In this document: positions 1 through 64,000 of the stretch, in pieces | Layout of the letters: each line of letters starts with the position of its first letter | How positions within the stretch are numbered: position 1 is the stretch's first letter | DNA from: Erysipelotrichales bacterium | Lineage (GTDB): Bacteria > Bacillota_I > Bacilli_A > RF39 > UBA660 | Assembly: GCA_022508565.1 (NCBI GenBank) | Contig: JAFLUY010000006.1 | Location: 45,149-109,148, forward strand | Direction of reading: 5' to 3' | Length of the DNA stretch: 64,000 nucleotides | Made by a program: the position numbers and the translations under genes | The notes under the pieces: generated by a model | What the model saw: only the letters and a program-made list of their open reading frames with translations | What the model was told of the DNA's origin: nothing | Databases searched by the model: none

Positions 1-598
1 GCTTTTTTATTATCTCTTTTTTTAATAAAATATTTCTTATTTCATTCCATCCATCTCGCCAATCATATCCAGCTCTGATAACTCCTAATGCATTTAATTC
101 TTCATCAGTTATGTTTTTATTGTGATATGATGGGAATAAAATTCTTGTTTCTATGTCATTATCTAAATTTGATAATCTATCATCAATTTGAATATCTGCT
201 TTAAATATATGCTTTGCATTTGTAAAAATAAAGTTTTCTGGTTTTAAAAAAGGAAAGTATTCTACTAAAAAGTCAAATTTATATTTGAAGAAATAACCTG
301 ATTTTTTAGGATTAAAGAAATTTAAACATGATGAACAAATGTAAATATCATATACCTCACTAAGTTCTTTTAATACTTCAATAGCGTTTGGCAATATTTG
401 GTCTTTATGGTATAAATTTTTTTCACTTATGAATTTATTAAACTCTTCCATTTTTTCTTTTGGAATTGCAACTTCATCAATATAATAATCAGTAAAGTCA
501 TCTATAACGTAACTAGTTCCCATAAATTCGTTAATTGCTTCTAAAAAACCAGAAAAGCAAATAACCTCATCAACGTCTAATAATAATGTTTTCTTCAT
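1..598 (-). CDS. HAD-superfamily nucleotidase, 5'(3')-deoxyribonucleotidase (NT5C)-like; partial, with the 3' end beyond the window start
   Basis: Reverse-strand ATG at 598 preceded by AAGGAGAT RBS. The translation MKKTLLLDVDEVICFSGFLEAINEFMG... carries the HAD motif I DxDxV. The reading frame stays open to position 1. Confidence 0.5.
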   Translation of the reverse strand, partial: MKKTLLLDVDEVICFSGFLEAINEFMGTSYVIDDFTDYYIDEVAIPKEKMEEFNKFISEKNLYHKDQILPNAIEVLKELSEVYDIYICSSCLNFFNPKKSGYFFKYKFDFLVEYFPFLKPENFIFTNAKHIFKADIQIDDRLSNLDNDIETRILFPSYHNKNITDEELNALGVIRAGYDWRDGWNEIRNILLKKEIIKK

Positions 599-654
599 AA
601 TTTTATCTCCTTACATGTTTAAATATTAGCATACAAGCCTATTTTAATCAATAA

Positions 655-1146
655 TTATAAATTCAGTAATTTACATATATTTTCAAAATGTCTAATTATT
701 TCTTCATCAGAAAAGTGATGACAATTAATAGATATACCAAATTTGGAATCTTTGCTATTTTTTATATTTTGTATTATGCTTTCTATATTCATTTTAGGCT
801 CATATAAATCATTTGTACAGTCTTCAAATTCATATATACTTAACTCGTTTTCATAATTTGTTAATAATTCATCCAAATTAATATCATTTAGTAATTCTTC
901 TTTTGTTTTATAAAACTCAAATTCTATGCCATCTAGATTAAAACAAATATCACCCTTATCTTTAATAGATATAACAGGCATATAATATTTCTGATGTACT
1001 AGTTCACCATTTATATTTATATAATGATTATTATATGAAGATAGTGTAGCATCATAGGCTAAATCAATTAATATTTTTAAATATCTTTCGGCATTAAAGT
1101 AAATGTTATCTAAAATCTTATGACAACATATGATATTTTTTTCCAT
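655..1146 (-). CDS. hypothetical protein (163 aa)
   Basis: Six-frame ORF. No recognisable motif and a weak RBS. Confidence 0.4.
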   Translation of the reverse strand: MEKNIICCHKILDNIYFNAERYLKILIDLAYDATLSSYNNHYININGELVHQKYYMPVISIKDKGDICFNLDGIEFEFYKTKEELLNDINLDELLTNYENELSIYEFEDCTNDLYEPKMNIESIIQNIKNSKDSKFGISINCHHFSDEEIIRHFENICKLLNL

Positions 1147-1187
1147 TTTAATAACTCATTTTCTATATTTTATCTTGATAATTTTTA

Positions 1188-1220
1188 TTAGTAAATAAAA
1201 AACAAGCATTATTGCTTGTT
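1188..1220 (-). terminator. intrinsic terminator hairpin (AACAAGCA-TTAT-TGCTTGTT) overlapping the stop codon of the 877-aa gene
   Basis: 8-bp inverted repeat followed by a T-run on the minus strand. Confidence 0.5.
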
Positions 1221-3842
1221 TTCTGGATTTGTTAATATTTTCTTTAAATAATCTGCTTCTTCATTATGTAGGCCACCAAGAGATGATTTATAAGCTTTAG
1301 AATTAATATATTCTTCCATTTCTTCTGATGAAACATAATCTAAAGTAACATCTTTTCCATCTTTATTTATAATTGGTAATTTTGCACGACGGCTAACTAA
1401 ATATTTCATGAGTGATAGATCATTAGTTAAGATAGCATATTCTGTTAAATATCCATCGATTACAAGTGTTCCAGTATCAGCTTCAACTGGAATACGCATT
1501 GGTTCAAACCTTCCTGGATTAGTAATATCATTATCATCATCATCACGACCATAAACCACTTCATCAAAATACCAATAAGGAAGTTTTGTATCAAATTCAG
1601 TAAAATAGTGATTGACACTTAAATGTGGTAAATGCCTTAGTATGGCGATTCTATCTTCTGGTTTTACTAGCCCAAATGCAGCTATTACGATATTTTCTAA
1701 ATAAGCATCAAGGTTATCATAATAATTTACTTTATAAGTATTATACATATATTTCTTGAAAAATTCTGGATCGCGTTTTTTAGGAATATGAGCTTTTGCA
1801 AATCTTTTTGCTTTATTAATAGTAATATCGAATTCAGATAATTTTTTTAATAGTTCTTCAAATACTTCTTTTTCTTTGATTTCATTATCGGCAATAAATG
1901 CTAGAATTTCTTCGTATTGTTGATTAAATGTTAAATCACCTAGCTCTAAATCACTATCTATATGAGCGAAGTATAATTTAATATATTTATCAATATCACT
2001 AAGTTTTTCTTTCTCGTCTTTGTTTTCATATTCTTTTTTCAGTGTGAATTCAATTGCTCTTAAAGTATTATCTTCATATCTAATATCGTATGATGCTAAT
2101 TCTAAAAATAATGGTTTTAAAGGATCTAAATAAAGATGTGCATACTCTCTATCAATATATCTTGCAATTAATCCATCTATTTTTTCTTTATTATCTTCAA
2201 TAACAGATGGACCGTTTCTTTTTATCATTCTTTTGATTACATCAATCATTCTATTTATTATTTCATCTTGATCAGATAATGACAAATGACTTTGTGGTTC
2301 AAAAACTTTTACAAAATGATCAATAATTACTTCAAATGGAGATTTTCCCTCATTGTTTGATACATTGATATCGCAGTTATCAATTATGTAATTACAAATT
2401 GTATCCATATCAGAATCATAACACCATTTCTTTAAGGTACTAAAGAATAGACTATCTTGTCGTTCTACATGACCATGTAAGTCATAACCAAGCTTTAATA
2501 AATATTTAAAAGTTTTTAAGTTTTGTACGTAACCCATAATTGGTAATTTTGAACGGTTCTCTTCTTTAACACGCGCTAATATATGTGTTATGTTATCAAC
2601 AAAATAAGAACTATGTCCATAAATATCAAATTTTTTATCAATAATTCTTTTAGCAATTTCATAATTTAAATCAATTTTTTCATGGCGAGGCGCAAAAAGG
2701 TTAATAAATACATCATAGAAAGCTTTGTTTTCATATGTTTTATTATAAATCATAGCTTTTATTAATCTTGAAATTCGGTATTCAATATTATTATCAAAAA
2801 TAATTTGTGCATATTTTCTAAAGTCAGTAATGTTACTGCTTATAAAAGTATATATTAAAGCATCAATAGTATTAATATCTTGTTTATCATCTTTATTATT
2901 TAAATCCCATAAATCATTGATTATTAATCTACGGTTTTCAATTAATTCGCTTTGATATCTCCATTCGTTATTATCGTTCTCGTCTCTTTCTTTGATTTCA
3001 TTTGAAATATGTTTTTCTTTCATAAATTTAACTATTGAATTATCAAAGATTTCAACATCTGGTGCAATGACACTGGAATATCTTAATAATTCTTTTAATT
3101 TATTCTCATCTTTGCAATAAGGTACTAACTTTTTAAAAATATTATAATGATTAATAGCTATAGCAGTTTCAAGAGCAGATGTATAACCTAAAGATTCATC
3201 ATTACACTCATATAGCGGATCAGCACCTAGTTCTAAATAAGTAGAAACTAATTCTTCATCCCAATTTTCTACTACCCAAGGGAATGATAGATTTATATCA
3301 TCTATATAAGGTAATATATGTTTTATTAGTCTTGAATTATGCATTCTTATTATTGAGTATAATAAGTTATTTCTTACTAAACGTTCTTTGTAACATATAT
3401 AACTTTTAAATAACTCTTTTCTTTTTTCGATAGGTAATGATTCAATAAGGTTTATCAAAACATCAGTTGTATCTTCTAATCTAGTACCAGCTCGTTTTTT
3501 TAAATTTTTATTATAATAGTTAATTATATCAATAATAGATTCTTCAATATCATAACTGTGTTTAACTACTGCTTCTAATGCACTATAATCTGCATAATGC
3601 AATAAGTAAATAGGACAAGATACTTTTTCTTCTTTTGTACCAACTGTGTAATGTAAAAGTTTTGGATTATATTCAAAAATATTTAATAATTCTATTTTTT
3701 CATCTACTGACCATTCTGAATTTGTAAATATTGTATCAATTGATAAAGTAACATTATCTTTTATTTTTCTAAATGCTTCTAGATCATGAGGATAATTCTT
3801 TATCAATGCCTCTAAAACATTTTCATAATTAATTTTTGCCAT
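1209..3842 (-). CDS. large hypothetical protein (877 aa) with ankyrin-repeat-like segments
   Basis: Long ORF with an AAGGAAGTG RBS. Several GADP...G.T.L..A......V..L-type stretches read as ankyrin-like, e.g. LELGADPLYECNDESLGYTSALETAIAINHYNIFKKLV and LKLGYDLHGH. Confidence 0.55.
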   Translation of the reverse strand: MAKINYENVLEALIKNYPHDLEAFRKIKDNVTLSIDTIFTNSEWSVDEKIELLNIFEYNPKLLHYTVGTKEEKVSCPIYLLHYADYSALEAVVKHSYDIEESIIDIINYYNKNLKKRAGTRLEDTTDVLINLIESLPIEKRKELFKSYICYKERLVRNNLLYSIIRMHNSRLIKHILPYIDDINLSFPWVVENWDEELVSTYLELGADPLYECNDESLGYTSALETAIAINHYNIFKKLVPYCKDENKLKELLRYSSVIAPDVEIFDNSIVKFMKEKHISNEIKERDENDNNEWRYQSELIENRRLIINDLWDLNNKDDKQDINTIDALIYTFISSNITDFRKYAQIIFDNNIEYRISRLIKAMIYNKTYENKAFYDVFINLFAPRHEKIDLNYEIAKRIIDKKFDIYGHSSYFVDNITHILARVKEENRSKLPIMGYVQNLKTFKYLLKLGYDLHGHVERQDSLFFSTLKKWCYDSDMDTICNYIIDNCDINVSNNEGKSPFEVIIDHFVKVFEPQSHLSLSDQDEIINRMIDVIKRMIKRNGPSVIEDNKEKIDGLIARYIDREYAHLYLDPLKPLFLELASYDIRYEDNTLRAIEFTLKKEYENKDEKEKLSDIDKYIKLYFAHIDSDLELGDLTFNQQYEEILAFIADNEIKEKEVFEELLKKLSEFDITINKAKRFAKAHIPKKRDPEFFKKYMYNTYKVNYYDNLDAYLENIVIAAFGLVKPEDRIAILRHLPHLSVNHYFTEFDTKLPYWYFDEVVYGRDDDDNDITNPGRFEPMRIPVEADTGTLVIDGYLTEYAILTNDLSLMKYLVSRRAKLPIINKDGKDVTLDYVSSEEMEEYINSKAYKSSLGGLHNEEADYLKKILTNPENKQ

Positions 3843-3888
3843 ATAAACACTTCCTTTTATTAAGAACTTATTCTAACAAATTATAAAG

Positions 3889-3910
3889 ATATAAGCAATA
3901 AAAAAGCTAC
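3889..3910 (-). terminator. intrinsic terminator after the GNAT gene (AGCTAC-ATTA-GTAGCT plus T-run on the minus strand)
   Basis: Inverted repeat immediately downstream of the 3919 stop on the minus strand. Confidence 0.5.
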
Positions 3911-3918
3911 ATTAGTAG

Positions 3919-4377
3919 CTAATTATTATCAATTTCTAAAATCAATGTTTCTTTAATAGTTTGAAATCCATGTTTATTATATAAATTCTTTGCTTTAATA
4001 TTGTTAGAACAAACACTTACTTCTATTGAGTTAACCTTATTTTCTTTTGACCAATGTTTAAAGTTTTCAATTAATTCATTAGCTATGCCTTTGTCTCTGA
4101 AAGAGTTATCAACATATAAAGCATCAAGCACAGATGTTTTGTTATTAATGGTTGGATCAACAGATTTTATATAACCATATAGATAACCAACGATCTTATT
4201 TTCATCCAGGGCAACTAGAATACATCTATTTTTATCTTCAACATAGTGTTCATAAAAGTCTTTAACAATAAAGTTTTCATTGATACTATCGTCATATTGC
4301 TTTTCATCTTGTATTAAAAGTGTTAATAAATCATTTAAATGTTTTGCGTCTTCTAAATGAGCTTTTCTTATATTCAT
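3919..4377 (-). CDS. GNAT family N-acetyltransferase
   Basis: 152 aa with acetyl-CoA binding-like motifs (VGYLYGYI...RDKGIANELIENF). Confidence 0.75.
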   Translation of the reverse strand: MNIRKAHLEDAKHLNDLLTLLIQDEKQYDDSINENFIVKDFYEHYVEDKNRCILVALDENKIVGYLYGYIKSVDPTINNKTSVLDALYVDNSFRDKGIANELIENFKHWSKENKVNSIEVSVCSNNIKAKNLYNKHGFQTIKETLILEIDNN

Positions 4378-4560
4378 AATTTTTTTCCTATTCTCTAACT
4401 AAATAACAATAAATAAAGGGTATTTATGCAAATAATATATACTTATAATTATGGTTTCTAAATTTGCTAAATAATAAAAAATATGTTATTTTATGACCAA
4501 GCGATAAAACATAGATTTGAATATTAAAACAACATTTTTTTATTAAAATGGGGGATTTAT

Positions 4561-6762
4561 ATGGCTGAGGTAAAAGTAAAAGTTAAACAATTTTTTAATA
4601 ACCAAATAAGCAAATATAACGTTAATTGTGAATCTTTATATAAAGTACTTGAACAATATCCAAAAGATATTGTGAATATTGTTATGGTATTTTATAAAAG
4701 AGGAGATAATAAATCATATTATTTACTCACCCGTATGTATGGACCAGCATTTGATGGAGAAGCGGCTAAAAGAGATTTATCATATTCGGAAAAAAATGAA
4801 TTAGAGTCTCTATTTAAAAGAATGGAACTGTTTTTAAATTATACTGTCAAGCAAATAGAAAAAGGAGCAAAGCCAGAAGATTTAAAAAAGATTTTTAGAA
4901 AAGCATCAGATGAAGAAATACTTGAACTATTAAAAGAGGATACAGTTGCTGATGTGAATACCGTGATATTTGATTTAGATAATTTTATGAAAACTAATAA
5001 TTTAACAGAAGATACTTTATCAAATATATTAGATTTTCATGATAATAGTGCAGAAAGAATAGCTTACAAAAGAAAACACGGAATTAATTGTAGTAAAATG
5101 AAAGCTGAAGATATTTGTCATACCTTATTTATCGATAATAATATTTTAAAAAGATATATAAAAAATGTTGAAAAGAATTTGCCTAATTTATTAAATAAGG
5201 CAAAAGAAGTTGAAGATAGTTTAAAAGTCTTAGGTTATAACGAAGAAGTTAAAAAGACAGATAAACATATAAAACCAACTGAAGATAAAAAAACAGAAAA
5301 CAATCCTACCCATGAATCACAGGCAAGCGCTGAACCAATTAAAAAAGATAAGACCGGAAAAATAATTGGTAATAATCGACCAAATAAGAGATTTGTTTAC
5401 TTTTTTGCAACTACTGATATGACAGAAGATGAAATAAAAAAACTAGAAGATAAAGTTATTGAAATAGCTTTCCTTTTAAAAGATGTTTGGAAAACAGCGT
5501 TTGATACTATGAGAAAATACTTTGGTGATGATTTACGTGGTACTTTTACAGGTTCTATGGATCCAGAAGATTTTGGACGCTATAGCGGCTTAAAAGATAA
5601 GATAAGAGAATTACAGCACTTAGAAATGGAAGACATCATAAAGAGCTTCTATGAAGCTGGAGAAGAAAAAACAAAAGAAGTTGTAATTGGAAATAAAGGA
5701 CCAGTAAAAAAATTTGTTTTCTTCTTTGCACCAATCGGTATGGATGAAGAAAATGTAAAAGAATTAGAAGATAAAGTTATTAAAATAGCTTTTCTTTTAA
5801 AAGACACTTATAAACAATCATTCGAACTTATGGTAAATTGTTTTGGAAGTGATTTAAGAGGTTGTTATTTAGGAACATTTACTAACAAAGATTATAATCG
5901 TTATAAAGGCTTAATTCATAAAATCAAAGAATTAAAAGTCCTAGACTTAGATGAAATAGAGATTAAACTTGAACAAGAAAAAGAAGCAAAAGAAAAAAGA
6001 AGAAGAGAAGCACCACAAAAACCGCTTGATCCAGATAAATTAATTGGAAACCGTGGCCCAATAAAAAAATTTGTTAATTTATTTGCTACAAATGGAATGA
6101 GCGAAAAAGAAAAAGCAGAAATATTAGATGAAGCAGTAGAAATGGCTTTTTATCTAAGAGATCATAAAGGCAAAAAAATAGGGTTTAATGCAGCTGCTCA
6201 CTTTTTTGGTGAAGATTTAAGACAAGAGTATGTTGGCAAGCTTGATACTAAAATTTATCCTGCTGCCAATAACTTTGCTTATGAAGTCAATTGTCATATT
6301 CATTGGAAAAAGAAAAGTGAACAAGAAAAAGTAGAAAGACTACATAATTATGAAGTTAAATTGGAATACCTTGATTCATTAATACATTTCGAAACGACTA
6401 TTAATAAGAAAAGTCCGTTAGATATTGCTCATGAACTTGATGTTCCAATTCATATTGTTTTAATGTCACTCATAAACAATATTACGCATTATGATATAGC
6501 CAGTATAATTAAATATATTGTAACTCGTCGTCAAGAATATATTGAAACGTTATTAAATTCTGATTATTTTAAACCATTAATGGATGAATTAACATTAATA
6601 GAAAAAAATTTAATATATTTAAAACTATTAAGTGTTTCAAATAAAGATATAACTGATGAATATATATCTAATATGTTAGGAATAACAATAGAAGACATTG
6701 AAAGTTATGAAATCTATAGTGATGATGAAGCCAAAAAATTATTAAGTTTATATTTAAAATAA
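4561..6762 (+). CDS. hypothetical protein with three tandem ~100-aa internal repeats and a sigma-70 region-4-like C-terminal HTH
   Basis: GGGGG RBS. Repeat units begin GNNRPNKRFVYFFATTDMTEDEIKKLEDKVIEIAFLLKD, GNKGPVKKFVFFFAPIGMDEENVKELEDKVIKIAFLLKD and GNRGPIKKFVNLFATNGMSEKEKAEILDEAVEMAFYLRD. The C-terminal segment LTLIEKNLIYLKLLSVSNKDITDEYISNMLGITIEDIES resembles sigma-70 region 4. Confidence 0.7.
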   Translation: MAEVKVKVKQFFNNQISKYNVNCESLYKVLEQYPKDIVNIVMVFYKRGDNKSYYLLTRMYGPAFDGEAAKRDLSYSEKNELESLFKRMELFLNYTVKQIEKGAKPEDLKKIFRKASDEEILELLKEDTVADVNTVIFDLDNFMKTNNLTEDTLSNILDFHDNSAERIAYKRKHGINCSKMKAEDICHTLFIDNNILKRYIKNVEKNLPNLLNKAKEVEDSLKVLGYNEEVKKTDKHIKPTEDKKTENNPTHESQASAEPIKKDKTGKIIGNNRPNKRFVYFFATTDMTEDEIKKLEDKVIEIAFLLKDVWKTAFDTMRKYFGDDLRGTFTGSMDPEDFGRYSGLKDKIRELQHLEMEDIIKSFYEAGEEKTKEVVIGNKGPVKKFVFFFAPIGMDEENVKELEDKVIKIAFLLKDTYKQSFELMVNCFGSDLRGCYLGTFTNKDYNRYKGLIHKIKELKVLDLDEIEIKLEQEKEAKEKRRREAPQKPLDPDKLIGNRGPIKKFVNLFATNGMSEKEKAEILDEAVEMAFYLRDHKGKKIGFNAAAHFFGEDLRQEYVGKLDTKIYPAANNFAYEVNCHIHWKKKSEQEKVERLHNYEVKLEYLDSLIHFETTINKKSPLDIAHELDVPIHIVLMSLINNITHYDIASIIKYIVTRRQEYIETLLNSDYFKPLMDELTLIEKNLIYLKLLSVSNKDITDEYISNMLGITIEDIESYEIYSDDEAKKLLSLYLK

Positions 6763-6864
6763 ATAAGTAAAATTTTATACTAATTATTAGTAATTTATAA
6801 AACTTGTCAAAATAAGCATTATTTGTTATTATATGCTAGAATTTTTAGTAATGAAGGGGTAATT

Positions 6865-7509
6865 ATGATTAAAAAAATAACAAAAATAATAACTGGTCTT
6901 ATTAAGTTATTTTTACAAATGATTATGTTGGTTTTAATTTTTTCGTTTCATAATTTTATAGTATCCAAGATTACACTAGGACTTATATTACTTGCAGTTG
7001 CTTCGACTATCGGAAGACATGTTTATTTTTTAATAAAAAACGCTATTAATCATGTTAAGTTTATAAAGAACATTAAAAGTCTTAATGAAGAAGAAGTTGA
7101 AAAAATAGAAAAAGACCTTGAAACTAAGATTAATTATACCAAAAATAGACTTGATGCTATTCAAAAGGTGGATATTTGTGAAGATGAAGTTATCTTTATT
7201 GACGGATATGTTCCAATAACTGATGAAATTTCTGAAGTAATATCATCAGAAGAATTTGAATCAAGTTACGAAGAATATTTAAAAAAACAAAAAGAAATAC
7301 TTTTAGAAAATAATGCTAATAAAAGAAGTAAATTAAAAAATGAATTAATTGTTCTTTCTTTTAATCTTCAAGAATTAGCAACAAAAAGTTTAATTTCAGA
7401 AAAAGAATCTGATGATATGGAAAGTTTATTACAAAACACGAAAGTTTTAAAAAATTATGAAAAAACAGCTGAAAAGGTTAAAAAATATTCAAGAAAACCA
7501 GTAAGATAA
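6865..7509 (+). CDS. membrane protein, hypothetical
   Basis: AGGGG RBS 6 nt before the ATG at 6865. Two N-terminal TM helices, then a charged coiled-coil-like C-terminus. Confidence 0.6.
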   Translation: MIKKITKIITGLIKLFLQMIMLVLIFSFHNFIVSKITLGLILLAVASTIGRHVYFLIKNAINHVKFIKNIKSLNEEEVEKIEKDLETKINYTKNRLDAIQKVDICEDEVIFIDGYVPITDEISEVISSEEFESSYEEYLKKQKEILLENNANKRSKLKNELIVLSFNLQELATKSLISEKESDDMESLLQNTKVLKNYEKTAEKVKKYSRKPVR

Positions 7510-7530
7510 TAGAAAAAGATGTTTACTTTT

Positions 7531-8409
7531 TCATTCAGAAACATAATTAATTTTAATATGTTTTTTAAGTGTTAAAAATCTGTCTTCTTCTGATTGTAAG
7601 ACAGCTTGAAATAAATTTTCTCGTTCATTTTCATTTATAGGTAGACCATATCTTACTTTTTCTTCAAAAGATAAGCTATTTATTTCTTCAAATCCTTGTA
7701 GTTTATCAAAGTGTAATACACTTTTTGCAGTATTTACTAAAACTCCATCTCCATTAAAGTTGTAACCCATAAGTGCTTGTGACATTCTTAATTCTTCAGT
7801 TAATTTGATTAAATCTTCATTTGCTTCCAAAGATGCAAGTTTATAAATTGAATCAGTAGCTTCTAAATTTGCATTTCTCTCTAAAGCAAGATTTTTCCTA
7901 TCATGTATTCCATACATAATTACACGTATAAAATATCTTATCATTTCTTCTAAGGAATAATTGAAAATATCATGTTTGGAATTAAAAAACATTTTATAAC
8001 AACTTTCTAACATAATACTTGGTGAAACTACTAAATCAGCTTTTATACAAGCTTGATATGCATGTTCAAGTTCATGTGAAAGACCAAATATTGCAATATA
8101 ATTTTTTAAATCATCTGTAGTTCTAAGATAATCTTTAAATAGTTTTAGAAATTGATTGTAATATTTTGTAACAGTTATTATAAAACCATCATAAGAAATA
8201 TTTATAGAGTTATCATTAACACTGAAATGAGGTTTAAAACTTTTATTTAAATCTAAAGAGTAAGAAACAAGTTGTTTTCCGTTCATATCTTTAATAATAA
8301 AGTCATCTAAAAAATTGGCTATAAATGTTTTATCGATACCTTTATTTCTTAAATACTCTAAATGATAATATAAAGATTATAAGTTTTCAGTTTCTTTTAT
8401 ATTTGACAT
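7531..8409 (-). pseudogene. HExxH metallopeptidase-like gene with an in-frame TAA after codon 10 (strong-RBS ATG at 8409, stop at 8377-8379, ORF continues in frame to 7531)
   Basis: AAGAGGAAG RBS before the 8409 ATG, whereas the ORF-track ATG at 8286 has no RBS. The 10-codon upstream ORF (MSNIKETENL) is followed by an in-frame TAA; after it the same frame continues into the 251-aa ORF. HELEH motif in the body. Confidence 0.45.
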
Positions 8410-8506
8410 AAGCTTCCTCTTTTTTTGCTAAGAGATATACTAACATATCGTGATATTAAATACAACAAATTTGAAATATAATAGATTCTATCTAAATAAA
8501 AAAACT

Positions 8507-8546
8507 ACTTTCGCATTTAAGCGATAGTAGTTTTTTATTATTGCTC
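8507..8546 (-). terminator. terminator hairpin downstream of the tRNA pair (AAAAACTACT...AGTAGTTTTT with an internal TCGC/GCGA sub-hairpin)
   Basis: 10-bp inverted repeat flanked by A- and T-runs. Confidence 0.5.
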
Positions 8547-8572
8547 GATAATATTCGAGTTTAGTATTAATT

Positions 8573-8657
8573 TGGTGCGGGTAACAGGAGTTGAACCTGC
8601 ACGGATTACTCCACTAGATCCTAAGTCTAGCGCGTCTGCCAATTCCGCCATACCCGC
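8573..8657 (-). tRNA. tRNA-Leu (anticodon UAG), long variable arm, CCA encoded
   Basis: The reverse complement folds as a cloverleaf: acceptor GCGGGTA/TACCCGC, anticodon stem CTAGA/TCTAG with the loop CTTAGGA. Confidence 0.85.
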
Positions 8658-8664
8658 AAAAAAA

Positions 8665-8741
8665 ATGGTGGATCTTGTAGGACTCGAACCTACGACCGCC
8701 CGGTTATGAGCCGGATGCTCTAACCAACTGAGCTAAAGATC
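8665..8741 (-). tRNA. tRNA with CAU anticodon, most likely tRNA-Ile2 (lysidine); elongator Met not excluded
   Basis: The reverse complement GGATCTTTAGCTCAGTTGGTTAGAGCATCCGGCTCATAACCGG...CCA, by recall, resembles the Bacillus subtilis tRNA-Ile(LAU) more than the elongator tRNA-Met. Confidence 0.8.
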
Positions 8742-8844
8742 CGTGAGCCATTGCTCTATAAATATAACATAATTTTTTTAGTTGTGCAATAACTTTTTGT
8801 CTTGTATTCCAATTTATGTTATTATATTCAGCAGGTGATTAATC

Positions 8845-9588
8845 ATGCTAAAAAGTATATTAAAAAATAAAAATGTATTTATTTTTGATTTAGATGGCAC
8901 ATTAATTGATTCCTTAAATATCTGGAGTACAGTTGATGCGATGATTATTAAAGAAATGACAGGTGCATCAGTTGATTTGTGTCACCTTAGTCTTGAAAGA
9001 GAACAATTTTTAGCAGAATGTAAAAGTAAAAGTCCATATCAAGACTACGTTGTATTTTTAATTGAAAGATATCAATTGGATTGTAATAAAGATGATTTAA
9101 TAGAGTATAGAAAAGGCGTAACATTCAAAATGCTAGAAAGTTTAAAGTTAAAACCATTTGCTTATGAACTACTAACTTTGTTAAAAAGTATGGGTAAAAC
9201 CTTATGTATTGCAACAACAGGCCCAAAAAGCAGTGTAGACCGTATACTTGGAAAAATAGAAGGTACTAAGATTATTGGTTCTTTATTTGATATAGTTATT
9301 ATGCAAAACGATGTAATTAATTTAAAACCAGCACCTGATGCTCATTTTAAAATAAAGGATATGTTGGGTATGGCAGATGCAGATGCTATAGTTATAGAAG
9401 ATTCTATAGTGGGAATTAATGCTGCAAAGCGTGCAAATCTTGATTATATAGTTGTAAGAGAAGATTACCATTCTAACCAAGATGAGATAAGAAATAGTGC
9501 TCCGATTTATGTAGAATCTTTAGAAGAAATCTATAATTCAATGTTAGAAATAGCAAATAATAAGCCGAAATTACGTGAATTATCATAA
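8845..9588 (+). CDS. HAD-family hydrolase (beta-phosphoglucomutase-like)
   Basis: N-terminal FIFDLDGTLIDS motif I and a later DS.VGI..A motif. Confidence 0.75.
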   Translation: MLKSILKNKNVFIFDLDGTLIDSLNIWSTVDAMIIKEMTGASVDLCHLSLEREQFLAECKSKSPYQDYVVFLIERYQLDCNKDDLIEYRKGVTFKMLESLKLKPFAYELLTLLKSMGKTLCIATTGPKSSVDRILGKIEGTKIIGSLFDIVIMQNDVINLKPAPDAHFKIKDMLGMADADAIVIEDSIVGINAAKRANLDYIVVREDYHSNQDEIRNSAPIYVESLEEIYNSMLEIANNKPKLRELS

Positions 9589-9662
9589 TATTGGCTAAAA
9601 AATTTGCTTTTTTTTTTCAATTATGTTATTATATAGCGCAATTCAAGGGGGAAGAGGAAAAA

Positions 9663-11273
9663 ATGAAGAAATTTAAATTCGTATCATTATTAATGGTACT
9701 AGCAGTAATGCTATTTGGTGGAGTACTTAATGTAACAGCAGCAGAAAGTATTCCAGACTCAGTTGTTTCCGATGGTTTAAGAGAAGTTGCCTATCTTCAA
9801 AATGAAGGAAAAGCATTCCCAGTAATTATGAAAACAGCTGATAATGGTAAATATTATATTTACTGTATGAATATGTCAGCAACATATGCTGAAGGTGTAA
9901 AATTCACTAAAACAGGAGAAGTAGATCCAGGATATGTATATATTCTAAATGCAAAACTTGGATTAAATGATAAAGATAAAGAATTCTTTATCAAACAAAT
10001 GGCTGTTTGGTTTTATGAAGACTATCTAACTGGTACAGAATTTAACTTAGTTAGAGAAGTAAGAGAATATATTGTCTCAAATGTAAATACTGATCCAGTT
10101 GCAGGAGAAATCTATAAATTATATAATGGCGCAAAACAATATAAGAAAAATATTGATAAATTTGCTGGTAGATTAGAAATAGATAAAAGTGCTGTAACAT
10201 TCACTGTAGATGGTGACTATTATGTATCTAGCAAAATTAAAATTTATCAAGAAAATTTATCCGGAAATATTAAATATTCTTTAACTAGTACACCTGCCGG
10301 ATCTAAAGTAGTTAAAGATGGTGAAGATGGAGTTAGGGTAAAAATACCTACATCTAAAATACCAGAAGGAAAGCAATTAACATTTACTTTAAATGTTGAA
10401 GGATCTTATATAAAATATACTGGATATTATTATTATCACAGTAATAAATATCAAAAGATGTTATTCCAAGAACCATTAGAAGCTAAAGAGGTTTTAAAAG
10501 ATAGCATAACAATGAATATTAAACATTATAAAGAAAATCATGAAATTAACATTAGTAAGACTGATGTTACTCAATCACATGAAGTGCCTGGTGCAACTTT
10601 AGTAGTTAAAGATGCCAATGGTAAAGAAATTGAATCATGGATTTCAACTAATGAATCTCATAAAATCACTTTAAAAAGTGGTGAATATAGTTTAACTGAG
10701 ACATTAGCACCTACAGGATATAAATTATCAAAAGTAACAATTTATTTTAAAATTGATGTACTTGGTGGTATATATATTAAGAATGAAAATGGTAACTATG
10801 TAAATGTTGATAAAGTAGTTATGATAAACGAACTTATTGATGTTGTAAGCGTTGCTAAGAAAGATTCTAAAACAGGAAAATATGTTAGCGGTGCTAAATT
10901 AGTTATTAAAGATGAAAAAGGAAATGTAATAGAAGAATTTACAACTAACGATACTGTTCACAGATTATCATTAAAGAGTGGTAAATATACTTTATCTGAA
11001 GTTAGTGCTCCAGTTGGATATTTACTAAGTGATGAAATTATAGAATTCGAAGTGTTTGAAGATGGAACACTTAGAGTTATGAATAATAAAGGGGATTACG
11101 TTGATAGTGCTATTTTAACTTTCTACAATACACCAGAAAGTGAAAAATCAGAAACTATAATTGACGTAGAAGTTCCAGCTACTGGAAAAACTGCTACTTT
11201 ATTAATAGTTGGTGGTATAGCACTATTAATTGGTGGAATTGCTTGTGCAAAGAAAACAATTAAAGAATGCTAA
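9663..11273 (+). CDS. sortase-anchored surface adhesin with a putative thioester (TED) domain, two CnaB-type domains and a VPATG cell-wall sorting signal
   Basis: GGGGAAGAGGAAAAA RBS, signal peptide. YCMNM and KQMAVW motifs are candidates for the Cys/Gln thioester pair. Two SpaA/CnaB-like repeats (GAKLVIKDEKGNVI...SGKYTLSEVSAPVGY). C-terminal VPATG, a hydrophobic stretch and a KK tail. Confidence 0.65.
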   Translation: MKKFKFVSLLMVLAVMLFGGVLNVTAAESIPDSVVSDGLREVAYLQNEGKAFPVIMKTADNGKYYIYCMNMSATYAEGVKFTKTGEVDPGYVYILNAKLGLNDKDKEFFIKQMAVWFYEDYLTGTEFNLVREVREYIVSNVNTDPVAGEIYKLYNGAKQYKKNIDKFAGRLEIDKSAVTFTVDGDYYVSSKIKIYQENLSGNIKYSLTSTPAGSKVVKDGEDGVRVKIPTSKIPEGKQLTFTLNVEGSYIKYTGYYYYHSNKYQKMLFQEPLEAKEVLKDSITMNIKHYKENHEINISKTDVTQSHEVPGATLVVKDANGKEIESWISTNESHKITLKSGEYSLTETLAPTGYKLSKVTIYFKIDVLGGIYIKNENGNYVNVDKVVMINELIDVVSVAKKDSKTGKYVSGAKLVIKDEKGNVIEEFTTNDTVHRLSLKSGKYTLSEVSAPVGYLLSDEIIEFEVFEDGTLRVMNNKGDYVDSAILTFYNTPESEKSETIIDVEVPATGKTATLLIVGGIALLIGGIACAKKTIKEC

Positions 11274-11889
11274 GATAACCCTTAGTATTCTTTTTTCCTT
11301 AATAGGAATTGCATTACTATTTTATAGTTATTTTGCTGGTATTAAAAGTAATTTATTTAACTATAAAAATATTAAATTGATGGAACAACAAGTATTAATA
11401 ACTGAAGCTTTAGCTGAAGTAAATGATACTGATTTAGAAGGGATATATGTTGATCCTGAAGATGATTTAAGTGCTGATAGAGCTGATAATTATATCGGAT
11501 ATCTAGAAGTACCAGATGTAAATATAAAAAGGGGATTTGTTTCATTAAACTCCAAATACAATAGTGTTGGATATAATGTAATGTTAATTGAAGGATCAAC
11601 AATGCCTGATGTTAAAAATGGTAATCTGATATTAGCAGCACATCGTGGTAATTCAGCTGTTTCATTCTTTGATAAATTATATAAATTATCTGATGGTGCA
11701 TATGCTTATGTTACTTATCATGGTAAAGTATATAAATATCAATTGAAATCAAGATATTATGAAAATAAAGATGGGGTCTTAACCATCAAAAGAAATGCAG
11801 AAGCTAGTGTTCTAACACTAATTACCTGCACAAGAGATGATAAAACTACACAAACAATATTCATATTTGAACTTGTTAGTGTAGATTAG
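11245..11889 (+). CDS. sortase (transpeptidase) overlapping the 3' end of the adhesin gene; start uncertain (GTG 11245 or TTG 11230)
   Basis: N-terminal TM anchor, LAAHRGN His motif, TLITCT Cys motif. No in-frame ATG before the TM segment. Confidence 0.7.
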   Translation: MQRKQLKNAKITLSILFSLIGIALLFYSYFAGIKSNLFNYKNIKLMEQQVLITEALAEVNDTDLEGIYVDPEDDLSADRADNYIGYLEVPDVNIKRGFVSLNSKYNSVGYNVMLIEGSTMPDVKNGNLILAAHRGNSAVSFFDKLYKLSDGAYAYVTYHGKVYKYQLKSRYYENKDGVLTIKRNAEASVLTLITCTRDDKTTQTIFIFELVSVD

Positions 11890-11905
11890 AAGGGAAGTTA
11901 ATAGT

Positions 11906-12586
11906 ATGCCAGAATTAAGTTTAATAGAAATAATTAAATATTCATTAAATTCATTATTTAATTCTGAAGTATTTATTCTTGTTATTTTAGAACTTGCAAT
12001 ATTAATAATTGCATTAGTATTCAAAAAATTAATGGATAAAAAAATTGTTGGGATGACTAGTATTATAGCTAGTTTAATAGTATTAAGTTTTTATATTTCT
12101 AATTATGTTAATACATTATTAACATTCTTAAATAACGTATCTACTAAACTTGTTGAATTAATTTATTTTCCAACAACTTTAGAGTTTATGTTAGTTATGA
12201 TTATATCATTTGGAATAATGATTGGAACATATTTTAAAAAAGAAGTTAAAAATTATATAAAAGTAATTAATACTGTTTTACCATTAACAATTTCATTCTT
12301 ATTCTTATCAATAATAGAATATATTAATGTTAATAGTGTTCCATTTGATGAGTTTAGTGTATTTACTAATCCAGTATTAATGAGTTTATATGAACTTGCT
12401 ATGGGATTATTTATTTCTTGGTTAATTGGTCTTATAGTTATAAAGATTGATAAATATATAATTGAATCTTTAACAGCTACTGTAACAAACGAAGAACCAG
12501 AAGAGGTTTTAGATTTAGTTACTGTTAACTTACCAGTAGAAGATGAAATAGAATTACCTAAGCTAAAAAATGGAGTGTTAAAATAA
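11906..12586 (+). CDS. polytopic membrane protein, hypothetical
   Basis: GAAGGGA RBS, about 5 predicted TM helices. Confidence 0.55.
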   Translation: MPELSLIEIIKYSLNSLFNSEVFILVILELAILIIALVFKKLMDKKIVGMTSIIASLIVLSFYISNYVNTLLTFLNNVSTKLVELIYFPTTLEFMLVMIISFGIMIGTYFKKEVKNYIKVINTVLPLTISFLFLSIIEYINVNSVPFDEFSVFTNPVLMSLYELAMGLFISWLIGLIVIKIDKYIIESLTATVTNEEPEEVLDLVTVNLPVEDEIELPKLKNGVLK

Positions 12587-12621
12587 AATTTACCTTATGG
12601 TAAATTTTTTTGGAGGAAAAT

Positions 12622-13668
12622 ATGGACGAAAAAGAAATCTTAGAGACTAAATATAAATTTTTTGAGTGTTTAATAGAATATAAAGAGCTAATAGAAGAAT
12701 ATTCTAAATTGGTACATAATTCTAGTGTTAAAATTAAAAGGTGTCTAGAGCGGTCTTATAATGCTAAAGATATTGCTAATGTTCGTTTTAAAAATATTGA
12801 AAACATGTTACACAATAAGCTTGTGTTTTTAGCAAAATTTTTTAACCAAAGAAATATAAATATGTTTTATTTTCAAAACCCTGAAGACGGTCAAGTATAT
12901 GCTGTTAATTTCTTTGGTAAACATATTCTTGGATACTATACATCATATTTTTCTCATTGTTTTGATTTAATTGCAGATGTCACTGATTTAACTGAAAAAT
13001 TAGCTAAAAGAATTGCTATTTATCCTTTTTGTCATAGTATAACTGCTCTATGTTCAAAGATTAACAATGGAAATGTTTATTCTTATGATAAAAAGTGTTT
13101 AGAGATAATTGCTGAGATACAACAAAAATATGCAGAGTATATTGAACTTGAAGAAAATTTATACAAAAATACACTTGATGGTGAATATCTAGATATGGTT
13201 AAATTTTATATTATTTTGATTCTTGGACAATCTAATAATAAAAAATATACTGAAGATGAGATTGGAGTATACTATCTAATTGATTGTGATTTTTGTAGAG
13301 TTTTTGGTCGCGAAGACCTTATTGAAGAAATTACAAAGATATATAAAGATTGTATGGAAAAAATGGGCTATGATCCTGAATTAATAGAGGATGATAAAAC
13401 TCCTTTCTTTACTAAATATGTTGATCCGAACTTTGATCCTCGAGAATTTATTTATAAAAGCATATCAGAACTAGCTGCTTATAAAGTAAGAAATGATTTT
13501 GCACAAATTGATGCATTATTTAAAGAAATGGCAGCATCAATTCCTTTAGCTGAAGAAGCAATTGAAAATTTAGAATTTAGTAATGATTCCTTAATGGGAG
13601 AGGATAATAAAGAAGATAATATTGGAGAAGAAGTAGGAACAGAAGAACAAATAAAAAGAATTCATTAA
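12622..13668 (+). CDS. hypothetical cytoplasmic protein (349 aa)
   Basis: GGAGGA RBS 5 nt upstream of the ATG at 12622. No recognisable motif. Confidence 0.55.
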   Translation: MDEKEILETKYKFFECLIEYKELIEEYSKLVHNSSVKIKRCLERSYNAKDIANVRFKNIENMLHNKLVFLAKFFNQRNINMFYFQNPEDGQVYAVNFFGKHILGYYTSYFSHCFDLIADVTDLTEKLAKRIAIYPFCHSITALCSKINNGNVYSYDKKCLEIIAEIQQKYAEYIELEENLYKNTLDGEYLDMVKFYIILILGQSNNKKYTEDEIGVYYLIDCDFCRVFGREDLIEEITKIYKDCMEKMGYDPELIEDDKTPFFTKYVDPNFDPREFIYKSISELAAYKVRNDFAQIDALFKEMAASIPLAEEAIENLEFSNDSLMGEDNKEDNIGEEVGTEEQIKRIH

Positions 13669-15332
13669 GAATTCTTTTTATTTGTTATTTCTTCTTCAGT
13701 ATCTTCAATTAATACTGCATGGACAACATGTCTTGTAGTATGTGAAAAACATGTTGATAATGTTAGTATTTTTGAATTGGCATTTAGTGGAACATTAAAG
13801 TTTTTCTTACTACGCGCTACTAACATATTTAAGAAATTCATATATTCTTCATCACTAACAAATTCGTTTTTCAAATAATCTTCTGTTTCATTAATTTGAT
13901 ATAATGAGAAAATTTGCCATTTCATATTTTTAGTCTGGGTATTAAATGTAATGATTTGGTTAGATGTATTGTTATACCAATTTTTATTCATCATGTTTTT
14001 GATTGTTCCAAACATTATACCTTGTTTAATATTATGTCCATATATAATTGTATTTCTATCTAAATTTTCTGGATCATTACGATAATCCATAAATATCCAA
14101 CCCATACTATTTTTCTTTTTGTAATAGTCACGATTTAAATAGTAAGAATTTGTCTCAGCTTGAACAACCGGATAGTTAATTTTTGTATTATTTACTTGAA
14201 CCCAACCAACTGTGTCATTATTTATTTTAAGCAAGTTTTCAAATACTTGGTCAAAATTTGTGTAATAAGATGAAATATAGTTACTTTTCTTTTTAGTAGT
14301 AGTTTCGGAATCGATATCTATATAATCTACATCACTTTCCGAATCATCAATATCTAAATATTCTTCAGACTCTTTTAAGATTGATTCAATATCAATAAGC
14401 TCTGATTCAATTTTATTTTGATCTTTATATTGTTGATAACTGTTTATTACTACGATAAGAGAACTTAAAATAATGATAAATAAAATAATAGATGTAAACA
14501 TTTTAAAGTTAATTTGTTTTATGAAATTAACTCTTTTATATTCTTTTGAGTAATTAAGTCTAAATCTAATATTATTTTCTTCAAAATATTTATGATATGT
14601 TTTCTTTAAATAATTAACCGAATTATATATTGAATTTAAATCATTATTTTTTTCATTAGTTTCAATCGTAATATTTCCTTTTTTATTTTCGATTATTTCG
14701 TTAACAATCGTTGTTAGTATTTCATTAGAGTAGGACACTATTTTTATTACTCTTAGTTTTGAATTTAGATTCATAAACATTTTAAATTCTTCTAAATCTT
14801 TTGAATCAAATTCGTGACTAATAACAATATATTTTTTATAATAAATATCCGAATAACTCATAAGTTCATTTATAATCATAAACTTAGAAGATGTGTTAAT
14901 ATTATTTCTGATTTTTACTTTAATATTTTTATTCATATCTAATCTTTCAACTAAATATGCAGGTATTTCAAAACATTCTATTTCTTCAATATAGTTATTA
15001 TCTGATAAAAGTAAGAATATATCGAGATTTATAGTTTTATCTGGTTTAAAAATAATTGTTTTAATATAAGAACATTCATTGATCAGTTTTAATACTGTTG
15101 ATGCAATTTCAAAATTATTGATTTGAAGTTTTGTTATATTTCCTTTAAGTATTACTAGATTAATAAAGTTAGAGACTAGTTCAAAATTTTCTTCAATATA
15201 AGGTTTTGAAAACTTCAAATCTTTGATATCGATAATATTAGTATTGTTTAAACTTTTATAGTCGACATCTTTTTTTACTTTTGAAACTATAAGAGTATTT
15301 GTTGATATTTTAAAATCGATATTATAGTTCAT
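13665..15332 (-). CDS. class B-like sortase with a 270-aa N-terminal cytoplasmic extension (LRR-like) preceding the TM anchor
   Basis: C-terminal half has class-B sortase hallmarks (VGWVQV..NYPVVQ, NSMGWIFMDYRN, IYGHN, TLSTC). A single TM segment (FTSIILFIIILSSLIVVI) lies at about residue 280. Confidence 0.7.
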   Translation of the reverse strand: MNYNIDFKISTNTLIVSKVKKDVDYKSLNNTNIIDIKDLKFSKPYIEENFELVSNFINLVILKGNITKLQINNFEIASTVLKLINECSYIKTIIFKPDKTINLDIFLLLSDNNYIEEIECFEIPAYLVERLDMNKNIKVKIRNNINTSSKFMIINELMSYSDIYYKKYIVISHEFDSKDLEEFKMFMNLNSKLRVIKIVSYSNEILTTIVNEIIENKKGNITIETNEKNNDLNSIYNSVNYLKKTYHKYFEENNIRFRLNYSKEYKRVNFIKQINFKMFTSIILFIIILSSLIVVINSYQQYKDQNKIESELIDIESILKESEEYLDIDDSESDVDYIDIDSETTTKKKSNYISSYYTNFDQVFENLLKINNDTVGWVQVNNTKINYPVVQAETNSYYLNRDYYKKKNSMGWIFMDYRNDPENLDRNTIIYGHNIKQGIMFGTIKNMMNKNWYNNTSNQIITFNTQTKNMKWQIFSLYQINETEDYLKNEFVSDEEYMNFLNMLVARSKKNFNVPLNANSKILTLSTCFSHTTRHVVHAVLIEDTEEEITNKKNS

Positions 15333-15390
15333 ACTTACTAGTCCTCTCTATTATTAATATTAACATATTTCTTATATATTTTCTATTAAA

Positions 15391-15437
15391 TTATCAAATA
15401 ATTAGATTTGACATATTATATAATTAAGTGTTATTAT
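15391..15437 (+). promoter_or_regulatory. candidate sigma-A promoter for the T-box/thrS transcript (TTGACA at 15408 with an 18-nt spacer and TATTAT)
   Basis: Hexamer match by eye; an alternative -35 lies at 15391. Confidence 0.35.
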
Positions 15438-15448
15438 ATGGGTGTAAA

Positions 15449-15652
15449 TCGATGAAGAAGGATACGATTATTAATTAGTCACTTAAAGAGAGTTTATGGT
15501 TGGTGGAAATAAACAGGAAGATTAATAGTTACTACCTTTTAAGAGAATTAATAAATTCCGGCTAATTACCGTTATTAAATTAAAGTAAGCTAAACTAAGG
15601 AATGGTACCGTGCTATGCACTTCTTGTATCATTCCTTTTTTTGTTTCTCAGG
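15449..15652 (+). promoter_or_regulatory. T-box riboswitch leader with a Thr (ACC) specifier and intrinsic terminator
   Basis: AGAGAG box near 15488, ACTACC specifier region near 15530, T-box sequence AAGGAATGGTACCGTG at 15597-15612, terminator AGGAATG...CATTCCT plus T7 at 15598-15650. Confidence 0.7.
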
Positions 15653-15659
15653 GGGTCTT

Positions 15660-16073
15660 ATGAAGAATATTGCTATTGATGATTATGTTGGAATGTCTAT
15701 GGCAGAGTTTTTACTTAATTATGCCAATTTAGATGATGATTTATCAACTGAACAAGTATTGGATATGGAGACAGCAAAGTTAACGCATCAAGATTTAACC
15801 AAACTTGGTTTACCTTATATAAAAAGGGTTCCGGTTGAGATTGTCACCGAAAATGATATATCTTCAGGCAAAATACTCATTGTCTATGATTTTAAAAGCA
15901 CAAAAAGTAATAAAAGGTGTGCGCCTTACTTAAGACCTGCATATGTTAAACAACTTGAGGAAGAGCAGTTAGCTTATATGCATCAAGATTGTGATGATGA
16001 TTCAAGACAGTCAAATGAAAAACAAACTTTAATAAGTAAAAAAGAAAAAATTAGAAAGAGGGAATTAAAATGA
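15660..16073 (+). CDS. small hypothetical protein (137 aa) between the T-box terminator and thrS; stop overlaps the thrS ATG (ATGA)
   Basis: GGGGG RBS 5 nt before the ATG at 15660. The ORF-track start at 15615 lies inside the terminator hairpin and was rejected. Confidence 0.55.
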   Translation: MKNIAIDDYVGMSMAEFLLNYANLDDDLSTEQVLDMETAKLTHQDLTKLGLPYIKRVPVEIVTENDISSGKILIVYDFKSTKSNKRCAPYLRPAYVKQLEEEQLAYMHQDCDDDSRQSNEKQTLISKKEKIRKRELK

Positions 16074-17836
16074 TTAATTTTAAAGAAGATGAAAGATTAA
16101 ATAAGTTAAATCATAGTTGTGCACATTTAATGGCACAAGCTGTTAAACACTTATTTCCAGATGCAAAATTCTGGGTAGGTCCAGTTATTGAAACAGGTTT
16201 TTACTATGATATTGATTTAGGAGATAAAGTTATTAATGATGAAGATATTGAAGCTATCTCTAAAGAAATGAAAAAACTTGTAAAAGATGGAAAAAGAATT
16301 GTTAGAAATGAAATTTCTAAAGCAGAAGCATTAGACCAATTTAAAGATGATGAGTATAAAATTGATTTAATATCAAGAATGGACGAAAACGAAGTAACTA
16401 TTAGTACTTATACTCAAGGAGATTTTACTGACCTATGTCGTGGACCACATGTTGATACAGTTAAAGAATGTAAGTATTTTAAACTTATCAAATTTAGTGG
16501 AGCATACTGGAAGGGTGACGTAAATAATAAAGTTTTACAAAGAATCTATGGAGTATGTTTTGATACAGAAGAAGATTTAAATAATTATTTACAAGAACTT
16601 GAAGATGCTAAAAACAGAGATCACAGAAAACTTGGTAAAGAATTAGGCCTTTTCATGACTAGTGATCTTGTAGGCAAGGGTCTTCCAATGTATTTACCAA
16701 ACGGTTATGTAATTTGGGATGAATTCGAAAGATATATTAAAGAAAAAGAAAGAAAATTAGGCTATAAGCATGTTTTAACTCCACCACTTGGAAATGTTGA
16801 GTTATATAAGACAAGTGGACACTGGGAACATTATAAAGATGGAATGTTTCCTAAAATGGAAGTTGAAGGAGAAGAATTTGTACTTCGTCCAATGAATTGT
16901 CCACATCATATGATGATTTATGCAAATGATATTCATTCCTATCGTGATTTACCACTTCGTATTGGAGAAGTTGCAAGAGATTGTCGTTTCGAATCAAGCG
17001 GTTCTTTAAAAGGAATTGAAAGAGTAAGATCATTTTGTCAAAATGATGCGCATCTTTTTGTAACTCCAGAACAAATTGAGTCTGAATTTAAAGCAGTAGT
17101 TAATTTAATATTGGAAGTTTATAAAGATCTTAATATTACCGATTACCACTTTGAGTTATCTTTAAGAGATAAAGAAGATAAAATTAAATATCATCCAGAC
17201 GATGAAATGTGGGATAATGCAGAAAATAAATTAAGAGAAGTATTAGATAGTATTGGTATACCTTATGTTGAAAGAATTGGCGAGGCAGCATTCTATGGAC
17301 CAAAACTTGATGTTCAAGTAAAACCAGCTGTTGGAAACGAATATTCTTTATCAACATGCCAACTAGACTTCTGTTTGCCAGCACGTTTTGATTTAACTTA
17401 TGTAGATAGTGATGGCAATAAAAAGACTCCTGTTGTTCTTCATAGAGCAATTCTTGGTAGTATAGATAGATTCATAGCTTATTATCTAGAAGAGACTAAG
17501 GGAGCTTTACCACTTTGGTTAAGCCCAGTTCAAGTTTCAGTATTACCTGTTAATAATGAATATCATTTAGAATATGCAAAGAAAGTAACAGAATTGTTGC
17601 AAGTTAATGATATAAGAGTAGAACTTGATAGTAGAGAAGAAAAACTAGGTTATCGTATGAGAGAAAGTCAAATGCGTAAAATACCTGTGTCACTAGTCTT
17701 AGGTAATAATGAAAGAGATGAAGAAACTGTAACTTTAAGATTCTATGGTAGTGAAGATAAGAAAACAATGCCTTTAGATGAATTCGTTTCATATATTAAG
17801 GAAAATAAAGAAAAAAGAACTAGAGTTTTAAATTAG
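16070..17836 (+). CDS. thrS: threonyl-tRNA synthetase lacking the N-terminal TGS (N1) domain
   Basis: HSCAHLMAQA editing-domain motif at residue about 15, class II aaRS core, C-terminal anticodon-binding domain. Collinear with ThrRS from a later point in the protein. Confidence 0.95.
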   Translation: MINFKEDERLNKLNHSCAHLMAQAVKHLFPDAKFWVGPVIETGFYYDIDLGDKVINDEDIEAISKEMKKLVKDGKRIVRNEISKAEALDQFKDDEYKIDLISRMDENEVTISTYTQGDFTDLCRGPHVDTVKECKYFKLIKFSGAYWKGDVNNKVLQRIYGVCFDTEEDLNNYLQELEDAKNRDHRKLGKELGLFMTSDLVGKGLPMYLPNGYVIWDEFERYIKEKERKLGYKHVLTPPLGNVELYKTSGHWEHYKDGMFPKMEVEGEEFVLRPMNCPHHMMIYANDIHSYRDLPLRIGEVARDCRFESSGSLKGIERVRSFCQNDAHLFVTPEQIESEFKAVVNLILEVYKDLNITDYHFELSLRDKEDKIKYHPDDEMWDNAENKLREVLDSIGIPYVERIGEAAFYGPKLDVQVKPAVGNEYSLSTCQLDFCLPARFDLTYVDSDGNKKTPVVLHRAILGSIDRFIAYYLEETKGALPLWLSPVQVSVLPVNNEYHLEYAKKVTELLQVNDIRVELDSREEKLGYRMRESQMRKIPVSLVLGNNERDEETVTLRFYGSEDKKTMPLDEFVSYIKENKEKRTRVLN

Positions 17837-17863
17837 TAAGTGAAAAATCACTTACTTTTTTTA
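17837..17863 (+). terminator. intrinsic terminator after thrS (GTAAGTGA-AAAA-TCACTTAC plus T7)
   Basis: Perfect 8-bp stem followed by a T-run. Confidence 0.6.
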
Positions 17864-17955
17864 TGTATTTATAAAAAAATATATTAATAGTCCTAACAAA
17901 ATAGGGCATTTCCAAACAAATTTACATTTCTTTTTAATTTTTTGTTAAAAAGTAG

Positions 17956-17996
17956 TTGACAAATTATTTTGATATTAATATAATGTTAATAACAAG
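17956..17996 (+). promoter_or_regulatory. sigma-A promoter (TTGACA-17-TATAAT) with an overlapping conserved 21-mer TAATATAATGTTAATAACAAG (palindromic core TGTTAATAACA); candidate NrtR operator
   Basis: Consensus hexamers. The 21-mer is identical to a second copy at 22994-23014. Confidence 0.6.
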
Positions 17997-18071
17997 AGAC
18001 AAGACTCTTGAAAAATTTTAAGTTCTATTATTAACAAAATAATAATAACAAATATGAAGGAGAGATGAATT

Positions 18072-18824
18072 ATGAATAATAACAAAGAACAAAGAGAAAT
18101 TTTAAGATTAATTAGAAAGATGAATCCAGAGCAAAGGGAAATTTTTGACGGATTACTTGAAGATGTTAAAAAATTATCAAATGAAGCAAAAGAAAAGGGG
18201 GTAACTGAAAAACAATTTACTAAAGCTTTATTTATAGTAGATATGAATAATGGGTTTGTTAATTTCGGAGCTATGGCTAATACAGAATATAATGCTTTAG
18301 TTCCTGAACAGCTTAAACTAATTGAAAGATTTAGGAAAGAACAACAATTAGTAAACTTCATTTTAGAAGGACATATTGAAGAAGCAGTTGAGTTCTTACT
18401 ATACCCACAACATTGTGTATTAGGAACACCTGAAGCAGAATTAATTCCAGAGTTTAAAGATGAACAAGATAAAGAAAATACAAAAGTTTATTATAAAAAC
18501 TCAATTAATGGAGCATTAAACTTAGACTTACAAATTGATTTAGAAGACTTACGTGATTTAAAAGAAATAGTTGTTTGTGGAGTATGTACAGATCTATGTG
18601 TATTAGATTTTGTAAGAACACTTGCAAGATACTTAGATGAAATTAATCACAAAGTTCAAATCTTTGTTGTAGCAAGTGTATGTAGTACATTTGATGCTCC
18701 AGGACATGAAAGAACTGAAGAAGAAAAACTAGCTTATAGAATGATGAGAGCTGCTGGTGTTGAAGTAGTAGCCAATATGGAAGAACTAGAACAAAGAGAG
18801 AAAGTTTTAGGCTTAGCAGCTTAA
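18072..18824 (+). CDS. pncA: nicotinamidase, isochorismatase family, with a 45-aa N-terminal extension
   Basis: AAGGAGAG RBS. ALFIVDMNNGF and VCGVCTDLCV catalytic-Cys motif. Confidence 0.75.
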   Translation: MNNNKEQREILRLIRKMNPEQREIFDGLLEDVKKLSNEAKEKGVTEKQFTKALFIVDMNNGFVNFGAMANTEYNALVPEQLKLIERFRKEQQLVNFILEGHIEEAVEFLLYPQHCVLGTPEAELIPEFKDEQDKENTKVYYKNSINGALNLDLQIDLEDLRDLKEIVVCGVCTDLCVLDFVRTLARYLDEINHKVQIFVVASVCSTFDAPGHERTEEEKLAYRMMRAAGVEVVANMEELEQREKVLGLAA

Positions 18825-18843
18825 ATATTAGGAGGAAAATATT

Positions 18844-20370
18844 ATGAAATTATATAACGGTTATGAAAATGAAAGATTAGCAAGAAATTATACATTATTA
18901 AGTGATCAATATCAATTCAATATGGGGTGTGGTTATTTAGTATCAGGGAAAAAAGATACAGAAGCAGTGTTTGATGTTTTCTTTAGAAAGGTTCCAACTA
19001 ATGGTGGATATGCTGTAATGGCAGGTTTAGATAAAATAATTCCATTCATTCAAAACTTAAAATTTGATGAAAGAGATTTAGATTATTTTAGAAGAAATAA
19101 TTATCCAGAGGAATACATTGAATATTTAAAAAACTTTAAATTTCATGGAACAATTACTGCTATTCCTGATGGAACACCAGTATTTCCAAATGAGCCATTA
19201 ATCACAGTTAAAGCTCCAATTATTGAAGCTCAAATATTAGAAACTTGTATTTTATCAATAATTAATGGCGCTATGGAGCACGCAACAGGAGCTAGAAGAA
19301 TAATTGAAGCAACTCCAGATAAAAAAGATGTAATTGTTTTTGATGCTTCAGACTTTAGAAAACCTAAAGACCCAAAAGCAGTTATGGAATTTGGTTTAAG
19401 AAGAGCAGATGGACCCGAAGCTGGTATCGATGCTTCTATTTATGGAATTATGGCAGGATGCGCTGGAACTAGTAATGTAATGGTTGCTAATATGCTAAAT
19501 ATTAAAGCAATGGGCACAATGGCTCACTCATGGATTGAAGCATTTGATTCAGAATATGAAGCATTCTTAAACTATGCAAAAATATATCCACAAGCTTGTA
19601 CTTTACTTGTTGATACATTTGATACTTTAAAAAGTGGTGTGCCAAATGCAATTAAAGTATTTGAATATATGAAAGAAAATGGAATGTCTCTTGATAACAT
19701 TGGTATTCGTATAGATTCTGGAGATCTAGCTTATTTATCAAAAGAAGCAAGACGCATGTTAGATGCTGCAGGATTTCCACAAGCTAAAATTTGCTTAAGT
19801 AATGGTCTTAACGCAAATACAATTGAAGATTTAACTAGACAAGGTGCTTGTTTTGACACTTTAGGAGTTGGAGATAATATTAGTAAGCCTGAAGGAAGAA
19901 TGGGTTGTGTATATAAACTTGTTGCTGAAAATGTAAATGGTATATGGCAACCAAAAATAAAATTAAGTGATTCTGAAATTAAAATTGTTAACCCAGATCA
20001 TAAAACATTATATCGCGCTTATGATAAAACCACGGGTTATGCACTAGCAGATATAATGACAAGACAAGGAGAAATCGTTAGCAATGATGATTTAATCATT
20101 ATTGATCCAGCTAATGCAAGCAAAAGTACAAAACTTAATAATTTCGAATTAAGAGAATTACATAAACCTATATTTGTAAATGGTGAACTAGTTTATGATG
20201 ACCCTAATATCGAAGTTAAAAAAGATTATTGTAATAACGAAATGGCTACACTTTATCCAGAAGTTAGAAGAACTACTAGTCCTCATCTATATCATGTGTC
20301 AGGTACAGAGGATTATGTTAAATTTAAACAAGAATTAATTGAACATCATAAAAGCCTAGTGTTAAAATAA
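18844..20370 (+). CDS. pncB: nicotinate phosphoribosyltransferase
   Basis: AGGAGG RBS. 508 aa; the N-terminal YQFNMGCGY region and overall length fit the NAPRTase family. Confidence 0.85.
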   Translation: MKLYNGYENERLARNYTLLSDQYQFNMGCGYLVSGKKDTEAVFDVFFRKVPTNGGYAVMAGLDKIIPFIQNLKFDERDLDYFRRNNYPEEYIEYLKNFKFHGTITAIPDGTPVFPNEPLITVKAPIIEAQILETCILSIINGAMEHATGARRIIEATPDKKDVIVFDASDFRKPKDPKAVMEFGLRRADGPEAGIDASIYGIMAGCAGTSNVMVANMLNIKAMGTMAHSWIEAFDSEYEAFLNYAKIYPQACTLLVDTFDTLKSGVPNAIKVFEYMKENGMSLDNIGIRIDSGDLAYLSKEARRMLDAAGFPQAKICLSNGLNANTIEDLTRQGACFDTLGVGDNISKPEGRMGCVYKLVAENVNGIWQPKIKLSDSEIKIVNPDHKTLYRAYDKTTGYALADIMTRQGEIVSNDDLIIIDPANASKSTKLNNFELRELHKPIFVNGELVYDDPNIEVKKDYCNNEMATLYPEVRRTTSPHLYHVSGTEDYVKFKQELIEHHKSLVLK

Positions 20371-20386
20371 AGAAAGGAATAAAGAC

Positions 20387-20989
20387 ATGAAAACTCGTAA
20401 GATTATAAGTGAGTTAGAGAGTATTAGAGATGAATTAAGCATCCTTAGTATAAGAAAAATACCAGATCTTGAGAAAAACTTTTTAACTGTTGAAACATAT
20501 CAAATTATTTTAAAAGATAATACAATTTTTAACCGCCAAAAACTTGTTAAGAATAAAAGAGATGGAAGTGCTGTTGTAGTTGTACCAATAACTAAAGATA
20601 ATAAGTCTTTAGTTATTGTGCAACCACGTGTATTTTCTGAATCAGGCATAGGTGTTGAAATTCCTGCTGGTTATATTGATCCTGGAGAGACTCCAGAAGA
20701 TGCAGCTATTAGAGAGTTAAGAGAAGAAACAGGGTATGATTGTGAAAAACTAATTCCACTTAAATCTTACTATCAAGATCAAGGTATAAGTGGAGCACAC
20801 AATACATGCTTTTTAGCTCTAGGTTGTGAGAAGAAATATGATCAAAGGTTAGATCGTGATGAGTACATAAAATATTTAGAATGTACATTTAATGATTTAG
20901 TTTATTTAGTTAATAATGGTATTATTAATGATGCTAATGGTATAATAGCTATAAACGAAGCAAAGAAGTATTTGCGAAAACTAAGATAG
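20387..20989 (+). CDS. NUDIX hydrolase (ADP-ribose pyrophosphatase-like)
   Basis: Nudix box GYIDPGETPEDAAIRELREETGY. Confidence 0.8.
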   Translation: MKTRKIISELESIRDELSILSIRKIPDLEKNFLTVETYQIILKDNTIFNRQKLVKNKRDGSAVVVVPITKDNKSLVIVQPRVFSESGIGVEIPAGYIDPGETPEDAAIRELREETGYDCEKLIPLKSYYQDQGISGAHNTCFLALGCEKKYDQRLDRDEYIKYLECTFNDLVYLVNNGIINDANGIIAINEAKKYLRKLR

Positions 20990-20999
20990 AGGTGAAATA

Positions 21000-22925
21000 G
21001 TGGAAAAGAAGTTTGGATTTATTCGTGTTGGAGCAGTAGTTCCAGAATTAAGAATTAGTGATGTAACATTTAATGTATCTGAGATTAAGAAGATGATGGA
21101 TGAAGCTATGAATGCTGGTGTTGAAATAACTTTATTTCCAGAACTTGCTTTAACTGGATATACATGTGCAGATCTTTTCTTAAATGAGCATCTTTTAAAT
21201 AAATCTTTAGAAGGTTTAATTGAACTTAAAAAATATACTAAAAAAGTTAAAGGTGTATTTATTGTTGGTTTACCAATGAAAGCAGATAATCAATTATTTA
21301 ATGTTGGTGCTGTTTTAGAAAATGGCCATATTTTAGGAATTGTTCCTAAAACTTATATTCCTAACTATGGCGAATTCTATGAAAAAAGATGGTTTAGTGA
21401 AGACAATAGAAGAATAAGTGATAAGTTAATTATTGATGGAGAAACTATTCCTTTTAAAACTAATATGCTATTTCAAGAAAAAGGGGACGTTAGACGTACA
21501 TTTGGAATTGAAATATGTGAAGATTTATGGTGTACATATCCACCTTCTAATGATTTAACTATTCGAGGCGCTAAGATGATTTTTAACTTATCAGCATCTA
21601 ATGAAATTATCGGAAAAGAAAACTATCGCAAGAACCTAGTTAAGAGTCAATCTGAAAAAACAATAAGTGCCTATATTTATGCATCTGCTGGAATAAATGA
21701 GTCAACTACTGATTTGGTATTCTCGGGAGCGTCATTTATTTATGAAAATGGTAAGATGTTAGCACAAAATGAAAGATTTGATTTTGAATCTAACTTAATT
21801 TATAACGATGTAGATTTAGCTAGAATTGAAAGTATGCGTTATAAAGATATTTCTTATATGGGTGTTATAAAAGATAAAGATAAAGTTTATGATACTATCT
21901 ATTTTGAAGGATATAATCCAGAAAATGAACTAGTTAGATCTTATGAACAAACTCCATTTGTTCCAAGCAGTCAAGCACATAGAAATGAAAGATGTGAAGA
22001 AATATTAAACATTCAAGCACATGCTTTAGCTAAACGTTTAAAAGCAACTGGTATAAAGAAGAGTGTAGTAGGTATATCAGGTGGACTTGATTCTACTTTA
22101 GCATTCTTAGTTGTTATAAAAGCTTATGATATTTTAGGTTTAGATCACAAAGATATTTATGGTATTACAATGCCAGGTTTTGGTACAACTAATAGAACTT
22201 ATACAAACGCTTGTGATTTTGTTAAACTTTATGGTGCAACTTTAAAGGAAATAAATATCAAAGATGCATGTTTACAGCATTTTAAAGATATTGATCATGA
22301 TCCAGCTAATTTAGATGTTACATATGAAAATGTTCAAGCAAGAGAGAGAACTCAAATATTAATGGATTATGCTAATAAGATAGGTGGATTAGTAATTGGT
22401 ACAGGAGACTTATCAGAACTTGCTTTAGGATGGTGTACTTATAATGGAGACCATATGAGTATGTATGCAGTTAATGTATCAATTCCAAAAACGCTTGTTA
22501 GATATTTGGTTCAATATTATGGTGAAACTGAAGAAAGTGAAAAGAGAAGAAAAATCATTATGGATATCTTGGATACTCCAGTGTCTCCAGAATTATTACC
22601 TCCAAGTGAAAATGGAGAAATTTTACAACAAACTGAAAGTATTGTTGGTCCATATATATTGCATGATTTCTATCTTTATCATTTCTTAAGATATGGAGCA
22701 TCACCTGAAAAAGTGAAATATTTAGCAATCAATACTTTTAAAGATGGATATGATGAAAAGACTATAGATAAGTGGCTAACATTTTTTATCAAAAGATTCT
22801 TTAGTCAACAATTTAAAAGAAGTTGTATTCCAGATGGGCCAAAGGTTGGAACAATTAGTATTTCACCAAGAGGCGATTTAAGAATGCCAAGTGATGCATC
22901 TTCAGCTGATTGGTTATATAAATAA
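21000..22925 (+). CDS. nadE: glutamine-dependent NAD+ synthetase (nitrilase domain plus NAD synthase domain); GTG start
   Basis: GAGGTGA RBS. N-terminal CN-hydrolase region (FIRVGA..., EICEDLW), C-terminal SGGLDS PP-loop. Confidence 0.9.
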   Translation: MEKKFGFIRVGAVVPELRISDVTFNVSEIKKMMDEAMNAGVEITLFPELALTGYTCADLFLNEHLLNKSLEGLIELKKYTKKVKGVFIVGLPMKADNQLFNVGAVLENGHILGIVPKTYIPNYGEFYEKRWFSEDNRRISDKLIIDGETIPFKTNMLFQEKGDVRRTFGIEICEDLWCTYPPSNDLTIRGAKMIFNLSASNEIIGKENYRKNLVKSQSEKTISAYIYASAGINESTTDLVFSGASFIYENGKMLAQNERFDFESNLIYNDVDLARIESMRYKDISYMGVIKDKDKVYDTIYFEGYNPENELVRSYEQTPFVPSSQAHRNERCEEILNIQAHALAKRLKATGIKKSVVGISGGLDSTLAFLVVIKAYDILGLDHKDIYGITMPGFGTTNRTYTNACDFVKLYGATLKEINIKDACLQHFKDIDHDPANLDVTYENVQARERTQILMDYANKIGGLVIGTGDLSELALGWCTYNGDHMSMYAVNVSIPKTLVRYLVQYYGETEESEKRRKIIMDILDTPVSPELLPPSENGEILQQTESIVGPYILHDFYLYHFLRYGASPEKVKYLAINTFKDGYDEKTIDKWLTFFIKRFFSQQFKRSCIPDGPKVGTISISPRGDLRMPSDASSADWLYK

Positions 22926-22926
22926 A

Positions 22927-22960
22927 AGATAATGTATAAATCATTATCTTTTTATACTTT
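22927..22960 (+). terminator. intrinsic terminator after nadE (AAGATAATG-TATAAAT-CATTATCTT plus T-run)
   Basis: 9-bp stem followed by TTTTTAT. Confidence 0.5.
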
Positions 22961-22973
22961 TTATAATTAATTA

Positions 22974-23014
22974 TTGACAAATTTATATGTTTTTAATATA
23001 ATGTTAATAACAAG
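22974..23014 (+). promoter_or_regulatory. second copy of the TTGACA-17-TATAAT promoter with the conserved 21-mer TAATATAATGTTAATAACAAG; candidate NrtR operator
   Basis: Identical 21-mer and TTGACAAATT -35 context as at 17956-17996. Confidence 0.6.
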
Positions 23015-23028
23015 GAAGAAGAGGTAGT

Positions 23029-24111
23029 ATGAGTAAATTAAAATTAATCGTTTTAGGTAGCGCTAAAGAATTGGGGTCAAAAGTTAATAAAGAGTTAAAA
23101 AAGATAAACAAGACAGAAACTGATTATTTAGTTAAGATTACTGAATCTCGTTTTAGCAATGGTGAGGGTAAGGTTCAAATTAATGAAAATGTTTCTAACT
23201 GTGATGTTTATATTATTGGGGATGTTGGAAACTATGGTGTGAGTTATCCGATGCATGGAAGAGAACATTTTATGAGTCCAGATGAACATTACGAAGATAT
23301 TAAAAGAGTTATTTCAGCAACAAGTGGACATGCTGCAAAGATAAATATTGTTATGCCACTATTATATGAATCAAGACAACATAAAAGAAGAGGGAATGAA
23401 TCTTTAGACTGTGCAATATCACTTCAAGAACTTGAAAAAATGGGTGTAGATAATATTGTTACATTTGATGCACATGACCCAAGTATCTGTAATGCTATTC
23501 CAAGACTACCATTCGAAAATTTTTATCCAACATATACAATTCTTAGTAAGTTTATTGAAAATGAAGATATACACGATTTACTTGTTGTAAGTCCTGATAT
23601 GGGAGCAATGGATAGAGCAAGAGTTTATGCTGATATGTTAAATGTCGATGTTGGTGTATTTTATAAAAGAAGAGACTTATCAAAAGTAGTTAATGGTAAG
23701 AATCCGATTGTTGAACACATGTATATGGGAGCTGATCCTAAGGGAAAGGATATCATCGTTGTTGATGATATGATTGCAAGTGGAGCATCAATGATTGAAG
23801 TTGCTGAAAACTTAAAAGAAAAAGGTGCAAATAATATTTATTTAATTGCAACATTCTCACTATTTACTGAAGGCACAGATGTATTTGTAAATGCATATAA
23901 AAAAGGATTATTTACAAAAGTTTACTCAACTAATCTTTCTTATATACCTGAAGAATTAGTAAGTGAAGATTGGTTTATAGATGTTGATTGTTCAAAATTT
24001 ATGGCTAATATAATTAATACATTAAATAAAAAAGATGATTTAGATGAACTTTGGAATGTAAAACCAAAATTAATGGAAAAACTTCAAAATAAAAAAAGTT
24101 CTAAAGAATAA
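23029..24111 (+). CDS. prs: ribose-phosphate pyrophosphokinase family protein (divergent, 360 aa)
   Basis: RFSNGEGKVQINENV...DVYIIG N-terminus, PRPP-binding loop IVVDDMIASGASM. Confidence 0.7.
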   Translation: MSKLKLIVLGSAKELGSKVNKELKKINKTETDYLVKITESRFSNGEGKVQINENVSNCDVYIIGDVGNYGVSYPMHGREHFMSPDEHYEDIKRVISATSGHAAKINIVMPLLYESRQHKRRGNESLDCAISLQELEKMGVDNIVTFDAHDPSICNAIPRLPFENFYPTYTILSKFIENEDIHDLLVVSPDMGAMDRARVYADMLNVDVGVFYKRRDLSKVVNGKNPIVEHMYMGADPKGKDIIVVDDMIASGASMIEVAENLKEKGANNIYLIATFSLFTEGTDVFVNAYKKGLFTKVYSTNLSYIPEELVSEDWFIDVDCSKFMANIINTLNKKDDLDELWNVKPKLMEKLQNKKSSKE

Positions 24112-24129
24112 TTACGAGGAGGTGCAATC

Positions 24130-24708
24130 ATGAGGATTGGAATATTTGGAGGATCATTTAATCCGCCTCATAAAATGCATGAAGCAATAGCTAAGTATTT
24201 TATAGCTGAAAATTTACTTGATAAAGTTATATTTGTTCCAACCGGAAGCAAATATAAATATAAAAGCAATTTATTAAGTGATCAAGATAGGTTTAATATG
24301 GTTAAACTTATAACTGATAAATATGATTACTTTGATGTATCAGCATATGAACTTAAAAGTAAAGTTGTGTATACTTGTGAAACTTTAGAACATTATAAAA
24401 ATAAAAATCCAAATGATGAAATATATTTTATATGTGGTTTAGATAATTTAAGTTATATAGATTCTTGGAAGAATGCAGAATATATACTAGAAAATTATAA
24501 AATACTTGTTATAAGAAGAAATACAGATGATTTAAATACAGTTTTAAAAAAACTTGAAAAATATAAAGATAATATTATTGTTGTTGATATGAAAGAAACT
24601 GATATCTCATCAACAAAAATACGTGAAAGTATAAATAATATAGATGGTAATTATTTAGACGAAGACGTTTTAAAATATATTAAAGATAATAATTTATATG
24701 AGAGTTAG
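24130..24708 (+). CDS. nadD: nicotinate-nucleotide adenylyltransferase
   Basis: GGAGG RBS. IGIFGGSFNPPHKMH (HxGH-type) motif. Confidence 0.85.
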   Translation: MRIGIFGGSFNPPHKMHEAIAKYFIAENLLDKVIFVPTGSKYKYKSNLLSDQDRFNMVKLITDKYDYFDVSAYELKSKVVYTCETLEHYKNKNPNDEIYFICGLDNLSYIDSWKNAEYILENYKILVIRRNTDDLNTVLKKLEKYKDNIIVVDMKETDISSTKIRESINNIDGNYLDEDVLKYIKDNNLYES

Positions 24709-24717
24709 AGGGATAAT

Positions 24718-25209
24718 ATGGAAATATTTGAAAGTATTATTTTAAAATTAAAAGCACAAGGTAAATATGTTTCTACCATGGAATCTTGTACAGGTGGTGG
24801 AGTTGCAAATGAGATAACAAACCATAGTGGTGCAAGTGAGGTGCTTAAGTTCTCGGCTGTTACTTACTCAAATGAATTTAAAATTAAAATGGGTGTTAGT
24901 AGTGCTGTAATTGATAAGTATTCAGTATATTCTATGGAAACAGCTAAAGAGATGGCTAAGAATATAAGTGAATTTACGGGAAGCGATTATGGAATTGGTG
25001 TAACTGGTAAAATTAATACACCAGATCCGGAAAATCCTCGTGGAGAAGACGATGAAATATTTATTTCTATATATGATGCAAATAAGAAAGTTTTCCATCC
25101 TTTAAAAGTAGAAGCTATATCTACTTTAGAAAGAGATGAAAATAAGGGAAAAATTATTACTGCTATAGGCAAGTTATTTTTAGAAATATTAGAAGAAGAG
25201 GATAAATAA
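24718..25209 (+). CDS. pncC: CinA C-terminal domain protein / NMN amidohydrolase
   Basis: 163 aa. The TMESCTGGGVANEIT motif is typical of CinA_C. Confidence 0.75.
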   Translation: MEIFESIILKLKAQGKYVSTMESCTGGGVANEITNHSGASEVLKFSAVTYSNEFKIKMGVSSAVIDKYSVYSMETAKEMAKNISEFTGSDYGIGVTGKINTPDPENPRGEDDEIFISIYDANKKVFHPLKVEAISTLERDENKGKIITAIGKLFLEILEEEDK

Positions 25210-26042
25210 TGTTAGGTGCAATTATTGGTGATGTAGCTGGTTCCATTTATGAAGTACTAGAAGTAAATTATAAAAAAGAACATCAAGAACATCGCCCATA
25301 TGAAGAAAGAATAAAAATTTTATCTCAAGATACACCATTGTTTACTGATGAATGCTCTTATACAGATGATACAGTTTTAACATTAGCTTTATATGATGCT
25401 ATAAAAAATGGCAATAAGGATTATGAAAAGTATTTAAGAGAGTATGGAAATAAAGAAGTATCTTTGGGTATGGATAAATATGGTAGAAGCCGCTTTGGTA
25501 AGGGGTTCGTAGGATGGCTTAATGGAGATGAAGGAAATAGTTTAGGTAATGGAGCAGCAATGCGTATTAGTCCGGTAGGTTATTTATTTGATAATATTGA
25601 TACTATAAAGCGTGAATCTAAAAATGCGACTATTCCAAGTCACAATCATATAGATTCCATAAAAGCTGCTGAATGTATATCAACCAGTATCTATTTATTA
25701 AGAAATGGTTATAACAAAGAAAAATTAAAAGAATATATTGAAAATAATTATTATAAATTAGATTATGATTTAGAAGATTTACAAAGAAATTATACATTTT
25801 CAAGTAAATGTATAGACTCAGTTCCTCAAAGCTTATTTGTGTTTTTAAAATCTGAGTCTTTTGAAGATGCAATAAGGAAAGCATTATCAATTGGAGGAGA
25901 TGCAGATACTATCGCCGCTATAGTTGGTTCTCTAGCTGAAAGTTTATATGGTATACCCGATGAAATCATTATAAATGTTAAAAAGTATTTAACAGATGAA
26001 CAGCTTGCCTTACTTGGAACATATTATGAAAACATGTTATAA
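25209..26042 (+). CDS. ADP-ribosylglycohydrolase family protein
   Basis: N-terminal MLGAIIGDVAGSIYE and C-terminal GGDADTIAAIVGSLAE motifs. Confidence 0.8.
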   Translation: MLGAIIGDVAGSIYEVLEVNYKKEHQEHRPYEERIKILSQDTPLFTDECSYTDDTVLTLALYDAIKNGNKDYEKYLREYGNKEVSLGMDKYGRSRFGKGFVGWLNGDEGNSLGNGAAMRISPVGYLFDNIDTIKRESKNATIPSHNHIDSIKAAECISTSIYLLRNGYNKEKLKEYIENNYYKLDYDLEDLQRNYTFSSKCIDSVPQSLFVFLKSESFEDAIRKALSIGGDADTIAAIVGSLAESLYGIPDEIIINVKKYLTDEQLALLGTYYENML

Positions 26043-26066
26043 TCAAAATAGAAAAAAGAGGTATTT

Positions 26067-26885
26067 ATGAAAGAATATAAAACTGAAAAAGAATTCTTAG
26101 ATTCTTATAATAAAAACGATTTTGATTTACTAAGTGTAACTGCTGATATATTAGTATTAAGTGTATCTAGCTATGAAAGTGATAATTATCGTAAAACAGA
26201 TGAAAAACATATGTCAGTATTATTAGTAAAAAGAGATGACTATCCATTTAAAAATAAATGGTGTTTCCCAGGTGGTTTTGTTGGATATGATGAGGATTTA
26301 GATAAAGCACCTGCGAGAATCTTAAAAAATGAAACTAATTTAAGTGATATTTATCTAGAACAATTATATACTTATGGGGATCCAAAAAGAGATCCAAGAA
26401 TGCGTATTATTTCAACTGCTTATATGGCATTAATAGATAAAAATAGACTTGATTGTAAATTAAATGAAAGTGCTTCTTGGTTTGATGTTAAAATACTTGA
26501 TGATGGTAAGATAGTTGATGTTTTCTTGAATAATGGAGAAACAGAAATTAAAGTTAAAATAGAAAAAATTTTAAGAGATAAAACTACAGACCGTTATGAC
26601 TTTAAAGTGATAGAAAATAAAGACTTAGCATTTGACCATGCTAAAGTATTATTAAGCGGTATAGAAAGACTTAGAAATAAAGTTAATTATACAGATATAG
26701 TATTTAACATGATGCCTGAGTATTTCACATTAGGTGAATTACAATCGGTTTATGAAGTTATTTTAAATAAAAAATTGTTAGATCCAGCATTTAGAAGAAT
26801 TATTGAACCAAAAGTTCAAAAAACTGATAAGATGCGTACAGGAGAAGGACATCGTCCATCTGTATTGTTTAAATATAAAAAATAA
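26067..26885 (+). CDS. nrtR: NrtR-like transcriptional regulator (Nudix domain plus C-terminal winged HTH)
   Basis: Nudix-like WCFPGGFVGYDEDLDKAPARILKNETN region and a C-terminal wHTH-like region. Sits at the end of the NAD salvage operon. Confidence 0.65.
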   Translation: MKEYKTEKEFLDSYNKNDFDLLSVTADILVLSVSSYESDNYRKTDEKHMSVLLVKRDDYPFKNKWCFPGGFVGYDEDLDKAPARILKNETNLSDIYLEQLYTYGDPKRDPRMRIISTAYMALIDKNRLDCKLNESASWFDVKILDDGKIVDVFLNNGETEIKVKIEKILRDKTTDRYDFKVIENKDLAFDHAKVLLSGIERLRNKVNYTDIVFNMMPEYFTLGELQSVYEVILNKKLLDPAFRRIIEPKVQKTDKMRTGEGHRPSVLFKYKK

Positions 26886-26906
26886 CACTTTTAAGTGTTA
26901 TTTTTT
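26881..26906 (+). terminator. intrinsic terminator (AACACTT-TTAA-AAGTGTT plus T6)
   Basis: Perfect hairpin followed by a T-run. A near-identical hairpin lies at 38114-38141. Confidence 0.6.
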
Positions 26907-27008
26907 ATATTTTTTGTATCATAACTAACAGTTATAATTAGTTATGAAATATATGTATTTTATTTATGATTTAAATGTTGGTATATTTAAGTTGTAGGAG
27001 GGATACAT

Positions 27009-27554
27009 ATGATTATAGGTATAACCGGTAAAAGTGGCACAGGTAAAACTACTGTAGCAAATTACTTAGCAAGTAAGTTAGGTTATATAGTTATACATGG
27101 TGATGAGCTTGCTCATAAAGTACTAGATATAAATCTTTACAATGAAGTATTATCTTGGTTTGGAGTACCTGAGGAAAATACAGTTGATAGAAAAAGATTA
27201 GGTAGACTTCTATTCAGTGATAAAACCTTAATGCATAAATATAATATTTTAATTAATGAACAAATTATGTCACATTTTTATAAAAAATATGATTTAAAAG
27301 ATAATTACATTATTGATTGGAATTTTCTTCCAATAAGTGATTTTAATAATAAGTGTGATAAAAAAATTTTACTTGTTTTAAATGATGAAGAAAGAAAACA
27401 AAGAGTTCTTAAAAGAGATAATATAACCGATGAATACTTCAATAGAAGAGATGATTATGGTTTAGAATATAACGAGTCAGATTTTGATTTTGTTTTAACT
27501 AGTGATGAAATTATGAGAAGCGAATATATATTAGATAGTTTAAAGGATGTGTGA
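27009..27554 (+). CDS. coaE: dephospho-CoA kinase-like P-loop kinase
   Basis: Walker A GITGKSGTGKTT. IHGDELAHKVLD and DRKRLGRLLFSD resemble the CoaE pattern. Confidence 0.65.
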   Translation: MIIGITGKSGTGKTTVANYLASKLGYIVIHGDELAHKVLDINLYNEVLSWFGVPEENTVDRKRLGRLLFSDKTLMHKYNILINEQIMSHFYKKYDLKDNYIIDWNFLPISDFNNKCDKKILLVLNDEERKQRVLKRDNITDEYFNRRDDYGLEYNESDFDFVLTSDEIMRSEYILDSLKDV

Positions 27555-27556
27555 TT

Positions 27557-28354
27557 ATGGAAATCAAAGTTTTAGGTACAGTTGCTCCAATACCATCTGG
27601 TGATATGAATTGTCCAGGGTTCTTAGTAAGCCATGATGATTATCGCATCATGTTGGATTGTGGAAATGGTTCGACTAGATTAATTGATAGATATAAAGAT
27701 TTAAAAAATCTAATTATTATACTAAGTCATTTTCATCCTGATCATTATGCTGATATTTTTGCTATGGGTAATCTAACTTATATTCAAAATAAGTATGGTT
27801 ATTTAGATGAAAGAATAAATGTATATCATCCTAAAGGTTGTGAATCTAAAAAAGATGAAAAACAAATCTTGGTTCCAGTGCTAATTCCTGATCATGACTT
27901 TATAAAAAATACTAATCATGAACATTTTTTGAATTTTAATGATTATAGTTCGGTAGATAATTTAACACATGGAGATATGAAAATAACTTTTTATAAGACA
28001 CTTCACGGATTAAATGGTCATGCAGTAAGAATAGAAAGTGATAGTGGAGTACTTGTTTATTCAGGAGATACGGGTTATGACGAGAATATTAAAGAATTTG
28101 CTAAGAATGCTGATGCTTTTATTTGTGAAGCAACATTCTTAAGAGGTCAATTGAAAGGTGAAAACACTCATCTTTATGCTCATGAAGCTGGACGTCTTGC
28201 AAGTTTAGCTCAAGTTAAAGATTTGTATTTATTTCATACGTATCCTGATTTTAATAAAGAAGACTATGTTAATGAAGCAAAAGAGATTTTTCCGAATACA
28301 CACTCTTTAAGAGAGGGTCAAATATTAACATTAAATAAGGAGGCAAATTTATGA
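27557..28354 (+). CDS. MBL-fold metallo-hydrolase
   Basis: HFHPDHYAD metal-binding motif. Confidence 0.7.
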   Translation: MEIKVLGTVAPIPSGDMNCPGFLVSHDDYRIMLDCGNGSTRLIDRYKDLKNLIIILSHFHPDHYADIFAMGNLTYIQNKYGYLDERINVYHPKGCESKKDEKQILVPVLIPDHDFIKNTNHEHFLNFNDYSSVDNLTHGDMKITFYKTLHGLNGHAVRIESDSGVLVYSGDTGYDENIKEFAKNADAFICEATFLRGQLKGENTHLYAHEAGRLASLAQVKDLYLFHTYPDFNKEDYVNEAKEIFPNTHSLREGQILTLNKEANL

Positions 28355-28830
28355 AAACAGCTCTATATGCTGGTAGTTTTGATCCATTTACTAATGGACA
28401 TTTACATGTAGTTAAAACTGCTAGTAGTTTATTTGATAAGGTTATAGTTGTAATTGGTGTAAATGATCAAAAGAAAAGACACTATGATGTTGAAAAAATG
28501 AAAGACGCAATTGATGAATCTTTAAAAAATATTGGATTAACTAATGTAGAAGTTATTACTTATGGTGGTTTAACAATCGATATTGCTGTAAAAGAACACG
28601 CCAATATATTAATTAGAGGTATAAGAGATGCAATTGATTTGGCTGCTGAAGAAAGTATTGCTGACTTTAATTTTGATCTTGCTGGTATAGATACAATTTA
28701 CATTAGAGCGGGAATTGCTGGTTCTATTTCATCAAGTAAGGTTCGTGAATTAATCAAATACGATAAAGATATTTCCACTTTAGTACCAACACCAATATGT
28801 GATCTTGTTAAGCAAAGTAAAGAAAACTAG
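28351..28830 (+). CDS. coaD: phosphopantetheine adenylyltransferase
   Basis: AAGGAGG RBS. YAGSFDPFTNGHLHVV motif. Confidence 0.85.
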   Translation: MKTALYAGSFDPFTNGHLHVVKTASSLFDKVIVVIGVNDQKKRHYDVEKMKDAIDESLKNIGLTNVEVITYGGLTIDIAVKEHANILIRGIRDAIDLAAEESIADFNFDLAGIDTIYIRAGIAGSISSSKVRELIKYDKDISTLVPTPICDLVKQSKEN

Positions 28831-28885
28831 ATTTCTTTACTTTTTTTCTAATGTTCTATATAATTATTCTAAAGAAGGTAGTATT

Positions 28886-29581
28886 ATGGGATATGCATAT
28901 GAAGAAGATAAAGAAAAAGTAGTAACAAATACTGAAGAAGTAGATGAAAGTCTTCATGTTATAAAAAAAGAAACAAAGAACGAAACTGTATCATCAGAGA
29001 CGATGGAAAATTTATTTTTTGATGATGAACATAGTGTAGTAAAGGAATCTAAAAATGATAACAATTCCATTGATTTTTTACTTCAAAGTGATGAGGAAGT
29101 TAATTTAAATTTAGATAACTTGTTAAATAAAAATGATGCTAAGTTATTTAGTATATATTTAGGAAGCAATAGTGACAAAATTACTGGTGATAGATTCAAT
29201 TATGCGGCATTTTTCTTTTGTGGCTCATATTTTATTTACCGTAAAGTTTATTTAGTTGGAATTATACTAGAAGCTTTAGCTCTTGGAGCACTAATATTTT
29301 TTCCAATTGCTCTAGTTAAGTGGTATATAATTCTTATATTTGAACTTATCTTAGCTTTGTGTTCTGGTTTTCTTGCAAATCAAATTATACTAAACGATGT
29401 TGGAAGTAAAATATTAAATTATAAAATATCAAAAGAAAAGAATATTAAAGAAAAACTTGCAAGTGATGGTGGAGTAAATGTAATAGCATTTATTATAGCT
29501 TTCATAATTTATTCAAGTGTATATGTCTTATGTATGATAGATTTATTTGATGAGATAATAAGTACGTTTACCACTTTTTAA
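28886..29581 (+). CDS. DUF2628-like membrane protein
   Basis: GAAGG RBS before the ATG at 28886. FNYAAFFFCGSYFIYRKVY motif and TM helices. Confidence 0.55.
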   Translation: MGYAYEEDKEKVVTNTEEVDESLHVIKKETKNETVSSETMENLFFDDEHSVVKESKNDNNSIDFLLQSDEEVNLNLDNLLNKNDAKLFSIYLGSNSDKITGDRFNYAAFFFCGSYFIYRKVYLVGIILEALALGALIFFPIALVKWYIILIFELILALCSGFLANQIILNDVGSKILNYKISKEKNIKEKLASDGGVNVIAFIIAFIIYSSVYVLCMIDLFDEIISTFTTF

Positions 29582-29660
29582 TAATTGATTAACACGAAAG
29601 TGTTAATTTTTTTTGAATAAAAAATAAAATTATTACCCATTTAATGAATAGGTGATAATT

Positions 29661-30287
29661 ATGGATATATTAATTGTGTTGCTTAGAACAATATTTTTTT
29701 ATTTCTTTATTTTATTTTCCTATCGTATTATGGGTAAAAGAGAAATAGGTCAGTTATCGATAAGTGATTTAACTATATCAATACTTATAGCAGAACTAGT
29801 AGCTATTAGTATTGAAAATAGACAAGATGCTACTATTTTAACAATTTTGCCGATAATATTATTAGTTTTTTTAGAAGTTGTTCTTGCCTACATTCAATTA
29901 AAATTTAATAAAGTAAGACCTGTGATGGACGGAAAACCAAGTGTAATTATTTTAGATGGCAAACTAAACGTTAGAGAAATGGTTAAGCAAAGATATAGTT
30001 TAGATGACTTATTAATGTCATTAAGAGAAAATCAAATTAAAGGCTTAAATGAAATTGATTATGCTATTTTAGAAACTAATGGTAAGCTTTCGGTATTTAA
30101 AAAAGATAAGGAAGGAACTTATCCTCTACCTTTAATAATCGATGGAGTTGTTGATAATGATTCTCTTTTAAACATTAATAAAACAACTATTTGGTTAAAT
30201 AAATTATTAGATACACATGATTTGAGTATTGATAAAGTCTTATACGCATTTTATAAGAAAAATAAATTATATATAATTAGAAAGTAA
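29661..30287 (+). CDS. DUF421 (YetF-like) membrane protein
   Basis: AGGTGA RBS. YRIMGKREIGQLSISDLTISILIAELVA N-terminal signature. Confidence 0.65.
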   Translation: MDILIVLLRTIFFYFFILFSYRIMGKREIGQLSISDLTISILIAELVAISIENRQDATILTILPIILLVFLEVVLAYIQLKFNKVRPVMDGKPSVIILDGKLNVREMVKQRYSLDDLLMSLRENQIKGLNEIDYAILETNGKLSVFKKDKEGTYPLPLIIDGVVDNDSLLNINKTTIWLNKLLDTHDLSIDKVLYAFYKKNKLYIIRK

Positions 30288-30408
30288 AGTTAATTTGTAA
30301 AATAAATGTTTATTATATTGTAAAAAATAGTGTAAATAGATATTTAATTTACAAATATAGATTGAACAATTAAAAAGCCTTACTTATACTTTTATTATAG
30401 GTGGTAGT

Positions 30409-31098
30409 ATGAAGAATAAAGCAATGGGTGTTGTTCAATTAGTTTTGAGTATAGTAGTAATTTTGCTATTTAGTGGTTTCTATTGGAAAGTATTAAGCCT
30501 TTTTGGTTTACATTTCTCTGGTTTAGCATATACAATAGCAAACTTTATTAAGCATTTACTCGTAACTTTAATTGTCTTCGTGATTTATTACAGAAATATT
30601 AAGGCAGGAAAGAATAGGTTTAATAAAACGTGGCTTAATAGTTTTATTTATTGCGTTTCTTGTTTTGTATTCTTAGTAATAATAACTATTGTTTTACACG
30701 AAGTATTAAACTACTTAGGTAATCCAAGAGGTATAAAAGTACCTTATCGATTTACTAATTACTTTAATACTACATTTACATTAGAGTCGGCACTAAATCT
30801 AATTGTAGATGCGATATTCATGCCATTCCTATTGTGTATAGTTTTTCCACTTGGATTCTCTAACATATTTCAAAAAAGCACAACAGCATCAGTACTTGCA
30901 GGTATTACGTATGGAATTATTTATGCCATTGATTTACATGTAAGTATTGAACATGCACTTTTTATCGCTTTTACTCCAGCAGTATTAGTTATATTGCTTA
31001 CTTATCTTTATAAAACTGAACATAATATTTGGTCAGTTGTTATTACATACATATGTTATGTATTATTTGGTGTATTTGCAATAAACTATATATTATAG
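30409..31098 (+). CDS. polytopic membrane protein, hypothetical
   Basis: About 6 TM helices; TAGGTGGTAG RBS. Confidence 0.5.
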   Translation: MKNKAMGVVQLVLSIVVILLFSGFYWKVLSLFGLHFSGLAYTIANFIKHLLVTLIVFVIYYRNIKAGKNRFNKTWLNSFIYCVSCFVFLVIITIVLHEVLNYLGNPRGIKVPYRFTNYFNTTFTLESALNLIVDAIFMPFLLCIVFPLGFSNIFQKSTTASVLAGITYGIIYAIDLHVSIEHALFIAFTPAVLVILLTYLYKTEHNIWSVVITYICYVLFGVFAINYIL

Positions 31099-31107
31099 GA
31101 GGAAATA

Positions 31108-31983
31108 ATGAACAAATCTAAAGATATTGTTAAACTATTTTTAAGTTTTATTGTCTTTTATTTTGCTTCATCTATTTTAGTAGTATTTATAAAATATGGA
31201 CTTGGAATTGATACATCAACGCTTAGTATAAAAAATCTTGCCTTAATTGAAATGTTATTTACTTTCTTTTTTGCAATTATTTATACTATATTGCACTTTG
31301 ATGTAATTAAATATTCCTTTAAAGACTTAAAAGGGAAAAAAGTTACACAATTTATATCAGCTGTTGTCACTGGATTATTAATTGTCTATGGTGCTCAAAT
31401 ATTTGCAAGCATCATTGAAAACTTACTGTCGATTATTATAGGCCTAGAACAAGAGTCAGTAGTTAATCAACAAAGTTTTGAAGTTTTATTAAAAAGTGCC
31501 CCGGTGATAGCGATCATCTCGGCTTGCATACTTGCTCCAATTGAAGAAGAATTATTATTTCGAGGAGCGGTAGGTAAAGTATTTAAGAATAAAAAGGTTT
31601 TTATTGCTGTAAGTGGTTTAATCTTTGGACTAGCGCATGTTACAGATAGTGTTATGTTTCTGGGCGAATTTATCTTGCTAGGAATAGTATTTGATTTAAT
31701 AACAGAAAATCCAAATAGAAAAAAAAGAATAATGCTATCTGTAATATCGACAGTCTTAATATTATTTGTTTTTGGAATATTTTATTATTTTGAATATGGA
31801 AATTTAATAATAAAGATTCAAAATCTTGATTTAAATGAAGTTATAGGTAGTATTAGTTACATCTTTGCTGGATGTGCAATTGCTTATAATTATGTTTTAA
31901 ATAATAGAAATATTTTAGTTAATATGGGAATGCATGCCGTTATAAATACAATAGCCGTATTAATAACGTTGTGTTTAAAATAA
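31108..31983 (+). CDS. CPBP family intramembrane metalloprotease (CAAX protease-like)
   Basis: APIEEELLFRG and FGLAH motifs in a polytopic context. Confidence 0.7.
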   Translation: MNKSKDIVKLFLSFIVFYFASSILVVFIKYGLGIDTSTLSIKNLALIEMLFTFFFAIIYTILHFDVIKYSFKDLKGKKVTQFISAVVTGLLIVYGAQIFASIIENLLSIIIGLEQESVVNQQSFEVLLKSAPVIAIISACILAPIEEELLFRGAVGKVFKNKKVFIAVSGLIFGLAHVTDSVMFLGEFILLGIVFDLITENPNRKKRIMLSVISTVLILFVFGIFYYFEYGNLIIKIQNLDLNEVIGSISYIFAGCAIAYNYVLNNRNILVNMGMHAVINTIAVLITLCLK

Positions 31984-32027
31984 ATTTAGTATATAATATA
32001 ACGAAAAAAAAGAAAGTATGTGGTTAA

Positions 32028-32480
32028 GTGATAACAATAGATGATGTACTTATTATTGCTGTCATTCTTTGGTTAATTCTTATTTCGGTTATATTATACA
32101 TAAGATTAAAAAGTAGGGAGAAAACAATGAATGCATTAAATAAAGCAAAAAAGGATAGAATAGATTTAGAAGCTATCACAAGAAATATTGAAGAAAATTA
32201 TAAACCAGTAACAATTGAATTAACTAGCTATGAGCAAGAACAAGAGAATAACGCCATTATAAGTTATCAAGAGTTGTTATCTAACAAAGATTCAAATCAA
32301 GTTAATTATGATGATGATTTTGAAAGTACTATGGATATTGATGTTAAAAAGGTTGATTTAACAAAAACATCAGGATCTGAAGTACCTAAAACTAAAATAG
32401 AGGTTACTTTAATGAATTATGAGATGGAAGAGGCGTTCCTAAAAGCATTAAAACAACTTCAAAATGATTTGGCTCGTTGA
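32028..32480 (+). CDS. small protein, possibly with an N-terminal membrane anchor; start uncertain (GTG 32028 with TM, or strong-RBS ATG 32127)
   Basis: AGGGAG RBS precedes the ATG at 32127. The upstream in-frame segment encodes a TM helix but has no good RBS. Confidence 0.45.
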   Translation: MITIDDVLIIAVILWLILISVILYIRLKSREKTMNALNKAKKDRIDLEAITRNIEENYKPVTIELTSYEQEQENNAIISYQELLSNKDSNQVNYDDDFESTMDIDVKKVDLTKTSGSEVPKTKIEVTLMNYEMEEAFLKALKQLQNDLAR

Positions 32481-32575
32481 TTATATTTTTATATAATAAT
32501 TAATTATAAGAAATAGCTAAACTTCGGTTTTGCTTTTTTTTGTGTTATAATATTGTGCGCAAAGGAGAAGTAATC

Positions 32576-33838
32576 ATGAAAGTTTGTATATTAACACTAG
32601 GTTGTAAAGTTAATGCTTATGAATCAGAACAAATAAAAGAACAATTTTTACTAGCTGGTCATGAAGAAACTAATGATTTAAGCGCTAGTGATGTAACAAT
32701 AATTAATACTTGTACAGTGACTAATCAAGCTGATTCAAAGAGTCGTAAAATGATTAGACAAGCAAGAAGAGAAAATAAAGATGCAATTATTGTTGTTTGT
32801 GGTTGTTCCGCAGAAAATCATAAAGATGCCTTAATGGATTTAGATATTGATATTTTAATCGGTAATAAAGATAAATCAAAGATAGTTTCTTTAGTTGAAG
32901 ATTTTAATGAACATCACGAAAAAATTGTTAAGTTCTATGATATGCGCGATTCGGTTTTTGAAGATATGAAAATAACTAACTTTAAAGGTAGAACTAGGGG
33001 CTTTGTTAAAATTCAAGATGGTTGTAATAATTTTTGTTCATATTGCATTATACCTTTTATGCGAGGTAGCATTCGAAGCAAAGATATTGATATAGCTGAA
33101 AGTGAAATTAATTGCCTTGCTGATAATGGATATCAAGAAATAGTTTTAACTGGTATTCACACAGGTTCATATGGTACGGGCGAGTCTTATGATTTAGTTG
33201 ATTTGATTAGAAGAATTAGTAAAAATGATAATCTAAAAAGAATACGTATATCTTCAATTGAAATAACTGAATTAAATGATAAATTTATGGAAGAATTAAA
33301 AGCTAATAATAAAATATGTAATCACTTTCATGTTCCAATTCAAAGTGGATCAAATTATATTTTAGAACTTATGAATAGAAAATATAATATCGATGAATAT
33401 AAAAGCATTATTAATAAATTAAGAAGTATAAGAGAGGATGTCAATATTACTACTGACTTAATTGTTGGCTTCCCAGAAGAAACTGATGAGTGTTTTAAAG
33501 AAACTATTAATAATTTAAGTGATATTGGTTTTTCAAAGATACATACATTCCCTTATTCTATAAGAAAGGGAACTAAAGCAAGTACTATGAAACAAGTAAA
33601 TGATAGTGTAAAAAAAGAAAGAGTTAAAGAAGTTTTAGAACTTAGTTCAAAACTTGAAAATAAATATTATCAAAAATTTATTGGTAAAGAGTTAACAGTT
33701 TTAGTTGAGGATAGATTTAGCGGGTTTACTGATAATTACATTAAAGTTCATTTTGATAAAGAGTGTGAAAATAATACTTTTGTTAACGTAGTAATTACAG
33801 ATGTTGATGATACAAGTGTAAATGGACGTGTTATATAA
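32576..33838 (+). CDS. MiaB/RimO-family radical-SAM methylthiotransferase (MtaB-like)
   Basis: AAAGGAGAAG RBS. N-terminal MTTase domain with Cys triad, radical-SAM CNNFCSYC, C-terminal TRAM-like region. Confidence 0.8.
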   Translation: MKVCILTLGCKVNAYESEQIKEQFLLAGHEETNDLSASDVTIINTCTVTNQADSKSRKMIRQARRENKDAIIVVCGCSAENHKDALMDLDIDILIGNKDKSKIVSLVEDFNEHHEKIVKFYDMRDSVFEDMKITNFKGRTRGFVKIQDGCNNFCSYCIIPFMRGSIRSKDIDIAESEINCLADNGYQEIVLTGIHTGSYGTGESYDLVDLIRRISKNDNLKRIRISSIEITELNDKFMEELKANNKICNHFHVPIQSGSNYILELMNRKYNIDEYKSIINKLRSIREDVNITTDLIVGFPEETDECFKETINNLSDIGFSKIHTFPYSIRKGTKASTMKQVNDSVKKERVKEVLELSSKLENKYYQKFIGKELTVLVEDRFSGFTDNYIKVHFDKECENNTFVNVVITDVDDTSVNGRVI

Positions 33839-33867
33839 TTGAAAATTAAGGCAATAATGTTTATAAT
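33839..33867 (+). promoter_or_regulatory. sigma-A promoter TTGAAA-17-TATAAT
   Basis: Hexamers at 33839 and 33862. Confidence 0.5.
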
Positions 33868-33889
33868 TTTATTATAAGGATGTGTTTAT

Positions 33890-34633
33890 ATGGCAAAAGA
33901 TATAAAACCATACTCTAAAAGAAGAGTTAGAAATAATGGTAAAGATGCTGGAGAAATTATTCTTTACAAAAAAAATGTAGTGTCGATATTTGGAATGGGT
34001 CTAGCTATGGGTATTGGATTAGGTGTTGTTATTGGGCTTTCTACAAAACAACCAGAAGTCAATCACATTGCTTATAATACATTAAGTGATTCATATTTTG
34101 ATGAACCAACTTATAACGGAATTCCTTATATAGTTAAATTTGGAGAAAACGTATCCGATATAGTTTATAGTTATGAACAAGATAGTAATAAAGTACAAAA
34201 AATTATTTCTGAAATAGAATATTTAAATAAGATAGATGCAAATAATGTTAAGGCAGGTCAAGAAATATTACTATGTGGTGTTCCTGCATCACGTTTAGAG
34301 GATTTTGGTTATACAGATAATTATAACCTTTTTGGTGAAACTGTTGAGATTGATATGCGTTTAGATTTCTTAACTAAAGTAACTAATGGTTTAGACAGAT
34401 CTGATGAAGTAAATGATAATTTTGTAATTTCTTATGAACAAGCTAAAAATGAATATGAAGAGTATAAGAGAAACTATCTTCCAGGAGACGAATATATGCT
34501 TCCTGATATTATAGATAGATTAATAGTTTTATGCGAAGAAGCAAAAAATTATGGTTATAGATTCGAAGATAATAAAAAAGCTTTACCATTAGATCAAGCA
34601 TTAGATCAATATAAAGGTCAAGGATTACACTAA
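33890..34633 (+). CDS. membrane-anchored protein with a LysM-like segment
   Basis: N-terminal TM helix. VKFGENVSDIVYSY...NKIDANNVKAGQEILL resembles LysM. Confidence 0.5.
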   Translation: MAKDIKPYSKRRVRNNGKDAGEIILYKKNVVSIFGMGLAMGIGLGVVIGLSTKQPEVNHIAYNTLSDSYFDEPTYNGIPYIVKFGENVSDIVYSYEQDSNKVQKIISEIEYLNKIDANNVKAGQEILLCGVPASRLEDFGYTDNYNLFGETVEIDMRLDFLTKVTNGLDRSDEVNDNFVISYEQAKNEYEEYKRNYLPGDEYMLPDIIDRLIVLCEEAKNYGYRFEDNKKALPLDQALDQYKGQGLH

Positions 34634-34703
34634 TTGTAGTCCTTTTTATTTGCACATACAATATAAAAATAATATAATAACTAAATAGAAATAAGGGATA
34701 AAT

Positions 34704-35402
34704 ATGGAAAAATTGGAATATTCATCAGCGGATTTTTTGTACGAAAAATATTTATTTGATAATGATTATTTTTATAAAATAATTATCGAAGATGAAAAAG
34801 CTATTTTAGATTTACTATTAGAGAAAAAAGAATTACTTCAGAGTGATAATTATTCTCTTCCAATTGGTTATTATTTGACCCAAGATGGAGAACTTTGTTA
34901 TAAAGCAAAGAATTTAAAAGATTATCGTACTATTAGTTATCTATTTAAATTAGGAATGTCTTTTGATGTAAAAAGAATTGCTAGTTCTATGGCTACTTCC
35001 TTCGAAGAACTAAAAAGTATTGGAATTTCTTATTGGGATTTTCATGATGAAAATGTGTTATTAGATAAAGAATCTAACATCAAACTAATTGATTTAGATA
35101 GTTGTGAAATTCTAGAAGATGCTCATTTGCAAGAGTATTCAATTCATAGATTAGTGGAAATGGTATTTCATTTAATGATAGTTAGTAAGAAATTTAAATC
35201 ATTTGATTCTATGCCTACTTTTATGGACCTTTTTAAAAAATATAGTGTTGTAGATTTATATGATAATGATGTAAAAGAATTTCTTTCAGAAATATATTTT
35301 TCTAATACAAAATCAAAAGATTTTGAAATAGTGCCTTTAGTTGAACGTATTTGTGAAGAAGAAAAAGTGGAAGAAGTTAAAAGACGTGTATTGGAAGCAT
35401 AA
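34704..35402 (+). CDS. protein-kinase-like fold protein (APH/CotS/Kdo-kinase-like catalytic loop)
   Basis: WDFHDENVLLDKESNIKLIDLDS matches the H.D....N...D.D pattern of the kinase catalytic loop and DFG-equivalent. Confidence 0.4.
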   Translation: MEKLEYSSADFLYEKYLFDNDYFYKIIIEDEKAILDLLLEKKELLQSDNYSLPIGYYLTQDGELCYKAKNLKDYRTISYLFKLGMSFDVKRIASSMATSFEELKSIGISYWDFHDENVLLDKESNIKLIDLDSCEILEDAHLQEYSIHRLVEMVFHLMIVSKKFKSFDSMPTFMDLFKKYSVVDLYDNDVKEFLSEIYFSNTKSKDFEIVPLVERICEEEKVEEVKRRVLEA

Positions 35403-35489
35403 TTTGTGTAAAAGAGCAATAAAATAATTCCTAATTTGTTGAGGGCTACACTTTAATACTTTATAATAATAAATGTAAGGAAAATTATT

Positions 35490-36014
35490 ATGAGTATAGG
35501 AAATTATTTTAAAAAAAGAATTAATATTTTTATCATATCGGCAATTCTTATAATTATTGCATTAGTTTTTACGTTTGTTGTATTAACTAAAAACACTTAT
35601 CAAGATGTTCTTATTAACAATAAAAATATTCAAGTAATTTTTGAAAATGGTAAGAATGGTATAAAATTTGGGGAGGCTCCAATGGGTTTCGATGAAGGAC
35701 TAACTAAATCTCCGAATAATAAATATAAAATTGTTAATAAATCAAAGAATAAAGTTAATTATCAAGTAATCGTAAATGAAATATATCAAGAGAGTGATAC
35801 ACTTTCTAAAAATAAAGTAGCTGTTTGTGTTAATGATACTGATTGTAAAACATTAGAAAAAGCTATAGATGGTATTATTTATACATCTGCAGTTGAACCA
35901 AAGTATCAAGATATTATAAATATAAAGTTTTGGGTTTTGAAAGACAATCTTGAGCTTGGAGATATGGATAAATCAATTTTGTTAAATGTTGATATTATAG
36001 AAATAGAAAAATGA
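35490..36014 (+). CDS. membrane-anchored hypothetical protein
   Basis: N-terminal TM helix followed by an extracytoplasmic domain. Confidence 0.5.
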   Translation: MSIGNYFKKRINIFIISAILIIIALVFTFVVLTKNTYQDVLINNKNIQVIFENGKNGIKFGEAPMGFDEGLTKSPNNKYKIVNKSKNKVNYQVIVNEIYQESDTLSKNKVAVCVNDTDCKTLEKAIDGIIYTSAVEPKYQDIINIKFWVLKDNLELGDMDKSILLNVDIIEIEK

Positions 36015-36040
36015 GAGAATTAAATTTCTCTCATTTTATT
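36011..36040. terminator. bidirectional terminator between convergent genes (ATGAGAGAA-TTAAATT-TCTCTCAT)
   Basis: 9-bp inverted repeat with flanking T/A runs. Confidence 0.55.
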
Positions 36041-36574
36041 TCTGTCTTTAAATGGATCATTTTTATCAATTTTATCAGTAAAAAGAATTCCATCTAAGTG
36101 ATCAAGTTCGTGTTGGAATGCTATAGATATATCTTCTCTTACACGGATTATATATTCTTCACCGTTTTCATCATAAGCTTTAATCTTCATTCTTGCATAC
36201 CTTGGGACGATTCCTTCAGTAGGTCTGTTGACTGATAAACATCCTTCACCTTCGCCAACATAGATTAATTCTTCTGAATGGCTTATAACTTTTGGGTTGA
36301 TAACAATATATCTACCAAATGTTCCATCTCCATAATCTTCAGATACTACAAATATTCTTTTCATTATACCGATTTGACAGAAGGATAATCCCATACCAGC
36401 TCTTAAGTCATATTTTTCTGCCAACTTTTCATCTTGGCTCATTTCCAAGTAATCAAGACAGTCATTAATTGTTTTTTTAGTTTCTTCATCTAAAGGAAAT
36501 GTTACATCAGTAGATTTTTGATGTAATCTTTTATCTTTTTCATCTAAAATTTTAATGTTAGGTAAACTTTTCAT
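36020..36574 (-). CDS. def: peptide deformylase
   Basis: GMGLSFCQIG, EGCLSV and HELDHLDG motifs. Confidence 0.9.
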   Translation of the reverse strand: MKSLPNIKILDEKDKRLHQKSTDVTFPLDEETKKTINDCLDYLEMSQDEKLAEKYDLRAGMGLSFCQIGIMKRIFVVSEDYGDGTFGRYIVINPKVISHSEELIYVGEGEGCLSVNRPTEGIVPRYARMKIKAYDENGEEYIIRVREDISIAFQHELDHLDGILFTDKIDKNDPFKDRNKMREI

Positions 36575-36732
36575 ACTGCACCCCTCAACTAACGCTTATT
36601 TTACCAAATAATTAAAAAAAAATAAAGTTTAAACATAAATGTAAAGTTTTAGTAATGTTGAAAACTTGTTTTACATTTAAGTTTACTATTTGTTAACATT
36701 CGTTTATAATTTAAATAATAGAGGTGTTGGTT

Positions 36733-38115
36733 ATGGATAAAATTAAAGAATTAAGAATGACATTAATTATTCTTTTAATAGGAGTATTTTTTGTAAGTGG
36801 CTGTTTTTTTAACAGTAAACATACAGTGTCTTTTAAAACTAATGGTGGAACTGAGATAGAAAACATTAGTGTTAAAAGTGGATCAAAATTAAGTGATGTT
36901 AAAATTCCAACTAAAGAAGGTTATGACTTTGTTGGTTGGTATGTAGATGGAGAAGAGTTTGACATGAACTCAAAAATTGATGCTGATATCACTCTAGTAG
37001 CTAAGTGGGTTAAATCTACAGAAGAAGATGAAGTTCCTGAAGAAACTGAAGACAAAACCACAACAACTACAACAAAGGCAACTAAAACTACAACAGCAAG
37101 TGATAAAACAACAGTAAAAACAACAAAAACGACAAAGAAAACATCAATAACAAAAAATACTACAAAGACAGCAACTACAACTACTAGTAGTACTACTACA
37201 ACAAAAACGACAACCAAAGTTTTAGAACCATCAGTAGATGTTCCTGATATTAAACCAGAAGAACCAACTGAAAAAGTTATAGATATAAAATTAGAAGTTA
37301 TTAAACTATCAGAAGAAATTACTAGTGAAGAAATGGAAGAATCTTTAAAACAAGAAAAAGAAACAGAAGCAACTTCCACAAAAGATGAAGAAGAACCTGA
37401 AAAAGTTATCGAATTTAGAGAAGTAAGATATTTAAGAATATCTAGAACCACAGATGGGGCAAATGTAGAAAGTAATATTGATGAAATCGATTTAAATGCT
37501 TTACTAGCAAGTGATATTAAAGATTGGACTATTACATCAAACTATGGAGTTACTTATAAACCAATTTTAAGAGATGAAACAATTTTATTAGAAGAAGAAA
37601 AGAATGTTACTAGTTTAACAGTTGAATATAATGGGTTTAGTTATATATTTGAATATGATAGTGAAAAAGATACATGGTATATTAAATATCCTACTGTATC
37701 TGTAGGTAGTGAAAATGGTTTAGATTTAATATATTATAATAATTTAGAAACAGCGATTAATGTTGTAAGATATGGCCAAGTAATAAAAATCTTAGAAGAT
37801 CAAGAAATTAAAAAAACATTAAACATTAAATTTCCAATAACTATCGATGGAGAAAAGAATCAAGCAGGAGAAAGATATAAAATTACTAATACAGAAGGGT
37901 ATTTATTTAATCTTGAGAATATTAAATATAATGAAGAAGATGAAGTAGTTATTAAAAATATTGATTTTGATGTTGATTCATTCATTTATTTAGGTGAATC
38001 TGAATTTACCAATGTTAAATTAAGCAATATTTCTCTTAAGATTAAAAATAATAAAACAGATAAAGAAGATATTGAAGATATATTTAAAGATATTGATGTA
38101 TTATCAATGTTATAA
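36733..38115 (+). CDS. lipoprotein with a Listeria-Bacteroides (Flg_new) repeat, a Thr-rich linker and a C-terminal domain
   Basis: Lipobox FVSGC, then VSFKTNGG...GYDFVGWYVDGEEF repeat, about 70 aa of T/K-rich low complexity, then a globular C-terminus. Confidence 0.65.
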   Translation: MDKIKELRMTLIILLIGVFFVSGCFFNSKHTVSFKTNGGTEIENISVKSGSKLSDVKIPTKEGYDFVGWYVDGEEFDMNSKIDADITLVAKWVKSTEEDEVPEETEDKTTTTTTKATKTTTASDKTTVKTTKTTKKTSITKNTTKTATTTTSSTTTTKTTTKVLEPSVDVPDIKPEEPTEKVIDIKLEVIKLSEEITSEEMEESLKQEKETEATSTKDEEEPEKVIEFREVRYLRISRTTDGANVESNIDEIDLNALLASDIKDWTITSNYGVTYKPILRDETILLEEEKNVTSLTVEYNGFSYIFEYDSEKDTWYIKYPTVSVGSENGLDLIYYNNLETAINVVRYGQVIKILEDQEIKKTLNIKFPITIDGEKNQAGERYKITNTEGYLFNLENIKYNEEDEVVIKNIDFDVDSFIYLGESEFTNVKLSNISLKIKNNKTDKEDIEDIFKDIDVLSML

Positions 38116-38141
38116 AAACACTTTTAAGTGTTTTTTTTTTG
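38114..38141 (+). terminator. intrinsic terminator (AACACTT-TTAA-AAGTGTT plus T-run), a near-copy of the hairpin at 26881
   Basis: Perfect hairpin followed by T10. Confidence 0.6.
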
Positions 38142-38180
38142 TGTATAATGCTATAATATTATAAATTTTGGAGGGAAGTT

Positions 38181-39065
38181 ATGATTTTAGTTGTATGTGG
38201 ACCAACTGCTGTTGGTAAAACAAAAATGAGTGTTAGTTTAGCCAAAATATATAATTGTGAAATAATAAATGCTGATTCTATGCAAATATATAAAGGATTA
38301 GATATTGGAACAGCAAAAGCAACTAAAGAAGAAATGCAAAATATTCCACATCATCTGTTAAGTATAAAAGATGTCATGGAAGATTATTCAGTTTTTGATT
38401 ATCAGAAAGATGCAAGAAATAAAATTGAAGAGATTAAGAGTAAAGGAAAAATTCCTCTTTTAGTTGGAGGTACTGGGTATTACTTAAAAAGTGTTTTTTA
38501 TGATTATACATTTACAGAAGAAAGTAACGAAAATGATCAAACTTATGATGATTTAACTAATGAAGAGTTAGATGCAAAAATTCAAGAATATGAGCCTGAC
38601 TTTACTTATGATAATCATAATAGAAAAAGAATGATTAGACTTTTAAATAAGTTACAAAGTGGTTGGTCACCAGGGAAAGAAGACTATAAACTTATATATG
38701 ATGATGTAGTGTTTATTGGTCTTACAACTGACAGAGAAATTCTCTATGATCGCATAAACAAAAGATTTGATGAAATGCTTGTTCCTTTAATTGATGAAGT
38801 AAAACCATATGCTTTAAAAAATATTAGAAGTAAAGCTTTAATGACAGGAATTGGCTATAAAGAATTTTATCCATTCTTTAATAATGAAGATTCACTAGTT
38901 AATGTTGTTGAAGAATGTAAGAAAAACTCAAGAAATTACGCAAAAAGGCAATATACTTGGTTTAATAATCAAATGGATGTTACTTGGTTTGATGTCGATT
39001 TTAATAATTTTGATAATACAATTAATGAAGTTACAAAATATATTGATAATAAATTTTTAAATTAA
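38181..39065 (+). CDS. miaA: tRNA dimethylallyltransferase
   Basis: N-terminal ILVVCGPTAVGKTKMSV...INADSMQIYKGLDIGTAK. Confidence 0.9.
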   Translation: MILVVCGPTAVGKTKMSVSLAKIYNCEIINADSMQIYKGLDIGTAKATKEEMQNIPHHLLSIKDVMEDYSVFDYQKDARNKIEEIKSKGKIPLLVGGTGYYLKSVFYDYTFTEESNENDQTYDDLTNEELDAKIQEYEPDFTYDNHNRKRMIRLLNKLQSGWSPGKEDYKLIYDDVVFIGLTTDREILYDRINKRFDEMLVPLIDEVKPYALKNIRSKALMTGIGYKEFYPFFNNEDSLVNVVEECKKNSRNYAKRQYTWFNNQMDVTWFDVDFNNFDNTINEVTKYIDNKFLN

Positions 39066-39136
39066 AAGACAATAGTCTTTTTTTTTATTTAAATTTATTA
39101 TATAATTTACTTATAGTAGTATGGAGTGTGGTAGTA

Positions 39137-39745
39137 ATGAAGTATTTAAAAGGCAACAAATTGATTTCTCATCTTTTTGCTATATCAAGTATATTGCTAG
39201 CTGTAGCTTGTTTCACAATAACAAGTTCATTTGCATTTCCAGATAACGTTAGTGCATTAAAAAAATGGAGTGTATATTTTGAAGAAGTTATAGAAAAGGA
39301 TTTAAATGGAGATGTATTTGTTAAAAATAATTATTTGACTGTTAATGCTTCTTTAAATCAAACTAATAATATTTATAAATTTATAACTAATATAAAAAAT
39401 GATGGTGCATATGATGCTAAGTTATCTGATATTAATATTACTGACATTAGTAATGTAAGTATTGGAACTAGCGAACTATCAGGAATTACTTATTATTTAA
39501 GTGATTATGTTGATATATATATTAAGTATAAAGAAGACAATAAATCAAATAAAGTAATTGAAGGAAATGATTTATCTTTAGGAGATATATTAGACAAAAA
39601 CACAAGTAATAGTTTAATCTTTAGTGTTAAATTAAAAGATGAATCTAATTTAACAGAAGATCAAATAAGTGTTTTAAATGCAAAGCCAAATGGGAACTTA
39701 AACTTTAGTTTAAGTATAGGTGTAAATTATATTGAAAAGAAGTAA
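39137..39745 (+). CDS. secreted hypothetical protein (signal peptide; possible TasA/camelysin-like N-terminus)
   Basis: Signal peptide ending SSFAFPDNVSA, which loosely resembles the SipW-cognate AAFND motif. Beta-rich body. Confidence 0.45.
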   Translation: MKYLKGNKLISHLFAISSILLAVACFTITSSFAFPDNVSALKKWSVYFEEVIEKDLNGDVFVKNNYLTVNASLNQTNNIYKFITNIKNDGAYDAKLSDINITDISNVSIGTSELSGITYYLSDYVDIYIKYKEDNKSNKVIEGNDLSLGDILDKNTSNSLIFSVKLKDESNLTEDQISVLNAKPNGNLNFSLSIGVNYIEKK

Positions 39746-39773
39746 TAAATAAAAAGGGATTAGGAGTGATACT

Positions 39774-40793
39774 ATGAAAAATAATAAAGTAGCTCTTTAT
39801 TATGGACTTATGATAGTATTATTAATTTTAATTGGTGTATCATCATTTTTCTTTAATTATTTTTATGATATGAGAAATGAAGATTTATCAATTGAAAAAA
39901 TGCAAATTAGTGAGTCTAATTATATGGGATATAATGTCAAATTATTTGATAATGACTTCTTTAAAACTAAAGAAGATGAAACAAACTATGTCCTATCGCT
40001 AATTGATAATATAAATACTTATTTTAATATAAATACAACTTTCTCTTTGCCCGTGGAGGGTGAGTATAGTTTCTTTGTAAGAGGCTATATAATTATGAAA
40101 CAAGGCGATGAAGTTGTAAAAAATGAAATCTATACTGGTGATATAAATAAATTTTTACTTGATGGAAGTGTAATTAATCTAAGTAATTCTTTTGATATAG
40201 ATTTAGATTCAGTTATTAAATCTTATAAAGAACAAACCCAAATTCTTGATATAGATGTTGTTAGTAACATTCAGTATGATGTAACATATAACTATTCTGT
40301 GTTTAGTGAGAATTTAGGAAAATCATTAGTTAATTCTAAGACACTAACTGTTAGTATTCCTGTTAATGATATTACAAATATTACAGTAACAGAAGATAAA
40401 GAAGAAAAAAGAGATGAATTTAGTGAACTTGATTATGATGATAATAAAATATATCTAATTATCTGTTTAGAATTTTTAGGTTCAATTATTATATTTATTC
40501 TACTTATAGTTTTAATTGTTAAAAGAGTAAATGGACAAGTTGGTGTTTATCAAGATAAATTAGATAGTCTAAAGAAAAAATATGAAAAATATTTAGTTTA
40601 TTTAAAAGAATTACCTGATTTATCAAATCATAAAGTATTATTTGTACAAAGTATGGAAGATCTAGTTAAAACATCTGATAAAACAAAAATACCTATTAGC
40701 TACATCGAAGTAGTTGAAAAGTGTGAATCTACATTTATGATAATCAATGATAATACAGCTTATGTTTACAAATTAAGTAGAAAGAATGCGTGA
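39774..40793 (+). CDS. bitopic membrane protein (N-terminal TM, large extracytoplasmic domain, second TM near the C-terminus, short cytoplasmic tail)
   Basis: AGGAGTGA RBS. TM helices at residues about 8-30 and 225-250. Confidence 0.55.
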   Translation: MKNNKVALYYGLMIVLLILIGVSSFFFNYFYDMRNEDLSIEKMQISESNYMGYNVKLFDNDFFKTKEDETNYVLSLIDNINTYFNINTTFSLPVEGEYSFFVRGYIIMKQGDEVVKNEIYTGDINKFLLDGSVINLSNSFDIDLDSVIKSYKEQTQILDIDVVSNIQYDVTYNYSVFSENLGKSLVNSKTLTVSIPVNDITNITVTEDKEEKRDEFSELDYDDNKIYLIICLEFLGSIIIFILLIVLIVKRVNGQVGVYQDKLDSLKKKYEKYLVYLKELPDLSNHKVLFVQSMEDLVKTSDKTKIPISYIEVVEKCESTFMIINDNTAYVYKLSRKNA

Positions 40794-40808
40794 AACATTC
40801 TTTTTTTT
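40762..40808 (+). repeat. direct repeat copy 1 (about 45 nt, includes a terminator hairpin and the last codons of the 39774 gene)
   Basis: GTTTACAAATTAAGTAGAAAGAATGCGTGAAACATTCTTTTTTTT matches 42216-42262 at about 44 of 47 positions. Confidence 0.6.
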
Positions 40809-40934
40809 GTTGAACTTATTATATAATTTGATTTACAAAAAGATGTAAACTATTGTTTTGCTTAATGTAAAAACTATATAATCAGTAATATTTAATGCTA
40901 AAATAATAATATAAAATAGGAGGAACTTTAAACT

Positions 40935-42176
40935 ATGAAAAAAAGAAATGTAATATTATTAATAGTATTAATGGTAGTTGGATTTGCGGCAGTAAGTACA
41001 ACGTTATATATAAATGGAACTGCAACTATTGGAGCAGACCAAGCAAGTTTTGAAGGAGATGTAATATTTACAAAAGCAGAAACTGATGAAGATGGATTTG
41101 CAGAAATAGATGAAACAACAAAAACAAAAATAACGTTTGTGTCAAAGACATTAATGGCTGTAAATGAAGTTAGTAGATTAGATTTTGAAGTAAGTAATTA
41201 TTCAAGAAACTATGATGCAGTAGTAAAAATCAATTGTATAGTAGATGAAGAAAGCGAATATGCAGAATATATAAAAATAGAAAAAGATTTAATATTAAAT
41301 GACGGAGAAGATGAAAAAGATAAATACATAATAGAAGCTGGAAAAAGAAAACAAGGATATATAACAGCAAGATTAGTAAAAAGCTATGTGGGAGAAAAAG
41401 AAGAAGAAATAAGTATAACATGTGAATTAAATGTGGAAGGAAGAGAAAGAGATAATTTAGCAGAGCCACTTGAAGAAGAACCCGAAGAATGCGAAGAAGA
41501 ATTAATATGTAATAGCAACACTGGAAATTGTTATATAGATAGTAATTGTAATGAAGAACTTGATTTAACAGAAGAAGTAATAATAAACGAAACAGAACAC
41601 TTTTTTGTAATTGCTAGCGATAGCGACAATCTGGATTTATTAGCTAAATTTAATGTAGATATAACCAACAAAAAACAATATAACGCATCAACACCAATGA
41701 ATACATATAAGACACAATTTTCAAAAAGCACATATTGGAAATGTACAAGTAATAAGAGTGAAAAATATACATTTGGAGATTGTTTTGATATGTATGGAAA
41801 TTATGAAAACCTTAATAAACAAACAAGTTCGAACGCAACAGCAATAAATGCAGCGGCAGATTATGCACAAAAAGTAATAGGTAATAGAACAAAAGGTAGG
41901 TTATTAACAATTGATGATGTAGAAAAATTAAGTACAACTAACCCAACAGTGGAAGTAACAGGAAATTATAGAGATATATTACTTGGGACATATACAGATG
42001 CTGGTTATTTTGAATATTGGTTAGGTTCTGCATGTAAAATTAGTGGTGGTCCTGCTTACTTATGGGTTGGAGGATGCAGAAGTTCAAAAATAGAAAGTAC
42101 CGATTGGGATTATCCGTTTCCTGGAGTTCGCCCAGTTATAGAAGTCTCTAAAAATTTAATTGTAACTGAAGAATAG
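40935..42176 (+). CDS. secreted hypothetical protein with an acidic, Cys-containing central region
   Basis: GGAGGAAC RBS. N-terminal hydrophobic signal-like segment, EEPEECEEELICNSNTGNCYIDSNCNEE cluster, conserved-looking C-terminal domain (GSACKISGGPAYLWVGGC). Confidence 0.5.
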   Translation: MKKRNVILLIVLMVVGFAAVSTTLYINGTATIGADQASFEGDVIFTKAETDEDGFAEIDETTKTKITFVSKTLMAVNEVSRLDFEVSNYSRNYDAVVKINCIVDEESEYAEYIKIEKDLILNDGEDEKDKYIIEAGKRKQGYITARLVKSYVGEKEEEISITCELNVEGRERDNLAEPLEEEPEECEEELICNSNTGNCYIDSNCNEELDLTEEVIINETEHFFVIASDSDNLDLLAKFNVDITNKKQYNASTPMNTYKTQFSKSTYWKCTSNKSEKYTFGDCFDMYGNYENLNKQTSSNATAINAAADYAQKVIGNRTKGRLLTIDDVEKLSTTNPTVEVTGNYRDILLGTYTDAGYFEYWLGSACKISGGPAYLWVGGCRSSKIESTDWDYPFPGVRPVIEVSKNLIVTEE

Positions 42177-42215
42177 TTGACTATTATGAAATAATCTAAC
42201 TAATAATTTTGTAAT

Positions 42216-42262
42216 CAAAGTTTACAAATTAAATAGAAAGAATGCTTGAGACATTCTTTTTT
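42216..42262 (+). repeat. direct repeat copy 2 (non-coding, acts as the terminator after the 40935 gene)
   Basis: GTTTACAAATTAAATAGAAAGAATGCTTGAGACATTCTTTTTTTA. Confidence 0.6.
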
Positions 42263-42298
42263 TATCTTTTTTTTAGTATAATTATTTAGGTGGTTATA

Positions 42299-43195
42299 AT
42301 GCTAAGAATAAGAAATTACTTATTAAAAAATAATCTAATAAAAAAAGATACTGTAATTGTAAACATAACTGACATTCATAGTGAATATAAAAAACTAAAA
42401 GATATAGTTAAATATATTGATTTAATTCAACCAGATATTGTAACTATATCTGGTGATACATTAGATTCAATAAATAATGCAAACAATCAAGAAGTTTTCA
42501 ATTTATTAGTTGAATTGTCAAAAAAAGTAAAATTATTTATTGGTGTTGGCAATCATGATTCTTTAATAATAAAAAAGTCAGGTCTTTTTGCTAAAACGCG
42601 TGAAGTCAAAGATTATACATTCTTTGATAATCTAAAGAAAGAAACAGATGCTAAAGTATTTATTGATAATAATGAAGTTTATGATATTAATGGTATAAGA
42701 ATACTTGGTTTTAATCTTCCTATTGAATGGTATAAAGATGGTGAAAATGTTTTAGAATTTAATAAAAGATTTGATACTTATAAAAAAGAGATAAATTTAA
42801 GTGATGATGTATTTAGTGTTCTATTAATACATTCTTGTAATGGAATTATAAATAACAATAAGCTAAATAATGAAATAAATGGAGTTAACTTAGTGTTATC
42901 TGGACATAATCATGCTGGTATTACGCCTGAATTTATTCAAAAATATGCGAAGATGAATCGTGGCTTAATTGGTCCTTACTCAAAATGGTTTATGAGTGGT
43001 TGTTATGGATATTGGACAAATAATAACACCAGTGTAATTCTTTCTAATGGTGTGACAAAAATGGGTAAAAGTCATGGTTCAAAATTAGTGCGCAGTTTAG
43101 TTAATGGAATTTTAAAAAGCGATATAGAAGTTATAACTTTAACAAATGGTAATGAACATAGTTTAGAGTTAACTAGTATTATTCACCAAAAATAG
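42299..43195 (+). CDS. calcineurin-like metallophosphoesterase
   Basis: AGGTGG RBS. DIH...GDTLD...GNHD motifs. Confidence 0.7.
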   Translation: MLRIRNYLLKNNLIKKDTVIVNITDIHSEYKKLKDIVKYIDLIQPDIVTISGDTLDSINNANNQEVFNLLVELSKKVKLFIGVGNHDSLIIKKSGLFAKTREVKDYTFFDNLKKETDAKVFIDNNEVYDINGIRILGFNLPIEWYKDGENVLEFNKRFDTYKKEINLSDDVFSVLLIHSCNGIINNNKLNNEINGVNLVLSGHNHAGITPEFIQKYAKMNRGLIGPYSKWFMSGCYGYWTNNNTSVILSNGVTKMGKSHGSKLVRSLVNGILKSDIEVITLTNGNEHSLELTSIIHQK

Positions 43196-43227
43196 GCTAA
43201 GTACATAATATATACTGAGGTGTATAT

Positions 43228-43470
43228 ATGGAACTTAATGATAGTCTATTTAGTAAGGTTGAAAAGAAAACCAATGTTTCGAAAGAAAATATTGTTAATA
43301 TTGCATCAAAATTAAATGAAGGCAATATGAAAGATCCAAAAACTTTAAGTGAAATAATTCAAGAACTTTCAACATTAACAGGTAAAAAGGTTAGTAAAGA
43401 AAAAGAAGATAAAATAATAGATTTAATTGTAAATGACAAGGTACCAAATAATGTAGATAAAATGTTTTAA
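43228..43470 (+). CDS. small charged protein, possibly stage VI sporulation protein F (SpoVIF)-like
   Basis: 80 aa, lysine-rich. Assigned from recalled family pattern only. Confidence 0.3.
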   Translation: MELNDSLFSKVEKKTNVSKENIVNIASKLNEGNMKDPKTLSEIIQELSTLTGKKVSKEKEDKIIDLIVNDKVPNNVDKMF

Positions 43471-43508
43471 AAATGTGATATAATAAATGTAGAATAGGAC
43501 GTGGTTTT

Positions 43509-44012
43509 ATGTTATTTACTGAAGAAGTAAAAGATATGAGTGAATTAGTTGATAAATTAAGTACATTCGACCAAGATTTTGGAAAAATAAAAGTCTGCGT
43601 AGTTTGTTTTATCTTTGATAAAAATGGGTATGTAATTTTAAATAGAAGAGGCCCAGGAGCGAGAGATGAAATTGGAAAGCTTCAAGCTATAGGCGGATCT
43701 GTTAATAACAGTGATGCAAATTTCCGTGAAGCAATGGTGCGTGAAATTAGAGAAGAAGCTGGAGTAAACGCACATGTAGAACTAGGAGAATTCTTAGGAG
43801 CTCAGCTAAATCCGGCAATCGATTCAATGAGCAAAGAATTAATTAATTGGATTATTCTTGGATATAAAGGTAATCTAGTAGAAGGTGATGTTGAAAACAT
43901 GGAACCTGATCGTTGCTCTGGATTTGAAAGAGGATACATGACTGAATTTAATAGAGAAGAATTATCTATAACTGTTGATAGATTTATACAAAAAATGTTA
44001 AATGAGAAGTAG
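43509..44012 (+). CDS. NUDIX hydrolase
   Basis: Nudix box GGSVNNSDANFREAMVREIREEAGV. Confidence 0.75.
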   Translation: MLFTEEVKDMSELVDKLSTFDQDFGKIKVCVVCFIFDKNGYVILNRRGPGARDEIGKLQAIGGSVNNSDANFREAMVREIREEAGVNAHVELGEFLGAQLNPAIDSMSKELINWIILGYKGNLVEGDVENMEPDRCSGFERGYMTEFNREELSITVDRFIQKMLNEK

Positions 44013-44067
44013 TAATAATCTACTTCTTATTTTTGTGATATAATTCTTTTAGAATAGGATAGTATTT

Positions 44068-45057
44068 ATGAAAAAATATTTCTTTAATGAAGATGGTACA
44101 ATTAAAATTATAACTGCGATTATCTTAATTGCTATTATATTTGTTATAGCAGTTGTTTTAATTGTTGTTAAATTATATAAAAATGATTATTTTAATGATT
44201 TTGAACCTCATACAACTAAAAAAATTACATCAAAATTAGTTATGTGTGATGATTGTATCATGAAATTTACTGTCGATGAGCTTGTATTAAATCCATATTC
44301 TGAATATGGATTTGGAACATATATTGAAGTTGAAAACATTGCTATTAACAGTGTTAAATTTGAAATTGAAGATACAAGTTTATTTTCTATTGAAAATAGG
44401 GGTGGCAAGCTTACTCTTGTTACCAAGAATAAGGTTGGAGAAACTAAATTAACTGCAACATATGATAAAATAAAAATAAGTATTCCTGTTAAAATTGAAG
44501 TCCTTGATATTAAAACTGTAAGTTTTGTTAATCATCCATATTATGTATATAACGGAAAAGAGAATGATATAGAAATTATTACTGATCCAATTGGGATCGA
44601 TTTATCACTTTTAGATATAAGCGTTGAAAATACTGATATAGCTGAATTTATCGATGGAAAATTAATTGGTAAAAGTATTGGTGAAACAATAATAAACATA
44701 AACTTTAAAGGAGAAGTATTTACACAAGATATAATTGTCTTGGATGATTTAATTCATATTTATGAAACTTCAAACAAAGAAGAATTATATAATATAAAAT
44801 TATCAGATATAAAAGATAATATAATAAATATTGTGCTAACTTTGGATGATAATAAAAATATAGGTTATACTTCTGATAATATAGAAATTTCGCATTATGA
44901 TGAGAATACAGAAGTAATAGTTGAATATGACGGACAAAATATTTCAACTCCTAGAAGTTATAAATATAAGATAACATTAAGTAATACTGTCGACTGCTCA
45001 TCAGTTATCAAGTTTAATATCAATAATGACACTTATAGGTTATTAACTATAGAATAA
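44068..45057 (+). CDS. membrane-anchored protein with bacterial Ig-like (Big_2-type) domains
   Basis: N-terminal TM helix. Repeated beta-rich segments such as LTATYDKIKISIPVKIEV and FIDGKLIGKSIGETIININFKGEVFTQDIIV. Confidence 0.5.
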   Translation: MKKYFFNEDGTIKIITAIILIAIIFVIAVVLIVVKLYKNDYFNDFEPHTTKKITSKLVMCDDCIMKFTVDELVLNPYSEYGFGTYIEVENIAINSVKFEIEDTSLFSIENRGGKLTLVTKNKVGETKLTATYDKIKISIPVKIEVLDIKTVSFVNHPYYVYNGKENDIEIITDPIGIDLSLLDISVENTDIAEFIDGKLIGKSIGETIININFKGEVFTQDIIVLDDLIHIYETSNKEELYNIKLSDIKDNIINIVLTLDDNKNIGYTSDNIEISHYDENTEVIVEYDGQNISTPRSYKYKITLSNTVDCSSVIKFNINNDTYRLLTIE

Positions 45058-45136
45058 TAAAAAGAACTTAAATGTTCTTTTTTTATGTATAAATAATTAT
45101 TTTTCTCATACGATTAAGTGAAAGGAAATAATAATT

Positions 45137-46615
45137 ATGGAGATGAAAGAAATAATTGAAAGTATATCTAGAAGAGGAAACGGCTCAATATATCTTGGTG
45201 TAGTAGGAGCTGTTAGAACTGGTAAATCAACATTTATAAAAAGAGTTATAGAAAACTTAGTTGTTCCAAATATAGAAGATGAATATGAAAAAAAGAAATG
45301 TTTAGATGAAATACCTCAATCTTCTAATGGTAAACAAATAATGACAACTGAACCTAAATTTGTTCCGTCTAATGGAGCTAATATAAAAATAGATGATTTT
45401 ACTACTAGTATAAAGTTGATTGACTGTGTAGGTTTTGTAATTGATAATTCAATTGGTTATGAAGATAATGAAGGTAACCCTAGACTAGTTAATACTCCTT
45501 GGTACAGCGAAGCTATTCCATTTATAGAAGCTGCTGAAATTGGAACAGAAAAAGTTATAAAAGATCATTCAACAATTGGTATTGTTATAACTTCCGATGG
45601 TTCATTTAATGATTTTAGAAGAAATGATTATTTAGATGCAGAAGAAAAAGTTATTAATGAACTTAAAGGATTGAATAAACCTTTTATTGTTTTACTTAAT
45701 ACAACTAAACCAAATGATGAGTCTACAATAAAAATCAAACACGAAATAGAAGAAAAATATGAAGTAGAAGTTATGCCAATTGATATTGAAAATATGGGTA
45801 AAAAAGAAATCAATGACGTTTTAAGAAGTGCTGTTGATGAATTCCCAGTTGTTGATGTTAATGTTAAACTACCAGAATGGATACATGTACTTTCAAATAA
45901 AAACGAAGTTAAATTTCATTATTTAGAAAAAATAAAAGAAAGTGTTATTAATGTTAATAAAATAAAAGATGTTAATAACATAATTAATTACTATCAAGAT
46001 AGTCCTTATATTAGTAGAGCTTATATTTCAAATGTTGATATAGGTTCTGGTATTGTATCTTTAAATCTTGAAAGTCCAGAGGACTTATATGATGAAACTT
46101 TAAAAGGAATACTTGGCGATACTGATATTAATAAAGCTACTATCTTAAAACTATTAAGTGAATATAAAGAATCACGTGAAGAAACAAGTTCTTTAAGCGA
46201 TGCTTTAAAAATGGTTTATAGCACTGGCTATGGAATAGTTTATCCAACATTGAAAGATATGAAACTAGAAAAACCAGAAGTTATTAAACAAGGTAGTAGA
46301 TATGGCGTTAGACTTAATGCCAAAGCAACAAGTATTCATATGATTAAAGTTGATGTTGAATCAACATTTGAACCAATCATAGGTTCTGAAGTTCAATCAA
46401 AAGAACTAATTGATTATATTATGAAAGATTATGCATCTGATCCAACAAGTATTTGGAAGAGTGAGATCTTCGGTAGAAGTTTAGATAATATTGTAAAAGA
46501 AGGCATTCAAGCAAAACTTTCGATGATGAAAGATACAACAAGATACAAATTATCTTCAACTGTTACCAAAATTGTTAATAAAGGAACAGATAAATTAATT
46601 GCAATAGTATTATAA
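45137..46615 (+). CDS. spoIVA: stage IV sporulation protein A
   Basis: N-terminus GSIYLGVVGAVRTGKSTFIKRVIENLVVPNI...QIMTTEPKFVP...NTPWYSEAIPF...EAAEIGT.KVI.DHSTIG.VIT.DG matches SpoIVA motif for motif, including the Walker A. Confidence 0.9.
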   Translation: MEMKEIIESISRRGNGSIYLGVVGAVRTGKSTFIKRVIENLVVPNIEDEYEKKKCLDEIPQSSNGKQIMTTEPKFVPSNGANIKIDDFTTSIKLIDCVGFVIDNSIGYEDNEGNPRLVNTPWYSEAIPFIEAAEIGTEKVIKDHSTIGIVITSDGSFNDFRRNDYLDAEEKVINELKGLNKPFIVLLNTTKPNDESTIKIKHEIEEKYEVEVMPIDIENMGKKEINDVLRSAVDEFPVVDVNVKLPEWIHVLSNKNEVKFHYLEKIKESVINVNKIKDVNNIINYYQDSPYISRAYISNVDIGSGIVSLNLESPEDLYDETLKGILGDTDINKATILKLLSEYKESREETSSLSDALKMVYSTGYGIVYPTLKDMKLEKPEVIKQGSRYGVRLNAKATSIHMIKVDVESTFEPIIGSEVQSKELIDYIMKDYASDPTSIWKSEIFGRSLDNIVKEGIQAKLSMMKDTTRYKLSSTVTKIVNKGTDKLIAIVL

Positions 46616-46748
46616 GAGAAAAATAATATTTTTTTCTCTTTTTTTGTTATAATAGAGCTAATTGCAACCAATTGTTTACAAAAAACAACCTTAAGTTGGT
46701 AGAATGCAACCGAAAATAATACTAAAATTTAGTTGTGAGGTGATAATT

Positions 46749-48455
46749 ATGAGTTTTGATAAAAAGCTCCAAAGTCTAAGAAAAACTGCTGGTTTAAGTC
46801 AAGAAGACTTGGCTAATGAATTAGGAGTATCTAGACAAGCTGTTTCCAAATGGGAATCAGGTGTAAGTTATCCAGAAATGGATAAGTTAATCTTAATGAC
46901 TAAGTTATTTAAATGTAGTTTAGATGAATTAGTTAATGATGAAATAAAGGATTCATCAATTATGAAACCAAAAGCAAGTAAAGGACAAGCTTATATTGAT
47001 AGCTTATTAGAATTTATTAATAAATCTATTAATATGTTTACATCAATGAAACTTGGTAGTGTTATTAAATGCTTACTTGAATTGTTTATTTTAGGGTTTT
47101 TGATATTCATGATAAGTTATATTATATATGACTTTGCAGAATATATGATCTTTAATCTTATTCCATATTCTCTTTATGATAAGTTAAGGTATATTGGATA
47201 CTTCTTATGCGATATTGTAATTTTATTACTAATTGCATTAGATGTAATAATCTTCTTTCAATTCTATAAAATTAGATATTTAGATTACTATGACAAATTA
47301 GTTTATCAATTTGAAGTTAAAAAAGATGAAAAGAAAGATGAAAAACAAGATAATATAGAAATTGAAGAAGATATTAAAGAAACTAAGAAAAGCATCAAAA
47401 AAACTGAAAGAATTATAATAAGAGATCCAGAACACAGACCACTTGCATTTTTATCAACTATTTCAAGAGGAATAATCTGGTGTATTAAAATTATATTAAG
47501 ATTATTTACTTTACCATTTTTAGGATTACTAATATTTTCAATTGTATCATTTGTTGTTTCTCTTTATTTAATAACCTATAACACTGTATTTATTGGAGTA
47601 AGTGTTTCAATAGTTGGTGTAATTGGTTTAACAATTTTAATAATTAGAACTATAAATGATGATTTATTTAAAAAAGCTTATCCAATTAGATTAATGTCAA
47701 TATTGTTATTAGTATTTATATTTATTGCTAGTATTGGAGTAGGTTTATCATTAATCAAATTTAAAGATATTAAAATAATTGAATACAATCATAAAAATGA
47801 ATTAAAAGAAAATGTTGATTATAATGATGAGTTATATTTGAATATATTATCAGCTTCTGATGGTAACGCAATAGATTTTGTGGTTGATGATAGTTTAAAA
47901 AATGTAGAAATAAGTGTTGAATACGATCAATCTTATTTAGATTATGAATTTACCAAAATAGCTAATGATAAAAAATATTTATTATTGCGTAAATACTATA
48001 ATAACGAAAATGATGTTATTTTATCTCTTGATGAATTCCTTGATAATTTAAAACATAATAAGATTTTTATCTATGGTTATAGATATTATTCAACTATAAC
48101 TGTTAAGGCAAGTGAAAAACACATTAGAAGTTTAATTAATAATATAAGCAAAAAAGAAGTAATTGATTCAGAAAGAATTGTTTATAATGGCGATACTATT
48201 TACGTTGTAAGTGAAGCACATACTGCAAATGATGATGCAGAGAAGGTTTGTGAATTTAATGATTATTATAATAAATGTATTTATGTTATCCGTGATACAG
48301 ATGATTCTGATTTTGCTTATACTTATAAAAATGGCAAGCTAGAATATGATACTAAGAAGTATAAATGCTATTATGATGAATATTCATATGTATGTTTCAA
48401 TAACCCTGATTATGTAGTTCCAATTGAAGTTGAAGGATTCGACTCAGAAGAGTAA
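46749..48455 (+). CDS. XRE-family HTH membrane protein (N-terminal Cro/C1 HTH, multiple TM helices, C-terminal extracytoplasmic domain)
   Basis: GAGGTGA RBS. LRKTAGLSQEDLANELGVSRQAVSKWESG HTH, then about 6 TM helices. Confidence 0.65.
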   Translation: MSFDKKLQSLRKTAGLSQEDLANELGVSRQAVSKWESGVSYPEMDKLILMTKLFKCSLDELVNDEIKDSSIMKPKASKGQAYIDSLLEFINKSINMFTSMKLGSVIKCLLELFILGFLIFMISYIIYDFAEYMIFNLIPYSLYDKLRYIGYFLCDIVILLLIALDVIIFFQFYKIRYLDYYDKLVYQFEVKKDEKKDEKQDNIEIEEDIKETKKSIKKTERIIIRDPEHRPLAFLSTISRGIIWCIKIILRLFTLPFLGLLIFSIVSFVVSLYLITYNTVFIGVSVSIVGVIGLTILIIRTINDDLFKKAYPIRLMSILLLVFIFIASIGVGLSLIKFKDIKIIEYNHKNELKENVDYNDELYLNILSASDGNAIDFVVDDSLKNVEISVEYDQSYLDYEFTKIANDKKYLLLRKYYNNENDVILSLDEFLDNLKHNKIFIYGYRYYSTITVKASEKHIRSLINNISKKEVIDSERIVYNGDTIYVVSEAHTANDDAEKVCEFNDYYNKCIYVIRDTDDSDFAYTYKNGKLEYDTKKYKCYYDEYSYVCFNNPDYVVPIEVEGFDSEE

Positions 48456-48535
48456 AAGGCTTAAGTAATTAAGCCTTTTATATTGAAAAAATACCTTTAT
48501 TATATTAAAATACATATAGAATAGAGGAATACTGA

Positions 48536-48922
48536 ATGAATAATGAGAACAATAATCATGAAGTAGTTGCAGTTAATACAACTGAGAAAAAAGTAGTAAC
48601 AACACAAAATATAAATAAAAAGACTCCAGGTACTGAAAAAACTATGGAGCAACACATGGAAGAAAATTTAAAAAAAACAAAAGTAGTTGTTGACTGGAAA
48701 ACTTTATTTACATATATTTTATTAATTGCAATAGTTGCTGGAGCTGTTTTATTAATATTCCATTTATATGATAAATATAGTGAAGGTAACAATGCAAATA
48801 CAACTAAAGCCACAACTAGAGGTTTATATACAACGACGGCAACAACTAAAGAAGTTCATTACGAAACAACAACTGCTATGCCAACAGAAGTTACACATAC
48901 AGTTTTTGATAGAAATAGATAG
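48536..48922 (+). CDS. small bitopic membrane protein with a Thr-rich C-terminus
   Basis: AGAGGA RBS. Single TM helix (LFTYILLIAIVAGAVLLIF). Confidence 0.45.
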   Translation: MNNENNNHEVVAVNTTEKKVVTTQNINKKTPGTEKTMEQHMEENLKKTKVVVDWKTLFTYILLIAIVAGAVLLIFHLYDKYSEGNNANTTKATTRGLYTTTATTKEVHYETTTAMPTEVTHTVFDRNR

Positions 48923-48931
48923 AGGTGTTTT

Positions 48932-49651
48932 ATGAGAGATTTACATAGTCATTTTTTACCTGGTGTTGATGATGGTGCTAAAGATATAGAAACTACTAGA
49001 AGAATGCTTAAGAAAGCACATGATAATGGAGTAACAGATATTATGTTTACGCCACACTATATGTTGGATAGTCGTTATGTTTCTCCTCGAGCTAATAATG
49101 AAAAAATATTTTCAGAAGTGAAAAAGATAGCTGATGAATATGGAATCAATGTATTCTTAGGAAATGAAGTTTATTGTAATGATCAAATAGTTGATTTATT
49201 AAAACGAAAAGAAATTAAAACTTTAAATGATTCAAAATATATTTTAATTGAGATTCCTCTTTATCAAAAAATCAACAATGCTAAATCGATATTTTTAGAG
49301 GTTAAATCAGCCGGATTAATCCCAATACTTGCTCATCCGGAAAGATATGCGTCATATTATGATGATTTAGATTTTTTCTTAGAATTAAGAAGTATGGGTG
49401 TCTTAATGCAAATTAATGCATCATCACTAGTTGGTGATTATGGCAAACATGCAAAAAAAATGGCAGTTAAATTATTAAAAGCTAATCTAATTAGTTTTGT
49501 AGGTAGTGATATGCATAGTGATAAAGAATCTAAATATGATTACTTACCAAAAATAGAAAAAAAATTAAAGAAAATTGTTGGTGAACATGATTTTATTGAA
49601 CTAACAGTTAATAATTTCGCAAGAGTAGTCAACAATGTTGAAATTGATTAA
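48932..49651 (+). CDS. PHP-family protein-tyrosine phosphatase (CpsB/YwqE-like)
   Basis: MRDLHSHFLPGVDDG N-terminus, internal metal-binding His/Asp residues. Confidence 0.85.
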   Translation: MRDLHSHFLPGVDDGAKDIETTRRMLKKAHDNGVTDIMFTPHYMLDSRYVSPRANNEKIFSEVKKIADEYGINVFLGNEVYCNDQIVDLLKRKEIKTLNDSKYILIEIPLYQKINNAKSIFLEVKSAGLIPILAHPERYASYYDDLDFFLELRSMGVLMQINASSLVGDYGKHAKKMAVKLLKANLISFVGSDMHSDKESKYDYLPKIEKKLKKIVGEHDFIELTVNNFARVVNNVEID

Positions 49652-49727
49652 AAAAAGTATTTTATTTTAGTTCTATACATGTTATAATGTATATAATTTA
49701 GGGGTATCGAAAAAGGAAGGTGTGCAT

Positions 49728-50405
49728 ATGATCGAAGAACTAGAATTGCTTTCTAATCCTAAATCTCGTGTAGTAGAAGCAGTTAAAACAGTTAGAACAA
49801 ACTTAGAGTTCTCAGCTGCAGATAGTAAAAATACTAAAATAATGCTTACAAGTACTATGCCAGGAGAAGGCAAAAGTTTTATTACAGCTTGTTTGGCACA
49901 AAGTTATGCTACAACTGGGAAAAAAGTTTTAATCATTGACTGCGACATGCGTCGTGGAAGACAATATGAAATTTTTGGTGTTTCAAATAATAAAGGATTA
50001 TCAAATATTTTAATTTCAGATTTAGACGGTGTTAAGATTGAAACAATCAAAACTAAATTAAAAGGAGTTTATCTTTTACCTGGAGGAACTGTACCTCCAA
50101 ACCCAAGTGAATTACTTGAAAGTAAAAAGATGCAAGATGTTATAACATTATTAGAAAAAGATTATGACATTTTATTATTTGATTGTCCTCCTGTTATTGG
50201 TTTATCAGACTCTTTAGTTGTTACTAAGTATGTTGATACTACTGTTGTTGTTTCGACATATAAAACTACACCTACTGATATGTTAAAGAAAAGTATTAAA
50301 TCACTTGAGGCAGTTAATGCAAAAATAGCCGGCGTAATATTTAATAAAGTTCCTACTTCAATGAAGGGTTACTATAGCAAATATTATGATGGTTACTATG
50401 AGTAG
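49728..50405 (+). CDS. BY-kinase cytoplasmic ATPase (CpsD/YwqD-like tyrosine-protein kinase)
   Basis: AAGGAAGGTG RBS. Walker A SVMPGEGKS-type (TMPGEGKSF), Walker A' and B, C-terminal tyrosine cluster YYSKYYDGYYE. Confidence 0.85.
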   Translation: MIEELELLSNPKSRVVEAVKTVRTNLEFSAADSKNTKIMLTSTMPGEGKSFITACLAQSYATTGKKVLIIDCDMRRGRQYEIFGVSNNKGLSNILISDLDGVKIETIKTKLKGVYLLPGGTVPPNPSELLESKKMQDVITLLEKDYDILLFDCPPVIGLSDSLVVTKYVDTTVVVSTYKTTPTDMLKKSIKSLEAVNAKIAGVIFNKVPTSMKGYYSKYYDGYYE

Positions 50406-50414
50406 GAGGTTAGT

Positions 50415-51464
50415 ATGGAAGAAATCGATATTGGACAATTACTTAATTATTTTAAGTCTAAGTTTATATTTATCATATTTGCCATGTCTATTGCGTTTTG
50501 TTTAGCAAGTATTTACGTTAATAGATTTAGAGTCCCAGATTATACTAGCTACACAACAATACTTTTAAATAAAACAAATGAAAGTGAAAGTATTAACGCA
50601 TCTGATTTATCATTAGGTAAATCACTAGTATCTACTTATGGTGAAATAATTAAGAGTAAAAAAGTTTTGAGAACAGTTATTAATAACTTATCTTTAGAAA
50701 CAGATTATGGTACTTTGATGTCAAAGATAAATGTTAGTTCTGTAACAGATACTTCTATTATTAAAATTTCTGTTACTGATCATGACTCAACAGAAGCAGC
50801 TAATATAGCAAATGAAATAGCAAGCGTTTTTGCAAAAGAAATTGTAGAAATTTATAATATTGAAAATATTAGTATAATTGACGTTGCAGAAGTATCTGAA
50901 GTTGCATCTTCAGCATCTACAATTAAAATTATTGGCATTGCAACTATTGCAGGAGCATTTATTGCTGTGGTTTTAATATTCGTTGCCTTCTATTTTGATA
51001 CAACAATTAAAAATGAAGAAGACATTGAAAGAATTACTGGACTTCCTGTTATTGGTATTGTTCCAATTAGTAGAGAAAAGATTAAAGGATCAGCTCATCG
51101 TAAATATTATGAGAATCAAGCTAAAAAGCATAAATCACAAGAAATACTTCCTGTTGAAAGAGAAGTTAGAAAACTTGAAGTTACTAATGCTGTTAAACCA
51201 GCTCCAGTAAGTGCAGAATCTAGCGCAGAAATAATACCAACAACAAAGAAGGCTGAAGAAACACCGACAAGAAGTAGCAGACATATTGATAATGAGGAAG
51301 AATTTGATACAACTGAAATTAGTATAACTAGAGTTTTAGATGAGGTTGTAAGTGTTCTTGAAGAAGAGGATAAATCTAGTGTTACTCCTAAAAAGAAAAA
51401 TTATAATGGTAACAATAGCAACGCAAAAAAAACTTATCCAAAAAGAAGTGGACCTAAAAAGTAA
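50415..51464 (+). CDS. Wzz/CpsC-like BY-kinase transmembrane modulator with an about 150-aa charged C-terminal extension
   Basis: AGGAGG RBS. TM1 near residue 15-35, periplasmic Wzz-like domain, TM2 near residue 170-195, then a long K/E/S-rich tail. Confidence 0.7.
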   Translation: MEEIDIGQLLNYFKSKFIFIIFAMSIAFCLASIYVNRFRVPDYTSYTTILLNKTNESESINASDLSLGKSLVSTYGEIIKSKKVLRTVINNLSLETDYGTLMSKINVSSVTDTSIIKISVTDHDSTEAANIANEIASVFAKEIVEIYNIENISIIDVAEVSEVASSASTIKIIGIATIAGAFIAVVLIFVAFYFDTTIKNEEDIERITGLPVIGIVPISREKIKGSAHRKYYENQAKKHKSQEILPVEREVRKLEVTNAVKPAPVSAESSAEIIPTTKKAEETPTRSSRHIDNEEEFDTTEISITRVLDEVVSVLEEEDKSSVTPKKKNYNGNNSNAKKTYPKRSGPKK

Positions 51465-51657
51465 AGTTTAAAGCTTTGCTTTTTTTATTTGAATTTTTGA
51501 TTTTTGTGTTTTTGACAAAAATACAGTTAAAAATGGTTAAAAATGACCAGTTTTAAGGAGTTTTTTGCATTTTTATATTGCTTTTTTCTTTAGTATTTGG
51601 TACATTTTATATGTAGGGAGAATGCCTACTAGAAAATAATTTTGGAGGTAAATTGTT

Positions 51658-51930
51658 ATGTCAAAAAAAGAATTAGTAGAAGCCGTTGCAGCTGAAGCTG
51701 GATTAAGTAATGCTGCTGCAGCAAAAGCAGTAGATGCTGTATTAAAAGGAATAGAAACAGGTCTTAAAAAAGACGGAAAAGTTGCATTAGTTGGTTTCGG
51801 AACTTTCTCATCTAAGAGAAGAGAAGGAAGAGAAGGAATTAATCCTTTAACTAAAGAACCAATGAAAATTCCTGCTAAAAATGTTGTTTCATTCAAAGCT
51901 GGAAGCAAATTAAAAGACGCTGTTAACTAA
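51658..51930 (+). CDS. hup: DNA-binding protein HU
   Basis: GGAGG RBS. MSKKELVEAVA...GFGTFSSKRREGREGINPLT HU signature. Confidence 0.95.
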   Translation: MSKKELVEAVAAEAGLSNAAAAKAVDAVLKGIETGLKKDGKVALVGFGTFSSKRREGREGINPLTKEPMKIPAKNVVSFKAGSKLKDAVN

Positions 51931-51940
51931 TAGCAGAAAA

Positions 51941-51968
51941 GGAACTCAATCTTGAGTTCTTTTTTTAT
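51941..51968 (+). terminator. intrinsic terminator after hup (GAACTCAA-TC-TTGAGTTC plus T-run)
   Basis: Perfect 8-bp stem followed by T7. Confidence 0.6.
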
Positions 51969-52000
51969 TTGATTTATAATTAAGATACTAGGGTGATGAT

Positions 52001-52993
52001 ATGACAAAACATAAAAGTTATAAATTAAAAAAGGGGCCTAAAATATTTTTAATCATGTTAGTTTGCCTTGCTATTATTGTTCCTTTTATTTATAAAAAAG
52101 TACAAGAATATTTATATAAACAAACTAATGAATATGCACTGTTACAACTTGGATATAAAGAAGATGATGTTAAAAATATACTTGATAAGCTAAGTGATGA
52201 AGAAGAGGATAATCTACTTACTTATGACTATAATGAATTTATTCCAATGTTTATTCAAGCAAAATATTTTATGTATAAGAACCTTGATGGTTATCTTGAC
52301 CAAGTAATAACACAAGAAGAAGATTTTTTTAAATACCATGGTACAGATGGTTATGATTATGATGAAATTGTTGCTATAGTTAATACACATGCTGATCGAA
52401 ACTTTTATACCGACACATATAAAACAGACTTTTCTAAAGGATATGGGATTCTTTGTAATAAATTTTATGAACTTGGAAGTGATTATGAACCTGATGATTT
52501 GGTAGATATTTCAATCAAATATTATTATGGTGGACCAAAAAAGATTAGAAGTGAAGTATATGAAGCATTTAAAAATATGTGGAGTGCTGCTTATGATGAA
52601 GGAATCTATTTAATCATTGATTCTGCTTATCGTGACTATGACTCTCAAGTTAGAGTATATAAGGAAAAAGAAGATTATCGTGGAATATCTTATGCTGATG
52701 GAATAGCTGCTAGACCAGGATTTTCAGAGCACCAAACAGGCTTATCTTTAGATATATATTCCAAAGATAATACTGTATCAGAAAGTTTTAAAAATTCTAA
52801 AGCTTACTCATGGTTAACAGAAAATGCTCATAAGTATGGTTTTATTTTAAGATATCCTGATGGAAAAAAGAAAATTACTGGATTTAACTATGAATCATGG
52901 CATTATAGATACTTAGGTGTTGATTTGGCTACTAAAGTCTATAATGAGGGAATTACTTTTGATGAATATTATGCTTTTTATCTAGATAACTAA
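52001..52993 (+). CDS. VanY-like D-alanyl-D-alanine carboxypeptidase (peptidase M15B) with an N-terminal TM anchor
   Basis: GFSEHQTGLSLDI and SWHYRY motifs typical of M15 zinc peptidases. Confidence 0.7.
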   Translation: MTKHKSYKLKKGPKIFLIMLVCLAIIVPFIYKKVQEYLYKQTNEYALLQLGYKEDDVKNILDKLSDEEEDNLLTYDYNEFIPMFIQAKYFMYKNLDGYLDQVITQEEDFFKYHGTDGYDYDEIVAIVNTHADRNFYTDTYKTDFSKGYGILCNKFYELGSDYEPDDLVDISIKYYYGGPKKIRSEVYEAFKNMWSAAYDEGIYLIIDSAYRDYDSQVRVYKEKEDYRGISYADGIAARPGFSEHQTGLSLDIYSKDNTVSESFKNSKAYSWLTENAHKYGFILRYPDGKKKITGFNYESWHYRYLGVDLATKVYNEGITFDEYYAFYLDN

Positions 52994-53049
52994 TTTGACC
53001 AAATATAGCTAATATGCTATAATACCCAACAAAAAAGTGGGGGATAATT

Positions 53050-53904
53050 ATGCATGCTATAGATAAATTTCATAAAATATTTCCGTATCTAGTTGCACTT
53101 ATCATTACTGGTGGAGGTATTGCTGCTGCAACTAAGGCTGATTCAGAAGATCGAGCAATTGAAGCATATGAAAAAGCAGTTGATGTAGGTCGTGAAAACT
53201 ATCCTGAGTTATATTCAAATTATGAAACTTATGTAAATAATATTGCAACAGAAATAAAATTGGTTTCTAGTGAAAGAAACATTTTAAAGGATTTTGCAAT
53301 TTATAATACACTTTTAAAAAATGGTTATATTTCATTAGGAGATTTTAATCCAGAAGAGGCCCAAATTGAACTTAAAGGTTTGCTAGGAGCCAATATTGCT
53401 ACTGGAGAAGGTGTATGTCGTAACACATCTGTTAACTTATGTGATGTTTTTAGTGCTTTAGGTTATGAAACCAAAGTTGTTGGTGGTAAATTTTATGATG
53501 AAGGCGAAGATGAACCTTCACGCAACAATCATGCTGTAGCTTATGTTAGTGATGGCAAAGAAAGTTATATGCTCGATGCAACTAATGAAACTATCATATT
53601 AAGAAAAGGATATATGGAGTATTATACTATTACCTCACAAGAAGATAATTATAAAATCTTTAAACCGGATACTCACTATTTCAGTAATGCATTAGGAGAA
53701 GTTGATAGTACTCAGTTGCTAGGAGATTTTAAAAATAAATTTAATAATCATTGGAAAATATTGAAAGAATATCAAGAATATGAGGCTGCCGCTGAAGAAT
53801 ATATGGTATTTTATATTGCTTTTGAAACAAATGAATTATATTCCTATGAAAAAGCAATTGATGAATGTTATGATGAAATTGCAAAGGAATATGGTTTAAA
53901 ATAG
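53050..53904 (+). CDS. membrane-anchored transglutaminase-like (Cys-His-Asp) domain protein
   Basis: GEGVCRNTSVNLCDVFSALGYETKVVGG...NHAVAYV fits the transglutaminase-like core pattern. Confidence 0.5.
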   Translation: MHAIDKFHKIFPYLVALIITGGGIAAATKADSEDRAIEAYEKAVDVGRENYPELYSNYETYVNNIATEIKLVSSERNILKDFAIYNTLLKNGYISLGDFNPEEAQIELKGLLGANIATGEGVCRNTSVNLCDVFSALGYETKVVGGKFYDEGEDEPSRNNHAVAYVSDGKESYMLDATNETIILRKGYMEYYTITSQEDNYKIFKPDTHYFSNALGEVDSTQLLGDFKNKFNNHWKILKEYQEYEAAAEEYMVFYIAFETNELYSYEKAIDECYDEIAKEYGLK

Positions 53905-54006
53905 AAGTGTAAACTTCTATTTTTCTTTTGGCCTTTACACTTGATTTATATATTTCATTATATTATGTGTAAAAGTATTATATAATTATATAAAGAGGTG
54001 AGATGC

Positions 54007-55086
54007 ATGCGAGTAATTATTACAGCTGGTGGAACTGGAGGACATATTTACCCAGCATTAGCAATTTTAGATAAAATAAAAGAATTAGAACCTAAAAGTG
54101 AATTTTTATATATAGGTACGCATAATAGAATGGAAAAAGATATTGTGCCTGCTAGAGGTATTAAATATATTCCATTGGAAATATACGGGTTATCAACAAG
54201 TCTTAAACTTATGGGAAGAAACGTTAAGAATGTATTTCTAATTCAAAAAGCTTATAAAAAATGTGTAAGCATTATTAAAGATTTTAAACCTGATATAGTT
54301 ATTGGTGTTGGTGGATATGTTACATATCCCGTAATAAAAGCAGCACATAAATGTGGTGTTAAAGTGTTTATACATGAGCAAAATAGTATTCCAGGAAAAG
54401 CAAATAAGAGTTTACTTAAGTGGACTGATATTGTTGGCGTAAGTTTTGAAGATTCAAAAAAATATTTAAATCACAAGAATATTGTATTAACTGGTAATCC
54501 AGTTTCTGAGGGCGCTTTAAATAATAAGAAAATAGAAAAAACTAGATATGGTCTATCAAAAAATAAAAAGGCTGTATTAATATTTAATGGTTCTCTTGGT
54601 AGTAAATCAATTAACGATAAAATGATTGAATATCTTAAAGATGCAGATAAGTATAATTATGAAATATTATACATAACGGGAAAACCTTATTATGAAGAAT
54701 TTAAAAATAATAAATTCCCTAAAAATGTATTTATTGAACCTTATGTTGACGGATTAAGTGGACTGATGCAAGATATTGATTTAATCGTATCTCGTGCAGG
54801 GGCATCATCAATAGCTGAAATAACTGCTTTAGGGCTTCCTGCAATATTCATTCCAAGTCCCTATGTAGCAAATAATCATCAGTATTACAACGCTTTATCA
54901 ATAAAAGATGCAAATGCTGGTGACATGATTGAGGAACACGATTTAAACAAAGATATCTTAGCTAGTAAAATTGATGAAATAATTAATAATGATAAACGTA
55001 AATCAGAAATAAAGAAAAATTTAAACAAATTAAGTATAAATGATTCAGCAACTATAATTTATAATGAGATAAAGAAAATAATATAA
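54007..55086 (+). CDS. murG: UDP-N-acetylglucosamine:lipid I N-acetylglucosaminyltransferase
   Basis: AGAGGTGA RBS. MRVIITAGGTGGHIYPALAI N-terminal G-loop. Confidence 0.9.
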   Translation: MRVIITAGGTGGHIYPALAILDKIKELEPKSEFLYIGTHNRMEKDIVPARGIKYIPLEIYGLSTSLKLMGRNVKNVFLIQKAYKKCVSIIKDFKPDIVIGVGGYVTYPVIKAAHKCGVKVFIHEQNSIPGKANKSLLKWTDIVGVSFEDSKKYLNHKNIVLTGNPVSEGALNNKKIEKTRYGLSKNKKAVLIFNGSLGSKSINDKMIEYLKDADKYNYEILYITGKPYYEEFKNNKFPKNVFIEPYVDGLSGLMQDIDLIVSRAGASSIAEITALGLPAIFIPSPYVANNHQYYNALSIKDANAGDMIEEHDLNKDILASKIDEIINNDKRKSEIKKNLNKLSINDSATIIYNEIKKII

Positions 55087-55099
55087 AAGGAGAAAGGCT

Positions 55100-55867
55100 A
55101 TGGAGACTAGAGAAAGTAAAAATTATAATGTAAAAAAAGTACATAAAAAAAGACTTAATATTGCTAGAGCTCTAGTTGTAGTCTTGATTATTTATATTAT
55201 TGTCTGTCTTTCAATATCAATTTATAATGAACCTGTGAAACACTATAGTATTAATGGTAATAAAGTTTTATCAGAGGTTGATATTATTAAATATTTATCT
55301 TTAGAAAATTATCCTTCATTCGTTTCAATAAATGCTAAACATTTGGAGAAAAAACTTGAAGAAAACCCTTATATAAGTGAGGCAACTATTAAATATAAAT
55401 GGAATTATACTCTAGAAATAACTGTTGAAGAGAATAGACCAGTGTTTTTAGTTAAACTTGAGGACAAAGTGTGTTTAAGCGATGGATCTTTAATTGATGT
55501 TGATAATACCAATTTAATTGGTATACCAACACTTTTAAATACAACTCCTTCATCAATGATGGAAATGTTAGCTAAAAATTTAGGTAAACTTGATGATGGA
55601 ATTATATATATGATTAATGATATTGAATATAAACCATCATATAATAAAAATAATCAAATAATTGATGAATATCGTTTCTTGCTTTCGATGAATGATAAGA
55701 ATATGGTTTATATTAATGCCAAACATTTAAAGTCATTAAATAAATATTTAGATATTATTGCAACTAATAAAATAACAAGTAATGGTACGCTATATTTAGA
55801 TGGTACAGAAGATAATTATTTCTTTAAAAAATATGAAGCAATAACTGAGGTAAGCAATGAAAACTAA
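55100..55867 (+). CDS. divIB: cell division protein DivIB/FtsQ (POTRA domain)
   Basis: N-terminal cytoplasmic tail, TM helix, POTRA-like region (INGNKVLSEVDIIKYL...ISEATIKYKWNYTLEITVEENRPVF). Confidence 0.7.
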   Translation: METRESKNYNVKKVHKKRLNIARALVVVLIIYIIVCLSISIYNEPVKHYSINGNKVLSEVDIIKYLSLENYPSFVSINAKHLEKKLEENPYISEATIKYKWNYTLEITVEENRPVFLVKLEDKVCLSDGSLIDVDNTNLIGIPTLLNTTPSSMMEMLAKNLGKLDDGIIYMINDIEYKPSYNKNNQIIDEYRFLLSMNDKNMVYINAKHLKSLNKYLDIIATNKITSNGTLYLDGTEDNYFFKKYEAITEVSNEN

Positions 55868-56459
55868 TTATGATAATAAAATGATGGAAATTATAAATAG
55901 TCTTGATTCTAAAAAGACACTTTTATTACATAGTTGTTGTGGACCTTGTTCATCAGCTTGTATTGAACGTTTAAAAGACTATTTTGATATAACAGTTGTA
56001 TATTATAATCCAAATATTGAACCAAAAGATGAATATGAGCATAGAAAAAGCGAACAAATTCGCTTACTAAATGAATGGTCAATTAAGTATATAGATTCAG
56101 ATTATGAAAATGATTTATATAAAAGGTTAACTAAAGATTTAGCCTTGGAAAAAGAAGGCGGGATTCGTTGTAGTGTTTGTTTTGGTATTCGCTTAAAATA
56201 TACAGCTAAAAAAGCATTAGAAAATGGTTTTGACTATTTTACAACGACATTAACTGTATCTCCTCATAAAAATAGTGAGCTTATTAATAAAATTGGTGGA
56301 TCTATTGGAGAATCTTTAGGAATAAAATATTTATATTCTGATTTTAAGAAAAAGGAAGGATATAAAAGGAGTATTGAACTAGCAAACACTTATAATTTAT
56401 ATAGGCAAAATTATTGTGGTTGTTTATATAGTAAGGAAGGAAATATTTATGAAGAATAA
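55857..56459 (+). CDS. queH: epoxyqueuosine reductase QueH (DUF208)
   Basis: LLLHSCCGPCSSACIERL Cys motif and a C-terminal CGC motif. Confidence 0.8.
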   Translation: MKTNYDNKMMEIINSLDSKKTLLLHSCCGPCSSACIERLKDYFDITVVYYNPNIEPKDEYEHRKSEQIRLLNEWSIKYIDSDYENDLYKRLTKDLALEKEGGIRCSVCFGIRLKYTAKKALENGFDYFTTTLTVSPHKNSELINKIGGSIGESLGIKYLYSDFKKKEGYKRSIELANTYNLYRQNYCGCLYSKEGNIYEE

Positions 56460-56958
56460 GGGATTTACATTAGTTGAGTTACTTGCGGTAATTAGTATAA
56501 TGGGAGTAGTAATGGTTTTATTTTTACCAACAATGTTAGCGGCTCTACGTAATGGTAAAAACCTTCTTAAAAAGTATGATTTAGAAGGTGTAGAAGATGC
56601 TGGTAAGATGTATGCAGCTGATTTAGACAATGGAGTTATAACTTATACTTATACGGGCGATGAAGATATAGAAGTTAATGGCAAAATAATAAAACCTAAT
56701 ACAGAATTAAAGGGTTATGATTTGAAAGTTTACTTAATTGAAAAAGGGCCGATTGAGGTAACTATGGAAACATTGGTTGCCGGTGATTATTACGATAAAA
56801 ATTGTAAGTATGCAACAAATCCTGGTGAAAAGGATAAAAACTGTCATTTACCTAAAACATGTACACTATCTATTGGACTTGAACATACTTTAAGTAAAGA
56901 TGGATTATATTATGTAACCACAGGGTATACTTCTAAAATTGTAAGAGGATGTGAATAA
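56449..56958 (+). CDS. type IV pilin / pseudopilin (prepilin-type N-terminal methylation domain), orphan
   Basis: AAGGAAGG RBS. MKNKGFTLVELLAVISIMGVV class III signal (G/FTLVE). C-terminal Cys pairs. Confidence 0.75.
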   Translation: MKNKGFTLVELLAVISIMGVVMVLFLPTMLAALRNGKNLLKKYDLEGVEDAGKMYAADLDNGVITYTYTGDEDIEVNGKIIKPNTELKGYDLKVYLIEKGPIEVTMETLVAGDYYDKNCKYATNPGEKDKNCHLPKTCTLSIGLEHTLSKDGLYYVTTGYTSKIVRGCE

Positions 56959-57021
56959 ACGATTTAATCGTTTATTTTTTTTTGTGTATAAGATATAATA
57001 TAATAGTTAGAAGGAATAAAT

Positions 57022-58959
57022 ATGAAACTAAATTATGCGAAATTATTAATCATTAATTATCTATTTATAATGTGTTTAGAATTATTATTCAAATTACTTG
57101 TAATTAAAACATATGATATAGGAATATTCTATATTTGTATTAATTCTTTTGCCATAGCAAATGTAATTACTTTCTTGACATATTTATTTAAAAATAATGT
57201 AGTTAATAAAATTGTAAGTCTAATTATATATACAACAGTCACATTGATTTATGCAGCAGAAATAGTTTATTTTAGTTTTTATAAAACTATTTGTGGAATA
57301 TCCGCGCTTCTTTATGGCACTCAAGTAATGGAGTTTTATACAGCAATTCTTGAGCATATTAAAAACAATATTTTGTTATTAATTGATATTTTTATCTTAT
57401 TATTAATAATTTATGTAATTATATTTGTTTCAAAAAAAACTTATTATAAAAATAATTTTAAAGATGCATTTGCATTACTTATAGTTTCCTTTATTTTTTG
57501 TATTAGTTCCTTAGAACTTAATATTACCAATAACGAAAATATTCGTGATTTAGTTTATAATAAAAATGATCTAATGCAGTCTACTAATAACTTAGGTATA
57601 TTATCTTCTGTATCTATGGATGCTTTCAAACTTGTTGGTGGTTTTGAAGAAAATATTGAGTTTGACTCAGTAATTGAATTTACTAAAGATGATAATGTTG
57701 AATACAATATGGTTAACATTGATTTTGATGCGTTGATAAGCTCTGAAAAAGATTCCGTAATTAATGGTATGCATAATTATTTTAAGTCTGAAGAACCTAC
57801 TAATAAAAATGAATATACTGGTATATTTGCAGGTAAGAATTTAATTTTTATTGTAGCTGAAGGATTTTACCCAATTGCTGTTTCTGAAGAATTAACGCCA
57901 ACTTTATATAAATTAACAAATTCAAGTTTTGTTTTTGAAAATTATTATCAACCAATTTATAATTGTTCAACATCTGATGGAGAGTTTATTAATCAGTTAT
58001 CTATTTTACCTGGTGTTGCAACTTGTTCAATGAAAGAAACTATTGGCAAATATTATCCTTATAATGTAGGAGAGATACTTCCAAATTATGGTTATAAAGC
58101 TAATGCTTTTCATGGATGGACATATAACTATTATTCAAGAGATAAAGTGCTACCAAATTTAGGTTATACTTATTATGGATATGATAGATATAAAAGGGGA
58201 TATAAATATGCTTTAAAAGGCATTAAAGACTCGTGGCCAACAAGCGATATTGATGTAATAAATAGCAGTTATGATATTTATTCACAAGAAGAGCGTTTTG
58301 TAACTTATTATATGAGTATAAGTGGTCACTTGGAATATAACTTTAATGGTGGAAATGCAATTGCTAAGAAAAATAAAGAAGAAGTTAAATCAGTGAATGC
58401 AAAAAATTCAATTAAAGCTTATATAGCTACTCAAATAGAATTTGATAAATCATTAGAATTATTACTGGCAAAATTGGAAAGTGATGGTATACTAGATGAT
58501 ACAGTCATTGTTATATCTCCAGATCATTACCCATATGGTTTATCTACATCGGATATTAAATCATATGTTGATTTTGTAGATAATGAAAACTTTGATTTAT
58601 ATAAAAATAATTTAATTATCTACAATAGTGAACTAAAAACAACAAATGTTTCTAAGTATACATCATCACTTGATTTATTACCAACATTATTAAATTTATT
58701 TGGAGTTGAATATGATTCTCGTTTACTAATTGGTAAAGATATATTTTCATCTTCTGAGGATTTAGTAATATTTAACAATAAGTCATGGATTACGAGTGTT
58801 GGAAGGTATGACTACTTAAAAAAGAAGTTTGAAAACTTTACAGATGAGGAAGTGCCTCAAAGTTATATTGATGAGACAAATAAAATAGTTGATATGAAAT
58901 TCCAAATAAGTAAATTACTTATATCTAAAGATTATTATAGAAAATTAGGAGGTTTATAA
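57022..58959 (+). CDS. LtaS-family sulfatase-fold membrane protein (lipoteichoic acid synthase / phosphoglycerol transferase-like)
   Basis: Five N-terminal TM helices, then a sulfatase-type domain. Confidence 0.75.
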   Translation: MKLNYAKLLIINYLFIMCLELLFKLLVIKTYDIGIFYICINSFAIANVITFLTYLFKNNVVNKIVSLIIYTTVTLIYAAEIVYFSFYKTICGISALLYGTQVMEFYTAILEHIKNNILLLIDIFILLLIIYVIIFVSKKTYYKNNFKDAFALLIVSFIFCISSLELNITNNENIRDLVYNKNDLMQSTNNLGILSSVSMDAFKLVGGFEENIEFDSVIEFTKDDNVEYNMVNIDFDALISSEKDSVINGMHNYFKSEEPTNKNEYTGIFAGKNLIFIVAEGFYPIAVSEELTPTLYKLTNSSFVFENYYQPIYNCSTSDGEFINQLSILPGVATCSMKETIGKYYPYNVGEILPNYGYKANAFHGWTYNYYSRDKVLPNLGYTYYGYDRYKRGYKYALKGIKDSWPTSDIDVINSSYDIYSQEERFVTYYMSISGHLEYNFNGGNAIAKKNKEEVKSVNAKNSIKAYIATQIEFDKSLELLLAKLESDGILDDTVIVISPDHYPYGLSTSDIKSYVDFVDNENFDLYKNNLIIYNSELKTTNVSKYTSSLDLLPTLLNLFGVEYDSRLLIGKDIFSSSEDLVIFNNKSWITSVGRYDYLKKKFENFTDEEVPQSYIDETNKIVDMKFQISKLLISKDYYRKLGGL

Positions 58960-60335
58960 TGGGATTATTTCAAAAGTTTAAAGAAGTATTTCAAAGCAAA
59001 AAACAAAGAGAAGAAGAATTAAAAAATCTTTTAGAAAATGATAAATCAGAAGAACTTGATGATGATTTAGAAAAAGATGAAGAAATAATAGAAGAAGTAA
59101 CTGAAGAAGATCAAGATGAAATAGCATACACCGATGAATCTATTCATGATGAAGAAATCATAGATGGAACTGAAGTAATAGAAGAAGCAGAAAAAACTAT
59201 AGTCCAAGAAGTTACTAAAGTTGAAGAAGATGCTGAAGTTGAAAAAGAAGAAGTAGCTATTGAAGAAGTAGAAGATGATGTTCATATAACGGAAGATGAA
59301 CCTACCGAAGATAAAGAAGTAGAAGAAAAAGAAGAAATTATCGAAAAAGTTCAAGAAAAAGCACCATCTAAAAAAAAGAAAAAAGGTTTATTTAAGTTAT
59401 CCGAAAGAGACGTTGATTTAGTTACTTATGATAAAGGTTTAGAAAAAACTAGAAAAGAATTTGTTTCTGAATTAACTCTACTTGGTAAAAGATTTACAAA
59501 AGTAACTGAAGAATATTATGAAGAACTAGAAAATCTACTTATTAAAGCTGATATCGGTGTTACAACTGTATTTAAATTTCTAGATAGATTAAGAGATCGT
59601 GTTAAACATGAAAACATTACTGATACTTCATATTTGACAGAAGTTATAGTTGATGAATTATTTATGATATATGTTGAAGGTGAAAGTTTAACAGATAAAA
59701 TAAATATTGCCGAAGAAGGACCAACAGTTATTTTAATGGTTGGTGTTAATGGAGTAGGAAAAACAACAACTATTGGTAAACTTGCTAATAAATATAAAAA
59801 TGAGGGTAAAAAAGTAATGCTTATTGCTGGTGACACATTTAGAGCAGGTGCTGTTCCTCAGCTTGAAGAATGGGCTAATCGTACAAACTCTTTATTTTAT
59901 GGTAAAGAAAATACTGATCCAGCAGGTGTAATATTCGATGGTTTAGTAAAAGCTAAGGAAGAAAATGTTGATATTGTTCTTATTGATACAGCAGGACGTT
60001 TACAAAATAAAGTTAATTTAATGAATGAATTAGAGAAAATTAATAAAGTAATTGGTAAGCATGTGCCAAATGCACCTCATGAAACACTTTTAATAATTGA
60101 TGCAACTACAGGACAAAATGGTATAAGCCAAGCAGAGAGTTTTAAAAGTATAACTAATATCACAGGTATAGTTTTAACTAAACTTGATGGAACTGCCAAA
60201 GGTGGAATAGTTTTAGCTATTAAAGAAGTTGTAGGTCTACCAGTTAAGTTTGTAGGATTAGGTGAGGGAGTTAATGACTTGAGAGCCTTTGATATTGAAG
60301 ATTATATTTATGGATTATTTAAGGATATGATGTAA
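58959..60335 (+). CDS. ftsY: signal recognition particle receptor FtsY
   Basis: Acidic N-terminus, NG domain with GVNGVGKTTTIGKLA, DTAGR and TKLDGTAKGG. Confidence 0.95.
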   Translation: MGLFQKFKEVFQSKKQREEELKNLLENDKSEELDDDLEKDEEIIEEVTEEDQDEIAYTDESIHDEEIIDGTEVIEEAEKTIVQEVTKVEEDAEVEKEEVAIEEVEDDVHITEDEPTEDKEVEEKEEIIEKVQEKAPSKKKKKGLFKLSERDVDLVTYDKGLEKTRKEFVSELTLLGKRFTKVTEEYYEELENLLIKADIGVTTVFKFLDRLRDRVKHENITDTSYLTEVIVDELFMIYVEGESLTDKINIAEEGPTVILMVGVNGVGKTTTIGKLANKYKNEGKKVMLIAGDTFRAGAVPQLEEWANRTNSLFYGKENTDPAGVIFDGLVKAKEENVDIVLIDTAGRLQNKVNLMNELEKINKVIGKHVPNAPHETLLIIDATTGQNGISQAESFKSITNITGIVLTKLDGTAKGGIVLAIKEVVGLPVKFVGLGEGVNDLRAFDIEDYIYGLFKDMM

Positions 60336-60616
60336 TGGATGAATTAAATTATTTAACTGGGCTTTATGATTATTATAAAAATTTATTAACTGATAAACAA
60401 AGAAGTTATTTTGAAGATTATTATTTTGATAATTTATTAATGGATGAAATAGCTGAAAATAATAATGTTAGTAAAAATGCAGTTAGTAAATCTTTAATCG
60501 AAGTAAAAGAAAAATTGCTTGAATATGAGAGTTTATTAAAATTGTATGATAATAAAATGCATATAACTTCTTTGCTTGATACTGAAACTTGCAAAAAAAT
60601 TATCGATTATATATAA
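60335..60616 (+). CDS. ylxM: UPF0122 / YlxM putative DNA-binding protein
   Basis: 93 aa with a sigma-70 r4-like HTH (MDEIAENNNVSKNAVSKSL); position immediately after ftsY. Confidence 0.7.
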   Translation: MDELNYLTGLYDYYKNLLTDKQRSYFEDYYFDNLLMDEIAENNNVSKNAVSKSLIEVKEKLLEYESLLKLYDNKMHITSLLDTETCKKIIDYI

Positions 60617-60650
60617 TAGTACTTACTTTTAAGTACTATTTTTTGGGGTG

Positions 60651-61337
60651 ATGAATAGTATGCATGATATTATTAATCTTATTGGTAATAAAAACCAAAA
60701 CAATGAGGTATTAAATGAAGTAGACATTAAGTTTATAATTGATCGTTTATGCTCTTTGTATGGAATTACTTTATCAGATATAAAACCAATATTTGCTGGC
60801 AAACGTTTTATGTGTTATGAAGCAATTAATAATATTTTATATATTAACTATAAAAAGATAAAATACTATAATTGCGCTGCCTTAAATAATTATAGAATAA
60901 TGTTTACTATTGTTCATGAATTAAGACATTATTGCCAATTTCACTATTGTTTAGATGAAGGCGATGATGTTGCAAATCTTTATCTTGTGTGTTTTGATTG
61001 GTTATCAAAAGATAATTTGATATCAAAAGTTTTTTATGGTAAAAATCACGATTATTTCCCAATTGAATTAAATGCTGATATAGTAGCAATATTATTTATT
61101 CTATATATTACTAAATATCTTGGGGATGAAATCTATTATACAATTTATTTAAATGAACTAGATGCTAAAATTAGAATGATTTATTCTAAAAAATGTTCAG
61201 ATGTTTTAAACTGTTTGTATGAAGAATCTCAAATTAAAAATTTAAAAGAAAATATGAGTGAATATAATCAATTTTTAAATGGTATTTTAAATAATAAAGA
61301 AAAAAGTAATAATATAAAGCAAATGTTATTAGTTTGA
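60651..61337 (+). CDS. hypothetical protein with an HExxH motif (VHELRH); start uncertain (60651 or 60660)
   Basis: GGGGTGA RBS. Single HELRH motif, otherwise no recognisable family. Confidence 0.45.
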   Translation: MNSMHDIINLIGNKNQNNEVLNEVDIKFIIDRLCSLYGITLSDIKPIFAGKRFMCYEAINNILYINYKKIKYYNCAALNNYRIMFTIVHELRHYCQFHYCLDEGDDVANLYLVCFDWLSKDNLISKVFYGKNHDYFPIELNADIVAILFILYITKYLGDEIYYTIYLNELDAKIRMIYSKKCSDVLNCLYEESQIKNLKENMSEYNQFLNGILNNKEKSNNIKQMLLV

Positions 61338-61385
61338 TAACTTTCATTAATTTAATATATATGTTTTTGTTTTTATGTTATAATT

Positions 61386-62054
61386 ATGTTAGTAGGTGAT
61401 ATTGTGAAAATTAAGAAAATATTAATATTGATACTTTTTGCGCTTGCATTTATACCTAACAGTGTATTTGCAGCTAAATCTTGTGAAAGCTATACTGCTG
61501 ATAGTTGTCCGCTAAATAATTGTTTAGTAGAAGATGGAAAATGCGTAAAAGGTCATATAGGCGAAAATTTTTGCTCGCAAGATGATGTAATAAAAGCTGT
61601 TAGGGTAACAGGTTATTTTGTTTTAGCTATGAGAATTGCTGTACCGCTTATTATTATCATATTTGGAACATTTGATATTTATAAGGCAGTATTTGGTGGG
61701 GATGAAAAATCATTGTCAGCTTCAGCAAAGAAATTTGGAATTAGATTTTTAATCGGTTTTTCAGTATTTCTTCTTCCATCAATATTACACATTATCTTAT
61801 CAACATTAAATTCATACAATGCTATAAGTGATGATGCTAATATTTGTCAAACTTGTCTATTGAAACCAAGTGAGTGTGAAGATGGCATTCCGAAAGATAC
61901 AAATCCATTTGATGATGATTTGTTTGAAAAAACAGATGAAGAAATTGAAAAAGAAAAGAATTATTGCCTTCAATTCCATAGCGGAAATTGCGTCTCTGGT
62001 AGTTCAGCAAAATGTATTTGGGATAATAAAAATACCATATGTGTACCAAAATAA
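61386..62054 (+). CDS. secreted/membrane Cys-rich hypothetical protein (signal peptide, two TM helices, Cys-rich N- and C-terminal segments); start possibly GTG 61404
   Basis: AGGTGA RBS before the GTG at 61404. KIKKILILILFALAFIPNSVFA signal peptide. Confidence 0.5.
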   Translation: MLVGDIVKIKKILILILFALAFIPNSVFAAKSCESYTADSCPLNNCLVEDGKCVKGHIGENFCSQDDVIKAVRVTGYFVLAMRIAVPLIIIIFGTFDIYKAVFGGDEKSLSASAKKFGIRFLIGFSVFLLPSILHIILSTLNSYNAISDDANICQTCLLKPSECEDGIPKDTNPFDDDLFEKTDEEIEKEKNYCLQFHSGNCVSGSSAKCIWDNKNTICVPK

Positions 62055-62207
62055 ACTGTAGTTAAAATTACGATTACAAATTCTCAAATTTGAAATATTA
62101 ATAGCAACATCAATAGAAGAATTGTTAATAAAATATGATGTTATTATTACGTGTTTTAAAAATTAATAAATCATATCTAAAAAAATTATAAATAAATAAG
62201 AGCTAGT

Positions 62208-62450
62208 TTATTGAGTTAAACTAGCTCTTGTTTTGCCCATGTACATCTTTTTTAATATTACTGAATTTAACAAAGCGGTTAATAATGCAGCAATAATAAG
62301 TGTTTCTTTAAATAGAGAAGGAATATATTCAAATTCACCCTCTAAATTTCCAATTACTCCTAAAACAATTAAGAATGGAGCAATTCCAATAATAAATCCA
62401 AAAAAGGATATTTTAGTTTTATTGATGTCATATTCTCTGTTGTATTTCAT
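62208..62450 (-). CDS. small two-TM membrane protein
   Basis: AGAGG RBS. Strong hairpin (AAGAGCTAGTTTA...TAAACTAGCTCTT) over the stop codon. Preferred over the overlapping plus-strand ORF. Confidence 0.5.
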   Translation of the reverse strand: MKYNREYDINKTKISFFGFIIGIAPFLIVLGVIGNLEGEFEYIPSLFKETLIIAALLTALLNSVILKKMYMGKTRASLTQ

Positions 62451-62588
62451 AATTTCTTAACCTCTAATACAATTATAAACTATTGAGTAAAAAAAATATA
62501 GCCTTTTTTATTAATTTTAGTTTTATTTTTGCCTATTGAAAAATAATTCATATAATGATATTATAAATCTTAAAAAAGAGGTGTATAC

Positions 62589-63110
62589 ATGAAAGATTAT
62601 AGTTTTGGAGATAAAGAATATAGAAAAACATTTATAAAAAAATATAGAGTTTCAAACGATAAAACTCAATATATTATATATTATGCTGATGGTTCTATTA
62701 GACATGTTGATCGTACTCCTGAAAGTCGACAACAAATCACTGAAATAATGAAACAACAAATTGAAGCGGCTTATAGTAGAATAAGCAATAGAGATAGTGT
62801 GTCTCATTATCAAGGAGAAGATATACTTGCATATTTAGTAGAAGTACTTGCTATTAAATTAAAAGAAAAAGATATTATTAAAAATAAATTATTTGCAGAT
62901 AATTTAGATTTTATTAATGAACTTATTAGAAATAGGGATCTTGCTTGGACTAATAATTTATCTTTATGGCTTCAAGATCAAATAATATGGCCTTGGAATA
63001 AAAGAGAAAATGGCTATGAATTTACTTTAAGCTCTGCTGATATGTTTAGCTTAGGAGATGTTAAAGAACTTGTAATGTGTGCTCAACAACAGGGTAAAAA
63101 AAGTAATTAA
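62589..63110 (+). CDS. hypothetical protein (173 aa)
   Basis: AAGAGGTG RBS. No recognisable motif. Confidence 0.5.
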   Translation: MKDYSFGDKEYRKTFIKKYRVSNDKTQYIIYYADGSIRHVDRTPESRQQITEIMKQQIEAAYSRISNRDSVSHYQGEDILAYLVEVLAIKLKEKDIIKNKLFADNLDFINELIRNRDLAWTNNLSLWLQDQIIWPWNKRENGYEFTLSSADMFSLGDVKELVMCAQQQGKKSN

Positions 63111-63155
63111 TATATATTTTAATTAAAAATAAAAAACAACAATTAATTTGTTGTT

Positions 63156-63533
63156 TTAATTTTTTATTTGTGTGTATTCTATATAATCACATACTATATA
63201 AATTTCTGGATCTTTTTCTTTATTAGCAAAGCAAATAAAATTTTTATTTTTAATTTTTACAAATTTTAAAAAGACTTCACTAATGTAATCCCAGGAAAAC
63301 ATTTCCTTGCAATTAAATTCATCAACACCATAAAATATTATTTTTAAGGTAACACTATTTGTTTTGAAAGAATTATCTTCGTTTAAGACTATATCTTCTT
63401 TCCACATAGTGTTTATAATTATTTCTATTTTTGAATTTTTAATATCATAGTTGATATTTTCAATGTCGCTATCATGTAAGCAATGATAAGTCTCTAAAAA
63501 TGTTGATAAATTATTTTCTGTAATACGTTCCAT
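63156..63533 (-). CDS. hypothetical protein (125 aa)
   Basis: AAGGAG RBS. No recognisable motif. Confidence 0.5.
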   Translation of the reverse strand: MERITENNLSTFLETYHCLHDSDIENINYDIKNSKIEIIINTMWKEDIVLNEDNSFKTNSVTLKIIFYGVDEFNCKEMFSWDYISEVFLKFVKIKNKNFICFANKEKDPEIYIVCDYIEYTQIKN

Positions 63534-63624
63534 AAAATAACTCCTTACTTTTATTTAATTTATTTTCTTTAGGCTTTTTTATTGTATTTTACTAATTATG
63601 TATAAACAATTATTTAAAAAATAA

Positions 63625-63650
63625 AAAAGAGTGTTTGGCACTCTTTTATT
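63625..63650 (-). terminator. terminator hairpin downstream of tRNA-Ala (AAGAGTG-CCAAAC-CACTCTT plus T-run on the minus strand)
   Basis: 7-bp inverted repeat followed by a T-run on the minus strand. Confidence 0.55.
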
Positions 63651-63656
63651 TACTAA

Positions 63657-63733
63657 TGGTGGAGAATAGGGGATTCGAACCCCTGACCCCCACGGTGCAA
63701 GCGTGGTGCTCTAGCCAGCTGAGCTAATTCCCC
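63657..63733 (-). tRNA. tRNA-Ala (anticodon UGC), G3:U70 pair present, CCA encoded
   Basis: The reverse complement GGGGAATTAGCTCAGCTGG...CTTGCAC...CTATTCTCCACCA has the acceptor stem with the G3-U70 wobble. Confidence 0.9.
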
Positions 63734-63773
63734 ATTAGCGACAAGTTAATGATAACAAAATCACTAATAAAAA

Positions 63774-64000
63774 TCAAGCATTTTTTTTGATTATTGCTAG
63801 AATATTTGAAAAAAGTAGGGTTTTATTATTATTTATTGTAATTTTTTTTGTTACACCATCTATTTTGGTAATAATTCCTTCTATTTTGTAAATATGATAT
63901 TGTTTATAAAAAATTACTTCTACTATATTGGAATTATTATATGATTCAATTAAATCATATTCTAAATATTCTATTTGCTCTGAAGATAAACTAGGTTTTT
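63774..64000 (-). CDS. hypothetical protein, 3' end only (gene continues beyond the window end)
   Basis: Open frame on the minus strand from the window edge to the TGA at 63774-63776 (…NIVEVIFYKQYHIYKIEGIITKIDGVTKKITINNNKTLLFSNILAIIKKNA). Confidence 0.35.
   Translation of the reverse strand, partial: KPSLSSEQIEYLEYDLIESYNNSNIVEVIFYKQYHIYKIEGIITKIDGVTKKITINNNKTLLFSNILAIIKKNA

Follow-up and report, generated by a model that had tools for sequence, protein, structure and literature searches.

In the 64-kb window, meaning the whole stretch of DNA that was analysed, four genes encoding a TIE-family surface adhesin, a small sortase, a five-transmembrane (5-TM) protein, and a long class B sortase (long SrtB) make up a conserved cluster for surface display in an uncultured gut bacterium of low GC content that belongs to the Bacilli/Erysipelotrichales. 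Taken as a whole, the set is best explained, and with reasonable probability, as a TIE adhesin with the small sortase as its likeliest processor and the long SrtB as a wall-anchoring enzyme. Here, a comparison of homologues and of 20-kb neighbourhoods around the genes revealed that the cluster is kept in many uncultured gut Bacilli/Erysipelotrichales. Its four genes remain neighbours even in loci whose flanking DNA is different, a hint that the long SrtB and the adhesin module may be functionally linked. The long SrtB gene adjoins this module in 27 species, and also where the surroundings vary between loci. The open reading frames and their homologues indicate that the genes are real and located where the original prediction had placed them. 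While its motifs, its domain architecture, and its reading of an adhesin-sortase locus with a one-gene 555-aa ORF were upheld, the Cys-Gln pair it had proposed for a thioester and its analogy with Cpa and the FCT loci were not.

The envelope context is Gram-positive: the window has an LtaS-type sulfatase, and L068 has LytR_cpsA_psr. Outside the cluster core is a variable spacer gene, a 352-aa cytoplasmic ORF (12610..13668, + strand) that is missing from related loci or just 22-28% identical there, and for which searches of Pfam and NCBIfam gave no match. A perfect 18-bp palindrome (13646..13686, no strand assigned) lies over both convergent stop codons and looks like a bidirectional terminator.

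The TIE-family adhesin and its predicted thioester

The adhesin gene (9663..11273, + strand) encodes 536 aa and was assigned from its ORF, Pfam SpaA matches, homologues, and a likeness to BaTIE (BasC/BA5258 of Bacillus anthracis, PDB ID: 6FWV), a class II TIE protein and the closest solved relative of the adhesin profile. Its signal peptide (aa 1-27, MKKFKFVSLLMVLAVMLFGGVLNVTAA; 9663..9743, +), as read from the sequence, contains a hydrophobic segment at aa 1-19, matches the N-terminus of aligned homologues, and points to export by Sec. This is followed by a class-II-like thioester domain (TED) at about aa 28-285 (9744..10517, +), whose profile could be aligned to the TED region of BaTIE, and by isopeptide domains 1 (aa 293-392; 10539..10838, +) and 2 (aa 393-492; 10839..11138, +). 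The two SpaA/CnaB domains foreseen in the original prediction correspond to two stretches matched by Pfam SpaA (PF17802; E 1.6e-25), the one in domain 2 covering aa 395-473. Moreover, domain 1 gives SpyCatcher/CnaB2 matches, and its Lys299 aligns with the isopeptide Lys297 of BaTIE. At the C-terminal end, the cell-wall sorting signal (11172..11270, +) consists of the non-canonical VPATG noticed earlier, a TM segment, and the basic tail AKKTIKEC, with VPxT[GDSE] as the consensus across the family. The TM segment would hold the adhesin in the membrane before sorting.

Full-length homologues of the adhesin number more than 100, and in an alignment of 26 (down to 43% identity) Cys68, Gln112, and Gln264 are invariant, as are Lys299, Glu346, and Asn389 in domain 1 and Lys399, Glu446, and Asn489 in domain 2. 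Given this invariance and the homology to BaTIE, the stalk is expected to form two Lys-Asn isopeptide bonds. The signal peptide, YCMNM (Cys68), and KQMAVW (Gln112) are all present in the 536-aa ORF, but the proposed pairing of Cys68 with Gln112 proved wrong. Cys68 (9864..9866, +) lies in YCMN, an instance of the [YFL]CΦζ motif defined for thioester cysteines (PMC6194298), and is the predicted thioester Cys. KQMAVW (9993..10010, +; Gln112 and Trp116) adjoins the thioester, aligns with TQLAVW of BaTIE, and is a variant of TQxxΦW, the homologue consensus at this site being TQMAVW. Since the Gln of TQxxΦW belongs to a helper motif and forms no bond itself (PMC6194298), Gln112 was rejected as the partner. 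Instead, the predicted bond-forming residue is Gln264 (10452..10454, +; in KYQKML), which aligns with Gln266 of BaTIE. We thus predict, because of the BaTIE homology and the invariant residues, that a Cys68-Gln264 thioester would form by itself in the class-II-type domain, and this in turn may let the adhesin bind its ligand covalently, as other TIE proteins do. The BaTIE profile alignment takes in Gln264 and Lys299 and leaves out the Cys region. A search with the Pfam TED profile, proposed earlier as a check, was below significance on the window adhesin itself and positive for 22 of the 26 homologues, several of them above the 22-bit cutoff and with the match beginning at the Cys motif.

The two sortases and their probable substrates

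The small membrane-anchored sortase (11230..11889, + strand; Pfam Sortase, E 9.5e-16) has 219 aa when counted from TTG 11230, though GTG 11245 behind GGTGGA is the likelier start. With the adhesin stop at 11271-11273, either start makes the gene overlap the adhesin 3' end, in agreement with the overlapping TLITC sortase described originally. A 13-bp hairpin followed by a T-run (11262..11293, +) lies across the adhesin stop and within the 5'-terminal part of the small sortase gene; kept in 12 species with structure-preserving changes, it is a possible attenuator. The overlap itself recurs in all 27 module-carrying loci (27/27) and likewise in loci seeded from the adhesin. In L044, a second small sortase paralogue again overlaps a SpaA-domain gene, one that ends in VPSTF and is separated from the long SrtB by 8 kb, and in every genome examined the small sortase is paired with a VPxT-ending protein. 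This strict coupling makes the small sortase the likelier processor of the adhesin, and most likely the enzyme that would cut between Thr and Gly of VPATG and join the adhesin to peptidoglycan.

By its sequence, the small sortase fits none of the established classes and falls below every NCBIfam class cutoff (48.8 for class C, where the cutoff is 160). In an alignment of 26 small sortase sequences from 24 species, His138, Cys200, and Gln208 never vary, and both this alignment and the PDB profile alignments place Gln208 where the catalytic Arg is expected, with no Arg after the Cys. Because the canonical Arg is missing, the protein may lack activity or have an accessory role. The adjoining 5-TM protein (226 aa; 11906..12586, +), recognised from TM prediction and co-occurrence, is always found with the adhesin and small sortase in the locus comparison; searches of Pfam, NCBIfam, and the PDB gave no match, and no annotated homologue was found.

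The long SrtB (555 aa; 13665..15332, - strand) is a true member of class B, its TIGR03064 score being 181.3 bits (cutoff 153.75), and the class B hallmarks listed in the original prediction (NYPVVQ, GWIFMDYRN, IYGHN, and TLSTC) are all found in the ORF. Its catalytic domain (aa 358-546; 13695..14261, -) includes His433, Cys528, and Arg534, which are invariant among the homologues, and matches the SrtB structures from Staphylococcus aureus, B. anthracis, and Clostridioides difficile (phmmer E ~1e-38), these being the nearest of the solved SrtBs and Spy0129 the farthest. The single TM anchor predicted at aa 278-299 (14436..14501, -) comes after the K/R-rich KEYKRVNFIKQINFK, is modelled within a helix at 263-321, and leads into an acidic extracellular linker (aa 300-357; 14262..14435, -) of low confidence (pLDDT <50 for aa 323-357). 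As had been read originally, a large N-terminal domain precedes this anchor; it spans about 272 residues, has no signal peptide, and lies on the K/R-flanked side of the TM.

As to which substrates the long SrtB serves, NPxTG proteins adjoin it in 16/16 species loci of clade A, all of which are without the small sortase, and it is kept in 18 species loci without a nearby adhesin. Since these basal members adjoin proteins with a classic SrtB-type signal, the long SrtB is most likely a wall-anchoring SrtB. The earlier assignment of the adhesin to a class B enzyme is not established, with the small sortase strictly coupled to VPxT substrates and the basal clades of the long SrtB paired with NPxTG. 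Alternatively, the long SrtB might process the VPATG adhesin and the Arg-less small sortase be a non-catalytic or accessory partner (chaperone or adaptor), a reading we consider unlikely, if with something to commend it. Spy0129, a class B enzyme, accepts the VPPTG of Cpa (PMC3019223), the variable P1' residue of the adhesin family (G/D/S/E) is nearer class B motifs (NPQTN and NPKSS) than those of class C/D, non-Gly P1' residues being typical of class B signals, and VPxTG differs from the NPxTG of the clade A neighbours in the first position alone; the Gln of the small sortase and the position of the long SrtB beside the module fit as well. However, the small sortase differs from typical pseudoenzymes in that its His and Cys are kept without exception, and it is translationally coupled to VPxT substrates, including the distant one in L044, while the long SrtB persists where no adhesin is nearby and its catalytic domain is nearest the NPxTx-specific anchoring SrtBs.

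A pilus-like relay, in which the small sortase as a class C/D-like enzyme would link adhesins to each other or to another protein through lysine and the long SrtB would anchor the product to the wall, seems to us improbable. Two sortases do share one cluster, the solved structures nearest to the small sortase include pilus class C sortases, and the L044 paralogue stands beside a weak S26 signal-peptidase-like gene that recalls SipA of FCT loci, but no second protein with a sorting signal (shaft or basal pilin) was found in the 64-kb window or the clusters, and no pilin motif was seen. Moreover, the small sortase has neither a class C lid nor a C-terminal TM, ending 19 residues past the Cys, and its class C score is far from the cutoff.

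The cytoplasmic domain of the long sortase

The N-terminal domain of the long SrtB (aa 1-272; 14517..15332, -) carries a conserved LNNTN[IV]I motif and folds confidently in the AF2 model as a β/α solenoid. For the LRR-like domain proposed earlier for residues 1-270, the likeness to RI-type LRRs is just a loose one. The domain has no Pfam family and is found solely fused to SrtB; clustering at 50% identity gave 146 clusters, and 64 species carry it. All members of at least 469 aa have a SrtB-type C-terminal region (conserved TLxTC, YGHN, and/or a ...LVVHAKL tail), and no other architecture was seen among members of this length (146 clusters). Judging from these sequences, the arrangement of N-domain, TM anchor, and SrtB defines the whole family.

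Full-length homologues of the long SrtB number more than 120 (545-577 aa, with 58-77% identity over 98-100% of the length). That the 555-aa ORF joins two separate genes through an error in sequencing or assembly, a view for which nothing was found in favour, has next to no probability and is refuted by these independent homologues from NCBI, ENA, JGI, and Logan assemblies, by the clusters, by the same architecture in 64 species genomes, and by an N-domain conserved as strongly as the catalytic domain.

This folded cytoplasmic domain is previously undescribed. It is probably a protein-protein docking or regulatory module, and could serve localisation or engage partners or substrate tails. The regulated or partner-dependent sorting suggested originally is a reasonable hypothesis, and in SrtE1 of Streptomyces coelicolor a sortase is already known whose cytoplasmic extension has a function (PMC5148588).

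Comparison with known systems

With the FCT region of Streptococcus pyogenes (Cpa and Spy0129), the locus shares a thioester adhesin, CnaB-type domains, a VPPTG-type signal, and a class B sortase (PMC3019223). However, the TEDs of Cpa are class I, Cpa matches the adhesin solely in the CnaB region, the NCBIfam pilus_ancill_1 score is 37 bits against a cutoff of 600, and the shaft pilin, basal pilin, and SipA known from FCT loci were not found here. The reading as a Cpa/FCT-type pilus adhesin was rejected on these grounds, with Spy0129 the least similar solved SrtB and BaTIE the best solved relative of the adhesin.

Among solved structures, the small sortase is nearest to class C/D sortases (PDB IDs: 4D7W and 4D70; Ebp class C), which share its AxHxG and LITC motifs (His and Cys) and N-terminal TM anchor, but from which it departs in its class scores, its invariant Gln, the lack of lid and C-terminal anchor, and a paired signal of VPxT rather than LPxTG or LPNTA.

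The adhesin resembles BaTIE in having an N-terminal class-II-type TED, a CnaB-type isopeptide stalk, and sortase anchoring, with the [YFL]CΦζ, TQxxΦW, and ΦQζΦΦ motifs all found (PMC6194298) and a Cys-Gln spacing of 196 residues against 195. Differences include two isopeptide domains rather than three, VPATG rather than LPATG, KQMAVW in place of a strict TQxxΦW, a dedicated overlapping sortase gene, and just a distant sequence similarity between the TEDs (domain E 6e-4).

As for the long SrtB, SrtE1 likewise has a cytoplasmic region of 100-200 aa before its TM, which matters in vivo and is proposed by its authors to contact other proteins (PMC5148588). Yet SrtE1 is a class E enzyme from a different phylum, no sequence relationship between the two extensions was detected, and that of SrtE1 is variable with acidic and basic patches, whereas the domain described here is a conserved folded solenoid. 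The long SrtB also resembles the canonical SrtBs of S. aureus (PDB ID: 1NG5), B. anthracis (PDB IDs: 2OQW and 1RZ2), and C. difficile (PDB IDs: 5GYJ and 4UX7), with phmmer E values of 1e-35 to 1e-38, a common His-Cys-Arg and class B signature, and genes beside their substrates, the basal NPxTG neighbours matching the NPQTN, NPKTG, and (S/P)PxTG signals. In contrast to these enzymes, which start with the membrane anchor, the long SrtB family puts a conserved, folded 272-aa cytoplasmic domain first and follows the anchor with some 58 aa of acidic linker.

A class B sortase with a conserved N-terminal domain

The gene at 13665-15332 on the minus strand encodes a sortase of 555 residues (the long sortase), which the original prediction had assigned to class B. 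This identity was confirmed, as residues 344-533 score 181.3 bits on the class B equivalog model TIGR03064 (cutoff 153.75), and as the His-Cys-Arg residues His433 (in YGHN), Cys528 (TLSTC), and Arg534 (TRHVVHA) are present, aligned with S. aureus SrtB, and invariant in 24 homologues. Moreover, the catalytic part matches the SrtB structures from S. aureus, B. anthracis, C. difficile, and L. monocytogenes with E-values of 1e-32 to 1e-38, the poorest SrtB match being the pilus enzyme Spy0129 (E 7e-24). The suspicion that the ORF might consist of two genes joined by a frameshift, or hide a stop, was ruled out by the more than 120 full-length homologues (545-577 aa, 98-100% coverage, and 58-77% identity), together with the finding that the first 272 residues (the N-domain) are conserved to the same degree as the catalytic domain. 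We accordingly treat the ORF as a single gene.

As had been predicted, a large N-terminal domain lies ahead of a single transmembrane segment (residues 278-299), which has a K/R-rich stretch on its N-terminal side and an acidic linker of low model confidence on the other. Given the positive-inside rule, and because the catalytic domain must be extracellular, we infer that the N-domain is cytoplasmic. Class B sortases normally run from a short N-terminus through the membrane anchor to the catalytic domain, whereas here a folded domain of 272 residues stands before the membrane segment. Hence, the long sortase is a class B sortase with an additional conserved domain, a member of its class by catalytic domain and a variant by architecture. 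We consider this architecture to be new; no description of it turned up in Pfam, among the NCBIfam names, or in the literature that could be searched, where looking for cytoplasmic or N-terminal domains on class B sortases returned nothing specific.

An exhaustive phmmer search with residues 1-270 against 1.84 billion representatives returned 146 clusters, in every one of which (146 of 146) the match is located at the very N-terminus. All members of at least 469 residues have a SrtB-type C-terminal region (conserved TLxTC, YGHN and/or ...LVVHAKL tail), shorter members stop within the membrane segment or the linker and look truncated, and the N-domain was seen in no other architecture among these clusters. 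When modeled alone with AF2 (pLDDT 87, pTM 0.76), the N-domain begins with a β-hairpin cap, after which come about eight β-strand/helix units, each 24-30 residues long. Foldseek related this model to leucine-rich repeat (LRR) proteins (tropomodulin, NLRP3, NLRC4, and SKP2) at TM-scores of only 0.2-0.3, and no LRR sequence model matched any of 31 diverse N-domains (Pfam, E <= 1), for which the matches at this threshold were isolated, single, and pointed to no consistent family. With such low TM-scores and no LRR model match, the earlier term 'LRR-like' holds as a description of a solenoid architecture and not as demonstrated kinship.

Gene order and neighborhoods across genomes

In the window, the long sortase closes a five-gene locus bracketed by a HAD hydrolase gene and thrS. 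The locus opens with a secreted protein of 536 residues (9663-11273, plus strand; the adhesin), whose end is overlapped by the gene for a small sortase of 219 residues (11230-11889, plus strand), and continues with a protein of 226 residues having five predicted transmembrane segments (11906-12586, plus strand; the 5-TM protein), an ORF of 352 residues (12610-13668, plus strand), and the convergent long sortase gene. All of the motifs cited in the original prediction were found at their positions when the sequence was read directly. For the 5-TM protein, there was no match in Pfam, NCBIfam, or the PDB, and its 364 homologues are all unannotated. The 352-residue ORF likewise matched no family; it is poorly conserved, being missing or scarcely similar in most clusters, and we treat it as a variable spacer. 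The flanking genes are of the housekeeping kind (NAD salvage, PRPP synthetase, and LtaS-type sulfatase), and the DNA is chromosomal and of low GC content (about 26%) without compositional anomaly. A mobile island was ruled out here on account of the conserved HAD and thrS synteny and the lack of a GC anomaly.

A perfect 18-bp palindrome (AACAAATAAAAAGAATTC...GAATTCTTTTTATTTGTT; 13646-13686) spans the overlapping convergent stop codons of the 352-residue ORF and the long sortase, and looks like a bidirectional terminator. Across the whole window, Rfam detected three tRNAs only, with neither a T-box nor any other element near the cluster. Two tRNA genes (8576-8657 and 8669-8742, minus strand) lie to the left of the HAD gene. 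In the stretch 15333-16073, a conserved ORF of 152 residues comes before thrS (16070-17836) and overlaps the thrS start by 4 nt; Rfam detected no T-box leader there. Farther upstream of the cluster, two ORFs of 877 residues (1209-3842, minus strand) and 733 residues (4561-6762, plus strand) had no Pfam match at E <= 1e-5.

A scan with two N-domain peptide patterns, using one genome per species, recovered 64 loci. All of them belong to MAGs of uncultured Bacilli, 'Tenericutes', or Firmicutes from the gut of human, mouse, rabbit, goat, sheep, or deer, though a few of the records have evidently wrong bin labels. We then mapped the neighboring genes onto a tree of 59 full-length long sortases. Here, we observed that in the clade of the window together with its sister clade (~43-50% identity), 27 species in all, the genes for the adhesin, the small sortase, and the 5-TM protein are convergent with the long sortase and immediately downstream of it. 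In 16 basal species, the small sortase is absent and a secreted NPxTG protein (once SPKTG and once NPKTA) is encoded directly upstream of the long sortase, and the other 16 of the 59 loci have no adjacent substrate (the flank is long enough to judge in 14). Moreover, seeding from two distant adhesin homologues (43-48% identity) gave the same gene order among other flanking genes, namely the adhesin, an overlapping sortase, a membrane protein of ~226-241 residues, an optional spacer gene, and the convergent long sortase. The cluster is conserved.

Near two of the long sortases that lack an adjacent substrate, we noticed secreted proteins (11677-13050 and 17018-18319 in locus L009; 11446-12939 in locus L012) with similar signal peptides (…ILL…VGFA…) and C-termini (GNGYAKIT(Y)L(G)K), and with no sorting signal seen. 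In another lineage (loci L065-L067), a serine recombinase (Resolvase and Recombinase domains) and a Mob_Pre relaxase (together at 5615-9102 in L065) are encoded directly upstream of the adhesin gene, this being a mobile element inserted beside the cluster.

In the 20-kb neighborhoods L047-L064, the NPxTG proteins are found at about 8.3-10 kb, immediately ahead of the long sortase (about 10001), and bear the signals NPKTG, NPDTG, NPETG, NPNTG, and SPKTG. Their passenger domains are diverse and unrelated, and some pairs share only the last 35-40 residues, with distinctive tails such as KKKKYI, KFPQA, and NLFRSI. One reading, which we consider unlikely, is that the N-domain acts as a receptor making sorting partner-dependent. 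Such a receptor would dock either the cytoplasmic tails of the substrates' sorting signals or a partner in the cytoplasm or the membrane, for instance the 5-TM protein or a component of secretion or cell division, and the long sortase would then recognize its clients from both membrane faces. Along with this reading goes the idea of a sortase family that works with a His-Cys-Gln instead of a His-Cys-Arg active site. Hints toward a receptor are that the N-domain is as well conserved as the catalytic domain and that otherwise unrelated NPxTG neighbors are alike only at their C-terminal ends. The congruence between tail type and long sortase clade was discarded as evidence, since vertical inheritance predicts the same pattern.

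The adhesin, the small sortase, and the VPATG signal

The adhesin, for which well over 100 full-length homologues exist, belongs to the thioester/isopeptide (TIE) family and, as originally described, contains two SpaA/CnaB-type domains (two stretches matched by Pfam SpaA, E 1.6e-25). The Pfam thioester domain model (TED, PF08341) gave no match to the window adhesin itself at E <= 0.01; among its aligned full-length homologues, 22 of 26 are matched, several above the 22-bit gathering cutoff, with the match beginning exactly at the Cys motif. In the 26-sequence alignment, the two sets of isopeptide residues (Lys299/Asp301/Glu346/Asn389 and Lys399/Asp401/Glu446/Asn489) are invariant, as are Cys68 of the thioester Cys motif [YFL]CΦζ (YCMN, residues 67-70), Gln112 of the TQxxΦW motif (KQMAVW in the window versus TQMAVW in most homologues, with Trp replaced by Tyr in the most distant ones), and Gln264 of the Gln motif ΦQζΦΦ (YQKML), which is C-terminal to the Cys.

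The best solved relative of the adhesin family profile is the B. anthracis TIE protein BaTIE (PDB ID: 6FWV), and SpyCatcher/CnaB2 domains also match; with phmmer, the TED region as a single sequence returned only noise from the PDB, and BaTIE was reached by the family profile alone. In this profile alignment, TQMAVW pairs with TQLAVW, Gln264 with Gln266, and Lys299 with Lys297. The thioester bond of BaTIE joins Cys71 and Gln266, while the Gln and Trp of TQxxΦW adjoin the bond without being bonded (PMC6194298). The pairing of Cys68 with the Gln of KQMAVW in the original prediction is therefore wrong, and the pair predicted from the alignment is Cys68-Gln264. As the Cys-Gln spacing of 196 residues is close to that in BaTIE (195) and the β-sandwich insert is aligned as well, the thioester domain appears to be of the class II type.

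At its C-terminus, the adhesin has the sorting signal VPATG (VPxT[G/D/S/E] across the family), a transmembrane segment, and the tail AKKTIKEC. We noticed that conservation at the extreme C-terminus (K(K/R)TIKEC, 11247-11270), whose last residue is an invariant Cys, exceeds that of the preceding membrane segment, and that the sister-clade adhesins end in ...KKC. A 13-bp hairpin with a T-run (11262-11293) extends across the adhesin stop codon within the 5' part of the small sortase reading frame; it recurs, with substitutions that preserve the structure, in 12 window-clade species (z -4.4 to -7.7 versus shuffles), is absent from the sister clade, and may act in attenuation, giving more adhesin than sortase. 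Because the KTIKEC codons also encode part of the small sortase and fall inside this conserved hairpin, the conserved tail is poor evidence for tail recognition, and its conservation in the window clade may be caused by the sortase-frame overlap and the RNA hairpin rather than by selection on the protein.

The small sortase, whose overlap with the 3' end of the adhesin gene was found as predicted, likely starts at GTG 11245, behind GGTGGA and 29 nt within the adhesin gene. It has a Pfam Sortase domain (E 9.5e-16) and scores below every NCBIfam class cutoff, including class C (48.8 versus 160), class D (29.5 versus 165), and the SrtD exception model (39.6 versus 140). An alignment of 26 sequences (24 species) shows His138, Cys200, and Gln208 to be invariant and a basic residue at Cys+2 to be conserved. 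From the Cys onward, the consensus is C-T-[RK]-x-D-K-x-T-Q-T-[IV]-[FY]-I, and none of the 26 has an Arg after the Cys apart from that at Cys+2 in some. Gln208 (in TTQTIF, residues 206-211, 11845-11862) occupies the position of the β8 catalytic Arg of other sortases. Profile alignments with solved class C and D sortases stop at the Cys or immediately beyond it, and the one with 4D70 (a 'sortase family protein') places the Arg of TCTNRGKDR, which by analogy we take as the β8 catalytic Arg, opposite the Thr immediately before Gln208. Since the protein ends 19 residues after the Cys, there is no class C C-terminal anchor, and no lid motif was seen. Membership in class C or D was rejected on the sub-cutoff scores and the incomplete His-Cys-Arg triad. 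For this enzyme, as for the long sortase, neither Pfam and the NCBIfam names nor the searchable literature gave a description, and it is possibly a new, Arg-less variant.

Locus L044 contains a further small sortase of the His-Cys-Gln kind, whose gene overlaps the end of the gene for a different protein with a SpaA domain; this protein has the signal VPSTF and is encoded 8 kb from the long sortase. This second module (17292-20653, minus strand) also encodes a camelysin/TasA-like protein (PF12389), a weak S26 signal-peptidase-like protein, and a List_Bact_rpt protein.

Both sortases of the cluster are candidates for processing the adhesin. Judged from gene arrangement, the small sortase is the somewhat more probable one to cut VPAT|G, because of its strict, translationally coupled pairing with VPxT proteins; the VPATG protein of the window has a sortase gene of its own. 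That the long sortase makes this cut is less probable; in its favor are the missing catalytic Arg of the small sortase, the class-B-like tolerance of the adhesin signals at P1', and the precedent of Spy0129, which accepts VPPTG (PMC3019223). Class B sortases cleave NPxTx-type or (S/P)PxTG-type signals on co-located substrates, and candidates of this kind for the long sortase are the NPxTG proteins of the 16 basal species, VPATG being the sole nearby signal in the window. A relay using both sortases on the adhesin is very unlikely.

Comparison with known systems

The adhesin had originally been likened to the Cpa-type adhesins of the streptococcal FCT pilus region, which was not borne out. On the NCBIfam pilus ancillary protein 1 model (NF033396), it scores 37.2 bits against a cutoff of 600 and over residues 306-382 only, Cpa chains in the PDB match it only in the CnaB region, and streptococcal Cpa proteins have class I thioester domains as opposed to the class-II-type domain here. 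There is neither a shaft nor a basal pilin, as the adhesin is the only sorting-signal protein in the 64-kb window (related loci have one per cluster), and the neighboring ORFs lack a SipA/LepA-like gene, having no Peptidase_S26 or other Pfam match. A Cpa/FCT pilus locus was ruled out on these grounds. Overall, the original prediction describes something real and is largely correct, save for the thioester pair, the likeness to Cpa (the domain being class II instead), and the assignment of the sortase.

Sortases are usually described as simple enzymes held by an N-terminal anchor. The long sortases form a class B family with a conserved, folded domain of 270 residues, cytoplasmic as we read it and without known relatives, and are common among the uncultured Bacilli that inhabit the guts of humans, mice, rabbits, and ruminants. 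Such a family implies that the anchoring of surface proteins can be coupled to the cell interior, be it for localization, regulation, or substrate selection, and the N-domain offers a defined domain for testing such coupling. If the small sortase is active, its Gln in place of the 'essential' Arg would be relevant to the catalytic mechanism of sortases. The adhesin, itself a new member of a family kind already known, adds a gut commensal to the covalently binding thioester adhesins.

For a cytoplasmic extension of a sortase, the sole precedent we found is S. coelicolor SrtE1, whose extension of 100-200 residues is needed in vivo and, as its authors suggest, may contact other proteins, such extensions being absent from nearly all other sortases according to the same authors (PMC5148588). 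Docking or regulation would be the most economical reading of the role of the N-domain.

What the first reader, a model, noticed from the sequence alone, without database searches (positions are those of the whole stretch)
15391..17863. Thr T-box leader controls a bicistronic unit: a novel 137-aa ORF plus a thrS lacking the N-terminal TGS domain
The T-box (AGAGAG box, ACC specifier, T-box sequence AAGGAATGGTACCGTG, terminator plus T7) ends at about 15650. A well-positioned GGGGG RBS and the ATG at 15660 open a 137-aa ORF whose TGA overlaps the thrS ATG (ATGA at 16070). The ThrRS itself starts about 60 residues late relative to canonical bacterial ThrRS: HSCAHL is at residue 15 instead of about residue 70, so the TGS (N1) domain is absent. 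The upstream ORF does not read like a TGS beta-grasp domain. It could be a co-regulated accessory factor, or a replacement for N1 function.
Basis: partly seen in the sequence, partly recalled or inferred. Interest (0 to 1): 0.5.

Follow-up and report, generated by a model that had tools for sequence, protein, structure and literature searches.

The report
Orphan small gene between T-box and thrS
A threonine-sensing RNA switch in a gut Erysipelotrichales genome controls two genes, a normal-for-this-group shortened threonyl-tRNA synthetase preceded by a real 137-residue protein of a new family with an unrecognised fold that is found almost only at this spot, which turns out to be a rapidly changing cargo slot in related genomes.

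Summary
A Thr T-box leader (15443-15643), a 137-aa ORF (15660-16073) and a TGS-less thrS (16070-17836, ATGA overlap) form one compact unit. One correction: the specifier is ACU (15531-15533), not ACC.

The ORF is a real gene. dN/dS is 0.22 against a sister contig, versus about 1.0-1.2 in shifted frames. It founds a small unannotated family ("A"): 24 cluster representatives among 1.8 billion proteins. Its AlphaFold model is confident (pLDDT 90.6) and has no significant PDB or viral fold match. It is not a TGS domain or a split-off piece of thrS.

The missing N1 domain is not special. All 80 nearest thrS genes lack it, and about 25 of them follow the T-box directly with no ORF.

What is new is the context. 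In Erysipelotrichales-like gut Bacilli, the gap between the Thr T-box and thrS is a variable slot. It holds family A, a second novel family B (sometimes fused to A), MBL hydrolases, nucleotidyltransferases with or without NUDIX, RNase R-type genes or short coiled-coil ORFs. Slot content changes at least 37 times on an 85-leaf tree.

Families A and B occur almost nowhere else, and A co-diverges with thrS. Function is inferred only: most likely a ThrRS/tRNA-Thr-linked accessory or signal-output protein made when tRNA-Thr charging falls.

The parts
15408..15437 (+). Sigma-70-type promoter: TTGACA, 18 nt, TG-n-TATTAT
   Evidence: Consensus scan gives 11/12 matches with an extended -10 TG, about 6 nt before the leader. 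This is a consensus match only. The number of promoter-like sites in the region is not above shuffles.
15443..15643 (+). Thr-specific T-box leader: Stem I with specifier loop, reduced Stem II, Stem III, then antiterminator/terminator
   Evidence: RF00230 at 66.1 bits, E 2.4e-14, full model span. A homologous leader is found in nearly all related thrS loci. Ten copies were Rfam-verified.
15531..15533 (+). Specifier codon ACU (Thr), followed by the conserved purine A at 15534
   Evidence: Register comes from the Rfam alignment. ACU is invariant while the next bases vary in 68 aligned leaders.
15597..15625 (+). T-box sequence and antiterminator: AGGAA / UGGUACC bulge / GUGC-UAU-GCAC / UUCUU
   Evidence: The consensus fold of 19 loci gives 8 pairs, 5 with compensatory double changes and an invariant UGGUACC bulge.
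15597..15643 (+). Competing intrinsic terminator: 12-bp stem AAGGAAUGGUAC/GUAUCAUUCCUU, then U7
   Evidence: Recovered in both the MFE and centroid folds and visible in the sequence. The simple terminator scan missed it because of its large loop.
15650..15655 (+). Shine-Dalgarno AGGGGG for the 137-aa ORF
   Evidence: Read from the sequence, 4 nt before the ATG. L003 has a similar GGGGG before its ORF.
15660..16073 (+). 137-aa protein, founding member of novel family A: conserved ~95-aa domain plus a variable charged helical tail
   Evidence: dN/dS 0.22 over codons 1-100, versus 1.03 and 1.22 in shifted frames. 24 cluster representatives by exhaustive HMMER. AF2 pLDDT 90.6. No family or fold match.
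16056..16062 (+). thrS ribosome-binding site (AAGAGGG), inside the 3' end of the upstream ORF
   Evidence: Read from the sequence. The ATGA stop/start overlap at 16070-16073 implies translational coupling, which is an inference.
16070..17836 (+). thrS: threonyl-tRNA synthetase of 588 aa with N2 editing, catalytic and anticodon-binding domains, and no N1/TGS
   Evidence: TIGR00418 at 687.8 bits against a cutoff of 383.65. Pfam domains. Alignment to 1NYQ and 1QF6 starts at their residues 66 and 60.
17835..17863 (+). Intrinsic terminator closing the operon
   Evidence: 9-bp stem, 4-nt loop and a T run.

Best explanation
**Shown from sequence.**
- A promoter and a Thr-specific (ACU) T-box attenuator drive a two-gene operon.
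- Uncharged tRNA-Thr should stabilise the antiterminator (UGGUACC bulge). Otherwise the 12-bp/U7 terminator ends transcription 17 nt before the first gene.
- The first gene encodes a genuine 137-aa cytosolic protein of a previously undescribed, fast-evolving family (A). Its confidently predicted fold has four short helices, a beta-hairpin with a lysine/arginine-rich loop and a long C-terminal helix, and has no recognisable relatives.
- Its stop codon overlaps the start of thrS (ATGA), so the two are probably translated in a coupled way.
- The ThrRS lacks N1, as every close relative does. It is otherwise complete, with the HxxxH and CRGPH editing motifs visible in the sequence.
- Family A is one of several alternative occupants of a variable slot between the Thr T-box and thrS in Erysipelotrichales-like gut Bacilli.

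**Inferred.**
- Families A and B are found almost only in this slot, and A has co-diverged with thrS.
- A is therefore most likely a dispensable partner of the ThrRS/tRNA-Thr system, or an output protein of the tRNA-Thr charging signal. It would be made only when charging falls, the same logic as anti-TRAP under the Trp T-box.
- It is not an N1 substitute.
- Its biochemical activity is unknown.
For: **Operon anatomy.**

**Same layout in a sister species.** L003 has the T-box, a 143-aa ORF and thrS.

**Purifying selection.** dN/dS is 0.22 for the ORF, against 0.10 for thrS, 0.14 for the neighbouring gene and about 1.0-1.2 for the off-frame controls.

**Real fold.** pLDDT rises from 62.6 with 2 sequences to 90.6 with 31 sequences.

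**Family A sits in the slot.**
- It lies between leader and thrS in the window, L003, 17 of the 80 genome loci and L088-L091.
- The leader is Rfam-verified in 9 of these and found by the leader profile in the rest.
- Gaps from the A stop to the thrS start are mostly 13 nt or less, or overlap.

**Co-inheritance.** Mantel r is 0.49 between family-A and ThrRS identities, with 0 of 5000 permutations as high.

**Family B is linked to A and to the slot.**
- B is adjacent to A in L004 and L005, and fused to A in P0017 and P0018.
- Three independently retrieved B proteins all sit between the thr leader and an N1-less thrS in different neighbourhoods.

**Precedent for the logic.** Anti-TRAP is induced by uncharged tRNA-Trp through a T-box (PMC10327191). 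T-box-linked hypothetical genes next to synthetase genes have been listed before (PMC2494555, Table 2).
Against: - There is no direct evidence of any interaction with ThrRS or tRNA.
- About 25 relatives with the same N1-less ThrRS have no slot gene, so A is dispensable.
- The slot also accepts plainly unrelated enzymes (MBL hydrolase, NTase, NUDIX, RNB). It therefore tolerates passengers.
- A evolves fast: median identity 27% against 75% for ThrRS.
- In L085, A lies upstream of the T-box, possibly outside its control.
- The weakest family member, P0032, is not next to thrS.
- Domain and tail charges are not consistently basic.
- No fold match gives a biochemical handle.
- Co-transcription is inferred, not measured.
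Confidence: 0.5

Rival explanations
1. Operon passenger. The Thr T-box/thrS junction is simply a permissive insertion site with a strong, conditionally read-through promoter. Family A is a lineage-specific orphan whose function has nothing to do with threonine, ThrRS or tRNA-Thr.
For: - The slot holds at least five unrelated families plus singletons, and changes state at least 37 times on an 85-leaf tree.
- Decayed or truncated occupants exist, such as the 48-aa family-B remnant in L012.
- A Ser T-box in L031 likewise carries a DUF1653 gene before serS.
- A is fast-evolving and dispensable.
Against: - Families A and B, unlike the enzyme passengers, are found essentially only in this slot. This holds across thrS divergence down to about 68% identity and family-A divergence down to about 16-25% identity.
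- With such high turnover, an unrelated passenger would be expected to appear elsewhere too.
- A stays next to thrS even when the T-box position differs, as in L085.
Confidence: 0.33
2. Inducible protection factor. The T-box also fires when ThrRS is inhibited or tRNA-Thr is damaged, so slot genes would be defences against ThrRS inhibitors or tRNA-targeting toxins or phage. This would cover A and B as well as the hydrolase, NTase, NUDIX and RNase R occupants.
For: - Rapid turnover and fast evolution are typical of conflict genes.
- The occupants include RNA- or nucleotide-acting enzyme classes: RNB, NTP_transf_2, NUDIX and MBL fold.
- The induction logic follows from established T-box biology, which is an inference.
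Against: - PADLOC finds nothing for A or B and only weak generic NTase hits for D.
- There are no phage or mobile-element hallmarks at the locus.
- No immunity-protein or resistance-enzyme similarity was found.
- The idea is purely speculative.
Confidence: 0.1
3. N1 surrogate or split gene. The 137-aa protein would replace the missing TGS domain in trans, or would be a diverged TGS fragment separated from thrS by a frameshift.
For: - Its position is immediately 5' of an N1-less thrS, with an overlapping stop and start.
Against: - No TGS Pfam hit at E up to 0.1.
- The family-A profile finds nothing in PDB sequences.
- All 80 nearest thrS genes are N1-less, with stop codons closing the frame within about 30 codons or fewer upstream. 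About 25 of them have no ORF at all.
- The ORF is in a different frame and twice the size of N1.
Confidence: 0.03
4. Not a gene: a chance ORF in an AT-rich spacer.
For: The genome is 26.7% GC, where long ORFs are unusual rather than common. The only arguments are the lack of annotation and the lack of homologs in the first search.
Against: - dN/dS of 0.22, with off-frame controls near 1 and full of stops.
- A conserved family with invariant H43, G70 and Y90.
- A high-confidence AF2 model that depends on the alignment.
- A good RBS.
Confidence: 0.02

Closest known systems
B. subtilis at operon (rtpA/yczA-ycbK): anti-TRAP under a Trp T-box
   Same: A small non-synthetase protein is placed directly behind a T-box. 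It is therefore made only when the cognate tRNA is uncharged, and it converts tRNA charging status into a protein-level output (PMC10327191; cited in PMC2494555).
   Different: - Anti-TRAP is a zinc-binding, Cys-rich trimer that binds TRAP. Family A has no conserved Cys; its invariant residues are H43, G70 and Y90.
- The fold is unrelated and no target is known.
- Family A is co-encoded with the synthetase itself rather than in a separate operon.
T-box-linked 'tRNA-ligase related hypothetical' genes in streptococci (e.g. S. pneumoniae spr1471, Thr T-box; Wels et al. 2008, PMC2494555, Table 2)
   Same: A hypothetical ORF is annotated behind a Thr T-box next to thrS. This is the same kind of gene arrangement, already noted in comparative T-box surveys.
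   Different: - Homology to family A was not tested because those genomes could not be fetched here.
- Nothing in that survey describes a variable slot, the A and B families, or their fold.
ThrRS N1 (TGS, PF02824) domain
   Same: It would occupy the same position, immediately N-terminal to the N2 editing domain.
   Different: No sequence or fold similarity. A has about 95 structured residues, mostly helical, whereas TGS is a beta-grasp of about 60 residues. The N1-less state is ancestral for the whole clade and independent of A.
Free-standing synthetase partners: crenarchaeal split ThrRS-cat/ThrRS-ed, AlaX, YbaK, Trbp111/Arc1p (from my own knowledge)
   Same: The concept of a separate polypeptide that complements or assists an aminoacyl-tRNA synthetase.
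   Different: Those are recognisable homologs of synthetase editing domains or of OB-fold tRNA-binding domains. Family A matches none of them. The window's ThrRS keeps its own N2 editing domain.
Canonical Firmicute T-box-thrS unit (B. subtilis thrS/thrZ type)
   Same: Thr specifier, T-box sequence and terminator/antiterminator switch. About 25 of the related loci have exactly this direct layout.
   Different: - Here and in about 45 related loci, 0.2-2.3 kb of coding cargo is inserted between the leader and thrS.
- The leaders are compact, with a truncated Stem II, and score below Rfam's gathering cutoff.

Membership tests
T-box leader (Rfam RF00230) | Covariance-model score at or above the curated gathering score (93 bits) | tested here: not met
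   66.1 bits, E 2.4e-14, full-length match. All ten related leaders tested score 48-83 bits. The shortfall is due to a deleted Stem II segment in the alignment.
T-box leader (Rfam RF00230) | Stem I specifier loop with a codon followed by a purine, matching the regulated gene's amino acid | tested here: met
   ACU plus A at 15531-15534. ACU is invariant in thrS leaders, while leaders before serS carry UCU in the same register.
T-box leader (Rfam RF00230) | Conserved T-box sequence forming an antiterminator with a UGGN bulge, supported by covariation | tested here: met
   AAGGAAUGGUACCGUG at 15597-15612. In 19 loci the bulge is invariant and 5 of 8 pairs show compensatory changes.
T-box leader (Rfam RF00230) | Mutually exclusive intrinsic terminator with a U run before the regulated ORF | tested here: met
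   A 12-bp stem sharing its 5' arm with the antiterminator, then U7, 17 nt before the ATG.
T-box leader (Rfam RF00230) | tRNA-dependent antitermination in vivo or in vitro | not testable with these tools
   Needs transcription assays or RNA-seq.
TGS domain (PF02824) / ThrRS N1 | Sequence match to the TGS profile | tested here: not met
   No Pfam hit at E up to 0.1 for the 137-aa protein. The family-A profile finds nothing in PDB sequences at E up to 10.
TGS domain (PF02824) / ThrRS N1 | Beta-grasp (ubiquitin-like) fold | tested here: not met
Threonyl-tRNA synthetase (TIGR00418 thrS) | Equivalog score above cutoff, with SAD editing, class II core and anticodon-binding domains | tested here: met
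   687.8 bits against a cutoff of 383.65. PF07973, PF00587 and PF03129 are present. E 6e-215 to 1NYQ.
Threonyl-tRNA synthetase, canonical bacterial architecture | N-terminal N1/TGS domain | tested here: not met
   The alignment starts at residue 66 of 1NYQ and residue 60 of 1QF6. The same is true for all 80 nearest relatives.
Anti-TRAP-like T-box output protein | Expression placed under a T-box | tested here: met
   By sequence anatomy only.
Anti-TRAP-like T-box output protein | Homology to anti-TRAP (Cys-rich zinc-binding motif) | tested here: not met
   Family A has no conserved Cys. Its invariant columns are H43, G70 and Y90. No NCBIfam or Pfam hit.
Anti-TRAP-like T-box output protein | Binds and modulates a regulator or enzyme | not testable with these tools
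   Needs pull-downs or two-hybrid assays.
Winged-helix DNA-binding proteins (MarR/PadR-like) | Significant structural match to a wHTH fold | tested here: not met
   Only sub-threshold Foldseek hits: E 1.6-5, probability 0.1 or less, TM about 0.2.
Known anti-phage defence systems (PADLOC) | Profile match | tested here: not met
   No hit for A or B.

The most novel reading that the evidence does not exclude
Families A and B are dedicated, previously unknown partners of the N1-less ThrRS/tRNA-Thr system in reduced-genome gut Bacilli. They would be T-box-induced proteins that bind ThrRS, tRNA-Thr or a downstream regulator. In that way they would tune charging or editing, or broadcast the tRNA-Thr charging signal. 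The T-box-thrS junction would then be a genuine evolutionary cargo slot, where genes useful under tRNA-Thr stress are repeatedly gained, swapped and lost.
Probability: 0.3. Interest if true: 0.7.

Novelty: new variant of a known kind. Interest (0 to 1): 0.5.

Why it matters
T-box operons are usually seen as a leader plus a synthetase, biosynthesis gene or transporter. In one clade of gut Bacilli, the space between a Thr T-box and thrS repeatedly acquires and exchanges cargo genes. Two of the cargo families (A and B) exist essentially nowhere else, and family A's confident structural model matches no known fold.

If A and B act on ThrRS or tRNA-Thr, they would be new synthetase cofactors or new protein outputs of a tRNA-charging sensor, comparable to anti-TRAP. 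If they are passengers, the locus is still a clean natural example of a riboswitch-controlled insertion hotspot.

The result also corrects a tempting misreading. The N1-less ThrRS is the clade's normal enzyme and includes cultured Faecalibacillus, Erysipelatoclostridium and Coprococcus. It is not a truncation compensated by the upstream ORF.

Tried and rejected
**Library and profile searches**
- The default Rfam gathering scan missed the T-box. An E-value scan recovered it.
- Pfam, NCBIfam, PHROGs, PADLOC and PDB-sequence searches of the 137-aa protein and of the family-A profile found nothing usable. The only hit was one PHROG of unknown function at E 0.084.
- The word-indexed search with the single protein found only one homolog. 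tblastn on related loci and exhaustive HMMER were needed to find the family.

**Structure**
- AF2 with 2 sequences gave a poor model, pLDDT 62.6.
- The afdb50 library was unavailable.

**Ideas tested and dropped**
- TGS or split gene: rejected (see rivals).
- The family-B 'IYPDG' motif as a TGS-like start: no Pfam or PDB-sequence support.
- Basic C-terminal tail as a nucleic-acid-binding signature: not consistent across the family.
- Family E as a detached C-terminal module of long family-A proteins: no cross-hits between the profiles.
- The ORF as a Thr-rich leader peptide: 7 Thr in 137 residues, which is unremarkable (by eye).
- Code-4 read-through fusing the ORF to thrS: the frames differ, and a TAA follows within about 10 codons (by eye).

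**Other limits**
- The whole-leader MFE z-score (-0.56) is uninformative for this AT-rich RNA.
- No second thrS, TGS-like stretch or second family-A copy lies in the 64-kb window.
- PMC15985 (Sarsero et al. 2000) is not held in the paper library.
Full report
**1. What is in the window**

The window is 26.7% GC. It matches a contig of an Erysipelotrichales metagenome-assembled genome, where the ORF is annotated as hypothetical protein J1F35_04765.

From 15408 to 17863 on the + strand the sequence reads as one compact unit:
- A TTGACA-18-TG-TATTAT promoter-like site at 15408-15437.
- A T-box leader. Rfam RF00230 spans 15443-15627 over model positions 1-219, at 66.1 bits and E 2.4e-14.
- AGGGGG at 15650-15655 and an ATG at 15660 opening a 137-codon ORF.
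- The ORF's TGA (16071-16073) overlaps the ATG of thrS at 16070.
- thrS ends at 17836, inside a 9-bp hairpin followed by a T run.

The T-box is below Rfam's gathering score of 93, so the default scan missed it. The alignment shows the deficit is a deleted Stem II segment. Ten related leaders all score 48-83 bits. The MFE and centroid folds recover Stem I and a terminator whose 12-bp stem (AAGGAAUGGUAC/GUAUCAUUCCUU) is followed by U7.

Across 19 loci carrying a family-A gene, the consensus fold of the 3' region is the textbook antiterminator. It has an AGGA/UCCU helix, an invariant UGGUACC bulge and an upper helix. Five of the 8 pairs show compensatory double changes and only one cell is broken.

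One detail of the finding needs correcting. In an alignment of 68 homologous leaders, ACU followed by A or C is invariant, with ACC in one leader. Leaders preceding serS carry UCU in the same register. The specifier is ACU at 15531-15533, which is still threonine.

**2. The ThrRS**

The 588-aa product is an unambiguous ThrRS. TIGR00418 scores 687.8 bits against a cutoff of 383.65. Pfam finds tRNA_SAD, tRNA-synt_2b and HGTP_anticodon, and no TGS. Residue 6 aligns with residue 66 of S. aureus ThrRS (1NYQ) and residue 2 with residue 60 of E. coli ThrRS (1QF6). Exactly the N1 module is missing and nothing else.

This is not a peculiarity of the window. I fetched the 80 closest thrS loci from one-genome-per-species contigs (68-88% identity). 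They include Faecalibacillus faecis, Erysipelatoclostridium sp., Coprococcus hominis and many uncultured Bacilli, Erysipelotrichaceae and Lachnospiraceae. In every one the reading frame closes within 0-27 codons upstream of the aligned start. N1-less ThrRS is the ancestral, normal state of this whole group.

**3. The ORF is a real gene and founds a small new family**

A sister contig (L003) has the same leader, a 143-aa ORF and thrS. Nucleotide identity is 88% in the leader, 87% in thrS and 80% in the upstream gene, but only 69% in the ORF.

Even so, dN/dS for the first 100 codons is 0.22. The same DNA read in the two shifted frames gives 1.03 and 1.22 and is full of stops. thrS gives 0.10 and the upstream gene 0.14. 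The ORF is therefore a protein-coding gene under purifying selection, but a fast-evolving one.

tblastn and profile searches found relatives in the same position in 17 of the 80 genome loci. An exhaustive HMMER scan of 1.84 billion cluster representatives found only 24 with E of 0.001 or better, mostly 97-130 aa.

The family, which I call A, shares a domain of about 95 residues with invariant H43, G70 and Y90 and near-invariant F17, V75, D77 and P93 (window numbering). Longer members add a C-terminal 'YEL..LL...RREL' module that the window's copy lacks. No member carries any Pfam annotation or informative name.

**4. Structure**

With two sequences AlphaFold gave pLDDT 62.6. With the 31-sequence family alignment it gave 90.6, above 94 for residues 11-100, with pTM 0.74. 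The model has helices at 14-22, 30-38, 43-49 and 64-69, a hairpin at 72-76/87-91 whose loop is KSTKSNKR, and a long helix at 93-136.

No search found a significant structural neighbour:
- Foldseek against the PDB: best E 0.9.
- Foldseek against BFVD: best E 0.23.

No TGS, ubiquitin-like or ThrRS chain appears. With the negative Pfam and PDB-sequence profile results, this rules out a diverged or split-off TGS domain. The fold has no recognisable relative in the libraries I could search. AFDB was unavailable.

**5. The unexpected context: a variable slot**

A leader profile built from the Rfam-verified copies detects the homologous Thr leader in nearly all loci. The distance from leader to thrS falls into two classes:
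- About 25 loci have the classical layout, 13-120 nt.
- About 45 loci have 0.2-2.3 kb of coding sequence in between.

Clustering and Pfam show what fills the slot:

| Occupant | Description | Loci |
|---|---|---|
| A | Novel family, the window's kind | window, L003 and 17 genome loci |
| B | Second novel family, about 150-180 aa, 'IVLIYPDG.vE.IP...H..Y....S.RF'; single, tandem or triple | L006, L010, L015, L020; after A in L004, L005 |
| C | MBL-fold hydrolases (PF13483) | L009, L014, L016, L024, L032, L044 |
| D | NTP_transf_2 nucleotidyltransferases, sometimes preceded by a NUDIX gene | L026, L043, L047, L070 |
| RNB | RNase R/II-type genes of about 770 aa | L007, L013 |
| E | Coiled-coil ORFs of about 60-78 aa | L011, L017, L039, L044 |
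| Others | Singletons and a truncated family-B remnant | remnant in L012 |

On a neighbour-joining tree of ThrRS, which is crude, slot content changes at least 37 times among 85 leaves and presence of A at least 13 times. The variable slot is confined to the Erysipelotrichales-like part of the tree. The Lachnospiraceae-type clade is uniformly direct or has no leader detected by this profile. A Ser T-box in L031 similarly has a DUF1653 gene before serS, so the habit is not strictly limited to thrS.

**6. Evidence that A and B are tied to thrS**

- Of the 24 distinct genomic contexts I could examine for family A, 22 are between the Thr leader and thrS. In one of these (L084) the contig ends before thrS is reached.
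- In L085 the order is A, T-box, thrS.
- Only the weakest member, P0032, lies elsewhere.
- Family-A pairwise identities correlate with ThrRS identities (Mantel r 0.49, 0 of 5000 permutations as high). Median identity is 27% for A against 75% for ThrRS. A has mostly been inherited together with thrS for a long time while diverging rapidly.
- A and B are neighbours in L004 and L005, and are fused into one polypeptide in P0017 and P0018. L084 shows a T-box terminator, then the A-B fusion, then another B gene.
- Three family-B proteins retrieved independently from the protein database all lie between the thr leader and an N1-less thrS, in three different neighbourhoods.

By contrast, the enzyme occupants (MBL, NTase, NUDIX, RNB) belong to ubiquitous superfamilies.

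**7. How it most likely works**

Shown: the sequence elements of a Thr-tRNA-responsive transcription attenuator sit directly in front of the ORF. There is no room for a terminator or promoter between the ORF and thrS. The thrS RBS lies inside the ORF's 3' end, and stop and start overlap.

Inferred: both proteins are made from one transcript when uncharged tRNA-Thr stabilises the antiterminator, and thrS translation is coupled to that of the ORF.

For the protein's role I commit to a dispensable partner or output protein of the ThrRS/tRNA-Thr system, at about 0.4-0.5. The basis is its slot exclusivity, its co-inheritance and the A-B linkage. The regulatory logic is that of anti-TRAP, which is induced by uncharged tRNA-Trp through a T-box (PMC10327191).

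The main rival, at about 0.33, is that it is a passenger in a permissive site. A speculative variant, at about 0.1, is that slot genes protect against ThrRS inhibitors or tRNA damage. The N1-surrogate idea is essentially excluded.

Against my preferred reading:
- There is no interaction evidence.
- A is dispensable in about 25 relatives.
- L085 places A outside the leader.
- Charge is not consistently basic.
- The fold gives no biochemical clue.

**8. Relation to what is known**

T-box surveys already list hypothetical genes behind T-boxes next to synthetase genes, for example S. pneumoniae spr1471, 'Thr-tRNA ligase related hypothetical' (PMC2494555, Table 2). That survey found 8% of T-boxes in front of genes of unknown or unrelated function. 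The arrangement itself is therefore a known kind.

New here:
- Family A and family B.
- The apparently novel fold of A.
- Their near-exclusive residence in this slot.
- The rapid turnover of slot content in one clade.

I found no paper describing these, within the limits of the held library. I rate it a new variant of a known kind, with interest about 0.5.

**9. Caveats**

- Most loci are MAG contigs, and some carry implausible bin names such as 'Muribaculaceae'.
- The tree is NJ on 330 residues and the parsimony counts depend on it.
- Leader detection outside the ten Rfam-verified cases rests on an nhmmer profile.
- A second, N1-containing thrS elsewhere in these genomes cannot be excluded from a 64-kb window.
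- Nothing about expression or function has been measured.

Noticed in passing
L004-L083 (e.g. L009:2375-3004, L043:2222-3001, L007:684-3008, L026:1384-2720, L011:2819-3001): The gap between the Thr T-box and thrS is a variable slot. In different species it holds MBL-fold hydrolases, NTP_transf_2 nucleotidyltransferases (sometimes with NUDIX), RNase R/II-type RNB genes of about 770 aa, or coiled-coil ORFs of about 60 aa. About 25 loci have no insert.
   Followed up: yes
L005:2448-2990, L006:2441-3004, L010:312-1718, L092:3001-3852, L094:66-965, L096:3001-3906: A second novel family (B, 'IVLIYPDG...H..Y....S.RF') occurs single, in tandem or in triplicate, and always between the thr leader and thrS. 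It is fused to family A in P0017 and P0018. It has no Pfam match, and only 14 clusters were found in 5.8 billion proteins.
   Followed up: partly
family B profile (alignment A4), positions 56-152: The family-B profile hits the C-terminal half of the human RabGAP1 TBC domain (PDB 4nc6_A) at E 1.3e-06, 31.9 bits. I cannot tell whether this is homology or chance.
   Followed up: no
L085:21-816: In a relative whose thrS is 86% identical to the window's, the order is family-A gene, T-box (Rfam 78.4 bits), thrS. The leader's position relative to the cargo gene therefore differs between species.
   Followed up: partly
L031:4787-6526: A Ser-type T-box (UCU in the specifier register) is followed by an 84-aa DUF1653 gene and then serS. 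This is the same 'gene between T-box and synthetase' layout for another synthetase. In L009 the Ser T-box abuts serS directly.
   Followed up: partly
L012:2805-2951; L063, L067 (564 nt) and L027, L040 (192 nt) between leader and thrS: L012 holds a truncated 48-aa remnant of family B. Four loci have long leader-to-thrS spacers with no ORF and no detectable remnant. Both are consistent with decay of former slot genes.
   Followed up: partly
L090:2-1720, L087:2-1027, L006:9-320, L029:1597-2580: RNB (RNase II/R-like) genes recur as neighbours just upstream of the thr leader. In L086 and L087 one sits directly upstream of the most divergent family-A-like gene, which is not next to thrS.
   Followed up: no
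window 13665-15332 (-) and upstream: There is a 555-aa protein with a C-terminal sortase domain (PF04203) and an N-terminal region of about 370 aa with no match. It is divergently oriented from the thrS promoter. Further upstream lie SpaA-type pilin and a second sortase, which looks like a pilus cluster.
   Followed up: no
window 18072-20989 and beyond: Directly downstream of thrS, behind a 12/12 consensus promoter at 17956-17984, lies an NAD salvage cluster. It contains an isochorismatase/nicotinamidase-like gene, NAPRTase, NUDIX and then an NAD synthase with a CN-hydrolase domain.
   Followed up: no
window 8576-8657, 8669-8742, 63660-63733 (all - strand): Three tRNA genes. None was checked for being tRNA-Thr.
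   Followed up: no
window 12610-13668 (+): A 352-aa ORF with a TTG start and no Pfam match, convergent with the sortase-like gene.
   Followed up: no

Follow-up and report, generated by a model that had tools for sequence, protein, structure and literature searches.

Control of NAD metabolism by NrtR was described in 2008 (PMC2330246), with ADP-ribose as the anti-repressor and its conversion through ribose phosphate to PRPP as the rationale. The operator core GT-N7-AC is common to most NrtR groups and missing in several divergent groups (PMC2330246). In C. acetobutylicum, NrtR is clustered with pncA, pncB, nadD and nadE, sites are predicted at two positions of the cluster, and salvage I and the universal NAD steps are controlled (PMC2330246). 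The NrtR of Shewanella oneidensis (structures 3GZ5, 3GZ6 and 3GZ8) combines a Nudix-like domain with a winged helix, and ADP-ribose relieves its DNA binding in EMSA (PMC2330246). Its regulon, with the prs-nadV operon, includes a dedicated prs paralogue and has multiple operator sites at one promoter. In the nrtR-draG locus of Streptomyces, an ADP-ribosylglycohydrolase gene adjoins nrtR under a predicted NrtR site, tying de-ADP-ribosylation to NrtR (PMC2330246). NrtR of Mycobacterium smegmatis is an acetylation-regulated auto-repressor that also controls de novo nadABC from a divergent promoter (PMC6800001). Finally, Bacteroides thetaiotaomicron AraR (BtAraR; 5BS6), a member of the NrtR family, senses L-arabinose and controls sugar genes; in its DNA complex the dimer covers 25 bp, and some BtAraR promoters carry two sites (PMC4666351).

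We compared these systems with a locus from an uncultured gut Erysipelotrichales/'Bacilli' bacterium, which very probably encodes a regulon of NrtR that serves to salvage NAD and recycle ADP-ribose. The locus lies in a 64-kb stretch of DNA, analysed as a whole and called the window below. It shares with C. acetobutylicum, also a Firmicute, the clustered genes, the presence of sites at two positions of the cluster and the steps predicted to be under control. The two are likened by gene content and site positions; however, nrtR is the last gene here and the first there, and the cluster here adds prs, pncC, an ADP-ribose-type Nudix hydrolase and an ADP-ribosylglycohydrolase (ARH). The prs gene and the multiple operator sites at one promoter resemble the regulon of S. 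oneidensis, although that organism is a gamma-proteobacterium with a NadV salvage route. As in Streptomyces, the ARH gene adjoins nrtR, but no NAD biosynthesis genes are present there, whereas here the ARH gene lies inside a full salvage operon. According to gene-family assignments, two co-directional units cover Nam→Na→NaMN→NaAD→NAD together with NMN deamidation, ADP-ribose hydrolysis and PRPP synthesis. All nine gene calls of the first-pass annotation were confirmed by Pfam and NCBIfam, and its claim that two adjacent operons cover the NAD salvage pathway held. The genes are as follows.

18072..18824, + strand: pncA-like nicotinamidase, isochorismatase fold, ~50-aa N-terminal extension (PF00857, 2.9e-19)
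18844..20370, + strand: pncB, nicotinate phosphoribosyltransferase (NF006695, 549 bits, cut-off 469)
20387..20989, + strand: Nudix hydrolase, intact Nudix box GYIDPGE-TPEDAAI-RELREETGY
21000..22925, + strand: nadE, glutamine-dependent NAD synthetase (NF002730, 872 bits, cut-off 473)
23029..24111, + strand: prs, ribose-phosphate pyrophosphokinase, PRK06827 subfamily (NF005299, 449 bits, cut-off 327)
24130..24708, + strand: nadD, nicotinate-nucleotide adenylyltransferase (TIGR00482, 158 bits, cut-off 112)
24718..25209, + strand: pncC, stand-alone CinA C-terminal domain, NMN deamidase family (PF02464, 1.3e-26; TIGR00199, 83 bits, cut-off 69)
25209..26042, + strand: ADP-ribosylglycohydrolase, ARH/DraG family (PF03747, 1e-30, residues 1-249)
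26067..26885, + strand: nrtR, Nudix-like effector domain and C-terminal NrtR-type winged helix (PF00293, PF21906)

The substrate of every enzyme in both operons is predicted from sequence. The pncA-like protein has the isochorismatase fold with the Asp/Lys/Cys triad and metal-binding His residues. Compared with its best PDB match, the P. horikoshii pyrazinamidase/nicotinamidase 1ILW (7e-11), it keeps the Asp of VDM, the HCV motif, the Lys and the Cys of CGVCTDxCV (CGVxTxxCV). Its first metal ligand is Glu, not Asp, and its score with the NCBIfam PncA model (31) is below the cut-off of 174. The 20387-20989 protein carries the Nudix box GX5EX7REUXEEXGU, and its best PDB matches are the ADP-ribose pyrophosphatases 8WV3 and 9JAX (2.5e-19). 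It stays below the NCBIfam cut-offs of TIGR00052 (35 bits versus 79.6) and NudE (55 versus 169), and is probably an ADP-ribose pyrophosphatase, with the NudF/YffH/NUDT5 type as the candidate subfamily. The ARH protein has the ARH fold with the metal-binding motifs TDD and GGDADT, and is closest in the PDB to Lmo0067 (8ZA7, 1e-12); protein-ADP-ribose and O-acetyl-ADP-ribose are among its candidate substrates. For conservation we used 80 related genomes, whose NrtR proteins are 63-82% identical and whose loci were fetched through nrtR. The NAD cluster is conserved among them, and the ARH gene occurs in only 12 of the 80 clusters.

The product of nrtR matches PF00293 over residues 45-144 (1.5e-11) and the NrtR_WHD model PF21906 over residues 212-269 (3.3e-15), so the earlier description of a Nudix-wHTH protein was borne out and a DNA-binding domain is present on profile search. 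Both domains align with those of BtAraR, S. oneidensis NrtR and EF2700, the architecture of the NrtR family. The best PDB match is BtAraR (5BS6, 1.9e-27), followed by S. oneidensis NrtR (3GZ5/3GZ6, 4e-21) and EF2700 (2FML, 3.8e-19). The Nudix box is degenerate, with RILKNETNL where REUxEExGU is expected, which fits a ligand-sensing, non-catalytic domain. With the NCBIfam NrtR equivalog model NF050029 the protein scores 154 bits, below the cut-off of 400; judged by these scores, it is a family-level relative of NrtR, not an equivalog of the group modelled by NF050029. The base-contacting residues K179, R180 and N181 of BtAraR align with D, P and A in this protein, so recognition details are not transferable from the BtAraR structure. 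In the window and in nearly all of the 80 related loci, nrtR is clustered with NAD metabolism genes.

The regulatory features around the two operons are listed below; the operators are given without strand.

17835..17866, + strand: intrinsic terminator of the upstream gene (16070-17836), 9-bp stem then T-run, marking the start of the regulatory region
17930..17952: auxiliary operator O0, CTTTTTAA-TTTTTTG-TTAAAAAG, 0 mismatches to STTWTTAA-N7-TTAAWAAS
17956..17961, + strand: -35 hexamer TTGACA of promoter P1, 12/12 consensus, 17-nt spacer
17970..17994: main operator O1, TGATATTAA-TATAATG-TTAATAACA, 1 mismatch, 23-bp core 17971-17993
17979..17984, + strand: -10 hexamer TATAAT of P1, from the consensus scan
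17993..18010, + strand: 5'-terminal stem-loop of the operon 1 transcript, CAAGAG-ACAAGA-CTCTTG, a -6.4 kcal/mol hairpin
18026..18050: leader operator O2, TATTATTAA-CAAAATA-ATAATAACA, 2 mismatches, 23-bp core 18027-18049
22924..22960, + strand: AT-rich intrinsic terminator ending operon 1, 11-bp stem (-9.3 kcal/mol, z -3.0), then U-runs
22974..22979, + strand: -35 hexamer TTGACA of promoter P2, from the consensus scan
22988..23012: operator O1' of operon 2, TGTTTTTAA-TATAATG-TTAATAACA, 0 mismatches, 23-bp core 22989-23011
22997..23002, + strand: -10 hexamer of P2, inside the O1' spacer
26014..26043, + strand: probable nrtR promoter, TTGGAA, 18 nt, extended -10 TGTTATAAT (26035-26043), 10/12 with TG
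26880..26915, + strand: intrinsic terminator ending operon 2, 10-bp stem AAAUAACACU/AGUGUUAUUU, then U-run

The first-pass annotation placed an identical 21-mer within a consensus promoter at both operon heads, and both parts of this claim stand. The arrangement TTGACAAATT, 10 bases, TAATATAATGTTAATAACAAG is exact at 17956-17996 and 22974-23014. The 21-mer TAATATAATGTTAATAACAAG occurs exactly at 17976-17996 and 22994-23014 and nowhere else in the window, where a search allowing up to three mismatches gave no third copy against 0.05 expected. TTGACA-17-TATAAT at 17956-17984 and 22974-23002 are the sole 12/12 sigma-70 consensus promoters in a scan of 17700-27200. From spacing only, transcription from P1 would start at about 17991-17992. 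The 10 intervening bases, previously read as variable, do differ between the copies, but they hold the left arm of an operator, TGATATTAA at operon 1 and TGTTTTTAA at operon 2. Similarly, the 11-mer TGTTAATAACA, proposed as the operator core, is a true palindrome centred on A with four exact copies in the window against 0.2 expected, but it is only the right arm of a 23-bp palindrome (17984-17994 in O1). Rather than this 11-bp core, the functional unit is most likely a palindrome of 23-25 bp, (T)GTTWTTAA-N7-TTAAWAAC(A). O0 has the 23-bp symmetry but not the 11-bp sub-palindrome, which points to the 23-mer as this unit. The claimed overlap with the -10 was found at both promoters, with the hexamer in the operator spacer.

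The 23-bp palindrome STTWTTAA-N7-TTAAWAAS is found in promoters from 60 of the 80 related genomes, again with the -10 hexamer inside its spacer. All 68 promoter-operators in these 60 loci have a 17-nt spacer, and the left arm T.TT.TTAA is kept across the 68 although it lies outside the search pattern. We considered whether the two heads in the window are the product of recent within-genome duplication, free of selection. They are identical at 31 of 41 positions; however, their flanks and the 10-nt spacer differ, and the exact 21-mer is present in 17 of the 68 promoters of other species, with at most two changes in 57 of 68, although the NrtR proteins of those species are no more than 63-82% identical to this one. 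This cross-species conservation contradicts recent duplication, which is scarcely credible.

The motif is specific for NAD genes, its sites are conserved and their spacing is fixed. Sites with at most one mismatch number two in the window, the 64 kb of this genome that was scanned, against 0.07 expected. In 1.31 Mb of related loci, all 40 perfect matches lie within NAD clusters, and 111 of the 214 sites with at most two mismatches are upstream of pncA. By these counts the palindrome is not a generic feature of unrelated promoters, an outcome that would have spoken against the first-pass reading. The other two copies of the 11-mer in the window, at 43700 and 45970, lie within coding sequence without promoter context. 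We also scanned metagenomes motif-first with the exact 23-mer. An NAD enzyme gene was found on 88 of 120 stretches, and the ORF immediately behind the motif was pncA on 58 stretches, nadD on 9 and prs on 3; genes for NMNAT-like proteins, NAD kinase and NadE appear as well. The target promoters carry a palindromic operator in the ~21-25 bp range, a 23-bp dyad that overlaps the -10, recurs across species and is specific for NAD genes. In relatives, the operator also precedes uncharacterised genes, including radical-SAM proteins and two small-protein families without Pfam domains, one with a PRPP-loop-like motif. It is conceivable, if rather doubtful, that their products supply steps still missing from the recycling of NAD or ADP-ribose.

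The shared sequence might instead be merely a very strong, clade-conserved promoter with no repressor site, the copies being alike through the promoter consensus. Both promoters are indeed 12/12 consensus, and O0 is A/T-rich and lies at the position of an UP element. However, the palindrome recurs without a promoter, as O2 in 60 of 68 leaders and upstream of pncB in several related loci, neither the conserved left arm nor the sequence past the -10 (GTTAATAAC) is a promoter element, and the motif is confined to NAD genes. This makes a promoter-only origin highly improbable.

We compared the operator with characterized sites of the family. It departs from GT-N7-AC, the core of most NrtR groups: AA-N7-TT stands at those positions (+/-4 and +/-5 relative to the centre of the dyad), and GT/AC is found at the outer ends only (GT-N19-AC). 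The 21-bp motif of S. oneidensis likewise has the GT-N7-AC core where this operator has TTAA-N7-TTAA. The M. smegmatis site has the same layout, a 23-bp palindrome of the form 8-N7-8 that starts with GTT and ends with AAC (PMC6800001); the inner arm bases differ, with GTTTTCGA-N7-TCGAAAAC in M. smegmatis and GTTWTTAA-N7-TTAAWAAC here. The size of the palindrome matches the 25 bp under one AraR dimer.

These comparisons bear on whether the palindrome belongs to another NAD-responsive regulator encoded elsewhere, NiaR-like or unknown, with NrtR acting on other sites or in ADP-ribose sensing only. The departure from the GT-N7-AC consensus of most NrtR groups (PMC2330246) and the score below the equivalog cut-off would agree with such a regulator, but divergent motifs are documented in several NrtR groups (PMC2330246), and the dyad of 23-25 bp agrees in size with the DNA covered by an NrtR-family dimer (PMC4666351) and shares its 8-N7-8 layout with a validated NrtR site (PMC6800001). 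Many motif-first stretches lack nrtR, which is found on 23 of 120; however, most of the motif-first stretches are too short to reach the gene. In addition, nrtR is the sole gene for a DNA-binding protein in the cluster, and it is co-located with the sites in 60 of 60 operator-bearing loci, which were fetched through nrtR. We consider another regulator unlikely, and infer that NrtR is the operator-binding protein and ADP-ribose its inducer.

The two heads differ in the number of sites. The earlier layout of one site per operon head was confirmed as far as O1 and O1' are concerned, but at operon 1 it missed two further sites and a conserved stem-loop. Operon 1 has three sites, O0 (17930-17952), O1 (17971-17993) and O2 (18027-18049), whereas O1' is the sole site at operon 2, where neither an O0 nor an O2 counterpart was found and the leader is about 20 nt. 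First, O0 lies directly upstream of the -35, its centre 41 bp from that of O1 and about -51 from the predicted start. Of the 68 related promoters, 39 have an O0-like site (at most three mismatches) at -40 to -42, compared with 2.6% of random windows. Second, the O2 centre is 56 bp from that of O1, at about +47 and some 22 nt ahead of the start codon of pncA. Downstream O2-like sites (at most two mismatches) were found for 60 of the 68 promoters, most of them at +54 to +57, compared with 1.9% of random windows. The O1-O2 distance varies from 52 to 59 bp, so strict helical phasing, and hence looping, is unsupported. Finally, the hairpin is found in most related leaders (mean z -3.0 versus -1.0 for the control), with compensatory pairs at three stem positions (A-T/G-C, G-C/A-T and A-T/T-A/C-G), and probably stabilises the operon 1 mRNA.

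The stem-loop could also indicate control at the RNA level, in which the leader hairpin and O2 would fold in the transcript into a riboswitch or attenuator responsive to an NAD-related metabolite. Most leaders do have a covarying stem-loop after O1, O2 can be folded as an RNA hairpin, some stems are followed by T-rich runs, and tandem operator-plus-hairpin modules occur at several loci. However, O0 and the left arm of O1 carry the same motif upstream of the predicted transcription start, operon 2 has O1 without a leader structure, no Rfam family matches, and the short stem in the window is followed by A's instead of a U-tract. RNA-level control in place of repression is very unlikely, although the hairpin may have an RNA-level role alongside it. 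It is also conceivable, if rather doubtful, that this clade has a distinct NrtR architecture, in which three dyads at fixed positions (~-51, -10 and +47), with TTAA-N7-TTAA replacing GT-N7-AC as the core, would join an obligatory covarying 5' stem-loop in a repression complex of higher order or in a switch that works on both DNA and RNA.

The position of nrtR as the last gene of operon 2 also holds, but judging from the motif the gene probably has its own weak extended -10 promoter as well, within the 3' end of the ARH gene. Of the 80 related loci, 36 have TGnTATAAT in the 90 nt ahead of nrtR, and several of these sequences closely resemble that of the window. With this probable promoter, nrtR would not be expressed solely as the last gene of operon 2.

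Taken with NrtR as the repressor, these features suggest the following mechanism. P1 would drive pncA-pncB-Nudix-nadE, and P2 would drive prs-nadD-pncC-ARH with possible read-through into nrtR. An NrtR dimer would most likely occupy the 23-25-bp palindrome, and since the -10 hexamer lies within the 7-bp spacer of the operator, the bound repressor would block RNA polymerase. At P1, O0, abutting the -35, and O2, in the leader just ahead of the ribosome-binding site, would probably reinforce repression, either through cooperative binding or by acting as a roadblock. As NAD is consumed, free ADP-ribose would build up and bind the catalytically dead Nudix domain of NrtR, which would then leave the DNA and allow expression of both operons. 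ARH would act on modified substrates to free ADP-ribose, which the active Nudix enzyme would convert to AMP and ribose-5-phosphate, and Prs would make PRPP. PncA, PncB, NadD and NadE would carry nicotinamide to NAD, with PncC channelling NMN into the same route. The coupling of ARH and ADP-ribose to NAD resynthesis is reasonable, and was proposed earlier for NrtR regulons (PMC2330246).

In summary, the control system itself is already known and the understanding of how NrtR works is unchanged by these findings; what is new here is the operator consensus and the three-site layout. The locus would be a clean, almost textbook case of ADP-ribose-sensing control of NAD recycling in a widespread uncultured gut lineage, with all salvage and recycling steps under one operator type. 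The consensus can be used for regulon prediction in this clade, and the work defines a three-site promoter for direct testing and a short list of uncharacterised genes from relatives that share the operator.

The cluster comprises two operons, pncA-pncB-Nudix-nadE behind promoter P1 and prs-nadD-pncC-ARH-nrtR behind promoter P2, where ARH is an ADP-ribosylglycohydrolase of the ARH/DraG family. Every gene identity assigned to the two operons by the first-pass annotation is upheld by Pfam and NCBIfam, and three AT-rich intrinsic terminators delimit two transcription units.

Genes and terminators of the cluster (window positions)
17835–17866, AT-rich intrinsic terminator, 3′ of the upstream gene
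18072–18824, isochorismatase-fold nicotinamidase-like protein (PncA); best solved relative P. horikoshii nicotinamidase, catalytic motifs kept
18844–20370, PncB; exceeds the curated cut-off
20387–20989, Nudix hydrolase with intact Nudix box; nearest solved relatives are ADP-ribose pyrophosphatases
21000–22925, glutamine-dependent NadE; exceeds the curated cut-off
22924–22960, AT-rich intrinsic terminator, 3′ of nadE
23029–24111, Prs of the PRK06827 subfamily; exceeds the curated cut-off
24130–24708, NadD; exceeds the curated cut-off
24718–25209, stand-alone PncC domain; exceeds the curated cut-off
25209–26042, ADP-ribosylglycohydrolase; both metal motifs found
26067–26885, NrtR-type regulator; Nudix domain and NrtR-type winged helix (PF21906, 3.3e-15)
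26880–26915, AT-rich intrinsic terminator, 3′ of nrtR

The nicotinamidase-like protein begins with a charged, apparently helical extension of ~50 aa (18072–18220), which is kept in its closest relatives; more distant ones begin right at the isochorismatase domain. A literature search on Lmo0067, the closest solved ARH, gave nothing. Upstream of the dephospho-CoA kinase gene, the region 26919–27010 is strongly structured (z −6.5), with the Shine–Dalgarno sequence and start codon of that gene inside a long hairpin, and an Rfam search of this region found no match. A protein identical to this NrtR is recorded for an Erysipelotrichales MAG. Scanning one genome per species yielded 80 loci with an NrtR 63–82% identical, nearly all from uncultured gut 'Bacilli'. 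The order pncA-pncB-Nudix-(nadE)-(prs)-nadD-(ARH)-pncC-nrtR is kept across these loci, and ARH is present in 12 of the 80 clusters.

The first-pass annotation had described a promoter-embedded 21-mer repeated at both operon heads, and the sequence is as described: TTGACAAATT, ten non-identical bases and TAATATAATGTTAATAACAAG occur at 17956–17996 and 22974–23014. The window holds no further copy of the 21-mer at up to three mismatches (0.05 expected), and the only promoters in 17700–27200 that match the consensus at 12/12 positions are the two TTGACA-17-TATAAT promoters at these heads. A recent promoter duplication would explain the identical copies, but it is contradicted because 17 promoters from other species carry the 21-mer without any change. 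To define the operator, we gathered 68 promoter-operators from 60 loci and the window by anchoring on the promoter, the spacer of which is 17 nt in 68/68. The spacer previously regarded as variable holds a left arm that is conserved, T(G)TT(W)TTAA, although our search pattern did not include it. Together the arms make up a dyad of 23 bp, STTWTTAA-N7-TTAAWAAS (TGTTWTTAAYA-NNN-TGTTAATAACA when written as a 25-mer), and its 7-bp spacer holds the −10 hexamer. The 11-bp palindrome earlier proposed as the operator core exists, but it is just the right arm of this dyad together with two bases of the spacer. Extending it to 21 bp about its own centre was rejected, since the outer positions are unpaired and the downstream side is a variable hairpin.

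Predicted operator sites and leader stem-loop (window positions)
17930–17952, O0, upstream of the −35 of P1; 0 mismatches to the 23-bp consensus
17971–17993, O1, over the −10 of P1; 1 mismatch
18027–18049, O2, in the leader of operon 1; 2 mismatches
22989–23011, O1 of operon 2; 0 mismatches
17993–18010, leader stem-loop of operon 1, CAAGAG/CTCTTG

O0 in the window, CTTTTTAA-N7-TTAAAAAG, keeps the 23-bp symmetry and lacks the 11-bp sub-palindrome, which argues for the 23-mer as the functional operator unit. Among the 68 promoters, the O0 centre lies 40–42 bp upstream of O1 in 39, and O2 follows O1 in 60, mostly at 54–57 bp; random windows equal that match quality in 2–3% of cases. The head of operon 2 has neither O0 nor O2, and its leader is only ~20 nt. 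Both heads could be read as promoters without an operator, but this is contradicted by O2 and by sites upstream of pncB. In many relatives (loci L002:3570-3625, L004, L017:2317, L054:4308 and others), the interval between pncA and pncB contains a hairpin with its T-run, followed by an extra operator; the corresponding gap in the window is 19 nt and holds no operator site. Longer pncA leaders with a second operator-plus-hairpin module occur in L027, L034, L053, L055, L058, L075 and L079, and O2 in the L055 leader is enclosed by the long-range pairing AAGTGATGA...TCATCACTT, followed by T's.

The dyad is closely tied to NAD genes. The window contains two sites that differ from the consensus at one position or none, compared with 0.07 expected. 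The related loci, 1.31 Mb in total, contain 40 perfect 23-bp sites, every one within an NAD cluster, and 111 of their 214 sites with up to two mismatches are upstream of pncA. We also searched metagenome contigs with the exact 23-mer, independently of nrtR or any gene, and an NAD enzyme gene is present in 88/120 of the recovered stretches. The first ORF after the site in these 120 is pncA in 58, nadD in nine and prs in three; others are an NMNAT-like cytidylyltransferase, NAD kinase, ammonia-type NadE and a 5′-nucleotidase–nucleoside hydrolase fusion. Thus, the possibility that the motif is a generic promoter feature, which the first-pass annotation had raised against its own reading, is not supported. 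The exact 11-mer TGTTAATAACA has four copies in the window (0.2 expected), and those at 43700 and 45970 were rejected as operators; they are intragenic and have neither left arm nor promoter context, so we read them as chance or codon-driven. The former (43700–43710) is within a separate small Nudix gene (43509–44012) and is probably chance. The latter is in the spoIVA-like gene, within a run of Val-Asn codons (GTT AAT). At 45940–45985 this gene has a cluster of operator-like words, TGTTATTAA, TGTTAATAAAA and TGTTAATAACA, which coincide with a Val-Ile-Asn-Val-Asn and Val-Asn-Asn codon run and are thus probably codon-driven.

We compared the 26067–26885 protein and its putative operator with characterized NrtR systems. 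Both domains of the protein can be aligned with BtAraR, S. oneidensis NrtR and EF2700. In place of the required REUxEExGU, its Nudix box has RILKNETNL; like most NrtR proteins (PMC2330246), the protein very probably lacks catalytic activity. One BtAraR dimer spans 25 bp of DNA, with the recognition helices in adjacent major grooves and the wings in flanking minor grooves (PMC4666351), comparable to the 25-mer form of our 23-bp dyad. The validated M. smegmatis site, GTTTTCGA-N7-TCGAAAAC (PMC6800001), shares the 8-N7-8 layout and the GTT...AAC ends. In most NrtR motifs, a GT-N7-AC core lies within a 21-bp palindrome, and several divergent groups are listed (PMC2330246); here, the core positions are AA-N7-TT. 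The base-contacting residues K179/R180/N181 of BtAraR align with D/P/A in our protein, consistent with a different operator core. It scores 154 bits with the NCBIfam NrtR equivalog model, under the cut-off of 400; on this score it is a member of the NrtR family rather than an equivalog of characterized NrtR. That some other regulator binds the dyad appears to us very improbable.

Directly after O1 in operon 1, a stem-loop begins within 1–2 bases of the predicted transcription start. It is found in most related leaders with differing stem sequences, and is missing from short leaders such as that of operon 2. MAFFT with RNAalifold gave an ungapped alignment of the leaders and no structure, the loop lengths being different; we therefore folded each leader separately, compared it with shuffled sequences and tabulated the base pairs with the 5′ arm as anchor. 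The stem-loop has a mean shuffle z-score of −3.0, versus −1.0 for the following 30 nt, and compensatory pair types, G–U among them, occur at three positions of the stem. Rfam gave no family match over the leaders and the whole cluster, which rules out a known riboswitch. O0 and the left arm of O1, which is not transcribed, contradict a switch acting purely at the RNA level. Attenuation by the hairpin is not favoured, since there is no terminator call and A's follow the stem in the window. On the basis of Firmicute mRNA decay in general, we infer a 5′-terminal stabilizing stem-loop of the mRNA.

Transcripts of the regulator gene probably have two sources, a promoter of its own and read-through from P2. 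A predicted extended −10 promoter, TTGGAA-18-TGTTATAAT, lies inside the end of the ARH gene (26014–26043), and TGnTATAAT occurs within 90 nt upstream of nrtR in 36/80 loci, often as ATGTTATAATCAAA, similar to the window sequence.

In relatives, the predicted regulon takes in more genes than it does in the window. A ~155-aa family with no Pfam hit (L026:9487-9951, L052:9475-9951, L021, L023) stands right after an operator-bearing promoter, just 5′ of nrtR, and contains a stretch similar to a PRPP-binding loop, F(L/I)DDSFWSGKTRDV; the window has no homologue. A second family of 105–145 aa, also with no Pfam hit (L001:6333-6743, L017:6488-6886, L066:661-1071, L078:8380-8850; metagenome loci L103, L108, L116, L153, L196), is encoded in many relatives after the operator and ahead of pncA or prs; its members are 23–37% identical to one another, and none is in the window. 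Radical-SAM proteins of ~290–345 aa are first after the 23-bp operator in metagenome loci L082, L124, L150, L154 and L193 and genome locus L009:5019-6056; we know of no link between them and NAD metabolism. Other first genes after an exact operator encode the 5′-nucleotidase–nucleoside hydrolase fusion (L094), a P-loop kinase (L098), the NMNAT-like cytidylyltransferase of 164 aa (L104/L129/L146/L174) and NAD kinase (L161/L187).

In summary, the initial observation is real and its interpretation essentially right. The recycling logic, with prs and draG counted among the regulon genes, was already laid out in 2008 (PMC2330246); the present analysis adds a correction of the operator, the layout of three sites, a leader stem-loop that is conserved, and a few uncharacterized operator-sharing genes in relatives. 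We infer NrtR as the binding protein, ADP-ribose as its effector, the start sites and the enzyme substrates; an ADP-ribose effector has been demonstrated for two other NrtRs (PMC2330246). At each of the two promoters, an NrtR dimer bound to O1 would mask the −10, and O0 and O2 at P1 may add affinity or serve as a roadblock. ADP-ribose from NAD-consuming reactions would then release NrtR. ARH would free ADP-ribose, which the Nudix enzyme would convert to AMP and ribose-5-phosphate, and Prs would supply PRPP. Nicotinamide would pass through PncA, PncB, NadD and NadE, with PncC as a putative entry of NMN.
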